DNA from: an uncultured Solirubrobacterales bacterium | Lineage (GTDB): Bacteria; Actinomycetota; Thermoleophilia; Solirubrobacterales; Solirubrobacteraceae | Reading direction: 5' to 3' | Assembly: GCA_963698055.1 (NCBI GenBank) | Contig: OY969118.1 | Span: 133,585-197,584, forward strand | Length of the DNA stretch: 64,000 bases | Shown here: positions 1 to 64,000 of the stretch, piece by piece | Layout: each line of letters opens with the position of its first letter | Numbering within the stretch: position 1 is the stretch's first letter | Translations under genes and position numbers: made by a program | Notes under the pieces: model-generated | Database searches by the model: none | Told to the model about the DNA's origin: nothing | What the model saw: the letters and a program-made list of their open reading frames with translations, nothing else

Positions 1-1184
1 GCGAACAGCTCCTCCCCGACGGCCTGGGCCGCGTCGAGCTCGGGCTCGCTGACGGGATCGACGAGCACGGTGGCGTGCACGTTGCCCTCCCCGCCGTGAC
101 CCCACGCGCACGCTCGCAGCCCGTGGCGCTCGGCGATCTGCGCGAAGCGCTCAAGCCCCTCGCGCAGGCACTCCAGCGGGAAGACGACATCCTCGCTGAC
201 CTTCGCGCCGCGCACGCCCGTCACGATCCCGTTGATGCCGTCGCGCCAGCGCCAGAGCGCTGTCGCCTCAGGCTCCTGCACTGCCAGCGCCTCGCCGCCG
301 AGGCTCTCCTCCAGATCGGCCCGCTGCGCCGCCACATCGGCCGCGCTGCCATCGAGCTCGACGATCAGCGCGAAGCCCGCCTCCTCGGGGAGCCGCTGCG
401 GATAGGACCCAGCGGCGATCGCGAGTGTCTCGCCGTCGAGAAAGTCGAGCACGGCCGGGCGCAGCCCCGCGCCGAGCAGCTGGCCGATCGCCGCGCAGCC
501 CTGCTCGCGCGTGCGCAGGCAGACCACCAGCGCGAGCGTCACAGCTGGTGCGGGCAGCAGTCGCAGGCGTACCGCGGTGATCACCCCCAGCGTGCCCTCC
601 GAGCCGATCATCACGCTCTTGAGGTCATAGCCCGCGACGTCCTTGCCCGCCCAGCCGCCGAGGTCCACCAGCTCACCGGGGGCGAGCACCACCTCAAGCC
701 CCGCCACCCACGCACCCGTCACGCCGTACTTCAGCGCGTGCGGGCCACCCGCGTTGGTGGCGACGTTGCCCCCGATCTGCGACTGCTCGCTCGCGCCGGG
801 GTCGGGGCCGAAGAAGAGGCCGTTCTCGCGCGCGAGACGCTGCACATCGCGCGTGCTCACGCCTGCCTCGGGCAGCATCCGCCAGAGCGCCGGCTCGAGC
901 TCACGCACCCTTCCCAGGCGCTCCAGCGAGCACACGATCCCGCCGTGCACGGCGACCGCGCCGCCCATCATCCCCGTGCCTCCACCGCGCGGCACGAGCG
1001 CGACGTCGTGCGCGTAGCACCAGCGCACGAGCGCCGCGACCTCCGCAGCACTGCCCGGCAGCACGACCGCCTGCGCGCGTCCCTCAACGCCACGGCGGCG
1101 GGCGGCGTCGTGGTTGTAGAGCGAGCCCGCGGGCGCCTCGAGTACGTGCTCGGCGCCAACGATTCGGCTGAGCTCGCGCCGCAT
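1..1184 (-). CDS. FAD-linked oxidase, GlcD/D-lactate dehydrogenase family (runs off the window edge)
   Basis: Minus frame from ATG 1184 reads MRRELSRIVGAEHV..., with FGPDPGASEQSQIGGNVATNAGGPHALKYG, GSEGTLGVIT and HAGEGNVH motifs. It is absent from the ORF track because its stop lies outside the window. Confidence 0.85.
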   Translation of the reverse strand, partial: MRRELSRIVGAEHVLEAPAGSLYNHDAARRRGVEGRAQAVVLPGSAAEVAALVRWCYAHDVALVPRGGGTGMMGGAVAVHGGIVCSLERLGRVRELEPALWRMLPEAGVSTRDVQRLARENGLFFGPDPGASEQSQIGGNVATNAGGPHALKYGVTGAWVAGLEVVLAPGELVDLGGWAGKDVAGYDLKSVMIGSEGTLGVITAVRLRLLPAPAVTLALVVCLRTREQGCAAIGQLLGAGLRPAVLDFLDGETLAIAAGSYPQRLPEEAGFALIVELDGSAADVAAQRADLEESLGGEALAVQEPEATALWRWRDGINGIVTGVRGAKVSEDVVFPLECLREGLERFAQIAERHGLRACAWGHGGEGNVHATVLVDPVSEPELDAAQAVGEELF

Positions 1185-1211
1185 CAGATCAACGCGCGGC
1201 GCACAGAGTCA

Positions 1212-1949
1212 TCACGCGGGCAAAGCCGGTCGCACCGTGTCGAGGGCCCTGTCGAGGATCTGCAGAGCGGTCTCGAGTTCGACGAGCGACGGCGTGGCGT
1301 GAATTACTCGGCGCAGAGCGTTGGCGAGTGGGCCGTATTCGGCTTGCTCTAGCTGTGCTGGGAGCTCATCTCTCGCCAGCGGAAAGACGGAGGCTGCAAG
1401 CAACAGTCCACGTGCCGAGGTTGTGAGCATCGCACGGAGCTGTTCCTGTGCGGCACCCTGATCGCCCATCTCGATAAGGCGCTGAACCTCACCGCGATAC
1501 ATGCCCAGGCTGTCGAGCTTACGCTGGGCGCTTGGCCAGAGACCTTCCTCCACGATCGCGCGCACGCCTGCGCGCATCGGACCGGTGTCGTGCAGGATGC
1601 AACCGCAGCGAAGAGTCCACTGAGCAAAATCGTCGCCCTCGATTAGGCGATTGCGAAAACGACTGGCGCTGGTGACGACCACATCGACATCTCCAGGCAG
1701 GTCACCGACATCTGGCCGGCTACCGATGACGTGGTAGTCGAGATCGCTGATAGCCGTCCGACGCCTGCGCGCCGTGGAACCGGTTAGAGCGAACCCCGAA
1801 GCTCCCAGCGCGATCGCCCGACTCATCACGGTAGCCGTGATGAGTCGCTGCTCAGGTGTCTGATAGCGCTCTGCGCGTTCACGATTCTCTCGTATGCGCC
1901 ACGCCCACCCCGCGTCAGACAGCTGGGCGCAGGACAGGTGAGCGCTCAT
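1212..1949 (-). CDS. Minimal nucleotidyltransferase (MNT) domain protein with C-terminal helical extension
   Basis: TGSTAR-x7-SDLD PolB-type NTase motif plus a downstream DVD acidic strand; 4-bp overlap with the upstream HEPN gene. Confidence 0.7.
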   Translation of the reverse strand: MSAHLSCAQLSDAGWAWRIRENRERAERYQTPEQRLITATVMSRAIALGASGFALTGSTARRRRTAISDLDYHVIGSRPDVGDLPGDVDVVVTSASRFRNRLIEGDDFAQWTLRCGCILHDTGPMRAGVRAIVEEGLWPSAQRKLDSLGMYRGEVQRLIEMGDQGAAQEQLRAMLTTSARGLLLAASVFPLARDELPAQLEQAEYGPLANALRRVIHATPSLVELETALQILDRALDTVRPALPA

Positions 1950-2311
1950 TCGCTCACCTGCGCAATCTCGACCAGCGCTTGTACCTGGGCGAGAAGATCC
2001 TCCAGCTCACCGTCGAGCTCAGGCTCCTCACCCTCATACCAGATGTCCTTTCTGGCTTGATTGAGAACCCTTAGGACAAGACCGTAGTCCTCTCTCAACA
2101 CGCCCCTCTCGTACAGTGCGCTAGCAGCGTCAGCCTTGAGCCCGTGATGCTTCTTTGTGTCGATCCCGTGCCGATCGGCAATGGCCACCACTGCTGCCTC
2201 CGCCGCGTAGAACAGGGCGTTGATGGCATCGTTTAGACGCTCATCCTCGACAGCGGCCTGGGCGGCGTTGAGATGCTCACGAGCCAGTTGACGCTTGTCC
2301 TTCGGCGACAC
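1946..2311 (-). CDS. HEPN domain protein (putative toxin)
   Basis: 121-aa helical protein with AINALFYAAEAA, KKHHGL and RKDIWY, typical of small HEPN proteins; TACGCT -10 element 6 nt before the GTG. Confidence 0.75.
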   Translation of the reverse strand: MSPKDKRQLAREHLNAAQAAVEDERLNDAINALFYAAEAAVVAIADRHGIDTKKHHGLKADAASALYERGVLREDYGLVLRVLNQARKDIWYEGEEPELDGELEDLLAQVQALVEIAQVSE

Positions 2312-2409
2312 ATTCCAAGCGTAGTCCCTGACGCGGCTGTGCGACCGCGACCGGCCCGCGAGCAGCGTTTCCGACTGTCACACGCTCGCAAGTAGAATTG
2401 CGAGGTCTC

Positions 2410-4056
<1,647 letters not shown>

Positions 4057-4177
4057 CTATCAACCCGACGGGCACGTGCTCGCACGCTCCCCTTCGCAAC
4101 TTTTTAGTGCCCCGTCGTGTCCAAAGCCTAAGATTGCCTGCTCCCCCGCCGCTTTTCCGCGCCCTCCCGGAGGTCCC

Positions 4178-5938
4178 TTGACCCGCCGCAGCCGCTTCGT
4201 CCTCCTCGCCACGCTGCTCGGCCTGCTCGCGCTGGGCGCAACCGCCCAGGCGGCGGTCGTGATCTCGCCGCTGCCGGGCACGCCGAGCGCAATGCCGCAC
4301 ACGCAGATCAGCTTCCTCGGCGCCGCGGCGGCCTCGCTCACGAACGTACAGGTCGTCGGCTCGCGCAGCGGGCGCCACGCCGGGCACCTGCGCTCCTACT
4401 CCTCAGCGCTCGGCGCGAGCTTCATCCCGAGCAAGCCTTTCCTCGCAAACGAGCACGTAAGCGTCGACGCGACGCTGCGCATCGGCAAGCGCACGGTGCG
4501 CCTCGCCACGCACTTCAAGGTCGCCAGGCCCGCCGCCGTGCCCCTCACCGAATTTCCCACCACGCCCGGCACACCCGCGGACATCCAGAGCTTTCACTCG
4601 TTGCCCGCAATACACCCTCCCACCGTGACCGTTCACCAGGCTGCCGGCGCGGCCAGCGCTCCCGGCTACCTCCTCGCCGCGCCCTTTCTCGGACCGGGCC
4701 AGCACGGACCGATGATCTTCGACAACTCCGGCAACCTCGTCTGGTTTCGCGCGCTCGGCGGTGGCGAAGACGCGGCCGACCTGCGTACCCAGGTCTTCCA
4801 CGGCAAGAACAGCCTCACCTGGTGGCAGGGCCACACAATCGCACTCGGCTACGGCCTCGGCGAGGACGTGATCGCGAACGCCAACTACAAGACCGTCGCC
4901 GTCGTGCGCGCGGGTAACGGCCTGCAGGCCGACGAGCACGAGTTCGACCTCACCCCGCAGGGCTCGGCCTTCATCCTCGCCTATAGCCCCGTGCAGGCCA
5001 ACCTCACCTCCGCGGGCGGCCCCGCGGCCGGCATCGCCGTCGAGGGCGTGATCCAGGAGATCGATATCCACACGGGTCTCGTGATGTGGGAGTGGCACAG
5101 CCTCGGCCACGTCGACCCGGCCGAGTCCTACTCGAAACTGCCTGCCGTAGCGAGCACGCCGTATGACTACTTCCACATCAACTCGCTCGTCAGCGACCAC
5201 GAAGGCAACCTGCTGATCTCGGCGCGCAACACCTGGGCGCTGTATGAGCTCGACGGGCGCAGCGGCGCGATCCGCTGGCGTCTCGGCGGTAAGCGCTCGA
5301 GCTTCAAGCTCGGCGCCGGCGTCGCCTTCGCCTACCAGCACAACGCCAGCTGGCTAGGCAAGGACGAGATCAGCCTGTTCGACGACGAGGGCGCACCCCC
5401 GGTAGCGCCGCCTTCGCGCGGCGAGCTGATCAAGCTCGACACCAAAGCGAAAACGGCGACGCTCGCCGCCCAACTCGTGCGCACGATCGGGCCGCTCGCC
5501 ACCGGCAGTCAGGGCGACGTGCAGGCGCTGCCCAGCGGCGGCTTCATGCTCGGCTGGGGCGGCCTGCCGAACCTCACCGAATTCGACGCGCAGGGCCAGA
5601 TTATCTTCGACGCGCAGCTGCCCGCGGGCGAGAACAGCTACCGCGTCTACCGCGAGCCGTGGGCGGGACAGCCGAGCGAAGCGCCGGCCATCGGCGCCAC
5701 GTCGAGCGCCACGACCACGACGGCGTACGCGAGCTGGAACGGCGCTACGACCGTCGCCTCCTGGCAGCTGCTCGGCGGGGCGAGCGCCGCTCATCTGAGC
5801 GTGATCGCAAGCGCGCCCAACGCGGGCTTTGAGACCGTCCTGAGTGCGCCCGCCGCGCCGTTCGTGGCGGTCCGTGCGCTCAGCGCCTCGGGCAAAGAGC
5901 TCGCGAGCTCCAAGACCGTGGCGCCGAGCGCCGGATGA
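4178..5938 (+). CDS. Secreted arylsulfotransferase (ASST)-family beta-propeller protein, copy 1
   Basis: GGAGG RBS before TTG 4178; signal peptide; DEHEF, DYFHINS, SARN and YQHNA motifs. Confidence 0.8.
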   Translation: MTRRSRFVLLATLLGLLALGATAQAAVVISPLPGTPSAMPHTQISFLGAAAASLTNVQVVGSRSGRHAGHLRSYSSALGASFIPSKPFLANEHVSVDATLRIGKRTVRLATHFKVARPAAVPLTEFPTTPGTPADIQSFHSLPAIHPPTVTVHQAAGAASAPGYLLAAPFLGPGQHGPMIFDNSGNLVWFRALGGGEDAADLRTQVFHGKNSLTWWQGHTIALGYGLGEDVIANANYKTVAVVRAGNGLQADEHEFDLTPQGSAFILAYSPVQANLTSAGGPAAGIAVEGVIQEIDIHTGLVMWEWHSLGHVDPAESYSKLPAVASTPYDYFHINSLVSDHEGNLLISARNTWALYELDGRSGAIRWRLGGKRSSFKLGAGVAFAYQHNASWLGKDEISLFDDEGAPPVAPPSRGELIKLDTKAKTATLAAQLVRTIGPLATGSQGDVQALPSGGFMLGWGGLPNLTEFDAQGQIIFDAQLPAGENSYRVYREPWAGQPSEAPAIGATSSATTTTAYASWNGATTVASWQLLGGASAAHLSVIASAPNAGFETVLSAPAAPFVAVRALSASGKELASSKTVAPSAG

Positions 5939-5968
5939 GCGCTCCCCGGCGCAAGAGCGAGAGCGCGT

Positions 5969-7813
5969 ATGCGTAAATTCCTCGTGGTGGCTGGGGTCAT
6001 CGTGCTGCTCTCAAGCGTCGTCACGCTCGCGCTCGCCTCACGACGCATCGTCGCTGAGCAGGCTGCCTTCACGGCCCCCAGCGCGGGCCGCTGCGAAGCG
6101 AGCGCGCTCAACGTTTCCGCGCTTTTGCCCGGCACGACGCTCGCCGTCACGCCCGTCCCCGGTTCCTACGATGCGCCGCCGCGCACCCAGATCAGCATGC
6201 TCGGCGTACCGATCGGATCGCTCTCCGACGTCCACGTCGACGGCGCCAAGAGCGGCTCGCACAGCGGGCACCTGCGCGCCTTCTCGCAGGGTGACGGCGC
6301 GAGCTTCGTGCCCTCGAGCCCGTTCCTTGCCGGCGAGAGCGTGAACGTCCGCGGCCACGTGCGCGTGGGCGGGCATACGCACCGCTTCTCCTACAACTTC
6401 GTCGTCGCCCACCAGGACGTGCACCTCTACTCGGCCAATGCCCACGTCGCGGGCTCCACCAACCAGGTGATGCACTTTCACTCGCGCCCCGAACTGCAGG
6501 CGCCGTCGCTGGTCGTGAGCACGAGCTCGCCCCAGAGCGCGCCGGGCTACATCTTCGCCGCGCCCTACTCCGGCCCCGGGCCCGCCGGGCCGATGATCTT
6601 CGACGAAGCGGGCAACCTGATCTGGTTCGACCCGCTCCCAAGCGGCGCCTCGGCCAACTTGCAGGTCCAGCTCGACGGCCAGAAGCCCGTGCTGACTTGG
6701 TGGCAGGGACGGATCACCACGCAGGGCTTCGGCCAGGGCGAAGAGATGATCTACGACAGCTCCTACCGCCAGGTCGGGCGCGTACACGCGGGCAACGGGC
6801 TCAAAGCAGACCTGCACGACTTCCACATCACCCCGCAGGGCACCGCCCTGTTGACCGCGTTCGATCCCGTGGACTGCAACCTCTCCGCGCTCGGCGGCCC
6901 GGCGGGAGCAGCGGTTACCGACACGGTCATGCAGGAACTCGACCTCGCCACAGGGCTCGTCCGGCGCGAGTGGCACAGCCTCGATCACGTGCGTCTCGCG
7001 GACTCCTACAGCACCGCGACGCATGCCAGCGAGGCATGGCCGTATGACTACTTCCACCTCAACTCCTTCCAGCAGCTGCCCAACGAGCGCACGCTGATCT
7101 CCTCGCGCAACACATCGGCGCTGTATGAACTCGACACGGCCAGCGGCCAGGTGCTCACGCGCATCGGCGGCAAGCACTCGACCTACAAGCTCGGCGCCGG
7201 TGCCTCCACCGCCTACCAGCACGACGCCAGCGAGCTGGCAAACGGCACGATCAGCATCTTTGACAACGGCGGCGTGCCGAAGGTTCACCCCCAGTCGCGC
7301 GGCATCGTGGTCGCGCTCGACCAGGCGCACAAAACCGAGACCGTGCTCGCCCAGTACGAGCATCCGAGCCCGCTTTCGGCGGCCAGCCAGGGGGGCTTTC
7401 AGACGCTTGCGAACGGCGACGCCTTCATCAGCTGGGGCTCGGCGCCCTACTTCTCCGAGTTCGACTCGGCCGGCAAGCTGCTGTTCGACGCGCACATGCA
7501 TGGCACCTACCAGTCCTACCGCGGTTATCGCTTCCCCTGGACCGGGACACCCACCGAAGCGCCGGCGATCGTGGCAAGCGGAGCAGCGGGATCGCCGATC
7601 GACGTCTACGTCAGCTGGAACGGCGACACGCGCACGGCCAGTTGGCGTCTGCTCGGCGGACCCAGCGCGAGCCAGCTCGCACCGCTCGCGACCGCCACGC
7701 GCAACGGTTTTGAGACGAGCCTCGCCGCGCCCGCGGCTACCGCCTACGTCGCGGTGCAGGCACTCGACGCGAGCGGCGCGGTGATCGGCACCTCGAAGGT
7801 GATCACAGGCTGA
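5969..7813 (+). CDS. Arylsulfotransferase (ASST)-family protein, copy 2
   Basis: N-terminal hydrophobic segment; DLHDF, DYFHLNS, SSRN and YQHDA motifs; collinear with copy 1. Confidence 0.8.
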   Translation: MRKFLVVAGVIVLLSSVVTLALASRRIVAEQAAFTAPSAGRCEASALNVSALLPGTTLAVTPVPGSYDAPPRTQISMLGVPIGSLSDVHVDGAKSGSHSGHLRAFSQGDGASFVPSSPFLAGESVNVRGHVRVGGHTHRFSYNFVVAHQDVHLYSANAHVAGSTNQVMHFHSRPELQAPSLVVSTSSPQSAPGYIFAAPYSGPGPAGPMIFDEAGNLIWFDPLPSGASANLQVQLDGQKPVLTWWQGRITTQGFGQGEEMIYDSSYRQVGRVHAGNGLKADLHDFHITPQGTALLTAFDPVDCNLSALGGPAGAAVTDTVMQELDLATGLVRREWHSLDHVRLADSYSTATHASEAWPYDYFHLNSFQQLPNERTLISSRNTSALYELDTASGQVLTRIGGKHSTYKLGAGASTAYQHDASELANGTISIFDNGGVPKVHPQSRGIVVALDQAHKTETVLAQYEHPSPLSAASQGGFQTLANGDAFISWGSAPYFSEFDSAGKLLFDAHMHGTYQSYRGYRFPWTGTPTEAPAIVASGAAGSPIDVYVSWNGDTRTASWRLLGGPSASQLAPLATATRNGFETSLAAPAATAYVAVQALDASGAVIGTSKVITG

Positions 7814-7899
7814 ATCGCAAGGGGAAGCCCCAGGGTCTGCCTGCCGAGACCATTTGATAGTCTCGATTTCAGTTGTTGTCAAGGGGAGGTTGACCAGAC

Positions 7900-9348
7900 A
7901 TGGTGACTGGCAATGTCGCGAGCGAGCCGCTCGCGGAGGAGAGTCACCCTCCAGCGACGGCGCAGGAGACCGCGACCGCAGGCGCGGGGTCCTCCGGTCG
8001 CTACCGCCCGTTGCCCACCGGAACGCACGGTCTCGACCCCGCGCTGGTGAAGGTTGATCAGTGCCAGCGCCTGCAGAGCGCGATGATCGAGTTGGTCGCG
8101 CGCAAGGGCTATCCGGCGGTGCGGATCGCCGATCTGGCGAAACTCGCGCACGTCTCCCAGCCGACCTTCTACAGCCTCTACGCCGACAAGGAAGAGCTGT
8201 TTCTCAGCGCTTATGACGAGATCGCCCAGCGGACGGCGCTAGCCGTCATGCGCAGCTACGAGCCTGACGGCTCGCGCGAGGCGCGCCTGCGGGTCGCGCT
8301 GCACGCGTTCGCCGAGCTGGCCGTCGCGGAACCAGAGTCGATGTCGATGCTCGTGCTCGGGGCCTTCGGCGCGGGTCCCAGGGCGCTCGAGCGCAGGCGC
8401 ACCGCACTCGACGCGCTCGAGCGAAGCATCATCACGACGCGCGACCGCACGGCCGCGCGCGGCAAGGCCGACCTAACGATCAAGGCGGTCCTCGGCGGCA
8501 TCCGCGAGGTCACCGCCGAGCGCCTGCGCACGGGCCGCGCACAGGAGATGCCCGCCGTCGTCGATGAGCTCGCCGACTGGGCCGCCTGCTACCCACGCAA
8601 GGTTCCCAGCGGACTCGGCGCGCCCGAGATCAAAAGACGCGAGCCGTGCCCGGAGAAGACCTCCGCGCGCGCGCGCCGCGCCGAGGGGCGACTGCCGAGC
8701 GGGCGCAGCGACCTGCCGCGCCAGTTCATCGTCAAAAGCCAGCGCGAGCGGATCGTCGACGCTACCGCCGCGATCGTCTCCGAGAAGGGGCTCGCCGGAC
8801 TCACGATCCCCGAGATCGCGCGCCGTGCCAACGTCTCGAACCAGACCTTCTACAGCATCTACCCCTCAAAGCACGAGGCTTTCCTCGGCGCTCAGAAGGT
8901 TGGCATGCATCAGGCGCTGCAAGTCGCCGTCAAGGCTTACCAGGCGCAGGGCGATGACTGGCCGCGTGCAGTCGCCGCGGGCCTCGGCGCGCTGATCGAC
9001 TATCTCGCCTCCGAGCCCGCGCACGCGCACCTGAACCTCGTCGACACGTTCGCCGCGAGCCCCCAGGCGATCGAGATCCGCACCACCTCGATGCATGCCT
9101 TCGCCTCCTATCTGCGACCCGGCCTGGAGCTCGTCGAGGATCCCACTGCGGTCCCGCAGGTCACAGCGGAGGCTGTCGCCGGCGGCATCTGGCAGGTCTT
9201 CCACCACTACATCGAGAACGAGTGCGTCGATCAGCTGCCCGAAGCAGCTCCGCAGCTGACCTACATGGCGCTGACGCCGTTTATCGGTGCGAAGGAGGCC
9301 GCCACGGTTGCACGCGCCGCCAAGCAGGCAGCGGCCGGCCCCGCCTGA
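7900..9348 (+). CDS. Tandem double TetR/AcrR-family regulator
   Basis: Two TetR HTH units: KGYPAVRIADLAKLAHVSQPTFY and KGLAGLTIPEIARRANVSNQTFY. Confidence 0.85.
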   Translation: MVTGNVASEPLAEESHPPATAQETATAGAGSSGRYRPLPTGTHGLDPALVKVDQCQRLQSAMIELVARKGYPAVRIADLAKLAHVSQPTFYSLYADKEELFLSAYDEIAQRTALAVMRSYEPDGSREARLRVALHAFAELAVAEPESMSMLVLGAFGAGPRALERRRTALDALERSIITTRDRTAARGKADLTIKAVLGGIREVTAERLRTGRAQEMPAVVDELADWAACYPRKVPSGLGAPEIKRREPCPEKTSARARRAEGRLPSGRSDLPRQFIVKSQRERIVDATAAIVSEKGLAGLTIPEIARRANVSNQTFYSIYPSKHEAFLGAQKVGMHQALQVAVKAYQAQGDDWPRAVAAGLGALIDYLASEPAHAHLNLVDTFAASPQAIEIRTTSMHAFASYLRPGLELVEDPTAVPQVTAEAVAGGIWQVFHHYIENECVDQLPEAAPQLTYMALTPFIGAKEAATVARAAKQAAAGPA

Positions 9349-9357
9349 GCTGTCTGC

Positions 9358-9822
9358 TCAGTGCGCCGAGGTGGTGAGCGCGTAGGCCGCCTTGCCTTCG
9401 CGCTTGGCGCGCGTGACCGCGCCGGAGCCAAGCAGTCGTCGCAGGTTCTCGCGGATGATCTGACCGCTCAGCGCGGTCACGACGCCGAGCTCTGAGACGG
9501 TGTGCGAGCCGTGCTCGAGCGCCGCGAGGATCGCCGTTTGCGCAGCGCCACGCGGCGAGCGGGCGGAGGCGGCCGAAGCTGGCTCGCTGCGCTGGGAGCG
9601 ACGCTGAGCTTTGGCTTTCGCGGGGCGCTTGCTCACGGTCCGGGCTTTTGCCGGTTTCGGCGCCTGAGCGGCACGTTTGCCGAGCTGTGAGGACTGCTCG
9701 GCACTCGTGAGCCCGAGCGCATCGGCGGCGGCGAGCAGCTGGCGGTACTCCTCCAGGTGCGGCTCCAGCTCCGCGCGCCGCGCGGCGATCTCCGCCTGTA
9801 TCCGCTCGAGCAGGTCGCTCAT
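9358..9822 (-). CDS. Hypothetical protein: coiled coil, basic linker and C-terminal winged HTH
   Basis: N-terminal heptad helix; K/R/A-rich linker; ILAALEHGSHTVSELGVVTALSGQIIRENLRRLLGSGAVTR resembles a wHTH. Confidence 0.65.
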   Translation of the reverse strand: MSDLLERIQAEIAARRAELEPHLEEYRQLLAAADALGLTSAEQSSQLGKRAAQAPKPAKARTVSKRPAKAKAQRRSQRSEPASAASARSPRGAAQTAILAALEHGSHTVSELGVVTALSGQIIRENLRRLLGSGAVTRAKREGKAAYALTTSAH

Positions 9823-9933
9823 CGGCACTCAGCTCCACAGCGCGGCGCCATGCTCCCTGCGCCGATCACCTTCGAGGAGGCGCTCACGTTCATCTTCGAG
9901 TTTCTATCAGGTCAAGCCCTCAGAAGGGCACGC

Positions 9934-10587
9934 TCAGGAGGCCACGCGCAGATAGGCAAGGACCGCGAGCACGCGGCGGTGGTCATCCTCGCATGCGGGC
10001 AGCTCGAGCTTGGCGAAGATGTTCGTGATGTGCTTCTCGACCGCGCCCGAGGTGACCACCAGGCTCTCCGCGATCGCCGCGTTGGAGCGACCCTCGGCCA
10101 TCAGTGCCAGCACCTCACGCTCGCGCACCGTCAGCGCCGAGAGCGCCTGCGCAGCCTCGCCGTGCGGCGTCATCAGCTCGCTGACAACCTGGCGGTCGAG
10201 CACGGTGCCGCCGTCAGCCACACGCCGCAGGACGTCGAGGAAGTCCGCCACGTCACCGACGCGCTCCTTCAGCAGGTAGCCGATACCCGCCGTGTCATCG
10301 CCGATCAGCTCGCTCGCATAGGCGGTCTCGACGTACTGCGAGAGCACGAGCACGCCCAGCTCGGGCCGGCGCCGGCGCGCCTCGATCGCCGCCAGCAGGC
10401 CCTCGTCGCTGTACGTCGGCGGCAGGCGCACGTCGACGATCGCGAGGTCCGGCTTGTGCCCGGCGATCGCGCGCAGCAGCCCGGGGCCGTCCTGCACCTG
10501 GGCGACGACCTCGATGTCGTTCTCGCGCAGCAACGCCACGAGGCCCTCGCGCAGCAGCGCGAGATCCTCGGCAATCACTACCCGCAC
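9934..10587 (-). CDS. NarL/LuxR-family response regulator
   Basis: REC domain (VIAED, AIVDVRLPP, YLLK) plus LuxR HTH (LTVREREVLALMAEGRSN). Confidence 0.93.
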   Translation of the reverse strand: MRVVIAEDLALLREGLVALLRENDIEVVAQVQDGPGLLRAIAGHKPDLAIVDVRLPPTYSDEGLLAAIEARRRRPELGVLVLSQYVETAYASELIGDDTAGIGYLLKERVGDVADFLDVLRRVADGGTVLDRQVVSELMTPHGEAAQALSALTVREREVLALMAEGRSNAAIAESLVVTSGAVEKHITNIFAKLELPACEDDHRRVLAVLAYLRVAS

Positions 10588-11684
10588 GGCAGGCGCACCT
10601 CGACGACCGTGCCCTCGCCGCGCGCACTGCGTACGCTCATGCTCCCGTCGAGCGCCTCCACGCGCGCGCGCAGCCCCGCCAGGCCGGCGCCCGCGGCATC
10701 GGCACCGCCGCGCCCGTCATCGCCGACGAGCACGATGAGCGCGCGCTGCTCGCCACGCATTACCACCCAGCTGTGCTGCGCCTGCGCGTGCTTGGCGGTG
10801 TTCGTGAGCGCCTCCGCGACGACGAAGTAGGCGGCGCTCTCGATTGCGGGGCCACACATGCGGTGCGTTTCGGCATCGACAGCGGTGCCGAGGCCATAAC
10901 GCGCCGCGAGCGACTCGACCGCCGCGACGAGTCCACGGTCAGCCAGCAGCGGCGGCACGATCCCGCGCGCGAGGTCGCGTAGCTCGGCGATCGCCAGGCG
11001 CGCCTCGCGCTTGGCATCCTGGATCAGACCCTGTAGCGCCGGCTGGTCTTGGGCGCGCAGCTCCGCCCGGCCGAGCTGCAGCGTCAGCGCCACGAGCCGC
11101 GCCTGCGCGCCGTCATGCAGGTCGCGCTCGATGCGCCTGAGCTCCGCGGCCTGCGCGTCGACTGCCTGACGGCGGGTGCGCGTCAGCAAATCGATCCGCG
11201 CTCGCAGCGCGCGTCGCCCACGGGCGACGAGCACGCGGTCCTGCAGCGCGATCAGCGAGTAGCCGCTGCCGGCTGTCGCCAGCCCAAGCAGCGCCCAGGC
11301 GGGCCAGAACTCGTGCACACCCGCGAGCAGCCAGGTGAGCAGCCAGGTGAAGACCAGGATAACCGCCGCCGCGCCCACCAGCGCCCATACACAGGCGACG
11401 CGACGCTCCGCCCCGCGCGGACGCCGCCAGGCCCAGTCGGCGCTGAGGTCGAGCAGCACGAGGTCGCCGAGGCCGAGCCAGGCCCACGCCGGCCACAGGT
11501 AGCCCTGCCCGTCGAGCGCCCAGATCGCGCCGAGCAGCACCGCCGCCAGGAACGCCAGGCGACGCAGCAGCGAACGCGCGTATTCGCCGATCGAGAGCCC
11601 CGCCGCGAGCGCGGGCATCCAGCGCCGGCGCTCGACGCCCGGCGCGATGCTCATCTCGAGCGAGAGCCGCGCACGCTGGTCCAT
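10578..11684 (-). CDS. Membrane sensor histidine kinase (HisKA_3)
   Basis: IERDLHDGAQ, EALTN and DDGRGG motifs; four TM segments; start estimated at ATG 11684. Confidence 0.88.
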   Translation of the reverse strand: MDQRARLSLEMSIAPGVERRRWMPALAAGLSIGEYARSLLRRLAFLAAVLLGAIWALDGQGYLWPAWAWLGLGDLVLLDLSADWAWRRPRGAERRVACVWALVGAAAVILVFTWLLTWLLAGVHEFWPAWALLGLATAGSGYSLIALQDRVLVARGRRALRARIDLLTRTRRQAVDAQAAELRRIERDLHDGAQARLVALTLQLGRAELRAQDQPALQGLIQDAKREARLAIAELRDLARGIVPPLLADRGLVAAVESLAARYGLGTAVDAETHRMCGPAIESAAYFVVAEALTNTAKHAQAQHSWVVMRGEQRALIVLVGDDGRGGADAAGAGLAGLRARVEALDGSMSVRSARGEGTVVEVRLPCG

Positions 11685-11722
11685 TGCGGCAATCCTCGCA
11701 CGCGCGAGCGCGCCCTGGGCGA

Positions 11723-12652
11723 TCAGCTCGCGTACGCCTTCCCGGCCAGGCGCTCGGGGGCGATCCGCTGCACGTCCCAGATGAGCCCGAGCCGCTCCAG
11801 CGCAGAGATCACGAGGCCTGACAAATCCAGCTCGCCGCGGCCCATGCCGTGATAGGCGGAGGTGGGAAAGGCGTGGTGGTTGTTGTGCCATGCCTCGCCG
11901 AAGGAGAGCGGCGCGAGCCAACGCAGGTTGCGCGACTCGTCCTCGGTCGCAAAGCGCCGGCGCCCGAAGAAGTGACACAGCGAGTTGATCGAGTAGGTCA
12001 CGTGGTGCAACACGAAGATCCTCACGACGCCGCCCCACAGCATCGCGTCGAGGCCCGCGCTGAGCGTTCCGCCGATCAGCACCCCGAGCCCAAAGGGCAG
12101 CGCCAGGCCTACGAGCGACCACAGCAGGAAGCTGCGATCGACGAAGTTGATCACCGGGTCAGCGAGCAGATCCGGCGCGAAGCGCTCGCGTGCGCCACGC
12201 TGGGAGTGGTCGAACAGCCAGCCAACGTGCGCGTGGGTCAGGCCACGCAGCGCGCCACGCCAACCGCCGCCGTGATCGACGTGGGGGCTGTGGGGGTCGC
12301 CGAGGCGGTCCGTGTAGACGTGGTGCTTGCGATGGTCAGCCACCCAGGAGATCACAGGACCCTCGACCGACATCGTGCCGAGCACCGCCAAGAGGCCACG
12401 CAGCCACGGCGAGGTCTTGAAGGCGCGATGTGTGAGCAGGCGGTGAAAGCCAACCGTGACGCCAAGCCCGACCGGCACGTAGAGCACCGCGAGGATCACC
12501 AGATCGCGCCAATGCAGCTCACGGTTCCACAACTGCCAGCCTGCGATCACCAGCAGCAGCGGCGGCAAACCCGTAATCAGCGCCGTTACCGCCCGGTCGA
12601 GGTTCTCCAGCACCGGAACCTGAATCTCCTCGGGCGTTGGGCCTGCGCTCAT
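11723..12652 (-). CDS. Acyl-CoA delta-9-type fatty acid desaturase
   Basis: His boxes HRLLTH, HRKHH and HNNHH; DPHSP motif. Confidence 0.92.
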   Translation of the reverse strand: MSAGPTPEEIQVPVLENLDRAVTALITGLPPLLLVIAGWQLWNRELHWRDLVILAVLYVPVGLGVTVGFHRLLTHRAFKTSPWLRGLLAVLGTMSVEGPVISWVADHRKHHVYTDRLGDPHSPHVDHGGGWRGALRGLTHAHVGWLFDHSQRGARERFAPDLLADPVINFVDRSFLLWSLVGLALPFGLGVLIGGTLSAGLDAMLWGGVVRIFVLHHVTYSINSLCHFFGRRRFATEDESRNLRWLAPLSFGEAWHNNHHAFPTSAYHGMGRGELDLSGLVISALERLGLIWDVQRIAPERLAGKAYAS

Positions 12653-12735
12653 CGTTTTTCATGCTGAGCGCCACGGGTGTAGATGTCGATGCGGGCGACC
12701 ACCGAGCGAGCAGGGACGGGCCCCCGTTGCAGGGT

Positions 12736-12747
12736 GGGGTTAACCCC
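12736..12747. promoter_or_regulatory. Palindrome GGGGTTAACCCC, candidate response-regulator box
   Basis: Perfect 12-bp palindrome about 85 bp upstream of the desaturase-kinase-regulator unit. Confidence 0.45.
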
Positions 12748-12768
12748 CTTTGGCTGCTGGAAACGCGA

Positions 12769-13284
12769 TTACGGACACCCGCTTGCCAGCGTGCCGTCGG
12801 GCACAAGCCAGTGATGTCGTAGGCCACTAACTCGTGCCAGCCGCTCGTAGTCACGGTCATAGTGGATAAGCGGCACATCCGCTCGCTCTGCCGCCGCGCC
12901 TATCAGGAGGTCGACGGGCGGGACACGGCGATGGTCTCCGTAAGCCGACAGCAAGGTCTGCAACTCACGTGCACGCTGCCAAAGCTCTGCACCCATCGCG
13001 ACAGACTCGAACGCTCCCAGGCGCCCGGCGACCTCCTGTGCGCGTGTCTGGTTGGGTGTCAATCGAATGAGCTCCAAGACAACCACGTCGCATACGAGGA
13101 CGAAGCCGTTGGCGACCTGCGCGTTGAACCACGATGTGAGCTCAGGAAAGCGACGATCGCGAGCCCATGTCCAGACGCCCGTGTCGAATAGAGCAGGCCG
13201 ATCGAGCGAGACGGGCTCGAGCTCAGTCTTGGTGCTCAGCGTCCCGATCCCGCCGGTTGGCCTCAACCTCGGTGGGGGTGCCAT
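12769..13284 (-). CDS. vapC: PIN-domain VapC toxin (true start probably near 13240)
   Basis: LFDTG, VVLEL, VDLLIGAAA and HYDRDY acidic PIN residues; directly follows the antitoxin. Confidence 0.85.
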   Translation of the reverse strand: MAPPPRLRPTGGIGTLSTKTELEPVSLDRPALFDTGVWTWARDRRFPELTSWFNAQVANGFVLVCDVVVLELIRLTPNQTRAQEVAGRLGAFESVAMGAELWQRARELQTLLSAYGDHRRVPPVDLLIGAAAERADVPLIHYDRDYERLARVSGLRHHWLVPDGTLASGCP

Positions 13285-13438
13285 CGATGTCGCGGAGCAC
13301 GTCGAAGCTCGCCAGCGCCCGCCGCCGTCCCACCTCGCGCAACGCCGCGTTGACCGTCGCGCTCACACCCTTTGTACCCAGCTCCACACGTGCTGCCTCA
13401 AGTGCTCCAGGATCAACATCAACAGTGGTGCGTGACAT
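13223..13438 (-). CDS. vapB: VapB antitoxin
   Basis: MSRTTVDVD...ELGTKGVSATVNAALREV matches the VapB RHH pattern; TATAGT 7 nt upstream. Confidence 0.85.
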   Translation of the reverse strand: MSRTTVDVDPGALEAARVELGTKGVSATVNAALREVGRRRALASFDVLRDIDGTPTEVEANRRDRDAEHQD

Positions 13439-13572
13439 AGGCATCACTATAAACCATCACGAGGCGTGCCTCGCCCACGCATCGGCGCAGAAGTAGCGGT
13501 CGTGACCTTCGCTCGTCCCTTTCCCATGCGGCTGAGCGCTAGTGTGCAGCTCAGAATGACCGCGAGCAGACC

Positions 13573-14481
13573 GTGAGCTACGCCGAGGAGCTCGAGCTCC
13601 GCGAGATCCTCCTCCACGGCCACCGCCTCGCCTACCGCCAGGCGGGCGAGGACGGTCCCGTGCTGGTGCTGATCCACGGCATCACCTCCGACTCGAGCAC
13701 CTGGCGGCGCGTGATGCCCTACCTCGCGCGACGTTTCAACGTGATCGCGCCCGACCTGATCGGCCACGGTGGCTCGGCCAAGCCCAAGGGCGACTACTCG
13801 CTCGGCGCGCACGCGAGCGTCGTGCGTGATCTGCTCGTCGCGCTCGGCCATGATCGCGCGAGCTTCGTCGGGCATTCGCTCGGCGGCGGTATCGCGATGC
13901 AGCTCTCCTACCAGTTCCCCGAGCGCTGCGAGCGCCTCGCGCTGATCGACAGCGGCGGCCTCGGCCGCGACGTCAGCCTGCTGCTGCGCGCCGCGACGCT
14001 GCCGGGCTCAGAGCTGGTGTTGCCGCTGCTCGCCGCGACACGCCTGCTCAGCGCCGGACGGATCGCCGGCGGCCTGCTCGGGCGTCTCGGCCTGCGTGCC
14101 GGCACTGACATCGAGGAGATCGCACGCGGGCACGCCACGCTCGCCGACGCCGAGACGCGCTCGGCCTTCGTGCAGACGCTGCGCTCGGTCGTCGAGCCCG
14201 GCGGCCAGCGCGTCAACGCGGCCAATCGCCTGTATCTGGCCGAGCAGATCCCACTGCTGCTGCTGTGGGGCGAGCACGACTCGCTGATTCCGGTGCGCCA
14301 CGGGCGCGAGACCCACGCGCTGCTCCCAGGCGCTCGTCTTGAGGTGTTTGCGTCCTCGGGGCACTTTCCCCACCTCGACGAGCCGGAGCGCTTTATCGAT
14401 GTGCTCGGCGACTTCATCGACTCGACCGAGCCCGCCGCGCTCGACGCCGAGGGCTGGCGCGAGCTGCTGAAGGCAGGCTGA
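13573..14481 (+). CDS. Alpha/beta fold hydrolase
   Basis: LIHG, GHSLGG nucleophile elbow, WGEHD and GHFPH. Confidence 0.92.
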   Translation: MSYAEELELREILLHGHRLAYRQAGEDGPVLVLIHGITSDSSTWRRVMPYLARRFNVIAPDLIGHGGSAKPKGDYSLGAHASVVRDLLVALGHDRASFVGHSLGGGIAMQLSYQFPERCERLALIDSGGLGRDVSLLLRAATLPGSELVLPLLAATRLLSAGRIAGGLLGRLGLRAGTDIEEIARGHATLADAETRSAFVQTLRSVVEPGGQRVNAANRLYLAEQIPLLLLWGEHDSLIPVRHGRETHALLPGARLEVFASSGHFPHLDEPERFIDVLGDFIDSTEPAALDAEGWRELLKAG

Positions 14482-14504
14482 GAGCTACAGCTAAGCCGAC
14501 GCCC

Positions 14505-15497
14505 TCAGATGGGGCGTACGTCGAGCACGATCTTGCCCGTCGCGCGGCGCTCGTCGAGCGCGTGCAGGGCATCGGCGGCGCGCTCCATCGGGAAGCGCTC
14601 GCCGACGATCGGCTTGATAAAGCCCCGCTCGATCATTCCCGCGATCGCCTCGCCGATCTCGACGTTCAGCTGTGGCTTGCCCATCACGTAGGCACCCCAG
14701 CCTGCCCCGATTACCTCGGTGTTCTTCAACAGCAGCCGGTTGACCTTGACCTCGGGGATCGAGCCGCCAGTGAAGCCCACGACGATCAGCCGGCCGTTCT
14801 CGCGCAACGAGCGCAAGCTGTCGGTGAAGCGATCGCCACCGACCGGATCGAGCACAACGTCCACGCCGCCGCCGGAGAGCTCTTTGACCTCGTCCTTCCA
14901 GCTCTCGCCGAGCAGCACGACCTGGTCGGCCCCGGCCGCTTCGGCGACCTGCTTCTTGGCCTCGCTTGAGACCAGCGCGATCGTGCTCGCGCCGAGTGCC
15001 TTTGCGACCTGCAGTGAGGCGGTCCCAACCCCGCCCGCGGCGCCGTGCACGAGCACGCTCTCGCCCTCCTTCAGGCGCCCGCGCAGGGCGAGCGAGAAGT
15101 AGGCCGTGTGATAGTTGAGGATCAGCCCCGCGCCCTGCGCGAAGTCCATCGCGTCGGGCAACTTAAAGGTGAAGAAGGCGGGCGCCACAGCAGTCTCGGC
15201 GAAGCCTCCCAGCGCGCAGAAGGCCGCCACACGATCGCCCACCGCGACCGCCGCGCCGGCGGGCGCGCTCTGCACGATGCCCGCGACCTCGCTGCCCGGC
15301 ACGAACGGCAGCGGCGGTTTCATCTGGTACTGCCCGCGCGTCTGCAAGAGCTCCGGGAAGGACACTCCCGCGGTGTGCACCTCCACGAGCACGCCCTCGC
15401 CGGGCGTGAGCATGTGCGATGCCTCGGGCTCCGGCAGCTCGACGATCGCAAGCGCGCTGTCCGGGCCTGACTCCTCGACTATCTGGATGGCTCTCAT
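14505..15497 (-). CDS. NADPH:quinone oxidoreductase (MDR family)
   Basis: PFVPGSEVAG, HGAAGGVG and RRATGKIVL motifs. Confidence 0.9.
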   Translation of the reverse strand: MRAIQIVEESGPDSALAIVELPEPEASHMLTPGEGVLVEVHTAGVSFPELLQTRGQYQMKPPLPFVPGSEVAGIVQSAPAGAAVAVGDRVAAFCALGGFAETAVAPAFFTFKLPDAMDFAQGAGLILNYHTAYFSLALRGRLKEGESVLVHGAAGGVGTASLQVAKALGASTIALVSSEAKKQVAEAAGADQVVLLGESWKDEVKELSGGGVDVVLDPVGGDRFTDSLRSLRENGRLIVVGFTGGSIPEVKVNRLLLKNTEVIGAGWGAYVMGKPQLNVEIGEAIAGMIERGFIKPIVGERFPMERAADALHALDERRATGKIVLDVRPI

Positions 15498-15516
15498 TCG
15501 CGTGATTATGTCCGAG

Positions 15517-16155
15517 TCACGGTCGCCGGGCGATGCCGAGGATGTGCGCCGCCGGCGGAACGTGCTTTGCGGGCGCGAAAGCGAAGCGACGGCAGCTCTC
15601 CAGCGCGAAGCCCGCGCGCTCAATCGCCGCGGCGGTGTCGCGCCCGAGATGGCAGCCGCCCGCGATCCGCGGCCAGAAGGTCGCATCGGCCAGGTCCTGC
15701 ACGCGCGCTTCGCCGGGCTTACGCGCGCGCACGTGCTCGTAGAAGCGCAGCTCGCCGCCCGGGCGGATCACGCGCAAGAGCTCAGCGAGCGCGCGTGGCT
15801 GGTCGGGGACGGTGCACAACACGAGCGAGGCCACGGCGACGTCGAACTCAGCGTCGGCGAAGGGCAGCCGCGAGGCGTTGCCCTCGCGCACCGAAATGGG
15901 CACAGGGGCGCTGGCCGCGGCGCGCAGCGCCTGCTCGCGCAGGTGGGGCTCCGGCTCGAGCGCGATTACCTCGCCGACCGTCGACGGGTAGTGCTCGAAG
16001 CTCGCCCCCGCCCCGGCTCCGACCTCAAGCACGCGCCCGCTCGCGCCCGCGAGCAGCTCGCGCCGGTGCTCGGCCGCGCCGCGCGCATCGGCGGCGCGTG
16101 CCAAGCGCGTGTAGAGGCGCGCGAAAATCGGGTGGCGTACCTCCTCGCGCCGCAT
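15517..16155 (-). CDS. Class I SAM-dependent methyltransferase
   Basis: VLEVGAGAG, LVLCTV and EHV...GGCHL motifs. Confidence 0.88.
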   Translation of the reverse strand: MRREEVRHPIFARLYTRLARAADARGAAEHRRELLAGASGRVLEVGAGAGASFEHYPSTVGEVIALEPEPHLREQALRAAASAPVPISVREGNASRLPFADAEFDVAVASLVLCTVPDQPRALAELLRVIRPGGELRFYEHVRARKPGEARVQDLADATFWPRIAGGCHLGRDTAAAIERAGFALESCRRFAFAPAKHVPPAAHILGIARRP

Positions 16156-17084
16156 CAGTCGACCCGCAGCACGGCCTTGCCGGCGATGCGTCGCTCGAGC
16201 AGCGCATCGATCGCGCCCGCGGCCTCGCGCCAGGATGTCTCACGGTCGATCGAGCAGTCCAAGCTCCCCGCCGCGACGAGCTCGAGCAGGCGCCCCAGGT
16301 CGCGTGTGCCCGTGCGCTCGCGCTGCAGCTGCGCGAACAGGAACAGGCCGTGCAGGCGTGCACCGGGCGCGCGGCCGAAGAACGCACGCGTGGGGAACTG
16401 CACCGCCGAAGTGTCGCTGGAGGCGAAGCAGACGATCGCGCCGAAAGATGCCACGCGTTGGATCGCCGCCGCGAGGCTCGCGCCACCGACACCCTCGACG
16501 ATCGCGTCGAACTCCTCGCCCTCGCCCTCAAGCTCGGAGATCACCTGATCGGCGCCCAGCTCGCGCAGGCCGCGCGCCCGCTCGGGGCTGGCAGAGACGC
16601 CGGTGACGTGCGCGCCTGCGAGCTTCGCGAGCTGGATCGCAAAGCGCCCCACGCCGCCGCTGGCGCCCGTCACGAGCACGCGGCGCGAGAGCACCGGCCC
16701 GATGATGTCGAGCGCCTTCAGGGCGGTCAGCCCAGCGACCGGCAGCGTTGCCGCTTGCGCATCGCTGACGGCTGCGGGCAGCGGCGCAAGCGTGTGCGTG
16801 TCGAGCGCCACCAGCTCCGCCCAGGCGCCGCGCGGGCTGAGGCCGACGACGCGCGTGCCCTGGGCGGGGCCACTACCGTCGGCGGCCGGCTGCTCGACGA
16901 CGCCCGCCGCATCCCATCCGGTCAGCTCGCCGTCCTGCATGTCCGCGAGGCGGCGGCTCTCGCCGCGGTTCAGCGAAAAGGCGCCGACGCGCACGAGCGC
17001 CTGACCCGACAGTGGACTCGGCGCCGGCACCTCACGCAGCGCGACATCGCCCGGCGCTCCCGGCGAGGCTGTGAGGGCGAGCAT
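16155..17084 (-). CDS. MDR/zinc-binding dehydrogenase family oxidoreductase
   Basis: [20 protein letters not shown] and GKAVL motifs. Confidence 0.88.
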
Positions 17085-17094
17085 GCAGGCGATG

Positions 17095-17502
17095 CTAGCT
17101 GTCAGCGAAGCGCGCGACCGTGAAAGCGATCAGCACGGGGACGTGCACCGCGAACACGACCAGCGAGAGCGTCAGCACGACGAGCGGGCCGCCGCTGAGG
17201 TGGTTGCGCAGAAACGCGTACTCGATCATCCCCGCGATGATCAGATAGGCCACGAACGCCCACCGCGCGATCTCAAAGAAACGCGCCCAGGCAAAGCCCT
17301 TGACGCGCGCGAGCGAGGCGAGGTTGCCGGCCAGCAGCACGGCGGAAGCGCACAGCAACACGACCGCGGGAAGCAGCGAGACATGCTCGGGGATGTGCGA
17401 GGAGAGGTAGATCCCGCCCGCCACGATCAGCGCCAGCGAGAGCATCCCCACCTGCGTCACCGGCGGTAGGCGGACGGCGTCGGCCTGGTCGCGTTCGCTC
17501 AT
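17095..17502 (-). CDS. Hypothetical 4-TM membrane protein
   Basis: Four hydrophobic segments; 4-bp overlap with the upstream gene. Confidence 0.7.
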
Positions 17503-18113
17503 CCGGCTGCGAGCTTCGTCATGATCACGAACGTCGCCACTTGCATCAGCCCGGTCGCCCCGGCGGTGTAGATGAAGCGTTTCATCAGCCGCTCGATCAC
17601 CTCCGGGTTCGGGCGCGGCTTCTTCATCTCAACGAGCACCGCGATGTTCGCCGGCTCGAGCAGGCCGAGCGCGATCACCGCCATGATGCCCACGACGATG
17701 TAGCTGGCAACGATCCAGCCGTGCAGCGCGTAGTTCGAGTGGGTGTTGCCGAGCTTCGTCGCGAGCTGCCAGCCGGCGGCGAGCGTGACCGTCACGACCG
17801 TCGGCATGATCAGCACCATCTTCGGCATCAGCCGCGTCGTGAACTCGACGCGTGCGGGGATCGACATGCGGCCGATGATCGGCCCGAGCACGAAGCCGAG
17901 GAACAGGTCGATCACCGTCCACGCCGCGCCGCCGACAACGTGCAGGAAGGTCAGCGGCCACTCTTCGTTGACCGCGATGCCGACGATCGTCAGCGCAAGG
18001 ACGAGCGCGACGATCGGCAGTCCCGCGCGTGGCACGATCTGGAAATCAGCCAGCTCGCGATCCGCGGGAGCTGCGTCTCCCTGCATCCCGGGCGCTGACA
18101 CGGCGTGTGCCAT
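17499..18113 (-). CDS. Hypothetical 5-TM membrane protein
   Basis: Strong coding-style codon bias; intramembrane His (FLHVVGG); TAGGTT 6 nt upstream. Confidence 0.72.
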   Translation of the reverse strand: MAHAVSAPGMQGDAAPADRELADFQIVPRAGLPIVALVLALTIVGIAVNEEWPLTFLHVVGGAAWTVIDLFLGFVLGPIIGRMSIPARVEFTTRLMPKMVLIMPTVVTVTLAAGWQLATKLGNTHSNYALHGWIVASYIVVGIMAVIALGLLEPANIAVLVEMKKPRPNPEVIERLMKRFIYTAGATGLMQVATFVIMTKLAAG

Positions 18114-18122
18114 GGCGGAAAC

Positions 18123-18467
18123 CTAGCGTGCGGGAGGGCGGAAAGCCAGACCCGCCGCGCGCTCCGGCTCGCGCGCGTCGGCGCGCACCCAGACGAGCGT
18201 GCCGGCGAGAGCCGAGACCAGCAAAACCGAGGGCCACGCGCCGATCTGCGGGGCGAGCACGTGGGAGGCGATGAACGCGACGAGGCCGGCGCCCGTGAGC
18301 GTGACCGCCGTGCGCGAGTCGTGGCGCGTGCTCCAGGCACGCGCGCACCAGCCCCCGCCGATCAGCAGCACGACGCCGCCAAGTGGACGCGAGCCGCTGG
18401 CAACGGCGACGGCGTAGCCGGCGATCAGCGTGCCGGCGGCGACAGGTGCGGTGGGAACGCGGGGCAC
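18123..18467 (-). CDS. Small membrane protein
   Basis: Four short hydrophobic segments; TAGGCT 7 nt before GTG 18467. Confidence 0.6.
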   Translation of the reverse strand: MPRVPTAPVAAGTLIAGYAVAVASGSRPLGGVVLLIGGGWCARAWSTRHDSRTAVTLTGAGLVAFIASHVLAPQIGAWPSVLLVSALAGTLVWVRADAREPERAAGLAFRPPAR

Positions 18468-18500
18468 GCCACGCAGCCTAGATGATTGATTCACGATCAT

Positions 18501-19175
18501 CTAACGGGCGATCAGCCCGCGCTCGAGCGCATAGCCGACGAGCTCCGCGCGCGAGGAGAGGCTCAGCTTCTGCTGGATGTGCGAGCGATGCGTCTCGACC
18601 GTGCGCACCGACAGGAACAGCTGCCCGGCGATCTCTGCGTTCGTGTATCCGAGCGCGATCAGGCGCAGCACGTCGACCTCGCGCTCGGAGAGGTCGTCGG
18701 GCGGACCGGGCGGCGGCTCGGAGGCGATGCGCGCACCCAGCCCGGGGTTCAGGTAGCTCTCACCGCTGGCCGCGCGGCGCACAGCCTCGACGAGCTCCTC
18801 GTCGGCGGCCTCCTTGAGCACGTAGCCGAGCGCGCCTGCGCCGAGCGCCTCGCGCGCGAAGGCCGGCTCCTGCTGCATCGTCAAGATCACGATCTGGGTA
18901 TCCGGCGACTCCTTGCGAATCACCGGGATCGCCGCGAGGCTCGAGCCGCCCGGCATGTTCAAATCGAGCACGAGCACGTGCGGGTGATGGCCGCGCACGT
19001 AGCGCGCTGCGCCGTCGATGTCGCTGGCCTCGGCGACCACTTCGAAGCCTTCCTCGCTGTCGAGCAGCATGCGCAAGCCGCTACGCACTACGGCGTGATC
19101 GTCGGCGAGCACGATGCGGATCAGGGGAGCCACGAGCGCATCGTTGTCCTTACCTTCGGAATTTCTCTCGCTCAC
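18501..19175 (-). CDS. NarL/NreC-type response regulator
   Basis: LADDHAVVR, VLDLNMP, YVLK and TVETHRSHI motifs. Confidence 0.92.
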   Translation of the reverse strand: MSERNSEGKDNDALVAPLIRIVLADDHAVVRSGLRMLLDSEEGFEVVAEASDIDGAARYVRGHHPHVLVLDLNMPGGSSLAAIPVIRKESPDTQIVILTMQQEPAFAREALGAGALGYVLKEAADEELVEAVRRAASGESYLNPGLGARIASEPPPGPPDDLSEREVDVLRLIALGYTNAEIAGQLFLSVRTVETHRSHIQQKLSLSSRAELVGYALERGLIAR

Positions 19176-19197
19176 CCGATTTAAGGTAGCGCTGCGC

Positions 19198-20094
19198 TCA
19201 GGCCGGCGTCGGGACCTCCACGCGGTCGGAGAGCGCCTCGGCGCCGTCGGCGACACCCGCTGCCGAGCGCGGCAGCACGAGCAGCGCACAACGCGCGTGA
19301 CGCTCAAGGAAATCGGAGGTGCTCCCCAGCACGAGGCGACGCAGCGGGCCATAGCTGCGCGAGCCGACGACGAGCACGTCCACCTCGTCGCTGAACGCCG
19401 CGAGCTCCTCACCTGTGAGCCCATAGACCGCGCGAGCATCGACGTCTGCAAGCTCGCTCAGGCGAGCGTTGGCCGCTCGGATCATCGCGTCGATCCCCTC
19501 GCCGAGTGCGGCCGGCATGATGCCGGTGTAGGCATAGGAAGGAATCGAGACGACCTCGAGAACCTTGACGCTCGCGCGCGTCGGCGCCGCGATACTGCGC
19601 GCCGCCTGGAGCGCATTCTTGCTCTCGGGGGTGTCGTTGTAGCCGACCCCGACCTTGGCGATCGGCGTCGGGTGCTCGGCGTCCCCCCGCGCAGCGATCG
19701 CCACCGCACAGGGTGCGCCGTTGAGAGCCGCGCGTGTGTCGTCGCCGAGCATCGCGCGGCCGAACAGGCCGCGCGAGCAGGAGCCCACAACCAGTAGATC
19801 GGCTCGCTGCTCCTCGGCCTGGCGGTGTAGGCCCGCGCCGGGAGAGGCCGCGACGATGCTGAGCAGCTGCGCGTCGAGCCCAAAACCGTCGCGCTCACGC
19901 TGCACGAGCCGCTCCGAGGCGTCGCGCTCCTCGGCCAGCAGGCCCGGCGTGATCGCGTGCAGCGGGTGCAGCTCCCCGGGACGCACATGGGCCAGCGTCA
20001 ATCTTCCATCCGGCTCCATCAGGCGCGCCGCGAGGGCCACCGCGTCACGGGCGTTCTCGCTGCCGTCGATTCCCACAAGCACGTTCTTGAACAT
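19198..20094 (-). CDS. Universal stress protein (two Usp domains)
   Basis: MFKNVLVGIDGS, LLVVGS..RG and VVGSRSYGP..LGSTS motifs; AAGGAG RBS. Confidence 0.92.
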   Translation of the reverse strand: MFKNVLVGIDGSENARDAVALAARLMEPDGRLTLAHVRPGELHPLHAITPGLLAEERDASERLVQRERDGFGLDAQLLSIVAASPGAGLHRQAEEQRADLLVVGSCSRGLFGRAMLGDDTRAALNGAPCAVAIAARGDAEHPTPIAKVGVGYNDTPESKNALQAARSIAAPTRASVKVLEVVSIPSYAYTGIMPAALGEGIDAMIRAANARLSELADVDARAVYGLTGEELAAFSDEVDVLVVGSRSYGPLRRLVLGSTSDFLERHARCALLVLPRSAAGVADGAEALSDRVEVPTPA

Positions 20095-20174
20095 CTCGTC
20101 TCTCCTTTGGATCGCTGAGGGCGATGCTAAGTCGCGAGGCGCGCTCACACCTCCGGGCTAGGCACCCGCGCGCC

Positions 20175-20190
20175 TGCGGACTTCTACGGA
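20175..20190. promoter_or_regulatory. Candidate NarL/NreC-type operator TGCGGA-N4-TACGGA
   Basis: Imperfect 6-4-6 inverted repeat between divergent usp and ftsH; related copies at 26044, 28624, 28920 and 28943. Confidence 0.45.
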
Positions 20191-20226
20191 CATGGCGCTC
20201 GGCCGCGGAGCCCGTAGCATGAGCTC

Positions 20227-22251
20227 GTGCCCGAGGATCGCCAGGCCAGCTCCAAGCGCCCGAGCAGCGAGCGTTCCGAGGCCCATCCGCCGATGCCACG
20301 TGACAAGCGTGGCTGGCAGGTCTCGCCGGCGCCCGACGGGCGCGGAATGCCCGAGCAGGCTCCGAGTGGCCCACCGGCACACCGGCGCGCCGGCTTTTTG
20401 TGGTTCGTGCTGATCCTCTTTGCCCTGAACTGGGCCTCGGTGCTGCTGTTCTCGCCCGCGAGCCATCAGCCCCGCGTGACCGTGCCCTTCAGCCCCTACT
20501 TCCTGGCACAAGTCAAGGCCGGCCAGGTCCGCTCGATCGCCTCCAAGGGCGACACCGTCGAAGGGACGTTCCGCGCCAAGCAGCGCTATCCAAACGCCAA
20601 GGCCACGCCGACGACGCTGTTCGAGACCGAGGTGCCGACCTTCTGGAACGGTGATCAGCTCTCAGCGCTGTTGCAGGAAAAGGGCGTGAAGATCAATGCC
20701 CGCTCGACGAGCACGAGCCAGTCGCTTTTGGCCGAGCTGCTGCTCGGCTTCGGCCCCACGTTGTTGATCGTCGGGCTGTTCGTGCTGCTCGCGCGGCGCG
20801 CCGCGAAGGCCGGCGGCGCGATGGGCGCGCTCGGCAACTTTGGGCGCTCGCAGGCGCGGCGCATCGACCCCGACACGATCCGTGTCACCTTCGCCGACGT
20901 CGCCGGCATCGACGAGGCCAAGGCCGAGCTCTCGGAGATCGTGGACTTTCTGCGCAGCCCCGAGCGCTATGGGCGTCTGGGCGGACGCATGCCACACGGC
21001 GTGCTGCTTTCCGGCGCACCCGGCACCGGCAAGACGCTGCTCGCGCGTGCAGTCGCCGGGGAGGCGCATGCCGCCTTCTTCTCGATCTCCGCCTCGGAGT
21101 TCATCGAGGCGATCGTTGGCGTCGGCGCCTCGCGTGTGCGCGACCTGTTCGCGAAGGCCAAGGAGGCGGCGCCCGCGATCATCTTCATCGACGAGCTCGA
21201 CGCGATCGGGCGCTCGCGCCAGGGCTCGGTGGCGGTCAGCGGCTCCAACGACGAGCGCGAGCAAACGCTCGATCAGATCCTGACCGAAATGGACGGTTTT
21301 GAGAGCTCCCAGGCTGTCGTCGTGCTCGCGGCTACGAACCGGCCGGACGTGCTCGACTCGGCGCTGCTGCGTCCGGGCCGCTTCGATCGCCGCGTCGTCG
21401 TGCAGGCTCCTGACCGTGCCGGACGCGCGGAGATCCTCAAGGTCCACACGCGCTCAATTCCGCTCGACCCCTCCGTCGACCTGGATGCGCTCGCGGCGAG
21501 CACGCCGGGCATGGTCGGCGCCGACCTCGCGAACCTCGCCAACGAGGCGGCACTGCTGGCCGCGCGCCGCGATCACGAGAAGGTGCAGATGAGCGACCTC
21601 ACCGACTCGCTCGAGAAGATCATGCTCGGCTCCCCGCGCGGGATCCTGCTCTCGCCGACTGACCGCGAGCGCACCGCATACCACGAGGCCGGACACGCGC
21701 TCGTGGGGATGCTCACGCCAGGCGCCGACCCGGTGCGCAAGATCTCGATCATCCCGCGTGGGATGGCGCTCGGCGTGACGCTCTCCACGCCCGACAGCGA
21801 TCGCGTGTCCTACTCGCTCGAAGACCTCGAGGGCAAGATCAAGGTCGCGCTCGGCGGCCGCGTAGCCGAGGAGCTGATCTACGCAACGATCACCACGGGC
21901 GCCGAGTCCGACATCCAGCAGCTGACGATGATCGCCCGCCAGATGGTCGGACGCTGGGGCATGAGCGAGAGCGTCGGACCGATCTCGGTAATCGCCGAGG
22001 AGGGGCAGAACATGTTCCTGCCGGGAGTGAGCGCGACCTCCGAGCACACGCAACGGCTCGTCGACGAGGAGGTCCACAAGCTCGTGCAGGGCGCCCACAC
22101 AGAGGTCACGAGCCTGCTCGAGGCTCATCGCGAGCAGCTCGAGAGCCTCGCACAGGCGCTGCTCGCCTCGGAGACGCTCGACGCGCCTGAGGCCTACGCC
22201 GCCGCCGGGATCCCCTTCGCCCCGGTCGACCCCGCTTCCAGCCCGATCTGA
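20227..22251 (+). CDS. ftsH: ATP-dependent zinc metalloprotease FtsH
   Basis: Two TM segments, Walker A GAPGTGKT, Walker [22 protein letters not shown] and HEAGH. Confidence 0.95.
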
Positions 22252-22253
22252 GC

Positions 22254-23411
22254 TCAGCCGCTCGCGACCGGCTCCAGGCGTGCGAGCAGTTGTACGCCGA
22301 CGGTGCAGATCGCGAGGCTGGCGAGCGCCGCGGCGACGATCGCTGTCGCGCTAACCGGTGTGAGCTGGTGCTCTGAAAGCCCGAGCGAAGCCACCGCGGC
22401 GGGCACGCCCAGCTGCGCTGTCGCCGCCAGCGCTCCCGCGCGCGAGCCGCGCAGTAGGACTGCGGCGAGCAGGTGGATGAGCACGTTCAGCCCCACCAGC
22501 GCACCGGCGAGCGCGAGCATCGAGGGTTCGCGCACGAGACCCCCGAGGTCCAGGCGCGCGCCGAGCACGACGAAGTAGAGCGGGATGAAGAAGCCTTCGG
22601 CGACGCCGCGAACCTGCGTCGAAAGGCGTTTCGGGCCGCCGATCACCGCTACCGTGACGCCAGCCCCAAAGCCCGCGATGAGGATGCTCGTGCCGCCCTT
22701 CTCCGCGATCCAGGCGAGCACGAACAGCATCAAAAGCGACAGGCGCAGATCCAGCGCCCAGTGGCGCTGCTTGGAGAGGTGGCGCAGATCGTGAACCCAA
22801 TCGTGGCGTGCGAGCACACGCGCCGCGGCGAGCGTCAGCGCGACTGCACCGGCCACTAGCAGCGCACCGAGCACAGCGTGCCCGACACGCGCGGGCGCGA
22901 GCACGATCGGCACGGAGAGAATCGTGATCACATCGGCGATCGTCACCTGCGCAATCACGCTCAGCGCCGCGCCACCGGCGAGGCCGAGCTCCTCGAAGGC
23001 CGGCAGCAGCACGGCGGCGGAGCCCGACGCGAGCACGACGGCATAGATCGCCGCGTGCCCCGTGCCGGCGATGCTCGCGGCGAGCAGTCCTGCCGGCAGC
23101 GCGAGCAGACACACGACGAGCGCGAGCAGCGCGCCGTGGCGCGCCGATGCGGCCAAGCGCCGGTCGCGCAGCGGCAGGTGCATGCCGACCGTCAGCATCA
23201 GCATCGCGAAGCCGACCTGGGCGAGCGTGGAGATCGTCGCGTTGCTTGGTTCGATCCCATCGAGCAGCGTCGGCCCGATCAGGATCCCGGCGAGGATCTC
23301 GCCGGCGACGACGGGCACGAAGCGCCGCCGGCCAATCCCGCCCAGCAGCGGGCCGCCAAGGCCCGCAAGCACGATCACGACGAGCGTTCCGAAGCTCACC
23401 CCCATTCGCAT
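22254..23411 (-). CDS. Cation:proton antiporter (CPA2-like)
   Basis: VPVVAGEILAGILIGP, TIADV and GFFIPLYFVVLG motifs; multi-TM. Confidence 0.85.
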   Translation of the reverse strand: MRMGVSFGTLVVIVLAGLGGPLLGGIGRRRFVPVVAGEILAGILIGPTLLDGIEPSNATISTLAQVGFAMLMLTVGMHLPLRDRRLAASARHGALLALVVCLLALPAGLLAASIAGTGHAAIYAVVLASGSAAVLLPAFEELGLAGGAALSVIAQVTIADVITILSVPIVLAPARVGHAVLGALLVAGAVALTLAAARVLARHDWVHDLRHLSKQRHWALDLRLSLLMLFVLAWIAEKGGTSILIAGFGAGVTVAVIGGPKRLSTQVRGVAEGFFIPLYFVVLGARLDLGGLVREPSMLALAGALVGLNVLIHLLAAVLLRGSRAGALAATAQLGVPAAVASLGLSEHQLTPVSATAIVAAALASLAICTVGVQLLARLEPVASG

Positions 23412-23475
23412 CCCGCGTCCTCGGCGCTCACCAAGGCACGATCGTTGCAGACCTTGGCCGCGTGTATCTGCCGCC

Positions 23476-25071
23476 CTATTCCCCGATCAGATCGCGACGG
23501 GCGAAGCTCCACAGCGCCGCGGCGCCGGCCAGCGCCGCGATCGCGAGCATCACAAGAGCGGCGCCGATCCGTAGGGACTGCGCAGGGACGAGCCCGACGT
23601 GCGCGAACGGCGAGATATCGAGCAGCCAGCTGGGAGCCCCCAGCAGCCCGCCGAACAGCTGCCAAACGAACGCCACCGCCACCAGGCCGTAGCCGAGACC
23701 GGTCCCTGCCCGCGGCAGGACGGCGAACCCAAGCGCGGCGAGACCCAGGAACAGCAGCGCCACCGGCAGGCAGTTGGCGGCCGCTTCGAGCATGCTCAGC
23801 AGCGAGATGTCCGCGCCCTGCGCAGCGGCGCCCGCCCAGGCAAGGACAGCGGCCAGCAGCGCGATCGCGGCGGCGCCCGCGGTGGCGAGCGCAAGACGAC
23901 CGGCAAGCCAGCGTCCACGCTTGAGCGGAAGCGCGAGCAACGTCTCAAGGCGCCCCTGCGCTTCCTCGTGGCGTGCGGCCGCGATCTGCGCGCAGCAGAA
24001 GAGGCTGATGATCAGGATGAAGAACAGGAAGCAAAGCCCGACGTAGCCGGCCGGTGTGGTGATCGAAACGGCTGCCACCTTGCGCAGCTGACGTTCGAAG
24101 CTGCTGGAGACGCCGACCGAGGAGACGCTCGTGGAGATCGCGCCGATGATCAGCGCGAAGGCGCCGCTACCGATCAGCCAACCGGCGAGACTGCCGCGCT
24201 CCTCGCGCAGAGCGAACGCAGCCGGGGAGGACAGCAGCCGCATGTGCGCCTCGGCGCTGTCACGGGCCGCGAGCAAGCCGCGCCCAACATCGCGGCGCAT
24301 CGCGATACGCCGTGCAAGCGCGATCAGCAGCGCAGCGCAAGCGAGCGGCAGCAGTAGGACGGCCGGGCGCGCACCGCTGAACGGGCGCAGCTCCTCAACC
24401 CATCCCAGCGGCGTCGCCCAGCGCAGCCACTGCAGCCCAGGGTCGGTGTCGGCGACGACGCGCAGCGCCAGCGCGAGGACGAGCGCGGAGCTCGACAGCT
24501 CGATCGCCACGCGACGCGTCGCCGCTAGCTGGCTGGCGAGCGCGCCGACGCCAACGAAGACCGGCGCGACCGCGACCGTGGCGAGCGCGAGATAGGCGGA
24601 TTCGGCGAGCGGCAGCGCTCCGGCGAGGAGCCCGATCAGGAGCGCCAGCCACAACATCAGCGTCCCTGCTGCCGTCGCAATGAGCCGCGCCGTGAAGGCC
24701 TGCGAACGCGAGAGCAGCCCAGCGAGCACGATTTCCTCACGTCCGGAGTCCTCCTCGGCGCGCAGCGCACGGACTGCAGCAAGCAGGCCCCAGATGGCGG
24801 CGAAGATCGCCATCATGCCGCCGACCCGCCAAGCCGAGTAGCCGCCGACGCTCACCAGGTCAAACGGCTCGCCGTAGAACAGGCGGATGCTGGCGTTCCC
24901 ACCGAACGCGTGGACGAACCCGAGGCGATCGGCAAGCGTCGGATAGGCGCTGCGATAGCCGACCGGAGTGATGTACGCCACGAGCGCGAACAGCACAGCG
25001 AAGGAGCTGTTGCGAGCGCGCGAGTCCGACAGGGTGCGCCCGGCGAGGGCGCTAGTCGAAGACACGGCCAT
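23476..25071 (-). CDS. ABC-2 type exporter permease (duplicated)
   Basis: RAEEDSGREE, WATPLGW, RRDVG, EEAQGRLE and FARRDL motifs. Confidence 0.85.
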   Translation of the reverse strand: MAVSSTSALAGRTLSDSRARNSSFAVLFALVAYITPVGYRSAYPTLADRLGFVHAFGGNASIRLFYGEPFDLVSVGGYSAWRVGGMMAIFAAIWGLLAAVRALRAEEDSGREEIVLAGLLSRSQAFTARLIATAAGTLMLWLALLIGLLAGALPLAESAYLALATVAVAPVFVGVGALASQLAATRRVAIELSSSALVLALALRVVADTDPGLQWLRWATPLGWVEELRPFSGARPAVLLLPLACAALLIALARRIAMRRDVGRGLLAARDSAEAHMRLLSSPAAFALREERGSLAGWLIGSGAFALIIGAISTSVSSVGVSSSFERQLRKVAAVSITTPAGYVGLCFLFFILIISLFCCAQIAAARHEEAQGRLETLLALPLKRGRWLAGRLALATAGAAAIALLAAVLAWAGAAAQGADISLLSMLEAAANCLPVALLFLGLAALGFAVLPRAGTGLGYGLVAVAFVWQLFGGLLGAPSWLLDISPFAHVGLVPAQSLRIGAALVMLAIAALAGAAALWSFARRDLIGE

Positions 25072-26008
25072 CGGCAGCGTCGTAGTGATGCAGGAAGATT
25101 TCCTCAAGCGAAGGCTCGCGGCTGTTGAGGGCGAGCACCGGATGCCCCGCAAGCGCAGCGATCACGGGGCCGACGCCGCCGCTGACCTCGATGCGTAGGG
25201 CGTTGGCGCCCGCCTGCGCGACGCTGACCCCGCGCAGCCCGTCCAGCTTCGGGGCGGGTCCGTCGAAGGTGACCTCGATCGTCTGCGCACTGAGATGGCG
25301 CAGCTCGTCAAGTGTGCCCTCGTCGATCAGGCGCCCGGCACGCAAGATGCCAACGCGATCGCAGAGCGCCTCGACCTCGCTGAGGATGTGCGAGGAGAGG
25401 AACACGCTCTGTCCGCGCGCCTTGGCCTCCAGCACGGTCTCCCGAAAGGCCACCTCCATGAGTGGATCGAGGCCGCCGGTTGGCTCGTCCAGCATCAGCA
25501 GCTCGGCGCGACTCGCGAACGCCGCGATCAGCTGCACCTTCTGGCGATTGCCCTTGGACAGCGCGCGTACACGCTTGGCCGTGTCGAGCTGAAAGCGCTC
25601 CGTGAGCTGTTCACGGTAGGCGACGTCTGTCCCGCCGCGCAGCTTTGCGAGCAGCTCGAAGGTCTCCTCGCCGGTCAGCGAAGGCCACAGCAACGGCTCC
25701 CCGGGCACGTACGCGACGTGGCGATGCGCAGCCAGTGGCTCGCGCCAGGCATCGATGCCGAACAGCTCGCCGGTCCCTTCGCTCGGGCGGTGTAGACCGA
25801 GCAACAGCTTGATCGTGGTGGTCTTGCCCGAGCCGTTTGGGCCCAGGTAGCCGTACACCTCGCCGCGTCGCACGCTCAGCTCGAGCGCGTCGAGCGCCAC
25901 GGTGCGCCCGTAGCGCTTGCTCAGCCCGTGCGCGCGAATCGCCGGCGCGTCCCGATCGGCACGGGCCTGCCTCTGCGCGGCATCTGCAATCGCAACGTGG
26001 TTGTCCAT
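25052..26008 (-). CDS. ABC transporter ATP-binding protein
   Basis: GPNGSGKT, LSKGNRQK, LDEPT and SSH motifs. Confidence 0.93.
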   Translation of the reverse strand: MDNHVAIADAAQRQARADRDAPAIRAHGLSKRYGRTVALDALELSVRRGEVYGYLGPNGSGKTTTIKLLLGLHRPSEGTGELFGIDAWREPLAAHRHVAYVPGEPLLWPSLTGEETFELLAKLRGGTDVAYREQLTERFQLDTAKRVRALSKGNRQKVQLIAAFASRAELLMLDEPTGGLDPLMEVAFRETVLEAKARGQSVFLSSHILSEVEALCDRVGILRAGRLIDEGTLDELRHLSAQTIEVTFDGPAPKLDGLRGVSVAQAGANALRIEVSGGVGPVIAALAGHPVLALNSREPSLEEIFLHHYDAADGRVFD

Positions 26009-26175
26009 ACATCGAGGATCCGCGCAGCGCTGGGTGTGACGCATCCGGGATTTTCCGTAGCTCGCTGCGTGGAGACCGCACCGGCCCCACGTTTGGCGAT
26101 ATCGGTGCTTATCCGTGGTCAGGCGGGGGGTAAAACCCGGTGTTCGTCAGCTCGCACGGAGGCTAGCTTGCTGTC

Positions 26176-26871
26176 ATGCGGCCCACCCTTCACCTCGCGC
26201 CCACTCCCGCCATCGAAGCTGTGGATCTGCCAGAGGTCGCGGTGGAGCCGATCAGCGTGGTGCTCGCCGACGATCATGCAGCTATGCGACGTAGTCTGCG
26301 GCTTCTGCTCGCCGGCCAGCGCGATCTCGCGGTCGTCGCCGAAGCTGAAGATCACAACGCGGTGGTGCGTCAAGTCCACGAGTGCCGTCCGCAGGTGCTC
26401 GTGCTCGACATGCGGATGGGCGGTAGCTCGAGCATCGAAGCGCTGCGAACGCTCAGCGATCGCGTGCCCGAGACGCGGATCGTTGCAATCTCGATGGAAG
26501 ACACGCCGGCCTTCGCCCAGCGCGCGCTGACAGCGGGGGCACTCGGCTTTGTCGCCAAGGATCTTGCCGATACCGAGCTGGCGCAGGCGATCCGGGCCGC
26601 CGCCGCTGACCGCGAGTTCATCAGTCCGCGCGTCGCGGCGCGGCTCAGCGCGATGCACCGTTCGCTCACCGATCACATGCTCACACTGCGTGAGGTCGAG
26701 GTGCTGCGCCTGATCGCCTTCGGCCACACGAGCGTCGAGATCGCGCGCAAACTCCAGCTCTCGCCGCGCACAATCGAGACACACCGAGCCAACATTCACA
26801 AGAAGCTCGGATTTCCTACGCGCGCCGAGCTGGTCCGCTATGCGCTACGACGCGGCCTGATCGGCGGGTGA
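26176..26871 (+). CDS. NarL/NreC-type response regulator
   Basis: LADDHAAMR, VLDMRM and TIETHRANI motifs. Confidence 0.9.
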   Translation: MRPTLHLAPTPAIEAVDLPEVAVEPISVVLADDHAAMRRSLRLLLAGQRDLAVVAEAEDHNAVVRQVHECRPQVLVLDMRMGGSSSIEALRTLSDRVPETRIVAISMEDTPAFAQRALTAGALGFVAKDLADTELAQAIRAAAADREFISPRVAARLSAMHRSLTDHMLTLREVEVLRLIAFGHTSVEIARKLQLSPRTIETHRANIHKKLGFPTRAELVRYALRRGLIGG

Positions 26872-28557
26872 CATCGCGGCCGGCTCGCTCGCATGCCGCA
26901 CGGGTAGCCGTGCGCTGAGAAGCGTCCCTCCGCTGCCTGATGAGATGCGCATCGAGCCGCCGGCGAGACTCACGCGCTCGCTCATCCCGGCCAGGCCAAA
27001 CCCACGCTCGACGCTCGCCTGGTCAAAGCCCACGCCGTCATCCTCGACCTCGATCAGGAGCTCGCCGTCAGGCTCGGCGACCGTCACCCGCACGCGCCCA
27101 GCTTTGGCGTGCTTGACCACGTTCGTCAGCGCCTCCTGCACGAGCCGATACGCAGCCGTCTCGAGCTCGGGGTCCAGGCGCCCGCCGCCTGCGCCTGCGA
27201 GTCCCAGCGCCAGGTCGCGCTCGATCTCCAGCTCACTCTGCTCGGCGCAGCGATCCAGCAGCGCTTCGATCGCCACGGACAGGCCAAGCTCATCGAGGGC
27301 GGCGGGGCGCAACTCGGTGATGATCGAACGCAGGTTTGCGATCTCACGCTCAATCCGCACGACCGCCTCGCGCATCGCCTCCCGCGCGGGCTCGGGCTCG
27401 TCGCGCCGCAGCGCCGCAGCGAGCAGCAGGCGCAGGCCCCCCAGGCCCTGCAACGTCTCGTCGTGGAGCTCTCGCGCCCAGCGTCTGCGCTCCTCGTCTG
27501 CTGCCGCCACCGACGCGCGCAGCCGGTCTGCGAGCACGCTCTGCGCAAGCGCGACCGCGGTCGCGGCGCTCGCCGCGAATACCCGCAGCATCTGCTCGTC
27601 GTCCTCGGTGAAGGTCGCGCTTTGCTCACCACGATCGAACGCCGCGAGCACTCCGACCGCCTCGCCGCGGTAAAGCATCGGCACGAGCAGCGCCGTGCGC
27701 GCGTCACGCACACCGAAGTTCGTCGGCGCGATGCCCAGACGCGCATTGACGTCAGTGATCCGCTCGGCGCGGCCGCGCTCGAGGACCAGCCCTGATGTCG
27801 AACCGACGATTGGCAGCCGTGCGCCACGGCGCTCCTCGGCGTGACCCGCGCTCGCATGCACGACCAGCTCCTCGCCGTCACGCAGCATGATCACGAGGCT
27901 GCGCGCTCCGACCAGCGCGCGGCCGCGCTTGGCGATCAGCTCGAGTACGTGCTCGAGTGCGATCTCGCCACCGATCGCGACCGCGACGTCGCGCGTGGCC
28001 TCCAGGCCGCGGACCGCTTTCTCGAGCTCCTGGCGACGCTGCTCGCTCGTCTCGTAAAGGCGTGCGTTCTCAATCGCCACCGCCGCCCAGTCGGCCAGGA
28101 TCACGACGGCCTCCTCGTCACGCTCGCTGAAGTCTCCGTCGTCCTTCTCGGTCAGGTAGAGGTTCCCCCACGTCTCGCCGCGCACCACCACGGGCACGCC
28201 GAGGAAGCTGTGCATCACGGGATGTCCGACGGGAAAGCCGTAGCTACGCGGGTGCGCGCCGACATCGTCGAGGCGCAACGGCTCGGGGTGCTCGATCAGC
28301 ACACCGAGCACCCCACGCCCACGCGGCAGCTCGCCGACCTTGCGACGGGTCTCCTCGTCGAAGCCCGACGTCAGGAACTGAGCGAGCTCGGTGCGGCGCT
28401 CGTTAAGCACGCCAATCGCGGCATAGCGAGCCCCGGTAATCTCGCGCGCCGTCTCAAGAACGCGGTCCAGCACGATCTTCAGGTCGAGCTCCGTGACAAG
28501 CGAGCGACCCACCTCCAGCAAGCGGCGCAGCCAGAGGTCGTCGGCAGCTGGGCCCAT
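26845..28557 (-). CDS. DosS/DevS-like double-GAF cytoplasmic sensor kinase
   Basis: GRGVLG...SYGFPVGHPVMHSFLGVP...GNLYLTEK matches DosS GAF-A including the haem-ligand His; ELHD, EALTN and DDGVG; no TM segment. Confidence 0.88.
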   Translation of the reverse strand: MGPAADDLWLRRLLEVGRSLVTELDLKIVLDRVLETAREITGARYAAIGVLNERRTELAQFLTSGFDEETRRKVGELPRGRGVLGVLIEHPEPLRLDDVGAHPRSYGFPVGHPVMHSFLGVPVVVRGETWGNLYLTEKDDGDFSERDEEAVVILADWAAVAIENARLYETSEQRRQELEKAVRGLEATRDVAVAIGGEIALEHVLELIAKRGRALVGARSLVIMLRDGEELVVHASAGHAEERRGARLPIVGSTSGLVLERGRAERITDVNARLGIAPTNFGVRDARTALLVPMLYRGEAVGVLAAFDRGEQSATFTEDDEQMLRVFAASAATAVALAQSVLADRLRASVAAADEERRRWARELHDETLQGLGGLRLLLAAALRRDEPEPAREAMREAVVRIEREIANLRSIITELRPAALDELGLSVAIEALLDRCAEQSELEIERDLALGLAGAGGGRLDPELETAAYRLVQEALTNVVKHAKAGRVRVTVAEPDGELLIEVEDDGVGFDQASVERGFGLAGMSERVSLAGGSMRISSGSGGTLLSARLPVRHASEPAAMSPADQAAS

Positions 28558-28713
28558 GACCCGAGCTTAGTCCCATCTACTCGACTTCGTGCGAGAGCGC
28601 CATGCCGACGCGATGCCCGCGCCTGCGGACAACCCCAAATAAGTAGTTAGCCGAGATGACGATGTGGCTTTCACGGTTTATCGCTGCGCCCGAGCGACCT
28701 ACGCTCGTAGTCG

Positions 28714-28899
28714 ATGAGCGAGCCCAGGTGCACCCATTGCCGGCAGCCGATCGGCGTCTACGAGCCGCTGATCAGAGTTCGCGAGGGTCATCCCCGCGAA
28801 AGCTCGCGCGCCGCTGAGCCCGATGTGCTGCGCGTGGCTGAGCCGTGCTACCACCGCAACTGCTTTGAGCAGCTCCACGGCGCGCCCGACGAGGGTTGA
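28714..28899 (+). CDS. 61-aa putative zinc-finger microprotein
   Basis: CTHC...YHRNC ligands; TACGCT 8 nt upstream of the ATG. Confidence 0.6.
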   Translation: MSEPRCTHCRQPIGVYEPLIRVREGHPRESSRAAEPDVLRVAEPCYHRNCFEQLHGAPDEG

Positions 28900-28992
28900 G
28901 CAGGTCGTGACGCGCCATCTCCGTAGTTTTCCCTCACACGACGGCGGATTTTCTCGGCTGGCGCACGTGACCGTCGCGGTTAGCTTCAGAGC

Positions 28993-30141
28993 ATGACCAG
29001 CCAAGACTCCTCATCCAAGCTTCGTGTCCTGATTGTGGGCGGCGGCGTGGCCGCGCTTGAGACTGCGCTTGCCCTGCGCGAGCTCGCCCCAGGGCTCACC
29101 GATACCACGGTGCTCGCACCCAACAGCGAGTTCCTGTACCGCCCCCTGACCGTGCGCGAGCCTTTTGCCTACCCGCAGGCACGACGCTATCCGCTCGCGC
29201 CGATCGTCGCCGACGCGGGTGCCGCGCTCCTAAGCGACGAGCTCGCCTGGGTCGAGCCGGCCAAGCGTCTCGCGCACACGACGGCGGAGACCGCAATCGC
29301 TTATGACGTGCTCGTGCTCGCGATGGGCGCACGCATCACCGCTCGCTACGAGCACGCGATCACGATCGACGATCGCCGGCTCGATGAGGCGCTGCACGGG
29401 CTCATCCAGGACATCGAGGGCGGCTACGTCGCGAGCGTCGCGTTCGTGGCACCCGCCCGTATGGCGTGGCCGCTGCCGCTGTACGAGCTCGCGCTGATGA
29501 CGGCCGCGCGCGCCTATGACATGAACATCGAGCTGGCTACGACCGTGGTAACACCCGAGGACCGACCGCTGGCGATCTTCGGGCTGAACGCCAGCGACGC
29601 CATCGGCGGACTGCTCGAACAGGCCAAGATCAAGGCGATCACCTCCGCCTACGTGGAGGTGCCCCACACGGGCGAGCTCGTCATCAACCCGGGAGACCGC
29701 CACCTGCACGTCGATCGCGTGGTCGCGCTGCCTGAGCTCTACGGCCCGAGCATCCGCGGCGTACCCGCAAGCAGCCACGGCTTTCTGCATGTCGATGAGC
29801 ACTGCCGGCTGCTGCACGATGAGCACATCTACGCCGCGGGCGACGCGATCGAGTTCGCGATCAAGCATGGAGGCCTCGCCGCACAGCAGGCCGACGCGGT
29901 CGCGCAGGCGATCGCCGCGCAGGCCGGTGCGAAGATCACGCCCGAGCCTTTTCATCCCGTGATCCGCGGGATGCTCCTGACCGGTGGCGAGCCGCGCTAC
30001 CTGACCGCACGCATCACCGGCGGCGCCGGTTTCAGCTCAGAGATCAGCGCGGAGCCGACCTGGTCGCCCCCGAGCAAGATCGCGGCGCGCTACCTCGCGC
30101 CCTACCTGGACGCGCTCGATCACGCCTCCGTGAAGGCATGA
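28993..30141 (+). CDS. SQR/NDH-2-like FAD-dependent oxidoreductase
   Basis: VLIVGGGVAA, YDVLVLAMG, IYAAGD and KHGGLAAQQA motifs. Confidence 0.85.
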   Translation: MTSQDSSSKLRVLIVGGGVAALETALALRELAPGLTDTTVLAPNSEFLYRPLTVREPFAYPQARRYPLAPIVADAGAALLSDELAWVEPAKRLAHTTAETAIAYDVLVLAMGARITARYEHAITIDDRRLDEALHGLIQDIEGGYVASVAFVAPARMAWPLPLYELALMTAARAYDMNIELATTVVTPEDRPLAIFGLNASDAIGGLLEQAKIKAITSAYVEVPHTGELVINPGDRHLHVDRVVALPELYGPSIRGVPASSHGFLHVDEHCRLLHDEHIYAAGDAIEFAIKHGGLAAQQADAVAQAIAAQAGAKITPEPFHPVIRGMLLTGGEPRYLTARITGGAGFSSEISAEPTWSPPSKIAARYLAPYLDALDHASVKA

Positions 30142-30593
30142 TCGCCGAGGCAAACGGCGCAGGGCGCAGGCGCTGCCTGGCGGTGGGCTTCGACCGTGAC
30201 GAGAGCTCGCGCTGCGCGGCCGAGTGGGCCGCGCACGAGCTGCTGCCTGACGGCGAGCTCGTGCTCGTACACGCGTGCCGACCCCTGCACACGCCGCCCT
30301 CGCCGATCGCGAGCACCCATGAGCGTGAGCGGCTCGGCCGTGCGATCGTCGATGAGTTCCTGCTCGAGGGTGAGAGCTCGATGCGCGATCTCGAGCTGGC
30401 CGTCGAGATCCTCGACGCGGACCCCGTGACGGCACTGCTCGATGCTGCACAACGCCACGATGCCGATGCGATCGTCGTGGGCAGCGAGCGACACTCGCGC
30501 GTACAGCGAGCGCTGGGCATCGTCACCACGGGGCTGCTTGAGCGCGCGCCCATCCCGGTGATCGCGGTGCCGCAGCGCGCGCTCAGCCGCTGA
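30138..30593 (+). CDS. Universal stress protein
   Basis: LAVGFD, IVVGS and LLERAPIPVIAVP motifs. Confidence 0.85.
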   Translation: MIAEANGAGRRRCLAVGFDRDESSRCAAEWAAHELLPDGELVLVHACRPLHTPPSPIASTHERERLGRAIVDEFLLEGESSMRDLELAVEILDADPVTALLDAAQRHDADAIVVGSERHSRVQRALGIVTTGLLERAPIPVIAVPQRALSR

Positions 30594-30626
30594 GCACGCG
30601 CTGCCCTTGGCGTCGGGCACGACTCG

Positions 30627-31160
30627 CTAGCGCAGCGCGGCCCTGCGGCTCTGTTCGATGCGCAGGCCACCGCGACCGATCCGCGCGATGAAGCGCGAGA
30701 TGATCGAGCCGACGAGCAGGTAGACCAGCAGCGCGATGCCCCAGTTCACGGTGATTGCCCGCTTTGGGTGGCCGGCAAATGTGATCAGACCGGTAAACGC
30801 GCCGGCGAAGAAGTTGGCGCCTTCGTGGATCCCTTTGACGATCGTGTTGGCAGAGTTGGCATCGACGTCGCGTAGCACGATCGCGAGGCCGATCAGCAGC
30901 GCGATCAAGCTCGCGATCAGCATCACCAGCCGCGCGATCGCAAGCACGCCCGAGCCGACCGCACCTGCCGCCGTGGCCCCAGCGCTCTGCGTACGCCAGC
31001 CAAGCCCGCGCCGGCGACGTTCCACCCCCGGCCGTTCTGTCCCCGGCCCTTCCGCCACCCCACGTTCTGCGGCCGCCGGGCGTTCGGTCCGCGCGCGTCC
31101 TTGCGGCGCTTGCGCGGATTCTTGGATCGGAGCGGTTTGGGTACGTCGCATAAGTCTCAT
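30627..31160 (-). CDS. Hypothetical membrane protein
   Basis: Two TM segments with ANSANTIV..AGAFTGL..VNWGIA between and after them; SigF-like promoter upstream. Confidence 0.65.
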   Translation of the reverse strand: MRLMRRTQTAPIQESAQAPQGRARTERPAAAERGVAEGPGTERPGVERRRRGLGWRTQSAGATAAGAVGSGVLAIARLVMLIASLIALLIGLAIVLRDVDANSANTIVKGIHEGANFFAGAFTGLITFAGHPKRAITVNWGIALLVYLLVGSIISRFIARIGRGGLRIEQSRRAALR

Positions 31161-31234
31161 GTGACTCAACTACCCCGCTCGGGGCTCGCCAACACACCGA
31201 TCGCGTTGACGGGGCGGCGCTAGTGTGTCAACCC

Positions 31235-31384
31235 ATGTCCAAGTCATCAGCTGACCCGTCAGCACCGAGTCCCACGCCGCCGCTGCCCACTCCCGGGCCG
31301 ATCCCCGCGCCCGCGCCGGATCCGGTGCCGCCGACGCCGCGGCCGGACCCGACGCCGCCCGGCCCGAACCCGCCCGTGATCTAG
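31235..31384 (+). CDS. 49-aa proline-rich microprotein
   Basis: ATG..TAG frame MSKSSADPSAPSPTPPLPTPGPIPAPAPDPVPPTPRPDPTPPGPNPPVI; TAGTGT 8 nt upstream. Confidence 0.45.
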   Translation: MSKSSADPSAPSPTPPLPTPGPIPAPAPDPVPPTPRPDPTPPGPNPPVI

Positions 31385-31400
31385 ACGCCGGCCTGAGCGC

Positions 31401-32468
31401 TCATGCCGCGGCGCGGCGAGGCAGCGGCGCGTCGGCGAGCAGCTCGAGCACGGCCGACTCGACGCGCGCGCGGATCCGCGTGTCGGCCAGATCGGGGCCG
31501 TCGTGTGCCAGCGGGCCGAGCGTCGCGGCGATCGTCACGTGCGCTTCAAAGCGATCGATCACGCGCGGATCCACGTAGGAGGCGCGGCACACCGCCGGTG
31601 TGTTGCCGAGATAGGCGGCGACCGTCTTGATCGCTTGGCTGACCGCCCGCGCGGTGGCCGTCTTGCTCTTGCTCGGGTGCTCCGCCGCCGCGCCCGCAAG
31701 CGCGACCGCCGCGAGCACGCTCGCGTTCCAGGTACGAAAGTCCTTCGCGGTGAACTCCCCGCCTGTGTGCTGCTTGATGTAGGCGTTGACGTCCTCGGGG
31801 TGCAGCTCCACCCAGCGCCTCTCGTCGCGATAGGCGAGCAGCTGCGTGCCCCCACGACGACGCTTCAGCGCGGTGACGATGCGCAGGGCATCGACGTCGG
31901 CGATCGCCTGTACGCGGCGCTGCCCGGACTTCGCCGGGAAGTCGAAGATCAGCAGCCCGTCTTCGATCGATACGTGCTCCCGACGCATCGTCGTGAGCCC
32001 GTAGGAGTCGTTGCGCTCGGCGTAGTCCTCGGAGCCGATGCGGAAGAAGCCGAGGTCGAGTAGCCGCACCGCACACGCGAGCACACGCGGACGTGAGAGC
32101 TCCTCGCCCGTCCCGTCGGCGGCGAAGCGCAGCTCGCGCGCGACGCGCCGGCGCAGCCGCGGCAGCGCCTCGCCGAAGGCCAGCATCGAGTCGTACTTGC
32201 GCCGGTCACGGTGTGCCCGCCAGCGCTCGTGGTAGAGGTACTGCTTACGCGCAGCCGCATCCAGACCCGTCGCCTGGAGATGCCCGAGCGGGTCCATGCA
32301 GATCCACACCTCGCGCCAGGCCGGCGGGATCGCGAGCTCTGCGATGCGCTCGAGGACCTCGGGGTCGTCGATGCGCACGCCCGCGGGATCGCGGTATTCG
32401 AAGCCGCGGCCCCGACGGCGCCGGGCGATGCCGGGCGCCGCACAGCTCGATTTTCGCAGGCGGGGCAT
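31401..32468 (-). CDS. DNA topoisomerase IB (bacterial, poxvirus-like)
   Basis: AIPPAW, GHLQATG, RKQYLYH, FRIG, AKSG, KDFRTW and LGNTPAVCRASY (catalytic Tyr). Confidence 0.93.
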   Translation of the reverse strand: MPRLRKSSCAAPGIARRRRGRGFEYRDPAGVRIDDPEVLERIAELAIPPAWREVWICMDPLGHLQATGLDAAARKQYLYHERWRAHRDRRKYDSMLAFGEALPRLRRRVARELRFAADGTGEELSRPRVLACAVRLLDLGFFRIGSEDYAERNDSYGLTTMRREHVSIEDGLLIFDFPAKSGQRRVQAIADVDALRIVTALKRRRGGTQLLAYRDERRWVELHPEDVNAYIKQHTGGEFTAKDFRTWNASVLAAVALAGAAAEHPSKSKTATARAVSQAIKTVAAYLGNTPAVCRASYVDPRVIDRFEAHVTIAATLGPLAHDGPDLADTRIRARVESAVLELLADAPLPRRAAA

Positions 32469-32564
32469 GGCCGAAGTGATACCCGCTGCGCACGATTCTC
32501 GATCAACGCGGCCCGAAAGTCGACGCCGACGGTGAGATTGCGCTTGAACGGGTAGAGCAAAGAC

Positions 32565-33095
32565 ATGTCGAGCACCCACACGCCTCCTCGCGACAGCCAG
32601 GCCGGCGTCGATCATTCCCTGACCGCGGGTTACGCGCCCCACGAGCATCGTCCCCTCGCCAGCTACGCCACGCTCACGGGCGTCTTTGGAGTTGGCGTCG
32701 GGGGAGCGTTGCTCGCGCTCCGTGCCAGCGGACGCGAGCTTCCGCAGCAGCTCAGCGTCGGCGATCTCGCGTTGCTGGGTGTCGCCTCGCACAAGCTCAG
32801 CCGGATGCTCACCAAGGACAAGGCCACGAGCTTCCTGCGCGCACCCTTCACGCGGCTACAGGGCAACGCGGGCCATGCCGAGCTGGACGAGGAGCCACGC
32901 GGCGTAGGCGCCCGGCGCGCGATCGGCGAACTGCTGGTCTGCCCCTACTGCCTGGCGCAGTGGATCACCGCCGCGATGAGCATCAGCCTTGTTACCCAAC
33001 CGCGCCTCACACGCTTCGTGGCCGGCATCTATGCGGAGTTGACGCTCGCAGACTTCCTGCAGCTCGCATACCGCGCCGCCGAGGAGCGGGCGTGA
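32565..33095 (+). CDS. DUF1360-family membrane protein
   Basis: HKLSRMLTKDKATSFLRAPF and GELLVCPYC..W motifs. Confidence 0.8.
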   Translation: MSSTHTPPRDSQAGVDHSLTAGYAPHEHRPLASYATLTGVFGVGVGGALLALRASGRELPQQLSVGDLALLGVASHKLSRMLTKDKATSFLRAPFTRLQGNAGHAELDEEPRGVGARRAIGELLVCPYCLAQWITAAMSISLVTQPRLTRFVAGIYAELTLADFLQLAYRAAEERA

Positions 33096-33099
33096 GGGC

Positions 33100-33714
33100 T
33101 TGACGCGCGCCGCCGTCGTCGTGGACGGGCATGGTTTCAGGACATCAGCCGCAGGGAATCAAGAGCGCGTGCAGCGGGGGCCGCTATTCCTCACTTTCGA
33201 TGACGGGCCCGACGAGCACTGGACCCCCCGCATCCTTGAGGAGCTCGAGCGTTGCGATGCCCGCGCCACCTTCTTCGTCGTCGGCGAGCGCGTCCGTGCT
33301 GCGCCCGAGCTCGTCGCAGCGGTCAGCGACGCGGGCCACGAGGTAGCGCTGCACTGCGATCGCCACATTCGCCACACCGATCTCAGCGAGGATGAGATCG
33401 AGGCCGATACGGTCTCCGCGCTGGCTTCGCTCGCGCTGCTCGGCCGGCGCCCGCGACTGTGGCGGACGCCGTGGGGCATATGCACTCCGGCGAGCCTGCG
33501 TGTGGCTGAGCGCTACGGGCTCGAGCTCATCCATTGGAGCTTCGACACCCACGACTGGCGCGGCGACTCCCCCGCGCAAGCCCTCGCCGACATCGACGGT
33601 GCGCTCGGGGCGAATGCGATCGTCCTGATGCACGACGCGATTGGCCCCGGCGCGCGGCGCGCCGGCTGCGAGAACACGCTCGCGCTGATTGCACCACTGT
33701 TGGCGGCCGCATGA
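33100..33714 (+). CDS. NodB-type (CE4) polysaccharide deacetylase
   Basis: All five CE4 motifs: TFDDGP, HCDRH, RTPWG, DTHDW and LMHD. Confidence 0.9.
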   Translation: MTRAAVVVDGHGFRTSAAGNQERVQRGPLFLTFDDGPDEHWTPRILEELERCDARATFFVVGERVRAAPELVAAVSDAGHEVALHCDRHIRHTDLSEDEIEADTVSALASLALLGRRPRLWRTPWGICTPASLRVAERYGLELIHWSFDTHDWRGDSPAQALADIDGALGANAIVLMHDAIGPGARRAGCENTLALIAPLLAAA

Positions 33715-34799
33715 GCATCGAGACGATCGGCGCGCCGTCAGCGCCCACGAGGAGCCTGACGCTCGCGGGCGCGCTTCAGCAGATCGCGGCGTGTGCCGAC
33801 GCGCTCGATGCGCACCCCCGATTTCCGGCGGAGAACCTCGAAAGCTTGCGTGACGCCGGCGTCACGCAAGCTGCGGCGCAGCGCTCGCACACGAGCCTCG
33901 CGAGCGAGATCGCGCTCGTGCGAGCGGTTGCGGGGGTCGACGCCTCCACTGCGCGGATCCTCGACGGACACTTCAACGGCGTCGAGCGGCTCGCGCTCGG
34001 AGCGCCCGCGGAGCTGCGCGAGCAGGAGCTCGGCGAGATCGCGCGGGGCTCGCTGCTACTCGGAGTGTGGGGGGCAGACCCGCTGCCCAGCGAGGGCTCG
34101 CCGGCGAACATCGAGCCGACGCGCGACGGCGCGCTGCTGTTGCAGGGCACGAAGACTTTCTGCTCAGGCGCGGGCGGCGTACAGCGGGCGCTCGTCGTCG
34201 CACGCGACCGCGACGGCGCGCGGCGCCTGGCCTACGTCGATGCACGTGAGGGCCTGGAGATCGACCGCAGCTGGTATCGGGCATCGGGTTTGCGCTCCTC
34301 CGAGAGCCATCTCGTGCGTTTCCATGACACGCCGGTGCTGAGCGTGCTGGGCGGCCCTGAGGAGCTGATGCGCGAGCCCTATATCTCCCGCGACGGCGTG
34401 CGCACCGCGGCGAGCTGGGCCGGCATCGCGGACTGCATTTTCGCGGCAGCTCTCGGCGTGCTCGGCCAGGGCAGCCCAGACGAGCTGCGCCTACACGCGA
34501 TCGGGCGGATGCGCGTTGCCCTGGGAACGATCGATCGCTGGTTGGACCATGCGGCGATCGGCCTCGAGGAGGGCAGCGCGGAGCCCGCGGCGCTCGCCGG
34601 CGAAACGCGCGTGGCGGTCGCCGCCGCCGCGCGGCGCATCGCGGCCGAGGCTGCCGGCGCCTGCGGCGCAAGAGCGCTCACACGCGGCGGCGAGCTCGAC
34701 CGCGCTAGACGTGATCTCGACCTGTTCCTGCTCCAGCACCGGCTCGAGCCAAAGCTCGTGCAGCTCGGACGCGAATCGCTGCCAGCAGCACGGCCATGA
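33711..34799 (+). CDS. Acyl-CoA dehydrogenase-fold flavoprotein
   Basis: ARILDGHFN, LLGVWGAD, GTKTFCSGA, WYRASGLRSSES and RARRDLDLFLLQ motifs; ATGA overlap with the deacetylase. Confidence 0.82.
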   Translation: MSIETIGAPSAPTRSLTLAGALQQIAACADALDAHPRFPAENLESLRDAGVTQAAAQRSHTSLASEIALVRAVAGVDASTARILDGHFNGVERLALGAPAELREQELGEIARGSLLLGVWGADPLPSEGSPANIEPTRDGALLLQGTKTFCSGAGGVQRALVVARDRDGARRLAYVDAREGLEIDRSWYRASGLRSSESHLVRFHDTPVLSVLGGPEELMREPYISRDGVRTAASWAGIADCIFAAALGVLGQGSPDELRLHAIGRMRVALGTIDRWLDHAAIGLEEGSAEPAALAGETRVAVAAAARRIAAEAAGACGARALTRGGELDRARRDLDLFLLQHRLEPKLVQLGRESLPAARP

Positions 34800-35383
34800 G
34801 CTCCCTGCCTGCCCGCAGTCGGACTGGAGCCGCGCACTTCGACGAGCTCTACGAGTCGAGCGCAGACCCCTGGAACTACGCCTCTAGCGCGTATGAGCAC
34901 GAGAAGTACGCGGCCACGCTCGCGGCCGCCGGTCCAGGGCCCCACGCGCGGGCTCTGGAGGTCGGCTGCTCGATCGGGATCTTCACCGAGCGCCTCGCGC
35001 CGAGCTGCGCCGAGCTCGTCGCGCTCGACTTCTCCACCCGCGCGCTGGAGCTCGCCCGCGCACGACTCGCGGGGCTTGCGAACGTCGAGCTCATCCACGG
35101 CAGCTTCCCGGAGCAGGTGCCCGCGGGCGAGTGGGACCTGATCGTGTGCTCGGAGGTCCTCTACTACCTCGATCCCCCGGCCTTCGCGCAGGCGCTTGGG
35201 TGGTTGCGCACGCGCCTGGAGCATGGCGCACGCGTCGTGGCCGTCAGCTGGCGTGGCGTTGGCACGAGTGAGCCGCTGAGGGGCGATGACGTGCACGACC
35301 TGCTCGCCGTAGAGCTCGCCGAGCTACACACGCTCCAGACGCGCACTACCGGCTACCGCCTCGATCGCTTCGACGGATCATGA
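34796..35383 (+). CDS. NodS-family SAM methyltransferase
   Basis: FDELY...DPWNY....YEHEKY, LEVGCSIG and SEVLYYL motifs. Confidence 0.87.
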   Translation: MSSLPARSRTGAAHFDELYESSADPWNYASSAYEHEKYAATLAAAGPGPHARALEVGCSIGIFTERLAPSCAELVALDFSTRALELARARLAGLANVELIHGSFPEQVPAGEWDLIVCSEVLYYLDPPAFAQALGWLRTRLEHGARVVAVSWRGVGTSEPLRGDDVHDLLAVELAELHTLQTRTTGYRLDRFDGS

Positions 35384-37155
35384 GCGCTGAGCGGATCGCG
35401 ACGGCCGGCACGGCGCAGACGGATCTCGCGAGGGCGCGTACCGTCGGAGCGAGCGACACCCGGGCTCTACCCGCCCCCCATCCCTCGCTGCGTGCGGTGG
35501 TGGTCATCCCGGCGCGCGATGAGGCGCATCGCATCGAGGCGTGCCTGCACGCGCTGAGGGTGCAGACGGGGCTGGGCCCGGAGGAGTACGAGGTGATCGT
35601 CGTGCTCGACGGCTGCCGTGACGCGACAGCTGAGCTGATCGCGCGCTACGCCGCCGAGCAGCCCGCTTTCACCCTGCACGCGGTTGCGATGTCCCGCGCC
35701 GCCGGCGTTGGACGCGCGCGGCGCTGCGGCATGGATCTCGCCCATCGCCGCCTACGCTTGCTCGCGCGCGGCGAGGGCCTGATCGCGAGCACCGATGCCG
35801 ACAGCGTCGTCGCCAGCGACTGGCTCAGGCGCCAACTCGAGCTCGTCGGCGCGGGCGCACGCGCGATCGGCGGCCACATCGAGCTCGACGCACTCGAGGC
35901 CACAGGCCTGTCGAGCATCGCGTTGAGCGAGCGCGAGCGCAGAGCAGGCGAGCGTCTGGCGACTGTTCTCGGCCGCGACCAGCGCGGGGCGTTGACCGAG
36001 CATCACCAGTTCAGCGGTGCCTCGCTGGCGCTCACCGCCGACGCCTACCGCGACTGCGGCGGTCTGCCAGTGCGCGCGGCGCTGGAGGATGAGGCCTTGG
36101 AGGCCGAGCTCGCCTCACTCGGCATCCCGATCCATCGCAGCCGCAGCGTGCGCGTGGTGACCTCCGCACGACGCGATGGGCGTGCACCACGCGGGCTGGC
36201 GCGCGATCTCGCGCGCGTCGATTGGCGTGCGCGCCGTAGCTACCGCGCCGAGGAGTTTCCGCTCGAGCGGCTGTTGACAGCCAAGAGCGAGTCGGTCGCG
36301 CTCGTGCTCCCGGCCCGTGAAGTCGCAGCCACGCTCGGTCCGATCGCGCGGAGCGCCGCCGCGCTGCGTGACCGCGGGCTATTGGACGAGGTGCTCGTGG
36401 TCGATGCCTGCTCGCGTGACGGCAGCGCCGGCATCGCCGCCGAAGCAGGGATCGAGGTGTTGCAAGAGGATCAGATCGAGCGCGAGCTCGGCCCGGCGCG
36501 CGGGAAGGGCGATGCGATGTGGCGGGCGCTCAGCACGCTCGACAGCGACATCGTCGCCTACGCCGATGCGGACACGGAGGACTTCGGCGAGCAGTTCCTC
36601 ACGGGCCTGCTTGGCCCGCTGTTGTGCGACCCCGACATACAGTTCGTCAAGGGCTTCTTCCGACGTCCCTTCCGAGAGGGCGCCACGCTGCTGCCAGAAG
36701 GCGGCGGCCGCGTCACGGAGCTGATGGCGCGACCGCTCCTGAACCTCCACGCGCCTGAGCTCGCGGTCTTTGACCAGCCGCTCGCGGGAGAGATCGCGGC
36801 ACGGCGCGATCTCCTCGAGCGGATTCCCTTCAGCGCCGGCTACGGCGTGGAGATCGCGATGCTGATCGACGCCTGGCGGGTCGTCGGCCTCGACGGCCTC
36901 GCGCAGGTGGACCTGGGCGTGCGCCAGAACCGTCACCAACCGTTGCGCGACCTTTCGGCGATGTCCTACGCGGTGCTCGTCGCCGCCAGCACGAGACTGC
37001 TCGGCGCGGACTTCGCCGACGCCAACGCCGTCGGCTCGCTGTCGCTCCCGCCCCTGCACGGCGAGCAGCAGATGGAGTCGCGCCGCGTTCCGATCGAGGA
37101 GCGCCCGGCGCTGCGCGCCTACCGCGAGCAGCGCGCCGCGGCCGAGCGCGCTTAG
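35380..37155 (+). CDS. GT2 glycosyltransferase fused to glucosyl-3-phosphoglycerate synthase (GpgS)
   Basis: N half: VIPARDE, TDADS, GASL, ED and VVTSARRDGRA. C half: GKGDAMWRAL, DAD, GGGRVTELMARPLL, QPLAGE, GYGVEIAMLID and RQNRHQPL. Confidence 0.85.
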   Translation: MSAERIATAGTAQTDLARARTVGASDTRALPAPHPSLRAVVVIPARDEAHRIEACLHALRVQTGLGPEEYEVIVVLDGCRDATAELIARYAAEQPAFTLHAVAMSRAAGVGRARRCGMDLAHRRLRLLARGEGLIASTDADSVVASDWLRRQLELVGAGARAIGGHIELDALEATGLSSIALSERERRAGERLATVLGRDQRGALTEHHQFSGASLALTADAYRDCGGLPVRAALEDEALEAELASLGIPIHRSRSVRVVTSARRDGRAPRGLARDLARVDWRARRSYRAEEFPLERLLTAKSESVALVLPAREVAATLGPIARSAAALRDRGLLDEVLVVDACSRDGSAGIAAEAGIEVLQEDQIERELGPARGKGDAMWRALSTLDSDIVAYADADTEDFGEQFLTGLLGPLLCDPDIQFVKGFFRRPFREGATLLPEGGGRVTELMARPLLNLHAPELAVFDQPLAGEIAARRDLLERIPFSAGYGVEIAMLIDAWRVVGLDGLAQVDLGVRQNRHQPLRDLSAMSYAVLVAASTRLLGADFADANAVGSLSLPPLHGEQQMESRRVPIEERPALRAYREQRAAAERA

Positions 37156-37619
37156 CCTTTGCTGTCCTCCGCGGCGTACTGTGGCTCATCGCCGTGGTTG
37201 CCGTCGCGCGCCCCGGTCCCGTCTTCGCCGCGCGCGGCGAGCACGAAGATCTCAGCGTTGTAGTCAGGGTCGTAGTGAGCGGCGCTCATAAAGGCGACGA
37301 CGCTGCGCTGCAGCTCCTCCTCGATGACCTGCCTGAAACGGTCGTTCATTACTTCCTGGAGCTGGGCACGGAGCTCCATCACCGCGCGCGTACGCCCATC
37401 CTCGATCAGCGTCTTCTCCGCCTGGGTGTAGCCGCCGCTGAGCAGCACGACGACCAGCTCGCCCGAGTAATACGTGCGCGCCTGCGTCGGACCCTTGCCG
37501 TAGTGCTCCTTCAGCAGCCCCACGATCCGACGCGAGATCGCCGCGAGTGCGGCTCCTGATTCGGAGGGCCCGCTCTCCTCGAGCCCGCGGCCCGAGGTGG
37601 GCGACCCGTCGCGATTCAT
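37152..37619 (-). CDS. DUF2294/MpsC-family protein
   Basis: ISRRIVGLLKEHYGKGPTQARTY and EKTL motifs; start uncertain. Confidence 0.75.
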   Translation of the reverse strand: MNRDGSPTSGRGLEESGPSESGAALAAISRRIVGLLKEHYGKGPTQARTYYSGELVVVLLSGGYTQAEKTLIEDGRTRAVMELRAQLQEVMNDRFRQVIEEELQRSVVAFMSAAHYDPDYNAEIFVLAARGEDGTGARDGNHGDEPQYAAEDSKG

Positions 37620-37724
37620 CGTCGCCTCAGAGGGCGTCCGTGGCATGCGTGCTGAGCCGAGGGCGCCATCGCTGCACACGGTACTCGACATAGAGCTCAC
37701 ATAACGAAACTTCTCGCGAGGCGC

Positions 37725-38208
37725 TCAATGCGCGCTATCGCCTCCGCCGAGCAACTCGAGCGCGTGCCCCAGCGAGCCCACGATCGCCTCGCCCGCCTGC
37801 TCGATGCTGCGCGGGCTGCCAGGGAAGTTGACGATCAGGGTCGCGCCCGCGACGCCCGCGACGCCGCGCGAGAGCATCCAGTGGCGCGTGTGCGGTCGGG
37901 AGGCGGCGCGCATCGCCTCGGCGATCCCCGGCGCCTCGCGATCGATCACCGCGCGAGTCGCCTCCGGCGTGACGTCGCTCGGCGCGAGCCCCGTGCCGCC
38001 GCTCGTCAGGACCAGCGCGCAGCCCGCTCGTCGCGACCCAGCGGCGCAGGCGCGCCTCGATCGCCTCGCGGTCGTCGGCGATCAGCTCGCGGCCGAGGAT
38101 CTCCAGCGCCGAGCGCGCTCGGCGCAGCACGGCGAGCTGCGCGCCGCTCTCATCCTCGCCCTGGCCGGCCGCCTTGGAGGTGCTGATCGTGATGAGCGCC
38201 GCGCCCAT
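37725..38208 (-). CDS. MogA/MoaB molybdopterin adenylyltransferase (frameshifted)
   Basis: LITIST, DESG, TSGGTGL...DVTPEA, LSRGVAG and NFPGSP found across shifting frames. Confidence 0.8.
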
Positions 38209-38691
38209 CACTCGCGCCGGTAGTCGCTGCGCCCGCCGCTCTTCTCGAGCAGCACGACCTCCTCGATCGACGACGCCGCGCTCGAGGCCCTTGACCATGT
38301 CGTAGACGGTCAGCGCCGCGACCGCGCAGGCGATCATCGCCTCCATCTCGACGCCGGTGCTGGCGACGGTGCGCACCTCGCGCGATCAGCTCCACGAGGC
38401 CGCGCCTCGACGTCGACGCTCGCGCTCACGTCGACGAAGCGTGAGCGGCAGCGGGTGGGCGAGCGGGATCAGCGCGCCAGTCTGCTTGGCCGCCTGGATC
38501 CCGGCGATCCGCGCGACACCGAGCACCTCGCCCTTGGGCCCGTCGCCGCGCGCGACCGCGCGCGCGCTCTGCGGCGACATCCGCACGCGCGCGCGAGCGC
38601 GGGCGACGCGCTCGGTGATCTCCTTCGCGCCGACGTCGACCATCCGCGCGCGGCCGTCCTCGTCGAGGTGGGTGAGGCGCTGCTCGCTCAT
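38208..38691 (-). CDS. moaC: Cyclic pyranopterin monophosphate synthase (frameshifted)
   Basis: [29 protein letters not shown] and YDMVK motifs. Confidence 0.88.
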
Positions 38692-39398
38692 CGCGGTCGG
38701 CTCGCTTCCGGGCACCCAGCGCGCGTCTGCGCCGGCAGCGGTGCTCGCGCTTCCAGATCGGCGCCTCGGCCTTGATCCGGTCGATCGCTTCGCGCGCGCC
38801 CGCGAACGCTTCGCCGCGATGCGGCGCGGAGACCGCGACGATCACGCTCGGCTCGCCCAGCGCGAACGCGCCGACCCGGTGCTCGGCGGCCGCGGCGCAG
38901 AGACCGTGCGCGCGATGCAGTCGCGCATGATCGCCTCGATGCGCTCCTCGGCCATCTCGGATAGGCCTCGTAGTCGAGCCGCTGCGACCTCGCGCGTGAC
39001 GCCCTGGAAGACGACGATCGCGCCCGCGCGTGGGTCGGCCGACGGCGCGCGAGAGCGCCTCGAGCGAGAGCGGCTCCTCGCTGACGCGGACGTGCGATCG
39101 CTCGGCGGCTCCGGCCGCGCCGCCGCTGAGCGGCGGGATCAGCGCCAGCTCGTCGTCGCGCACACAGCACCGTCTCGCCCGTCGCGTAGTCGCGGTTGAC
39201 CGCCATGCGCACCGGCAGCCGCGCGAGCAGCTCGCCCAGCGGCTCGCGCGATGCCGAGGCGTCGCGAGCGCGTCGGCGACGGTCGCACCGGCCGGGCAGC
39301 GAGAGCTCGATGCGATCGCTGCCGGCACGTTCGCGCAGCATCGCGAACAGCCGGACCTCGACGACGATCGTGCCCGCCTGCGCCTGCGTCGAGCTCAC
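38688..39398 (-). CDS. MoaD-MoaE fusion molybdopterin synthase (frameshifted)
   Basis: [15 protein letters not shown] and ALIPPLSGG (MoaD) followed by VSAPHR and APIWKRE (MoaE). Confidence 0.82.
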
Positions 39399-40673
39399 GC
39401 GCGACCCTCGACCCAGCTACGCAGCGGCTCGATCTCGCACGCGCTCGCCGGCGCGCACGAGCACGGTCTCGGTGGGGATGATCGCGAGCGCGTCGGCGCC
39501 GAGCATCGAGGTGAGCACGTGCGAGCCCTGGGCGCCGGTCGGGCGCGACGTGCCAGCCGTCCTCGCGCGCGCTGACGCCGCAGCGCACGGCGTGAGCCCG
39601 GCCGGCCGGCTTCTCGTAGTCGCAGTCCATCACCGCCGAGCGGCGCGGCGGGTCCTCCGCGGCCCCAGCAGCGCGCGCAGCGCCGGGCGTACGAGCAGCA
39701 CGAAGGTGACCATCGCCGAGACCGGATTGCCGGGCAGGCCGAAGACGAGCGTTTGCCCGCGGGTCCCGAACCAGGTCGGCTTGCCGGGCTTCAGCGCGAC
39801 TCCCCAGAAGCTCTTCGAGCGCGCCGAGCTCGGCGAGGCTCGGGCGCACGTGGTCGTGCTCGCCGACCGAGACACCGCCGCAGATCACCGCCACATCGAC
39901 CTCCTCGAGCGCCACGCCAATCGCCGCTGTCGTGGCCTCCGGGTCGTCGCCCACCGCGGCGACGCTCACGACCTCGGCCCCGGCGCGCCGGCGCAAGCGC
40001 CGCGACCGTCAGCGAGTTCGTGTCGCGCACCGCCCCCGCGCGCGTCGGCTCGCCGGGTGCGAGCAGCTCGTCGCCGCTGACGAGCACCGAGACGCGCGGC
40101 CGGCGTGCGCAGAGCACCTCGCTCACGACCGAGCGAGGCAAGCACGCCGAGCTCGGCGGCGCCGAGCACGCAGCCCCCGCTCGAGCACAGCTCGCCCGCC
40201 CCGACGTCCTCGCCGGCTCGCCGCATGTTCTGGCCCGGCACCACAGGCGACCCGCACCTCCACCCGCTCGCTCGGCGACGGTCGTGTCCTCGACGCGCAC
40301 GACCGCATCGGCGCCCGCCGGGATCATCGCGCCGGTCGAGATCGCGATCGCCTGCCGCGCCCGCGATCGCCGCGCTCGCTCGGCGCGCCCGCGCGCGACT
40401 CGCCGATCAGCTCGAGCACGACCGGCGCCTCGGGCGAAGCGCTCGCCACGTCCTCGGCGCGCAGCGCGAAGCCGTCCATCGCGGAGCTGTCGAAAGGCGG
40501 GCACCGCGCTCGTCGGCGCTCACGTCCTCGGCGAGCACGCGGCCCAGCGCCGCCTCCAGCGCGAGCTCCTCTCCCGCGAGCGGCCTGACCGCGTTCAGCA
40601 CGAGCTGCCTGGCCTGCTTCAGCTCGAGCAGCGCCGCCCCCGTTTCCGTGTCATGCCGCGCGATCGCCGCCAT
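39395..40673 (-). CDS. moeA: Molybdopterin molybdotransferase (frameshifted)
   Basis: [41 protein letters not shown] and GLPGNP motifs. Confidence 0.88.
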
Positions 40674-40703
40674 CGCCAGGGACTGTAGTGCGACACTCAG
40701 GCG

Positions 40704-41298
40704 ATGGCCGACCCACAGGCAATCGTCGCGGTCCTCGCCGGTGGAGGCGCAAAGCGGATGGGCGGCGCCAAGGCCACGGCGATGCTCGCCGGGCAACCGT
40801 TGATCGCACGACCGCTCGCGGCGGCACGCGAGGCGGGGCTCGAGGCGATCGTCGTCGCCAAGGCCTCGACTGTGCTGCCGCCGCTGTCCGAGCAGGTGCT
40901 GCACGAGCCCGAGCTTCCGCTACATCCACTGCGCGGCGTGCTGAGCGCGCTTGAGCGGGTGGGCGAGCGCTCGCCGACGCCGGCGGTGCTGATCCTCGGC
41001 TGCGACATGCCGTTCTTGACCGGGGAGCTGCTCGGCTGGCTGGCGATCGTGCGCGGCGCCGCGATCGCCAAGGTCGGACGGTCGCCTGCAGCCGCTGCTC
41101 GCGCGCTGCCATCCACTGCATCGCGGCATCCTGCAGGCGGCGCTCGCCGAGCAGAGCTCGCTCGCCGCGGCGCTCTGCTCGCTCGAACCGCGCGTCCTCG
41201 ACGAGCGCGAGCTGAGCCGCTTCGGCGACCCCGAGCGGCTGTGCTTCAACGTCAACGGCCCCGCGGACCTGGCCCAGGCAGAGGCCTGGCTCGCATGA
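40704..41298 (+). CDS. mobA: Molybdenum cofactor guanylyltransferase (one frameshift near 41080)
   Basis: VLAGGGAKRMGGAKA, GCDMPF, then QPLLAR and FNVN in the shifted frame. Confidence 0.82.
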
Positions 41299-41306
41299 GC
41301 GCCGGG

Positions 41307-41555
41307 CTAGGAAGGGCGCGGCTCGCCGGGCTCGGCAGCGGGGCTCGCCCCCTCGATCTCCGCCGCGATCGCGCGCAGTTGCTCGAGCGAGAGCTGCGAG
41401 CGTCCGGCGATCCAGCAGGCCAGCGGCGCGGCGGTCCGTTCCGAGGCGTGCGCGGCCGTGCCGGCGAGATCGAGCAGCTCGCGGATCTCCTGCACCGACG
41501 GCGCCTGCACGCCCGCCGCGGCGGCGAAGGCGGCAATCCACTCATCGCGGCTCAT
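41307..41555 (-). CDS. DUF6457-like small protein
   Basis: [19 protein letters not shown] motif; this family is typically next to or fused with MobA. Confidence 0.7.
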
Positions 41556-41599
41556 CTGCCCCAGCTTAGTCGCGCTGCGATCGCGGGTAGTGCATGCGG

Positions 41600-42629
41600 G
41601 TGAGCACGATCGATCGCTTGGGAAGGCCGCTGCGCGACCTGCGCATCTCGGTCACCGACCGCTGCAACATGCGCTGCCGCTACTGCATGCCGCGCGAGGC
41701 CTTCGGCCCGGGCCATGCCTTCTTGGAGCGCAGCGAGCTGCTCAGCTTCGAGGAGATCGCGCGTGCTCGCCGCGATCGCTCGCGGCGGAGGGCGTGGGAA
41801 AGATCCGGCTCACCGGCGGTGAGCCGCTGCTGCGTCGCGGCCTCGAGCGGCTCGTCGAGATGCTCGCTGCGCTGCCGGGGATCGAGGACATCGCGCTCAC
41901 GACCAACGGCCTGCTGCTCGCGGGCCGAGCCGCAGTCGCTGGCAGACGCGGGCCTCAGCCGCGTGACGGTCAGCCTCGACGCGCTCGATGAGCCGACGTT
42001 GCGTGCGATGAGCGACACCCCGCGTCGCGCCCGCGCGCATCCTCGCCGGCATCGAGGCAGCGGGCGCGGCGGGCCTCGCAGCCCGTGAAGGTCAACATGG
42101 TCGTGCGCCGCGGCGTCAACGACCACTGCGTGCACGGCGATGGCCGAGCACTTCCGCGGGCGCGGCGAGGTGCTGCGCTTCATCGAGTACATGGACGTCG
42201 GCGCGACCAACGGCTGGCGCATGCAGGAGGTCGTCCCGGCGGGCGGAGATCCTCGCCACGATCGCCGCGCGCTGGCCGCTCGAGCCGCTGCCGCAGCTGC
42301 GCGCCGGAGAGGTCGCGACACGCTACCGCTACCTCGACGGCGCCGGCGAGATCGGCCTGATCCACTCGGTCAGCGAGCCCTTCTGCGGTGGCTGCACGCG
42401 CGCGCGACTGTCCGCGGACGGGCGCCTGTTCACGTGCCTGTTCGCACGCGAGGGGCACGATCTGCGCGCGCTGCTGCGCTCCGGTGTCGCGCAGCCAGAG
42501 CTCGCCGAGCGCCTCCGCGCGATCTGGAGAGGCCGGACGGACCGCTATTCGGCCGAGCGCTCCGCGGAGAGCGCGGGCGCCCGCGATGAGCAACCGGCGA
42601 AGGTCGAGATGTCCTACATCGGCGGCTGA
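41600..42629 (+). CDS. moaA: GTP 3',8-cyclase (frameshifted)
   Basis: [40 protein letters not shown] and C-terminal MSYIGG. Confidence 0.92.
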
Positions 42630-43435
42630 AGCGCGCCGAGCAGCTTGATCGCGAGCAGCAGCGCGCCTGCGACGATCACGAGGATCGCTGACAGCGCGAG
42701 CGCGGCGGGGAAGTTCGAGGCGAACTCGTCGTAGATCGCAAGCGGCACGGTCTGGGTGACGCCCTGGTAGGAGCCCGCGAACATCAGCGTGGCGCCGAAC
42801 TCGCCGAGCGCACGCGCCCAGGCGAGCGCCAGCCCCGCCAGCAACGCGGGGCGCGCGACCGGGATCGCCACGCGCAGGAAGGTCTGCGCCTCACGCGCGC
42901 CGAGCCCGCGTGAGGCCTCCAGGTAGGTGCGGTCGATCGCGGCGAAGGCCGCGTGCGCCTGGCGGATGTAGAAGGGCGAGGCGACGAACACGAGCGCGAC
43001 CACCACGGCCGCGGTGCTGAGCACGAGTTGCAGGTGCGCAGTCGGCGAGCGCACCGCCGAGCACGCCCTCGGGCCCGAGCGCGGCGAGCAGGCCGATCCC
43101 GGCGACGGCCGGCGGCAGCACGAGCGGGAGCTCGATCAGCGTGAGCACGACCGCGTGAAAGCGCGCGGGGCGCAGTGCGAGCCGATAGGCGGCGGGCGTG
43201 CCGACGAGCACGATGATCGCGATCGCGATCGTGCTCGTCTCGAGGCTCAGGCGCAGCGCGTCGCAGCGACTCCGCTTCGCCGAGGCTCGCGAGCAGCTGC
43301 GCCGGCGAGGTGTCGAGAAAGATCGCGAGGACCGGGAGCACGAGGAAGCCGAGCGTGAGCGCCAGCGCGAGGAAGATCAGCGCGGCGAACCAGCGACGAG
43401 CAGCGCAGGCCTCGGTGAGCGAGCGAGACCGTCAC
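42614..43435 (-). CDS. modB: Molybdate ABC permease (frameshifted)
   Basis: LPLVLPPAVAG, ARALGEFGAT and TQTVPLAIY motifs. Confidence 0.87.
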
Positions 43436-44195
43436 CTGGGCGGCGGCAAGAAGCCGGCGGCGAGCAGCTCGGGCCTGGCCGGACCCACGCAACAGGCCGG
43501 CGATGAAGGCGCGGGCCTCGGCCCGGTGGCGCGTGCCGTTGACGATCGCGATCCCATAGGCGACTTGCGGCTGTAGCGCAGGCGGGAGCGCGATCGCACG
43601 TAGCTGCCCGGCCGTCGCGCTAACGTCGGTCGCGTACAGGAACCCGGCATCGACCGCGCCCTCGGTGAGCTTGCCGACGATCCCCGTCACGTCCGGCTCA
43701 CGGTCGCGGACATTGGCCAGCAGCAGCTGACGCTTTGCGGGCGTCAGACGCGCGAGCACCTTTTCTGTGTAGGCGCCGACCGGCACCGTCGGCGTACCGA
43801 GCGCGATGCTGACGCCCGGGCGCTCGAGGTCGGCAATGCTCGCGATCTTCGAGGCCCTGGGCACGGCGAGCACGAGGCGGTTGGCCGCAAAGATGACCGG
43901 CCGTTCGACGAGGCCCTCCGCGAACAGCGCGTCCGGCAGCTGAGGTGTTCGCCGACGCGAATACGTCGGGTCGGATGCCCTGTTCGATCTGGGCGGCGAG
44001 CGTGTCGGACCCCGCGAAGGAGAAGCGCGTGCGCGCGTTGGTGAACGTCTGGCCGTAGGCGGTGAATGCCTTGCGTAGTGAGGCAGCGGCTGAGATGTTG
44101 AGGCTTGCCTTGCCCCCACCGCCGCAGGCGAGCAGCGCGACGACGAGGCTCGCGCCGAGCAGCGTCGCGCACACCTGCAGGACGCGGCGCCTCAC
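43432..44195 (-). CDS. modA: Molybdate-binding lipoprotein (frameshifted)
   Basis: Lipobox LLAC; SAAASL, SFAGSDTL, VPVGAY and VDAGFLYATD motifs. Confidence 0.87.
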
Positions 44196-44596
44196 CTGGT
44201 CCCCCGCTCGACCATCACCGAGGTCGCCTTCACGAGCGCGCTCGCCTCGACGCCGGGGGCAAGGCCGAGCTCGGTGACCGAGTCGCGCGTGATCGCGGCG
44301 GTAACGAGAAACGGACCGGCCTCGATCTCCACGAGCGCCATCACGCCGTCGACCTCGACCGAGCGCACCACGCCGGGGAAGCGGTTGCGCGCCGAGCTGC
44401 GGGTCCCCGTCCGGTGGCGCTGCGGGCGGGCGGCGAGGCGCTGCACCTCGGCGGCGCTCACGCGGCGGTGGTTGCGCTCGTCGCGGTGGGTCCGCAGCTT
44501 GCCGGCTCGGTCCCAGCGACGCAGCGTGTCGACGCTCACGCCGATCGCCACGGCGGCGTCGCCGAGCGAGAGGTCCACTCCCTTTTGCCTAGGCAT
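44192..44596 (-). CDS. MerR-like HTH + TOBE molybdate-responsive regulator
   Basis: GVSVDTLRRW, SSARNRF, ITRDS and VKATSV motifs. Confidence 0.85.
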   Translation of the reverse strand: MPRQKGVDLSLGDAAVAIGVSVDTLRRWDRAGKLRTHRDERNHRRVSAAEVQRLAARPQRHRTGTRSSARNRFPGVVRSVEVDGVMALVEIEAGPFLVTAAITRDSVTELGLAPGVEASALVKATSVMVERGTR

Positions 44597-44674
44597 TACC
44601 CAGGCAGTGTATTGATCGTGGGCGAGCGCTCGCGGCTGGTAGCGGACGTCCTCGCGCGCTCGGCGGAGGCATCC

Positions 44675-44701
44675 GTTTTGGTTGCCGCACGAAGCGGGTA
44701 G
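44675..44701 (+). promoter_or_regulatory. SigF/SigB-type promoter GTTT-N17-GGGTAG upstream of the fdh operon
   Basis: Matches the actinobacterial SigF/SigB consensus; 14 nt before the ATG. Confidence 0.5.
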
Positions 44702-44715
44702 GGTCCCAGCGAGCC

Positions 44716-47700
44716 ATGCAAAACCCCGCGCGCGATTGGCCGTTGCTGCGTCAGCTGAAAGGCGACGATTCGCTGGGCCGCGGCGCAGCGGTGAAGTCGC
44801 GGCGCAGCGCTGGACTATCCAATCGTGTGGCTGAAGCGGATGAGCTCGTCAAGTCGGTCTGCCCGTACTGCGCTGTCGGCTGCGCGCAGAACGTCTACGT
44901 CAAGGACGGTCACGTCGTGCAGATCGAGGGCGACCCTGACTCGCCCGTCAGCCGTGGGCGTCTCTGTCCCAAGGGCTCGGCCACGCTACAGCTGACGACC
45001 GGCGAGGCGCGCGAGCACAGCGTCCTTTACCGCCGCCCGTACGGCAGCGACTGGGAGCATCTCGACCTCGAGACGGCGCTGGATATGGTCGCTGAGAAAG
45101 TCATCGAGACCCGACGCGAGAGCTGGGAATGGGAGAGCGAGGGCAAGCGCGTGCGGCGCAGCCTCGGCATCGCGAGCCTCGGTGGCGCGACGCTCGACAA
45201 CGAGGAGAACTACCTGATCAAGAAGCTCTGGAGCGCGCTCGGGATCGTCCAGGTCGAGAACCAGGCGCGTGTCTGCCACAGCTCGACCGTCGTCGGCCTC
45301 GGCACCTCCTTCGGCCGCGGCGGCGCAACGACCTTCCCCGGCGATCTGCAGAACGCCGACTGCATCGTGATCGAGGGCTCGAACATGGCCGAGGCGCATC
45401 CGGTCGCCTTCCAGTGGGTGATGGAGGCCAAGGCACGCGGCGCAACCGTGATCCACGTCGATCCGCACTTCAGCCGCACGAGCGCGCTGGCAGACATCTT
45501 CGTGCCGCTGCGCACCGGCACCGACATCGCCTTCCTCGGCGCGATCATCAACTACGTCCTGGAAAACGACCGCTGGTTCCACGACTACGTGGTTGCTTAC
45601 ACAAACGCCTCCACGATCATCGAGGAGGACTTCCGCGACACCGAGGACCTCGACGGCCTCTTCTCGGGCTTCGACGCGACGAGCGGGGATTACGACTACG
45701 CGAGCTGGCAGTACGAGGGCGCGCCCGTCGCGGCCGCCTCGGGCAACCGCGATCGCTATAGCGAAACAGAGGGCTCAGGGCATGCGATGCGCGAGTCGAG
45801 CCACGGCGAGACGGCGGGCTCGGGCGGGCAGAGCGTGCAGGGCGAGCCCAAGCGCGATGAGACGCTGAAGGACCCGCGCTGCGTCTTTCAGATCCTCAAA
45901 CGCCACTACTCGCGCTACACGCCCGCGATGGTGGCCGAGACCTGCGGCGTGCCCGAGGACGTCTTTCAGCAGGTGTGCGAGAAGATCTGTGAGAGCTCCG
46001 ACCGCGACCACACGACCGCCTTCGTCTACGCGGTCGGCTGGACGCAGCACACCGTTGGCTCGCAGTACATCCGCTGCGCTTCGATCCTGCAGCTTTTGCT
46101 CGGCAACATCGGGCGCCCGGGCGGCGGCATCATGGCGATGCGCGGGCACGCGAGCATCCAGGGATCGAGTGACATCCCCACGCTGTACGACCTGCTGCCC
46201 GGCTACCTGCCGATGCCCCACGCCCACGAATATGAGGACCTCGACTCCTACATCAAGGCCGACTCCGCGGAGAAGGGCTTCTGGGGCAACATGAGCGCCT
46301 ACACCGTCAGCCTGCTGAAGGCATGGTGGGGTGACGCAGCGAGCGCCGCGAACGACTACTGCTTCGACTACCTGCCGCGCATCACCGGAGCACACGGCAC
46401 CTACGACACCGTGATGGCGCAGCTCGCGGGTAAGTGCCGCGGCTACTTCCTGATGGGACAGAACCCCGCGGTGGGCTCGGCCAACAACCGCATGCAGCGG
46501 CTGGCGATGGCCAAGCTCGACTGGCTGGTCGTGCGCGACTTCTCGTTAATTGAGAGCGCGACATGGTGGAAGGACGGCCCTGAGATAGAGACGGAGGAGA
46601 TGCGCAGTGAGGAGATCGCCACCGAGGTCTTCTTCTTCCCCGCGGCAGCGCACATCGAGAAGGACGGAACCTTCACGAACACCCAACGGCTGCTGCAATG
46701 GCACCACAAGGCACAGGAGCCCGCAGGCGACGCGCGCTCGGATCTGTGGTTCATGTTCCACCTTGGGCGCCTGATCCGCGAGAAGCTCGCTGGCTCAAGC
46801 GAGGAGATGGACCGCCCGATTCTCGATCTCACCTGGGACTACCCGACGAGCGGGCCGCTGCGCGAGCCGAGCGCCGAGGCAGTCCTGCGCGAGATCAACG
46901 GCAGCGGGCCCGACGGGGCGCTCGTCGAGCTATGAGCAGCTGCGCGACGACGGCTCGACGGCCTGTGGCTGCTGGATCTACTGCGGCGTCTTCGCCGAGG
47001 GCGTCAACCAGTCGGCGCGACGCACGCCGCGCGAGCAGCAGAACTGGACGGGCAGCGAGTGGGGCTGGGCGTGGCCCGCGAACCGGCGCGTGCTTTACAA
47101 CCGCGCCTCGGCGGACCCCGCGGGCAAGCCTTGGAGCGAGCGCAAGGCGCTCGTCTGGTGGGACCCCGCGCAGGCCAAGTGGGTAGGTCACGACACGCCT
47201 GACTTCCAGGCCGAAAAGGCTCCTGACTTCAAGCCCGCCAAGGACGCGAAAGGTCCCGACGCGATCGCCGGCGCCGAGCCGTTCATCATGCAGGGCGACG
47301 GGCGCGGCTGGTTGTATGCGCCCGGCCGGCCTGGCCGACGGGCCGCTGCCGACGCACTACGAGCCACAGGACTCGCCGCTTGAGAACCCGCTCTACGGCC
47401 AGCGTGCAAACCCGGCGCGCAAGACCTATCCGCACCCCCACAACCGCTACCACCCGAGCGGCGATGAGCCAGGCGCGGAGGTGTTCCCGTTCGTCGTCAC
47501 GACCTACCGCCTGACCGAGCACTTCACGGCAGGCGGCATGACGCGCTGGTCTCCTTACCTCTCAGAGCTTCAGCCGGAGTTCTTCTGCGAGGTCTCACCC
47601 GAGCTCGCCGCCGAGCGCGAGCTCGAGCACGCCGGCTGGGCGACGATCGTGACCGCCCGCGGGGCGATCGAGGCGCGCGTGCTCGTGACCGATCGCATGA

Positions 47701-47969
47701 CGCCGCTGCGCGTCGGCTCGAACCCGCAGCGCACGATTCACCAGATCGGCATGCCCTTCCACTGGGGCCCCAACGGCTACTCACGCGGCGACTCCGCCAA
47801 CGAGCTTTCCGCGATGTCGCTGGACCCCAACGCGCACATCCAGGAGGACAAGGCCTTCACGGCTGACATCCGGCCCGGACGCAGACCGCGCGGCGCGGCT
47901 CGTCAGCAGCTCGTCGAGGAATACCAGCGCCGCGCGGGCATCACAGCAGGCACGGGTACCAAGCCGTGA
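44716..47969 (+). CDS. Formate dehydrogenase alpha subunit, FdnG/FdoG type, Cys form (frameshifts near 46930 and 47325)
   Basis: CPYCAVGC...LCPKG, NQARVCHS, RGHASIQG, CGCWIYCG and TTYRLTEH motifs. Confidence 0.9.
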
Positions 47970-48943
47970 GCGAGGGCCTGCCGAGCCTGCTCAGCTCCGT
48001 GCGCGGCGATGGCGATCCGGCGCGCGACACCGGCTACAGCGAGCACCCGCCGCGCGTGGGCTTTTTCACCGACACCTCGCTGTGCATTGGCTGCAAGGCC
48101 TGCGAGGTGGCCTGCAAGGAGTGGAACGAAGTGCCCGAGGACGGCCTGAACTTCACCGGCATGTCCCTCGACAACTCCGAGGGGCTGAGCGCCGACACCT
48201 GGCGTCACGTCGCCTTCATCGAGCAGCGCAAGCCCGTCGGGCGCTCGCAGGCGAACATGCAGCGCGGCCTTGCCACCGTGCTCGACCTTGGCCTTGGCGA
48301 GGAGGCCTCCGCGGGGACCTCGGCGCCTTTCCTGCCGTCACTGCCGGCCGCCGGAGAAGGCGATGAGCTCGACGGCGAGTTCCGCTGGCTGATGTCCTCG
48401 GACGTGTGCAAGCACTGCACCGACGCTGCGTGTCTCGACGTGTGCCCCACGGGAGCCCTGTTTCGCACCGAGTTCGGCACGGTCGTCGTGCAAGAGGACG
48501 TCTGCAACGGCTGCGGCTATTGCGTGCCGGCGTGTCCGTACGGCGTGATCGACAAACGCGAGCAGGACGGACGCGTCTTTAAGTGCACGCTCTGTTACGA
48601 CCGCCTCGGCGAGGGCATGGAGCCGGCGTGCGCGAAGGCCTGCCCGACCCACTCGATCCAGTTCGGCGAGCTCGAGGAGCTGCGCGAGCGCGGCGGACGG
48701 CGCGTCGAGCAGCTCCAGCAAGCAGGCGTAATCGACGCACGCCTGTATGGCCACGACCCAGCCAACGGCGTCGGCGGCGACGGCGCGTTCTTCCTGCTGC
48801 TCGACGAGCCGGAGGTCTACGGCCTGCCGCCGAACCCGGTGGCCACGACGCGCGATCTGCCGCGCATGTGGCGCAATGCCGCGATCGCGGCCGCGGGCTT
48901 GATGGGCGCGGTCGGCGCGAGCTTCGCCGGTAGCCGCCGATGA
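47966..48943 (+). CDS. Formate dehydrogenase iron-sulfur (beta) subunit
   Basis: CIGCKACEVACKEWN, CKHCTDAAC, CNGCGYC and CTLC motifs. Confidence 0.92.
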   Translation: MSEGLPSLLSSVRGDGDPARDTGYSEHPPRVGFFTDTSLCIGCKACEVACKEWNEVPEDGLNFTGMSLDNSEGLSADTWRHVAFIEQRKPVGRSQANMQRGLATVLDLGLGEEASAGTSAPFLPSLPAAGEGDELDGEFRWLMSSDVCKHCTDAACLDVCPTGALFRTEFGTVVVQEDVCNGCGYCVPACPYGVIDKREQDGRVFKCTLCYDRLGEGMEPACAKACPTHSIQFGELEELRERGGRRVEQLQQAGVIDARLYGHDPANGVGGDGAFFLLLDEPEVYGLPPNPVATTRDLPRMWRNAAIAAAGLMGAVGASFAGSRR

Positions 48944-49974
48944 GCAGCTCCGACGTCACGGTCGACGGCCTGAAGGGCATCCGCCCCGACCGCGAAGCGC
49001 TCACGGGCGTCAACCACATGCGCGGCGGCGAGCCGCGCAAGGGCAAGCGCAAGCGTGGCGGCGGCCGCGGCTCGATGGTCCCCGAGGCGGAGTTCTCCAG
49101 CTACTACGGCCGGCCGATCGTCAAGGAGGCAAGTTGGGCGGCGACGAACATCGCGGGCTACTTCTTTCTCGGCGGCCTCGCCGGCGCGTCCTCCGCGCTC
49201 GCGGCGGGCGCGGAGCTGAGCGGGCGTCCCGATCTTGCACGGCCGCTGAAGCTCGGTGCAGCCGGCGCGATCTCCGTCTCGCTCGCCGCGCTCGTGCACG
49301 ACCTCGGGCGCCCGGCGCGCTTCCTGAACATGCTGCGCGTCTTCAAGCCGACCTCACCGATGAGCGTCGGCGTGTGGATCCTCTCCGCCTATGCCCCCGC
49401 GGCGACGGCCGCGGCGCTCGGCGAGCTGACAGGCCGCGCACGGCCGCTGACGCGAGCGGGAACGGCCGGTGCGGCGCTGCTCGGCCCGGCGGTCGCTTCC
49501 TATACGGCGGTGCTGATCGCCAACACGGCCACGCCCGCCTGGCATGAAGGTCACCGCGAGATGCCCTTCGTGTTCGTTGGCTCCGCCGCGAGCGCGGCTG
49601 CCGGGCTCGGCATGCTCGCCGCACCGGTCGCACAGAACGCCCCGGCGCTGCGTCTCGCGGTGATCGGCGCGACGACCGAGATGGCCGCCGTCAAGCTGTT
49701 GGAGCGGCGCATCGGCATGGTCGCCGCGAACTACCACCAGGGTAGGGCCGGCAAGCTGATGCGTGCCGCCGAGGGCTTGACCGCGCTCGGCCTCGCCGGG
49801 TCTCTCACGCTCGCGCGGCGGCGACGCAGCGCCGCGGTGCTCTCGGGCGCGGCGCTGCTCGCGGCCTCGGCCTGCGCGCGCTTCGGGATCTTCGAGGCCG
49901 GCCTGCAGTCCGCGCGCGACCCCGCCTACACGGTCACACCGCAGCGCGAACGGCTGCGCGCAGAGTCAAGATGA
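48940..49974 (+). CDS. NrfD/PsrC-family membrane anchor
   Basis: YFFLGGLAG, DLGRPARF, SPMSVG and YTAVLI...PAW motifs. Confidence 0.88.
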   Translation: MSSSDVTVDGLKGIRPDREALTGVNHMRGGEPRKGKRKRGGGRGSMVPEAEFSSYYGRPIVKEASWAATNIAGYFFLGGLAGASSALAAGAELSGRPDLARPLKLGAAGAISVSLAALVHDLGRPARFLNMLRVFKPTSPMSVGVWILSAYAPAATAAALGELTGRARPLTRAGTAGAALLGPAVASYTAVLIANTATPAWHEGHREMPFVFVGSAASAAAGLGMLAAPVAQNAPALRLAVIGATTEMAAVKLLERRIGMVAANYHQGRAGKLMRAAEGLTALGLAGSLTLARRRRSAAVLSGAALLAASACARFGIFEAGLQSARDPAYTVTPQRERLRAESR

Positions 49975-50771
49975 GCGCCGCTGGGCAGCGTTCGCTCGGC
50001 ACCCCGGAGCAATCGATGCTTCCGAGCGAACTACACCGTGCGATCGTGCGCGACGGCGAGCGCGACCTCGTCGCGGTCGAGGAGCCGCTGGAGATTCGCG
50101 TCGACGGCGAAGCGATCGCGGTCACGATGCGCACGCCCGGCCACGATGAGGAGCTGGCTGCGGGCTTCCTCTACGGAGAGGGTCTGATCGTGGACGCACC
50201 GGAGGTCGGGCTGAGCGACGATCTGGCGCTCAACACGATCGAAGTCCGCGGTCCGCTCGCGCGCGAGCCGGGCGCGCGGCGCTTCTACACCACCTCCTCC
50301 TGCGGCGTCTGCGGTAAGGGCGCGCTCGAGGAGGTCGCCGTGCACTCCGCGCCGCTGCCTTCCGGGCCGCGCGTGGCCCGTGAGCTGCTCGCCGCGCTAC
50401 CCGACAGGCTCGTCCAGCCCGGTTTCACACAAACCGGTGGACTGCACGCGACGGGGCTGTTCGACGTCGCGGGCGAGCTCGTGTGCGTGCGTGAGGACGT
50501 GGGCCGCCACAACGCGATGGACAAGGTGATCGGCTGGGCGCTGTTGAGCGGCGGTCTGCCGCTGCACGAGCGGATCCTCTGCGTGAGCGGACGGCTCTCC
50601 TTTGAGCTCGTGCAGAAGGCCGCGGTCGCCGGGGCGCCGATCCTCGTGGGCGTCGGCGCCCCCACCTCGCTCGCGGTCGAGCTGGCGGCTGAGCGCGGCC
50701 TCACGCTGTGCGGCTTTGCGCGCCGCGGCAGGCTTAACCTCTACACCGCCGCCGCGCGCGTGCGCGGCTGA
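49971..50771 (+). CDS. fdhD: Formate dehydrogenase accessory sulfurtransferase
   Basis: TMRTPG, SSCGVCGK, TGGLH and REDVGRHNAMDK motifs. Confidence 0.93.
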   Translation: MSAAGQRSLGTPEQSMLPSELHRAIVRDGERDLVAVEEPLEIRVDGEAIAVTMRTPGHDEELAAGFLYGEGLIVDAPEVGLSDDLALNTIEVRGPLAREPGARRFYTTSSCGVCGKGALEEVAVHSAPLPSGPRVARELLAALPDRLVQPGFTQTGGLHATGLFDVAGELVCVREDVGRHNAMDKVIGWALLSGGLPLHERILCVSGRLSFELVQKAAVAGAPILVGVGAPTSLAVELAAERGLTLCGFARRGRLNLYTAAARVRG

Positions 50772-50803
50772 GCGGGGCGTTCAGCGGGGCGTTGCGCGGG
50801 GTG

Positions 50804-50963
50804 GTTGAACGTGCGGCTGCCGGCACGTAGCGCGGCAGCGGACACTCGAGGAGTGTCGCGGCGCTTGGTTGAAAGGCGCGGCGGGAGCACGTCGCGCAGA
50901 GGGAAGCTCGGCGTGCCCGCGCGACTAGTTGAACGCAGCGGCGGGCAGCACGTAGCGCAGCGG
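50804..50963. repeat. Three degenerate ~36-bp direct repeats (period 60-64 bp)
   Basis: Units GTTGAA...GCGGC...GCACGT(A/C)GCGC start at 50804, 50868 and 50928. Confidence 0.6.
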
Positions 50964-51194
50964 TGTGCGCTCGCTCGTGCCGGCGCCGTCGTGCAGGCGC
51001 GCGCCGTGCAGTCCTCGTCGCGGCGTGGAGGCAAGCACATCGTCTGGCACGCCGGCGTGGTCGGTGATCCAGTCCATGATCGAGACGAAGTCGGGTCCGG
51101 CGGCGAGAATCGCCGCACGCTCGATGACCTGGCCGCCGGAGGAGTGTGGACGCGAGAGGCTCTTTACGAGCCCGCGGATCGCGTCATCGTCCAT
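50925..51194 (-). CDS. 89-aa hypothetical protein
   Basis: Coding-style codon use; start overlaps the stop of the upstream 54-aa ORF. Confidence 0.65.
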   Translation of the reverse strand: MDDDAIRGLVKSLSRPHSSGGQVIERAAILAAGPDFVSIMDWITDHAGVPDDVLASTPRRGLHGARLHDGAGTSERTPLRYVLPAAAFN

Positions 51195-51348
51195 TGCGCC
51201 GCGCCTTAGCCGGCAGCGGCGGGTAGAGCTTGCGCTCCTCGGTGGTCATCTTGCGGATTTTCAGCGAGCCTTCCTTCAGCTGACGCTGGACGTCCTCCAG
51301 TTTCAGACGGCGCCGCTCGGCTGCTCTGTCTGCCTGGGTAATCATCAC
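51184..51348 (-). CDS. 54-aa basic microprotein (absent from the ORF track)
   Basis: MMITQADRAAERRRLKLEDVQRQLKEGSLKIRKMTTEERKLYPPLPAKARRNGR; TATCCT -10 immediately upstream. Confidence 0.6.
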   Translation of the reverse strand: MMITQADRAAERRRLKLEDVQRQLKEGSLKIRKMTTEERKLYPPLPAKARRNGR

Positions 51349-51382
51349 TATTCAGGATAGCGCGCGTTTTGGACCACGCCGT

Positions 51383-52435
51383 TCACCGGGCGACCATGTG
51401 CACTGCGCTGCGCGCCTCGGCGAATGTGACCAGCCGCGCGCGATCCTCATCCCACAGCTTGAAGCGGACACAGCGAATGCCGTCTCGCAGCGAGAGGATT
51501 GGGACGTCGTGGAAGATCGGGTTCTCGTCGTGTGCGCGCTGGAGGTTGTAGTTGGGGATACGGGCGCTGAGGTGGTGAACATGGTGCAGGCCGATGTTCC
51601 CGGAAAAGAACTGCAGAACCTTTGGCAGCTTCAGGTAGGAGCTCCCGCGTAGCGCCGCGTCGGCGTAACTCCAGCCCTCACCACACTCCCAGTAGGCATC
51701 CTCGAACTGGTGCTGCACATAGAACAGCCAGATTCCGGCAGAGCCCGCGAGCAGCACTGTGGGTGCCTGGATGAGCAAGTAGTCGCGCCAGCCGAGCGCC
51801 CAGCAGAGCAGGCCCACGAGCGCGAGCAGCGCGAAGTTGGTGCCGATCACGCTACGGCGCAGGCGTGGGCGCGCGTCACGCGAGACGAGCCGCGGGCCGA
51901 CGAGCAGCGCGACGATCGGGCCGATCCCGAACATCACCAACGGGTTGCGAAACAGGCGATAGCCGAGCCGGCTACGCGACGGGAGCGCGTTGTATTCGGC
52001 GACGGTCAGCGTGCGCACGTCGCCGCCGCCGCGCCGGTCGAGGTCGCCCGAGGTGGCGTGGTGAATCGCGTGGTCGTGGCGCCAGCGCAGGAAGGGCGAG
52101 TAGACGAGCAGGCCGAGCACGGTGCCGAGCCACATGTTCGCGCGCTTGCCCGGTAGGAACGAGCCGTGCGAGCAGTCGTGGAAGAGGATGAACGTGCGCA
52201 CCAAAAATCCCGAGGCGGGGATCGCGATCGCCAAGCTAAGTAGGTAGGAGACGCCCAGCGCGTAGTACATCGCCACGGACAGGCCCAGGTAGGGCACAAC
52301 CGAGGTAGCGAGGTCGAACAGGCTACGACCGAGGTGCGGCCGGGCGTAGGGCGCCAGCGTGTCTCGCCAGAACGCTCCACCGGGGTATGAGGTCCCGGCT
52401 GTGGCGGCGCGGGTCGCGGTTGCTGCCTGGGTCAC
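51383..52435 (-). CDS. Membrane fatty acid desaturase (Bacillus Des-like)
   Basis: HDCSH, HAIHH and HHVHH boxes; WLFYVQHQFE and IPNYNL motifs. Confidence 0.9.
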   Translation of the reverse strand: MTQAATATRAATAGTSYPGGAFWRDTLAPYARPHLGRSLFDLATSVVPYLGLSVAMYYALGVSYLLSLAIAIPASGFLVRTFILFHDCSHGSFLPGKRANMWLGTVLGLLVYSPFLRWRHDHAIHHATSGDLDRRGGGDVRTLTVAEYNALPSRSRLGYRLFRNPLVMFGIGPIVALLVGPRLVSRDARPRLRRSVIGTNFALLALVGLLCWALGWRDYLLIQAPTVLLAGSAGIWLFYVQHQFEDAYWECGEGWSYADAALRGSSYLKLPKVLQFFSGNIGLHHVHHLSARIPNYNLQRAHDENPIFHDVPILSLRDGIRCVRFKLWDEDRARLVTFAEARSAVHMVAR

Positions 52436-52555
52436 TTGATCCCCTTGCCACGCATCGGCGGCGTTGCGCTGGAACGTATACGGACCAACGGCTGATCGCT
52501 GGGGATCATAGACCCTGAGCTGGCGGGCGTGCGCCGCTTGTGCGCGTCGCTGCCC

Positions 52556-53011
52556 TCAGCGCTGATCGCCAAAGCGCAGTCCCATCCACACGTGCGGGAT
52601 CCCAGCTTCTTGAAAGGGCTCGGACTCGACCACGAAGCCCGCTTGCTCATACAGTGCGACCACCTGGATCTGGGAGGCCAGGCGGACCTGCTCACAGCCA
52701 CGCGCACGCGCCTCGCCGAGCGCGAGTGCGAGCATCCGCGATGCGATCCCGCGACCGCGCCAGTCCCGCTGCACGACGACGCGCCCGACTTTTGCGCGTG
52801 CGCCGTCGATCAGCAGGCGCAGCGTGCCGATCACGCGCTGATCCTCGGGCGCGAGCGCGACCACGTGCAGCGCCTCCTCGTCGAGCCCCTCGAACTCCTC
52901 CTCGCGCGGCACCCCCTGCTCACCGTAGAAGACCGCTTCACGCAGCGCGAAGGCCTGCTCGAGCTCGCTCTGCCCCGCGATCCAGCGCACGGCTATCTCG
53001 GGTGTGCGCAC
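52556..53011 (-). CDS. GNAT acetyltransferase (ElaA/YjcF-like)
   Basis: LREAVFYGEQGV, RGRGIA and EAGIPHVWM motifs. Confidence 0.87.
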   Translation of the reverse strand: MRTPEIAVRWIAGQSELEQAFALREAVFYGEQGVPREEEFEGLDEEALHVVALAPEDQRVIGTLRLLIDGARAKVGRVVVQRDWRGRGIASRMLALALGEARARGCEQVRLASQIQVVALYEQAGFVVESEPFQEAGIPHVWMGLRFGDQR

Positions 53012-53015
53012 GAGC

Positions 53016-54269
53016 CTACCTCGCGCTCAGCGCGAAGCCGGCCCGCAGGCCACGACCGGTCAGGCGCCGCAGGGCCACGATCCCGAGCGTCGCGACGAGC
53101 AGACAGGCGGCGGCGCCGACGCCGAGACCCGCGCGCGCGCCCGCCTGGGCGATCACCCAGCCGATGATCGGGCCGCCGATCGGCGTGGAGCCCTGGAAGG
53201 CGACGAACCACAGCGACATCACACGTCCGCGCATGTGCGGCGCCGAGGCGAGCTGAAGCGTCGAGTTGCCGCTCGCCATGAACGCGATGCTCGCTCCGCC
53301 GACGAGCGCCAGCGCGAGCAGCTCGACAGGCAAATTCGGCGCGAGGCTCGCGAACAGCAAAAGGACGCCGAACGCGGTTGCGGAGGCGACGAGCATCGGC
53401 AACCCGGTACGACCCTTGGTGGCCACAAACAGGCCGCCGAGCACCGCGCCGAGCCCCATCGCGGCGGTCATGAAGCCGAAGCCCGTCGCGCCGACGTGCA
53501 GGCCCTGGCGCGCCATCACCGGCAGCGTGACCTGGAACTCGTAGGCCAGACATCCGGCGAGCGCCATCATCACGAGCGGCACGCCGAGGTCGGGGTTGGC
53601 GCGCACGTAGCGCAGCCCCTCACGCAGCTGGCCCGGCTCGCGCCCGCTCGGTGGCGTCGGTGAGAGCGCGCCGCGATCGAGGGCGATCAGCGACGCGACG
53701 ACCGCGGCGAAGCTCGCGGCGTTGAGCAGAAAGCAGGTGCCCTCACCAACTGTCGCGATCAGCACGCCTGCGACGGCCGGGCCGATCGTGCGCGCGAGGT
53801 TGACGATCACCGAGTTGAGACTGACGGCGTTACGCAGGCTCTCGGGGCCGACCATCTCGAGCATGAAGGCCTGGCGCGCGGGGTTCTCAAAGGCGTTGTT
53901 GAGGCCGAGTAGCGCCGCCAGCGCAGCGACCTCCCACAGGCGCACCGCGCCGGTGATCGTGAGCAGACCGAGCGCGAGCGCTTGCAGCCCCATCGCGATC
54001 TGCAGGATCACCATCAGGCGGCGCTTGTCGACGCGGTCGGCGACGACGCCGCCGTAGGGGCCGAGCAGCAGCACGGGCAGCGTCTGCGCGGCGATGATGA
54101 AGCCGAGCGCGGTGGCCGAGCCGGTCAGCGTGAGCACGAGCCAGGACTGTGCCGCCATCTGCATCCAGGTGCCGATCAGCGACACGGACTGCCCGGCGTA
54201 GTAGCGACGGAAGTTGGGGATCGCGAGCGCCGCGAAGGTGACCCGTCCTACGCCGATCAGACGCGTCAT
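53016..54269 (-). CDS. MFS transporter
   Basis: GQSVSLIGTWMQ, GVVADRVDKRR and MRGRVMS motifs; about 12 TM segments. Confidence 0.92.
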   Translation of the reverse strand: MTRLIGVGRVTFAALAIPNFRRYYAGQSVSLIGTWMQMAAQSWLVLTLTGSATALGFIIAAQTLPVLLLGPYGGVVADRVDKRRLMVILQIAMGLQALALGLLTITGAVRLWEVAALAALLGLNNAFENPARQAFMLEMVGPESLRNAVSLNSVIVNLARTIGPAVAGVLIATVGEGTCFLLNAASFAAVVASLIALDRGALSPTPPSGREPGQLREGLRYVRANPDLGVPLVMMALAGCLAYEFQVTLPVMARQGLHVGATGFGFMTAAMGLGAVLGGLFVATKGRTGLPMLVASATAFGVLLLFASLAPNLPVELLALALVGGASIAFMASGNSTLQLASAPHMRGRVMSLWFVAFQGSTPIGGPIIGWVIAQAGARAGLGVGAAACLLVATLGIVALRRLTGRGLRAGFALSAR

Positions 54270-54730
54270 GTGCGGCGCCCCGGGAGGCGCTCGGCAAGCT
54301 CCTCGAGCACGGGCAAGGCCTTCCAGAGCGCCTCGCGCTGGTCCTCGTCGAGCGCCTCGACGTGGGCGCCCAGCAGCTCCGTGCGCTCGCGGTGGATGCG
54401 CTCGCGGATGCGCCGACCCGCGGCGCTCGCGCGCACGAGCGCGGCGCGGCGGTCCTCGGGGTCTGCCTCGCGGCGCAGCAGACCGGCCTCGCAGAGCTGC
54501 GCTGCGATACGCGAGAGCATCGTCGGGTTCAGGCCCTCGATCTCGGCCAGCTCGGAGAGACGCAGGGGACCGATCCGCGCGACGGTGAACAGCACCGAGA
54601 TCTGCGACGGGGTCAGCCCGGAGCCGGCGACCGTCGGGCGCAGACGGCGTGAGAGCTTGCCGATCGCCGCGCGCAGACGCGCCCCGTCGTCCTCCTGCGC
54701 AGCTGTCAAAACCGCCTCTGTCTCTGTCAC
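54266..54730 (-). CDS. MarR-family regulator
   Basis: LTPSQISVL, LSELAEIEG and DPEDRR motifs. Confidence 0.9.
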   Translation of the reverse strand: MTETEAVLTAAQEDDGARLRAAIGKLSRRLRPTVAGSGLTPSQISVLFTVARIGPLRLSELAEIEGLNPTMLSRIAAQLCEAGLLRREADPEDRRAALVRASAAGRRIRERIHRERTELLGAHVEALDEDQREALWKALPVLEELAERLPGRRT

Positions 54731-54755
54731 TTCGAACCCATCATCTCTAAATAGT

Positions 54756-54776
54756 TGCTTGCTGGCAAGCATTATA
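54756..54776 (-). promoter_or_regulatory. MarR operator palindrome abutting a TATAAT -10 element
   Basis: TGCTTGC-TG-GCAAGCA (54756-54771) overlaps a minus-strand TATAAT (54771-54776). Confidence 0.65.
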
Positions 54777-54939
54777 TCGGATGGCGGCCGTCGTGCAGAT
54801 GCTCCTCCTTCGCGCGCCCGCGCTGCTACCGTTCCTGGTTCAGGTCGCGCAATCAGCCCGACGCCGTCGTGCCCGCGCTCGTAGCCTTTGCTCAGCAATC
54901 TCCGCGTTCGCAGCACTTCAACGCAGGAGGAAAGACAGA

Positions 54940-55143
54940 ATGGCTACAGGAACCGTCAAGTGGTTCAGCGACGACAAGGGCTTCGGGTTCATCACACCCG
55001 ATGACCAGTCGAAGGACCTGTTCGTACATCACACCGCGATCGTCGGCGAGGGCTACCGCTCTCTGGCCGAAGGCGCCAAGGTCTCCTACGAGGCCGAAGC
55101 AAGCGACAAAGGCCCCAAGGCCGCGAACGTTCAGGTCGTCTAG
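54940..55143 (+). CDS. cspA: Cold-shock protein
   Basis: [15 protein letters not shown]...LFVHH; AGGAGG RBS. Confidence 0.93.
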
Positions 55144-55149
55144 CGCAGA

Positions 55150-55184
55150 TCGGGCCTGCCGGCGCTAATCGCCCGCAGGCCCGA
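55150..55184 (+). terminator. GC-rich hairpin after csp
   Basis: TCGGGCCTGC...GCAGGCCCGA stem, located between convergent genes. Confidence 0.6.
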
Positions 55185-55251
55185 GCCGCTCCCGTCGAGA
55201 GCGCTCAGGCTCCACCCAGCGCGAGGAGCCACCAGCGCAGGGCGTATTGGC

Positions 55252-55551
55252 TCAATCGAGATCGAAGGCAGCGTGGATCGCCGCGCTGAGCTGGCGCTCC
55301 TGGTGATCGAGCAGAACACCGACCTGCGCGCGCAGTGCGTCGATAGGGATCGTGGTGACGTTGTCGCAGCTCACAACCGATGGCCCGGAGAGACCGTTGG
55401 CGCCGTCAACGGGCACCTCAGTTGAGAGCCCTCTGACTGTGGTCGTGATCGGCGCGACGGTGACGGTCGACAGATGTGGGCGTACAAGCTCGCGGGTGAG
55501 AACGAGCACCGGCCGTGCCTTATCGAGCTGCGCGATGTGGATTGGGCGCAT
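55252..55551 (-). CDS. mazF: MazF/PemK endoribonuclease toxin
   Basis: MRPIHIAQLDKARPVLVLTRE...VTVAPITTTVRGL...SVVSCDN. Confidence 0.9.
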   Translation of the reverse strand: MRPIHIAQLDKARPVLVLTRELVRPHLSTVTVAPITTTVRGLSTEVPVDGANGLSGPSVVSCDNVTTIPIDALRAQVGVLLDHQERQLSAAIHAAFDLD

Positions 55552-55784
55552 CAGGCAGGAGCAGAGGGCAGGCTCGCCGCATACTCCGCCAAGCCGTCGA
55601 GCTCGGGATCCGGACCGGTGCGCGCGAGGATCGCCGCATCCCTTGCAGCGACCGCACGCCGGCGTTCGCGCTCGAGCGCCAGGGTGACCACCGCCGCACG
55701 GCTGCGGGCGCCACCGGCGTCGACCACTTCGTCTACGAACGCGACCAGCTCGTCGGCCAGGCGCACAGCTATCTGCTTGCTCAT
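55551..55784 (-). CDS. RHH antitoxin (MazE-like)
   Basis: MSKQIAVRL...SRAAVV..ALERERRR; TGATG coupling to mazF. Confidence 0.85.
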   Translation of the reverse strand: MSKQIAVRLADELVAFVDEVVDAGGARSRAAVVTLALERERRRAVAARDAAILARTGPDPELDGLAEYAASLPSAPA

Positions 55785-55817
55785 ACCAACACGGTAGCAA
55801 ATTGGTACCATAAATGG

Positions 55818-56222
55818 ATGCCACAAGCGACCGAGGACCGCAACCGCCGGATGTTGCGCACGCGCGACGCGATGGATCGGGCGTTTGCACAGCCGCTCGA
55901 CGTACCGACGCTTGCGCGCCTCGCACACGTCTCACCAGCTCACTTCAGCCGCCAGTTCCGTGCGGTGTTCGGCGAGACGCCACACCGCTATCTACAGCGC
56001 CGACGGGTCGAGCGCGCGATGGAGCTGCTGCGAGAAACGGGCTCTCCAGTCACGGAGATCTGCTTCGACGTCGGCTTCAACAGCCTTGGAACCTTCAGCC
56101 GTACGTTCCGCGCGATCATCGGCGAGTCACCATCTGCCTATCGCGCGCGGTTCGCTGCCGGCAACACAGCCCTGCGCGTGCCGACCTGCTGGGCGATGGC
56201 CTGGATGCGACCGGCCGGTTAG
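55818..56222 (+). CDS. Single-domain AraC-family regulator
   Basis: HFSRQFRAVFGETP and VGFNSLGTFSRTF motifs. Confidence 0.9.
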   Translation: MPQATEDRNRRMLRTRDAMDRAFAQPLDVPTLARLAHVSPAHFSRQFRAVFGETPHRYLQRRRVERAMELLRETGSPVTEICFDVGFNSLGTFSRTFRAIIGESPSAYRARFAAGNTALRVPTCWAMAWMRPAG

Positions 56223-56276
56223 AGAGAGCAGCTTTGGAGAAGCGCGCGCGCCCGATCGCCGTCTAACGTGGCGAGC

Positions 56277-56732
56277 ATGCCAAAGCGAATCAGCCACACC
56301 TTCATGTATGTCCTCGACCAGGACGCGGCGCTTGACTTCTACGTCGGCAAGCTCGGCTTCGAAGTGCATACCGACGCCGACATGGGCGTCATGCGCTTTC
56401 TGACCGTGAACCTCCCCGACCAGCCCGACGTCGAGCTGGTCCTGATGGCGCCCGGCGCACCCGTCTATGACGACCGCACCGCCGAGCAGATCCGCGAGCT
56501 GGTGTCCAAGGGCGGCGCAGGCGGCGGGCTGATCCTCGAAACCGACGATTGCCGCGCCACCTACGAGAGCCTGCTCGCCGCAGGCGTCGAGTTCACCCAG
56601 GAGCCGATCGAGCGCTTCTACGGAACCGACTGTGCGCTGCGCGACCCGTTCGGGAATCCGATCCGGTTCACCCAGCCGCCTGACGGTCCAGTGGTTGTAC
56701 CTTCGGTGGAGGAGCTGCAGGCGCGCTCCTGA
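56277..56732 (+). CDS. VOC/glyoxalase family protein
   Basis: DQDAALDFY..KLGF, GVEFTQEP and RDPFGN motifs. Confidence 0.9.
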   Translation: MPKRISHTFMYVLDQDAALDFYVGKLGFEVHTDADMGVMRFLTVNLPDQPDVELVLMAPGAPVYDDRTAEQIRELVSKGGAGGGLILETDDCRATYESLLAAGVEFTQEPIERFYGTDCALRDPFGNPIRFTQPPDGPVVVPSVEELQARS

Positions 56733-57041
56733 GCGGTCGCCGGCCGGTCGCAGTGTAGAACTGGTCTCGCTCGTGACGAGCCTCGGCGATCCGCAGCGGC
56801 TGCTCGACGCGACGCCGGTCCGCACGCAAGCGCATCGTGCATGTCGCCGAGCGGGACGGCCCCAGCGACGCCGGGCAACGTGGTCGCTGCCTGCGCGTAC
56901 CGTCACCGGGAGCCGGAGCTCGCGAACGTCCAAATCTCCGGTGCCCGATCCGGGGCGGCGAAGGCCGGATGGCACCTTTTGCCGAGCGTGCCCCTGAGGC
57001 CTGGGGGAGCATGCCAGACCAGCTGTTATAGAATACGGGCA

Positions 57042-58322
57042 ATGTTCGAGGCGCTAGAGGAGTCGGACCCGGATCTCGCCAGCATGCTGGTCCGAGAGGA
57101 TCAGCGACAGGCCGAGTCGTTGTGTCTCATTCCATCGGAGAATTACTGCTCGGCTGCCGTTCTCGAAGCCAATGGGACTGTCCTCGTGAACAAGTACTGC
57201 GAGGGGTATCCAGGGAAGCGTTATTACGAGGGCAACGAAATCATCGACGAAGTCGAGTTGCTCGCTCAGGCGCGTGCGCGCGAATTGTTTGGCGTCGATC
57301 ATGCCAACGTCCAGCCGTACTCCGGTTCACCTGCAAATCTCGCGGTATACCTCGCGCTTATTAGCCCTGGCGATACAGTCATGGGGCTGTCTCTGCCCGC
57401 GGGCGGTCACCTCACCCACGGATGGTCAGTATCTGCGACCGGAATCTGGTTTAACGCGGTCCATTACGGTGTCGATCCAGACACAGGCAGAGTCGACATG
57501 AGCACCGTGCGTGAATTGGCACTAAAAGCGCGGCCCAAGTTGCTGTTCTGTGGGGGAACCGCAGTACCGAGAACTGTTGACTTTGAGGGTTTCGCATCGA
57601 TCGCCAAAGAGATTGACGCCGTCATGGTCGCCGACATATCACATATCGCCGGGTTGATAGCAGGTGGCGCGCATCCGTCACCAGTCCCGCACGCGGATGT
57701 CATTATGACAACGACACATAAGACGCTGCGTGGACCGAGGGGCGCGATCCTCATGTCTCGAGAGCGCTTCGCCAAGGCTCTCGATAAAGCTGTCTTTCCG
57801 GGCCTCCAAGGCGGTCCCCACCAGCACCAAACGGCCGCGATCGCTGCCGCTTTGGGAGAGGCGCTGACTCCCGCGTTCAGGGATTACGCCCACCTCATTG
57901 TCGCTAATGCAAAAGCCCTTGCACAGGAGCTCTTGGAGCGAGATTTTACCTTGGTCTCAGGGGGTACTGACAATCATTTGATTTTGCTCGACATGACGTC
58001 TAAGGGCCTCAGCGGTAAGGAAGTTTCCACAGCACTGATTAGGTCAGGGATCGTGACGAATGCCAATTCCATCCCATTTGACCCGAGGAAGCCGTTTGAC
58101 CCGTCAGGTGTACGGATTGGTACACCGGCCCTTACGTCACGCGGGCTTCAGCCCGAGCACATGGCTGAGGTTGCCCGCTGGATCGACGAGGTGGTGGCAG
58201 CGACCCACTCAGGAGAGAACGCAGTCTACAGCCGAGTCCAGGGCGAAGTCCATGATTTGATGACGCAGTATCCAGCGCCTGGCTGCAGGTCTTCTGCGGC
58301 CTCAGCAGCAGCGTCTCACTGA
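57042..58322 (+). CDS. glyA: Serine hydroxymethyltransferase (lower-GC, probably acquired copy)
   Basis: LIPSENY, NKYCEGYPGKRYY, GGHLTHG, TTTHKTLRGPRG (PLP Lys), FPGLQGGP and SGVRIGT motifs; TAGAAT 7 nt before the ATG. Confidence 0.92.
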   Translation: MFEALEESDPDLASMLVREDQRQAESLCLIPSENYCSAAVLEANGTVLVNKYCEGYPGKRYYEGNEIIDEVELLAQARARELFGVDHANVQPYSGSPANLAVYLALISPGDTVMGLSLPAGGHLTHGWSVSATGIWFNAVHYGVDPDTGRVDMSTVRELALKARPKLLFCGGTAVPRTVDFEGFASIAKEIDAVMVADISHIAGLIAGGAHPSPVPHADVIMTTTHKTLRGPRGAILMSRERFAKALDKAVFPGLQGGPHQHQTAAIAAALGEALTPAFRDYAHLIVANAKALAQELLERDFTLVSGGTDNHLILLDMTSKGLSGKEVSTALIRSGIVTNANSIPFDPRKPFDPSGVRIGTPALTSRGLQPEHMAEVARWIDEVVAATHSGENAVYSRVQGEVHDLMTQYPAPGCRSSAASAAASH

Positions 58323-58624
58323 CCTCGCAAATTCTCGGCAGCGGCGGTTCCGAGGTCAGCACTGATCTGGTAGTTTGAATCGCCCCGAATTACGAGCCAC
58401 CAAGGAGCGCTTCGCGAAAGGTCTCGTCGTAGACCCGACGGAACTCATCATCGCTAGCCCGAGCGGACCTCGTCCGCGTTTGCCCCTGGTTCCGTTCCAG
58501 GGTCGCTCGAACCGTCTCAGCAGCCGCCGCGCCTCACTGTCGGCAAGCTCCCATGCTAGTTTCTCGCGTCCATCAACCACCGCGGCGAGTCTAGCTCAAG
58601 ACAACTTGCTCCACACCTCGGACC

Positions 58625-59593
58625 TTGTCTACCAACGAAGATCTCTATCGGGAGTTCCCGCCTGCAATTCGCCAGGCCTACGCCGACGTCGTCCGAGCGA
58701 CAGGGGCGGACAGGAAGCACGAATTGCTTCTAAAGCTGGCCGAGGCCTCGCTCTTGTATCTCACGTCTCTCTCGCTGTCTGACTATCGAAGTCGTAGCGT
58801 TGAAACTTCAGCAACCGTCGAGGCTCTCATCGACGAACTACGTGGCACCCCGCTGACCTTCGCAGGCACACTGCGACTCTTTGAAGCCACGGCTGGAGCG
58901 GTAGATAACAGCCTGTTCCCTCCGGCTGGTCCATTGGATATTCAACCCCTCCGAGCAGCTAGCCAGCTTGGCTCCGCCATAGACGTCGTGAAGCAGGCAG
59001 CTAATGACCTGCCCCTGGAGGATGTATCCACGATGAGCGTCGAGCCGCACGTAGTACCGGCAATCATCGCGCCAACGAAAGATGTGAGCTGGTGGACTAC
59101 ATGGTCATATCTCGTCATGTACAGGAACATCGTGGCGAGCGAGACAGACCAGCCTTGGCCATCCCGTGGCTCCCGCTACTACGCCGTGTTTAATCCGCTG
59201 CTCGAGGCAGCCGTCGTCGAAATTCTGACTTACGGCGCTCCAGCACATTCGGTGCTGCATTATCCTGTAGCTACGCTGACCTCTATCACAGAGCATCCCA
59301 ACGGAACTATCAGACACACGCTATGCGGAGAGGCTTTTGGCGTCTGGTTCGAGACCCATATTGTTGACGCAAAAAAGGTTACCGACACTTGGGCGCAGGA
59401 GGATTGGCAAGCCACAGCTAGGTCGAACTACATCTTGGAAGAGAAGAACGACGGGGAGTTCGTGATTCGCGCGTTGCATTGGGATCTCAGTAAGGGTCCT
59501 CCACCCCCACCCGTCATTGCGCGGTCCGCCGATCGCGGAATTCGCGCCCTCCCTGCGCGAATCTCCCGCATGGTGACGGGAGGGACAATTTAG
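58625..59593 (+). CDS. Hypothetical helical protein, possibly HEPN-like; probable N-terminal part of a fusion with the GHMP kinase
   Basis: 322-aa open frame in low-GC DNA; LVMYRN motif; ends in a Pro-rich linker. Confidence 0.55.
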   Translation: MSTNEDLYREFPPAIRQAYADVVRATGADRKHELLLKLAEASLLYLTSLSLSDYRSRSVETSATVEALIDELRGTPLTFAGTLRLFEATAGAVDNSLFPPAGPLDIQPLRAASQLGSAIDVVKQAANDLPLEDVSTMSVEPHVVPAIIAPTKDVSWWTTWSYLVMYRNIVASETDQPWPSRGSRYYAVFNPLLEAAVVEILTYGAPAHSVLHYPVATLTSITEHPNGTIRHTLCGEAFGVWFETHIVDAKKVTDTWAQEDWQATARSNYILEEKNDGEFVIRALHWDLSKGPPPPPVIARSADRGIRALPARISRMVTGGTI

Positions 59594-60360
59594 AGGGTCG
59601 CGGTGAAGCTCCTGGTACGTGTGGTGAGTTCGCTCAGGGACCACTGCCGGATGGGACCGAGTTCCACGTCACGTGTCCAATTAACATGGGATCTGCAGTC
59701 GACGTTGAGCTAAGAAAAGCAAGCGAGTATTTTGTGAGCGGCTTGCGGCCACATCAACACAAGCTTGACAAGGCGCTCCGCTATACCTGCGATCAACTAG
59801 ACCTTGCGCCGATGCATATCCACGTTCGCCAGTGGAGTAACCTTGAGATCGGCAAGGGGATGGGGTCTGACGGCACGATGTACGAGGGCATTACGGTAGT
59901 GAACCAAAAAACCGGCCTAGCTCTTCGCGAATGGTCATGGCATCCGGACTTTGTGATTGTGATGCTCGTCCCTGGCAATTCTGTCCTAACAGGAAACATA
60001 CAATTTCTCGGTAAGGAGAAGCTGGCGCCTGAGTATGCCGAGCTACTTGAAGCATTTGATGCTGCAATCGCTCGCCGCTCCGTATCCGACTTTGCAGAGC
60101 TGTCCACCCGCGCCGCGGTGCTTAATGCTCCGTATCTACTTAATCCTCACGCTCAGATCTTGTCGAAACGTCTGTCAGAGCTAGGCGCGCTCGGGCTCAA
60201 CGTCGGCCACACCGGGACAGTATGTGGGCTCCTCTACCCAAACACGCAGACTGGGCATGAGCAGGCTAGCGAGGCAGACTTCAAGATGCGTCGATGGTTC
60301 ACAGACCTCAGCGAGGTTATGGTAGTCACAACTCCGCCATGCCTAGCGTCCACGGAGTGA
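59593..60360 (+). CDS. PduX-like GHMP kinase domain (no start codon of its own; apparent internal deletion)
   Basis: APGTCGEFAQG...TCPIN (59608-59685) is in frame with SNLEIGKGMGS and GLNVGHTGTVCGLL. Confidence 0.72.
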   Translation, partial: EGRGEAPGTCGEFAQGPLPDGTEFHVTCPINMGSAVDVELRKASEYFVSGLRPHQHKLDKALRYTCDQLDLAPMHIHVRQWSNLEIGKGMGSDGTMYEGITVVNQKTGLALREWSWHPDFVIVMLVPGNSVLTGNIQFLGKEKLAPEYAELLEAFDAAIARRSVSDFAELSTRAAVLNAPYLLNPHAQILSKRLSELGALGLNVGHTGTVCGLLYPNTQTGHEQASEADFKMRRWFTDLSEVMVVTTPPCLASTE

Positions 60361-60380
60361 CGCCGCACGACTTGACCGGC

Positions 60381-60962
60381 CTAAAAAGCGAGCAGCGTTG
60401 CTCCAGCAAAAATGAGGAGCGCGAAGCAGCGTTGCACCGCAAGACGATGCGCTGCTCCCAGAGCTCGATTGAGGCGCGCGGAGAGAAACGCTAGGCCAGA
60501 GAACCACGCCGTCGTACCGGCGGCGACGCCTAGCACCCATAGTGCGAGGTTCAGCAAGCCGTGGGGATGGGCGATCGCCAAAGCAGAGAGACCGAGCCAA
60601 AGTGCCGCGGTGCCTGGGTTTAGCGCGGCAATCCCGATCGTGGTACGAGGCGATAGTGTAGATAGGCGGCGCGACCAAAGGGCTGCAGCCGCGAGGAGAC
60701 AGAAGGCAACTGCGACGACATGCATGAGCTGGGCGCTGACGGTGTTAGCTGCGATGACCCCCAGTGAGGCAAGAAGCGCGTACACCGCATCTGTGGTGGC
60801 TGCGCCGACGACGATAGGAAGAGCTCCTCGCGCTCCGTCACGCGCCATGGCCATGCATAGGGCCGTGTTAGCTCCTGGCGGGATCGAGACTATGAGAGCA
60901 AATACGAAGCCCAATCCGAGGACATTCATGGCCGCGAACAGGTCTTGTTGAGGAAGTGGCAC
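60381..60962 (-). CDS. LysE/RhtB-family translocator
   Basis: SIPPGANT, GAATTD, LNPGT..LW and GVAAGTTAW motifs. Confidence 0.8.
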   Translation of the reverse strand: MPLPQQDLFAAMNVLGLGFVFALIVSIPPGANTALCMAMARDGARGALPIVVGAATTDAVYALLASLGVIAANTVSAQLMHVVAVAFCLLAAAALWSRRLSTLSPRTTIGIAALNPGTAALWLGLSALAIAHPHGLLNLALWVLGVAAGTTAWFSGLAFLSARLNRALGAAHRLAVQRCFALLIFAGATLLAF

Positions 60963-61084
60963 ACAGCCTTAGTCTGGAGCGGAAGATAGGGGCTTGTCAA
61001 GAGTCCGGGTCGTCGCTGCTCAAAACAGTAGCCGCTAGCCGCATCGGTCTTTCCTACCCGGCTAGCGATGTCTCTGTTGATCCG

Positions 61085-61705
61085 CTATCCAGAGACCATC
61101 ATGCTAGCCATTTGATGGTTGGTAACCGGGAGTTTGGGGAGAAGCTCAAGATCCGTGTATAGACCCTCGCTAGCACGATAGGTTGCTACCGTCTGCCATA
61201 GTTTTCCTGCGACGTCTTGGTAACTCACGGTTATCTCGAAGTCGCTCACGGTCGATAGCTCCTCGGCAACCTCAAGCTCGACCGGAAGGAGGCGATGTGC
61301 CCCGAGGCCGGCAAGACGTCCGGTCGCGCGCTGCTGCGGCGGCTCGCCTTGGCCAGACAATGTCACCCAGACGATGGTCTCGAGTGCTGGCCCAGGCCCT
61401 ATGTTCTCCATGGGTATCCAGAGCGTTCTGCGGTTGATCAGCTGAGGGCCTAGAGATGGCGAGGCAGGATCATCGGGTCGGAGCTTCCGCGTAGCGTCGA
61501 TGATCGGCACGATGATAGGCCGATGGGCTTCCGTCACCTCACGCCGCGACAGCTCAACCTCTTCATCGGTCTGCCTGAGGGCGCGCTTTGTGTAGCTCAA
61601 GGAGCGAAGCGAGAGAATCAACGCGCCTAGCGTCAAAAGCGCAAGTATTAGGGTGGCGAAACCAGTCGGATCGACGTCATCAGTGAACTCTATCCCTGGT
61701 ATCAC
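61085..61705 (-). CDS. Hypothetical membrane-anchored protein
   Basis: N-terminal TM, coiled coil and beta-rich domain (ENIGPGPA, YQDVAG); TAGAAT 6 nt upstream. Confidence 0.65.
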   Translation of the reverse strand: MIPGIEFTDDVDPTGFATLILALLTLGALILSLRSLSYTKRALRQTDEEVELSRREVTEAHRPIIVPIIDATRKLRPDDPASPSLGPQLINRRTLWIPMENIGPGPALETIVWVTLSGQGEPPQQRATGRLAGLGAHRLLPVELEVAEELSTVSDFEITVSYQDVAGKLWQTVATYRASEGLYTDLELLPKLPVTNHQMASMMVSG

Positions 61706-61773
61706 ACCAGGATTCTACGTGCAACGGTCCTCGTCTGCCTGCCGGAGCTCGCGCGCCTCGGCGGTGGGATTGG

Positions 61774-61908
61774 CAGGATCATCGTCGAGATCTCCGGCTG
61801 TGAGAGCTGCTCGCCGGCAACTTCAACGCGGGCGTCGCCGTTCGGGCCTGCGACGACCTTGTACGAGGCGATCGACTCCTCCTCGCGCACCTCGCCCTCC
61901 GTGCGGCG
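61774..61908 (-). pseudogene. dnaK: Internal dnaK (Hsp70) fragment
   Basis: EVREEESIASYKVVAGPNGDARVEVAGEQLSQPEISTMIL resembles the DnaK segment ending in SPPEISAMIL. Confidence 0.7.
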
Positions 61909-62055
61909 CACGCATGCACAGCTCGATCGGTGGACGTGACCTGAAAGCCCGCTAGTTCTAGCGAGAGTCGCTGGCATCTGTCAATCGGCCATCGAATGAC
62001 GAGTGGCTGCGACACGCGGTGACGGCGCACAAGTGCCGTTGCCCGACGCGTCGAT

Positions 62056-62083
62056 GCGAGGGCGGCAGGAGTGCCGCCCTCGC
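62056..62083 (-). terminator. Perfect 12-bp hairpin downstream of the Phi-1-like gene
   Basis: GCGAGGGCGGCA-GGAG-TGCCGCCCTCGC. Confidence 0.65.
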
Positions 62084-62109
62084 GGGGTTGGCTATGCGGC
62101 GGCCGGTCT

Positions 62110-63087
62110 CTAAGCGGCTGGTCCGTCGGCTTTGTTGGACCACATGAGTTGGATTGGGACTTGCCCGTTGCCGTTGGCGAGTGGGATCTCTTTGAAGACG
62201 AGGTCGAGGTTTCCGCCGCAGGCGTTGATGGGTAGGTCGCCGATCTCTCCGTGTCCTGTTTGGGAGTACCAGCCGAGGAGTGCTCCCTTGCCGGTGGCGT
62301 TGACATCCTCGACGTCGGGGTCGGTGCGGGCCTCGTTGAGCTCGTGGTAGAAAGTCGCTACGACGCTCTTCCACGGTTCGTTGAACGCGACGATGCCGTT
62401 GTGACCCTCGGAGTACACGCCGATGGCGTAGTAGACGGTGGTGTCCGGCTCGGGGTGGATGCTGCCGTGGTAGCCGCCAAGTCCTTCCTTTGAGCTTGCC
62501 GCGTCGTCGTCTTCGAGCTTGATCGTGCCAGCGCGGCGGCGCTCGTGCTCTTGCTCCGCGCCCGCGGGCGCTTTGAAGCCGGGGGAGAAGTCGTCGGAGA
62601 GAACTACCCCGGCAGGCAACATGATGTTGATGACGCAGCTCGCGGGATCCTCCGCGCCGAGGACACCTTCGCGGTGCAGCTGCGCCGCGAGCTGCTCAGC
62701 GGTGTCCTTGTAGACGGTCTTCGGGACCGGCGCTTCGTGTACCGCCGAGGGCAGCATGCGCGAGGTGATCGGCCCGTTGTAGTACTGCGCGATCACGCCC
62801 TGCAGGTCTGCGTCACTCATCGCCTCCTCGAGGCTGCTGTCGATGTTGTCCATCACTTCAGCCTCGGGCCACGCGTCGACGCCTCCGACATAGCGGTTGA
62901 CGAACACCAGGTCGCTGATCGTGCGGCCCCCGACCTGTTCGAGGTTCCAATCCGGCTGCGGTTCAAAGCCTTCAGCCAGCGCCGCCGAGCGAGCCTTGCC
63001 GGTGTGTTTCGGCTTTGGTGCGTGCGTCGCACGGTGCGCCGCAGAACCCGGCGCCAACACCACATTCAAGCTCCGATCATCCATCAT
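62110..63087 (-). CDS. Phi-1/EXORDIUM-like putative metalloprotein
   Basis: GGYHG, HELNEARTDP, GWY and EIGD motifs. Confidence 0.55.
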   Translation of the reverse strand: MMDDRSLNVVLAPGSAAHRATHAPKPKHTGKARSAALAEGFEPQPDWNLEQVGGRTISDLVFVNRYVGGVDAWPEAEVMDNIDSSLEEAMSDADLQGVIAQYYNGPITSRMLPSAVHEAPVPKTVYKDTAEQLAAQLHREGVLGAEDPASCVINIMLPAGVVLSDDFSPGFKAPAGAEQEHERRRAGTIKLEDDDAASSKEGLGGYHGSIHPEPDTTVYYAIGVYSEGHNGIVAFNEPWKSVVATFYHELNEARTDPDVEDVNATGKGALLGWYSQTGHGEIGDLPINACGGNLDLVFKEIPLANGNGQVPIQLMWSNKADGPAA

Positions 63088-63279
63088 GCCCCCAATCGCG
63101 AAAGATCACATAGTCGACGCTCAAGCATACTCCCCACACACCAAAAAATGGAACGATCCTGTTACGCGGAAGCGCGCAAGCGACCGGTCGTTCTGCGCCG
63201 AAACTCGCCTTAGTGTGCGTGCCCAAGGCTATGCAGAGAGATGGGAGCTTCGCCCCACCCGCCAGGGCACTGGGAGACG

Positions 63280-63904
63280 CTAGGTCGCCGGTAGCTTGAG
63301 CGCCGCCAGCGACGTAGATGAGACGAGCGCGTCTTGAGGAGTGTGTGAGTCGTAGCGGGCGTCGACCGCGATGCTCACTGTGTGGGTTCCGGCTGGTGCC
63401 TTGGCGAGCGACTGGCTCGGGATGTAGACGGTTTGACCGCCCTCAAGACGCACCTGCCCTTCATCAACGCGCCGCTTGTCGAGGAACACGACAAACCCGA
63501 TAGTCGCCCCGGGTGTCCTTGGCGCCTTCGTTCTTGAGCGCGAGCACCCCTGAAATATAGAGCTGACCGGACCCTCGCATGGAGAGACGAAGCGAGCGAT
63601 TGACCTCTCCAAGTCCCGCTGGGGGCGGAACGCAGGGTGGTGCGACCTCACCCTGTTCGAGCGGAGTATTGCAAGCGGTTTTTGGAAGATCAGCCGGGTG
63701 CGCATCCACCGCAGCACGCGCACCCAGCGGAAAGCCCAGCGTCCTCGGTGTCACAGCGCCGGCCCGAAGCTGCCGGTCACCGACACTATTCGCAGGCAGG
63801 ACGAGCGCCGCGTAGGAGACGCCCCCGAGGCAGAGAAACAGCGCCAGCGTCGAGACGAGATTGGCGTAGCTCAACTTCTCGCGCCATGAGCCCTTCACGC
63901 TCAT
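63280..63904 (-). CDS. Secreted hypothetical protein (one frameshift near 63510)
   Basis: Signal region YANLVSTLALFLCLGGVSYAA..NSVG..QL..GAVT continues in the second frame as ATIGFVVFLD...AGTHTVSI. Confidence 0.6.
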
Positions 63905-64000
63905 CGACTCTACCCATCTTCAACGCCCGAAGCCCGGCGTTTACGCCGTGCTTCCTGGTGGCCTCTTGGAGGTCGGCCTACCCTGGCCGGTCGGGCGTCC

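Follow-up and report, generated by a model that had tools for sequence, protein, structure and literature searches.

The window analysed here, a 64,000-nucleotide stretch of DNA from an uncultured soil actinobacterium of the order Solirubrobacterales, derives from a genome represented by one 3.38-Mb contig with a completeness of 71.6%. Positions 33100-37155 hold four reading frames joined by three ATGA overlaps at 33711-33714, 34796-34799, and 35380-35383 (Table 1). This arrangement confirms the four-gene coupling described in an earlier note on this DNA, and profile scans of both halves of the last frame bear out its description as a GT2 domain fused to a GpgS-like domain. The first of the four frames begins with a TTG codon at 33100 whose assignment as the start is uncertain. 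Only 4 nt separate it from the end of a gene for a DUF1360 membrane protein, which is probably the first gene of the operon; a DUF1360 gene also adjoins the cluster in the related genome G020 (downstream) and in locus L074 (upstream), and was undetected in most other related loci. At the opposite end, the fusion gene and a convergent MpsC-like gene overlap at their stop codons (TTAG). Locus L074 shows this convergent arrangement too, and several further loci have MpsC-like genes close to the cluster; we treat the gene as a neighbor that is at most a candidate member of the pathway. Stress genes are present in the neighborhood, including those for a universal stress protein (Usp) and a GAF histidine kinase, with a SpoIIE/GAF protein in G020. 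None of the operon's enzymes has membrane segments. The operon contains no phosphatase gene, and a search of this 71.6% complete genome turned up no HAD phosphatase of the MPGP type.

Table 1. Coordinates of the operon, its domains and its neighbors within the window.
Feature	Position	Strand	Description
Pyr_redox_2 oxidoreductase and universal stress protein genes	28993-30593	+	Pfam matches; ~2.5 kb upstream
DUF1360 small membrane protein gene	32565-33095	+	PF07098, 104.8 bits
CE4 frame	33100-33714	+	cytoplasmic NodB-homology deacetylase
ACAD-like frame	33711-34799	+	ACAD-fold flavoprotein
NodS-like frame	34796-35383	+	class I SAM-dependent methyltransferase
GT2::GT81 fusion frame	35380-37155	+	591 aa
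GT2 (inverting GT-A) domain	35380-36204	+	residues 1-275; PF00535
GT81 glycosyl-3-phosphoglycerate synthase domain	36205-37155	+	residues 276-591; NF010496
MpsC-like gene	37152-37700	-	PF10057, 69.6 bits; convergent neighbor

The two glycosyltransferase domains of the fusion protein meet at about residue 276 (nucleotide ~36205) virtually without a linker. The N-terminal half matches Glycos_transf_2 over residues 41-166 (87 bits; cut-off 23.3) and carries a DxD motif (D139-A-D141) together with an E236-D237 pair; across 100 homologues the aspartates D139 and D141 never vary and the E236-D237 pair hardly does. No hydrophobic or membrane segments were found in this half. Its AF2 model (pLDDT 93) is a GT-A fold of generic type to which no solved structure comes close (TM <=0.60, identity <=21%), and the model therefore gives no indication of donor or acceptor. 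The C-terminal half scores 343.8 bits over residues 281-582 against the NCBIfam profile for glucosyl-3-phosphoglycerate synthase (cut-off 262). Mapping onto the key residues given for Mtb GpgS (PMC2581804) locates K376, D396-A-D398, R444-V-T446, L468-A469-G-E471, Y488/E491, H519, and M528. The best solved relative, covering fusion residues 278-540, is the Rubrobacter xylanophilus MpgS/GpgS (3F1Y), which scores 269 bits compared with 182-197 bits for mycobacterial GpgS. The two share PLAGE, RQNRHQ, DxD, the GKGD lysine, and GGGRVTEL, and their GY(G/A)VE motifs are closely similar with Tyr and Glu kept; however, the Rubrobacter enzyme is stand-alone whereas the GT81 domain here lies behind a GT2 domain within a tailoring operon. 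The earlier designation of the product as glucosyl is tentative at best, since PLAGE and RQNRHQ match Rubrobacter MpgS/GpgS and not mycobacterial GpgS, and the resemblance indicates that the sugar may be mannose instead of glucose.

An error-prone long-read assembly might have merged two genes into the 591-aa frame, and the incomplete single contig does contain a second GT81 gene that is broken between reading frames and contains in-frame TGA codons. The probability of such an artefact is nonetheless negligible. The domains are joined without a linker, and numerous studies, using short as well as long reads, have assembled the same fusion in frame. The full-length fusion is covered by >120 independent metagenomic protein clusters, and three other genomes of the genus carry it within the same gene order. 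Among the first 25 genomes of this genus, the fusion and the ACAD-like gene co-occur in the same four. Thus, the relatives do carry the fusion, which is neither a chance joining nor an assembly error. A comparison covering 80 named loci (Solirubrobacterales, Rubrobacteraceae, Thermoleophilaceae, and Conexibacter) reveals the gene order CE4, ACAD-like, NodS-like, (reductase), GT2. In 48 of these loci the fusion includes an intact GT81 domain, with all six checked motifs kept at 50-84% identity; in 11, among them every one of the eight fused Rubrobacter copies, the fused domain is catalytically degenerate through loss of the Lys, DxD, RVTEL, and GYGVE motifs; and in 19 there is no GT81 domain. 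GT81 is also lacking in the ~400-aa relatives of the GT2 half and in L059, the sole stand-alone 400-aa-GT2 cassette with a PIG-L deacetylase whose context was examined. Together these distributions argue that GT81 activity is not intrinsic to the cassette.

The losses raise the question of whether the GT81 domain has a catalytic role in the pathway at all. The amino-sugar compound that the cassette makes in other phyla could be its product here as well, built on an acceptor that has nothing to do with glycerate, with GT81 serving co-regulation with the synthesis of a stress solute, or dimerization or scaffolding. Motif loss in the degenerate domains, the loci without GT81 (L059 included), the nearby stress genes, and the defined dimer interface of mycobacterial GpgS (PMC2581804) would all fit such a role. 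Yet we consider it rather unlikely, given the 48 loci in which every checked motif is kept and the behavior of loci L140, L141, and L144. All three have a dead or missing fused domain and, beside the CE4 gene, a separate GT81 gene that keeps 6, 5, and 5 of the six checked motifs, respectively, with GYGVD replacing the sugar-contacting Glu in L141 and L144; this looks like compensation for a lost activity and not for a lost scaffold. A separate GT81 is likewise retained in four of five complete MAG chromosomes that carry the fusion, which suggests that the fused copy is a paralogue with a dedicated role and more than the housekeeping enzyme. A stand-alone copy also exists elsewhere in genomes whose fused GT81 is inactive or absent, but GT81 genes are common in these actinobacteria (37/41 relatives) with or without the cassette, and their presence elsewhere in a genome consequently counts for little.

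Fusions of the form GT2::GT81, NodS::GT2::GT81 (P0148, in a PIG-L version of the cassette), CE4::ACAD (seven protein clusters), and reductase::GT2::GT81 (one example) link the six enzyme modules to each other. The CE4 protein itself matches Polysacc_deac_1 (PF01522) at 86.7 bits (cut-off 23.1), retains all five family motifs (TFDD34-35, H85xxxH89, R122xPW, D149xxDW, and LxH178), and has peptidoglycan GlcNAc deacetylases as its top solved relatives (5O6Y, 89 bits). Orthology to NodB was rejected on the NodB equivalog TIGR04243 (104.8 against a cut-off of 240). The earlier suggestion that CE4 stands in for PIG-L was borne out by the neighborhood survey, where the deacetylase slot is filled by PIG-L in L024 and L059 and by CE4 in L025, L026, and the window. 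That two unrelated folds share one slot points to de-N-acetylation as required chemistry. The methyltransferase matches the NodS family (PF05401) at 70.9 bits (cut-off 24), in an alignment that spans the first 105 of the 201 profile positions, and reaches 79 against the NodS equivalog NF041650 (cut-off 300); among solved structures 4ISC is closest (79 bits) and NodS 3OFJ comes next (55 bits).

The Pfam match of the second enzyme to the ACAD family is weak (Acyl-CoA_dh_M, 23.4, under the cut-off of 33.3), and its top NCBIfam and PDB sequence matches are SfnB and DszC. The AF2 model (pLDDT 92) best matches FMN-bound DszC/TdsC/MsuC (TM 0.79-0.84), with the nitrososynthases DnmZ and KijD3 at TM 0.81-0.83 and true ACADs scoring nearly as high; sequence identity to the ACAD-fold two-component flavin monooxygenases is only 17-23%. 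The earlier proposal of an amino-sugar N-oxidase is not supported by this ranking: N-oxygenases of amino sugars score similarly but rank below S-oxygenases such as DszC. A Pyr_redox_2 reductase gene follows NodS in 69/78 related loci, so that relatives encode a separate NAD(P)H reductase, and together with the DszC-type likeness of the model this fits a two-component system in which the ACAD-fold protein is probably the oxygenase. A search with the G020 cluster reductase indicated that the cluster reductase is absent from the genome studied here, where the single paralogue is 30% identical and located elsewhere; the Pyr_redox_2 gene upstream of the operon was rejected as a candidate by the same search.

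In sum, we tentatively propose that the operon is the Thermoleophilia/Rubrobacteria version of a conserved, uncharacterized cytoplasmic amino-sugar cassette that has been wired to glycosylglycerate synthesis. The GT81 domain would transfer the hexose (glucose or mannose) of an NDP-hexose to 3-phosphoglycerate, yielding hexosyl-3-phosphoglycerate, and the inverting GT2 domain would add a beta-linked N-acetylhexosamine, perhaps from UDP-GlcNAc, to this product or its dephosphorylated form. The CE4 enzyme would then remove the N-acetyl group, the NodS-like enzyme would methylate the freed amine, and the ACAD-fold enzyme could oxygenate the product, by N-oxidation or another oxidation, using reduced flavin presumably supplied by the cluster reductase in most relatives and by a host reductase in this genome. 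We would expect the end product to be a small solute or glycoconjugate linked to stress. The missing phosphatase gene in the operon, the missing cluster reductase in this genome, and the ranking of the ACAD-like protein nearer to S-oxygenases than to N-oxygenases count against this scheme. The earlier note read the fusion as a Rosetta-stone clue to the acceptor. The separate GT81 genes of L140, L141, and L144, the triple fusion, and the mannosylglucosylglycerate (MGG) precedent discussed below support, for this clade, hexosyl-(3-phospho)glycerate as the acceptor, while the degenerate and missing GT81 domains temper it, and the acceptor itself is one that we infer. Our literature search found no paper naming a product for the cassette, and the intact GT81 domain is the best clue yet to what this enzyme set makes.

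The order of steps could differ from the one proposed. UDP-GlcNAc might be deacetylated, N-methylated, and N-oxygenated while nucleotide-bound, after which GT2 would attach the completed sugar to hexosyl-(phospho)glycerate from the GT81 domain. KijD3 and DnmZ, which resemble the ACAD-like model, act on dTDP-amino sugars, and the CE4::ACAD and NodS::GT2::GT81 fusions are compatible with either order. We nevertheless judge nucleotide-bound tailoring improbable. The characterized PIG-L (MshB, BshB) and CE4 (NodB, PgdA) deacetylases act on glycosides or oligosaccharides and, to our knowledge, never on UDP-GlcNAc, and NodS methylates its oligosaccharide after NodB has acted. Alternatively, the product could start a larger intracellular or envelope glycoconjugate, with the DUF1360 protein involved in localization or export. 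This idea draws on the analogy with glucosylglycerate as primer of mycobacterial methylglucose lipopolysaccharide (MGLP), whose synthesis begins with GpgS (PMC2581804, PMC2674218), and on the coupling of the DUF1360 gene here and in L074 and its adjacency in G020. It appears very improbable, as the 80 loci share no conserved acyltransferase, transporter, or polymerizing or additional glycosyltransferase, DUF1360 went undetected in most of them, and the enzymes all lack membrane segments.

Relevant parallels to the proposed pathway are found in several systems. In the MGG pathway of Petrotoga mobilis and Rhodopirellula baltica (GpgS, then MggA, then MggB), a second glycosyltransferase extends glucosyl-3-phosphoglycerate prior to dephosphorylation (PMC3736172). 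The similarity lies in a GT81 GpgS product extended by a second glycosyltransferase, with the genes forming an operon in some genomes; however, the MGG enzymes are separate proteins that include a dedicated phosphatase, which this operon lacks, and the pathway has no deacetylase, methyltransferase, or flavoenzyme. The rhizobial Nod-factor enzymes NodC (GT2), NodB (CE4), and NodS belong to the same three families as those of the operon and follow similar logic, in which a GlcNAc glycoside is built, de-N-acetylated, and N-methylated on the amine. The operon differs in scoring well under the NodB and NodS equivalog cut-offs, in its soluble GT2, in the lack of a NodA acyltransferase, and in an ACAD-fold protein, reductase, and GT81 that have no Nod counterpart. 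Mycothiol and bacillithiol synthesis (MshA/MshB, BshA/BshB) likewise begins by placing GlcNAc on a small hydroxy acid or polyol and then de-N-acetylating the glycoside, but it relies on GT4 enzymes, PIG-L deacetylases, and a cysteine ligase; the operon lacks a ligase and would methylate and oxygenate instead. A further parallel is the PIG-L cassette itself. The earlier claim that a PIG-L/NodS-like/ACAD-like/GT2 set exists elsewhere was correct, although in print it appears only as gene-map context, for example as an acyl-CoA dehydrogenase, GlcNAc-PI de-N-acetylase (PIG-L), methyltransferase, and glycosyltransferase beside blsA in Acinetobacter (PMC9020721, Fig. 3), a set matched here by annotation only. 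In the metagenomic PIG-L cassettes L024 and L059, the GT2 is 34-45% identical and the NodS-like and ACAD-like proteins are homologous and tightly linked. In the clade studied here CE4 replaces PIG-L, a reductase gene is usual, and GT81 occupies the place of the 110-150-aa C-terminal extension of the ~400-aa GT2 form, an extension that is not homologous to it (hhalign probability 0.08%).

Gene fusion, adjacency and apparent compensation by separate genes link a GT81 activity, in one actinobacterial clade, to the cassette of GT2 glycosyltransferase, deacetylase, NodS-like methyltransferase and ACAD-like enzyme. In the window, five gapless consecutive reading frames occupy the + strand; ATGA overlaps at 33711, 34796 and 35380 join the last four, and the CE4 start lies 4 nt 3' of the DUF1360 stop. 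With the four enzyme types linked by these three overlaps and a homologous GT2, the operon belongs to the cassette, CE4 standing in place of PIG-L. Downstream, the sequence TTAG at 37152-37155 holds both the fusion stop (TAG, +) and the stop of a convergent MpsC-like gene (TAA, -), so that the intergenic space is 0 nt and there is no terminator-like hairpin between the convergent genes. A scan of 32300-37500 found no sigma-70-like promoter or intrinsic terminator patterns inside the operon; in DNA of ~70% G+C hardly any would arise by chance, and for that reason their absence is weak evidence.

Genes of the operon and its convergent neighbour (window positions)
Gene	Position	Strand	Remark
DUF1360	32565-33095	+	104.8 bits
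CE4 deacetylase	33100-33714	+	predicted start TTG at 33100
ACAD-like	33711-34799	+	
NodS-like methyltransferase	34796-35383	+	
GT2::GT81 fusion	35380-37155	+	591 aa
MpsC-like, convergent	37152-37700	-	

Around the operon, a gene for a bacterial type IB DNA topoisomerase runs divergently (31401-32792, -; Topoisom_I 109.6 bits, Top1B_N_bact 83.2 bits), and such a gene also adjoins the cluster in the related genome G020. A GAF-GAF histidine kinase (26845-28557) and a universal stress protein flank the cluster in the window, and stress-signalling genes recur in G020, which encodes a SpoIIE/PP2C-GAF-HATPase_c_2 protein beside it (locus L021, 3452-5575). Further along, 40704-46935 looks like a molybdenum-cofactor/molybdoenzyme locus: its frames encode a molybdopterin oxidoreductase, an NTP transferase domain of MobA type and the beginning of a radical SAM domain, and the radical SAM frame, only 164 aa long, may be frameshifted. 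G+C falls to 0.58-0.63 at 56000-62000 against ~0.70 across the remainder of the window, and this segment may be a horizontally acquired island.

The GT2::GpgS fusion described in the earlier note is real and recurs in relatives. In three genomes of the same genus it lies in frame, at 66-68% identity, behind the corresponding CE4, ACAD-like and NodS-like genes. Protein clusters (90% identity) that span 92-100% of the query number more than 120, and the named homologues come from metagenome-assembled genomes (MAGs) of Solirubrobacteraceae. When the GT2 half alone was used as query in an exhaustive HMMER search, the nearest representatives were mostly fused to a GT81-like domain. An assembly artefact is ruled out by recurrence in many independent assemblies; the window itself lies on a single contig of 3.38 Mb with a completeness score of 71.6%. 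The operon is an accessory unit of patchy distribution: the ACAD-like gene occurs in 16 of 81 sampled species genomes of the genus (7 of 36 among those of high quality), and it and the fusion were found in the identical four of the first 25 genus genomes. A GT81 tree of 36 rows from a quick search places degenerate domains on long branches and does not separate a single from a multiple origin of the fusion.

HMM scans of the two halves of 35380-37155, proposed earlier as a check, assigned residues 1-275 to GT2 (PF00535, 87 bits; cut-off 23.3) and residues 276-591 to GT81 (NF010496, 343.8 bits on residues 281-582; cut-off 262; 327.9 bits in the genome-wide search). The GT2 half is predicted to be a soluble inverting GT-A glycosyltransferase domain. 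In 100 homologues the DxD aspartates D139 and D141 never vary, and conservation of the acidic catalytic pair E236/D237 is 90% or more; its AF2 model (pLDDT 93) has a GT-A fold matching GT2 structures, and it is 34-45% identical to the soluble ~400-aa GT2 proteins of the cassette. Foldseek returned generic GT-A matches only, none above TM 0.60 or 21% identity, and no close solved relative, and neither donor nor acceptor can be read from the structure. Membrane anchoring was considered and set aside, there being no hydrophobic segments in the fusion or in the ~400-aa relatives checked; that the 110-150-aa C-terminal extension of the latter is a decayed GT81 was ruled out by an hhalign probability of 0.08%.

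The active site of M. tuberculosis GpgS comprises an Asp134-Lys114-Glu232 network, the DxD, Val186/Thr187 contacting the acceptor carboxylate, Leu209, Tyr229 and Met269 (PMC2581804). By alignment the GT81 half has all counterparts in K376, D396-A-D398, V445-T446, L468, Y488, E491 and M528, with its His placed two residues later than in Mtb GpgS (RQNRHQ), as in 3F1Y, the Rubrobacter xylanophilus enzyme termed MpgS/GpgS (PMC2581804). The latter is also its best solved relative (269 bits, versus 182-197 bits for mycobacterial GpgS). In the mycobacterial PLSGE motif Ser210 has been argued to exclude mannose (PMC2581804); the GT81 half has PLAGE together with RQNRHQ, as in R. xylanophilus MpgS/GpgS, so its sugar may be glucose or mannose. 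The earlier description of a complete glucosyl-3-phosphoglycerate synthase domain therefore stands as to completeness and not as to glucose, and the domain may be described as a glycosyl-3-phosphoglycerate synthase, the sugar being one or the other.

What had been called a NodB deacetylase has a CE4 domain (PF01522, 86.7 bits) in which all five motifs are kept when the translation is read against the 5O6Y alignment (D34-D35, H85/H89, R122-x-P-W, D149-x-x-D-W and L-x-H178); by its equivalog score (TIGR04243, 104.8 bits; cut-off 240) it is not a NodB orthologue. Likewise the methyltransferase is NodS-like by Pfam (70.9 bits, over profile positions 15-120 of 201 only, the N-terminal half) and, on profile comparison, no NodS orthologue (NF041650, 79 bits; cut-off 300); among solved structures the uncharacterised 4ISC, not NodS, comes closest to it. 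The ACAD-like protein falls short of the acyl-CoA dehydrogenase models: its sole Pfam ACAD match, Acyl-CoA_dh_M, reaches 23.4 bits, under the cut-off of 33.3, and no ACAD equivalog was reached among curated family models. By sequence it is nearest to SfnB and DszC. Foldseek with the AlphaFold model (pLDDT 92) ranks FMN-bound DszC, TdsC and MsuC first (TM 0.79-0.84), and the amino-sugar nitrososynthases DnmZ and KijD3 score 0.81-0.83, true ACADs being nearly equal. On the model, the protein is more likely an ACAD-fold flavoenzyme of oxygenase than of dehydrogenase type. A two-component flavin monooxygenase (group D) would need a fold nearest to FMN/FAD-dependent oxygenases and a partner reductase: DszC, TdsC and MsuC rank first, but true ACADs are similar in TM, and the NodS-like and GT2 genes flank a Pyr_redox_2/Reductase_C gene in 69 of 78 related loci, whereas that gene is missing from nine and from the window. 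A search of the window genome for this cluster reductase found only a 30%-identical paralogue, elsewhere.

The replacement of PIG-L by CE4 was borne out, as the cassette occurs in both versions with the deacetylase in the same slot; at locus L059, for example, a ~400-aa GT2 (P0172) has ACAD-like, PIG-L and NodS-like genes as its neighbours. As CE4 and PIG-L do not share a fold, their use in the same slot argues that the conserved requirement of the cassette is de-N-acetylation of a GlcNAc-type sugar. Other fusions occur among these enzymes: in GCA_035718085.1 a PIG-L gene and a short ACAD-like gene precede one for a 754-aa NodS::GT2::GT81 protein, CE4::ACAD-like fusions form seven clusters, and a single 1098-aa reductase-GT2-GT81 protein may be a gene-calling merge.

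The systematic neighbourhood survey, of the kind proposed in the earlier note, covered 80 named loci of the close CE4-type clade, the PIG-L versions resting on two loci (L024 and L059). In the surveyed loci the genes run CE4, ACAD-like, NodS-like, reductase, GT2, an arrangement shared by Solirubrobacteraceae and Solirubrobacterales MAGs, Rubrobacter marinus SCSIO 52915 and Rubrobacteraceae MAGs, Thermoleophilaceae, Conexibacter stalactiti KCTC 39840 and Conexibacter sp. CPCC 205762, and Baekduia and Miltoncostaeaceae. The GT81 half is fused with at least five of six checked motifs intact in 48 of the 80 loci, fused but degenerate in 11 (Lys, DxD, RVTEL and GYGVE lost; all eight fused Rubrobacter copies are among them), absent in 19, frameshifted in one and cut by a contig end in one. 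Among cultured carriers, R. marinus SCSIO 52915 has the degenerate fusion and both Conexibacter strains the unfused form.

This distribution bears on the main rival explanation, in which the fused GT81 serves regulation or acts as a scaffold, and the acceptor, shared with the cassette of other phyla, is not supplied by GT81. The degenerate (11/80) and missing (19/80) domains favor such a role, which we consider rather unlikely; it is opposed by strict conservation of the GT81 motifs in 48 loci and by three operons that seem to compensate for the loss. In two of these (L141, L144) the fused GT81 is dead and in the third (L140) it is absent, and each has a separate GT81 gene directly adjoining CE4, with six of six checked motifs in L140 and five of six in L141 and L144, both of which have lost the sugar-contacting Glu (GYGVD). 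Where the cluster has no active fused GT81, the genome encodes a stand-alone one at another site, and constitutive accumulation of mannosylglycerate has been reported for Rubrobacter species (PMC4148983). A separate GT81 is also kept in four of five complete MAG chromosomes carrying an intact fusion, which gives the fused copy the character of a dedicated paralogue; in genomes G360 and G501 it is the only copy found.

The stand-alone GT81 genes of the genus (L013-L016, L018, L019) read GGGRVNHL where the fused copy, like 3F1Y and the mycobacterial GpgS, reads GGGRVTEL, the Thr of which binds the acceptor carboxylate, and by this substitution the genus 'housekeeping' paralogue may differ in acceptor handling. 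The second GT81 of the window genome (G000:C1:878419-879377; L003 ~1486-2400) is broken into at least two frames with in-frame TGA codons and is either a pseudogene or the product of long-read assembly indel errors; the 71.6% completeness of the single 3.38-Mb contig fits many such frameshifts. A 1163-aa protein from an ENA metagenome (P0391) joins a GpgS-like GT81 domain (214 bits) to a glycerate kinase domain (PF02595) in one polypeptide, a fusion that, read from its domains, would couple phosphoglycerate supply to glycosylglycerate synthesis.

The most economical mechanism, which we advance tentatively and at somewhat less than an even chance, is built on a hexosyl-phosphoglycerate. GT81 would form hexosyl-3-phosphoglycerate, GT2 would add a beta-linked HexNAc, CE4 would remove the N-acetyl group, the NodS-like enzyme would methylate the freed amine, and the ACAD-fold enzyme with reduced flavin would yield an oxygenated product. 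A variant in which the amino sugar is tailored at the nucleotide-sugar level is improbable, and a reading in which the product is a glycoconjugate primer is more improbable still. On the boldest reading the operon would make an undescribed metabolite family of N-methylated, possibly N-oxygenated aminohexosyl-hexosyl-glycerates, an assignment that we regard as possible and rather doubtful. If true, soil Thermoleophilia and Rubrobacteria would possess a novel stress solute or redox-active small molecule derived from glycosylglycerate, the acceptor class of an orphan cassette found in multiple phyla would be disclosed by the fusion, and confirmation would open a new branch of glycosylglycerate solute biology among soil Actinomycetota that are abundant and poorly studied. 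The actinobacterial version is the first concrete, testable handle on the chemistry of the cassette, narrowing it to a few predicted masses and reactions open to in vitro assay, and the survey names cultured carriers for knock-out and metabolomic work. For the glucosylglycerate (GG) series, manual calculation gives neutral monoisotopic masses of 268.079 for GG, 429.148 for HexN-GG, 443.164 for its N-methyl form and 459.159 with one further O.

Each enzyme belongs to a known family, and any novelty would lie in the pathway and product; literature searches found no published product or chemistry for the cassette or fusion, only gene-map mentions (PMC9020721). The present analysis adds a sorting of GT81 domains, motif by motif, into intact, degenerate and absent, the three operons with a separate adjacent GT81, donor motifs of MpgS type, the triple fusion and those of CE4 with ACAD, and the cultured carriers. 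In the MGG pathway a second transferase is known to extend glucosyl-3-phosphoglycerate (PMC3736172). The MGG-type pathway (GpgS, MggA and MggB) has a dedicated phosphatase, whereas none is encoded in the window operon; the window genome, at 71.6% completeness, gave no match to the MPGP-family phosphatase (TIGR01486), and the fragments 3' of its second GT81 locus, where a phosphatase was sought, gave no Pfam match. A drawn counterpart of the cassette itself is an acyl-CoA dehydrogenase/PIG-L/methyltransferase/glycosyltransferase group beside blsA in Acinetobacter (PMC9020721), which, matched by annotation only, we take to be the same as the L059 type.
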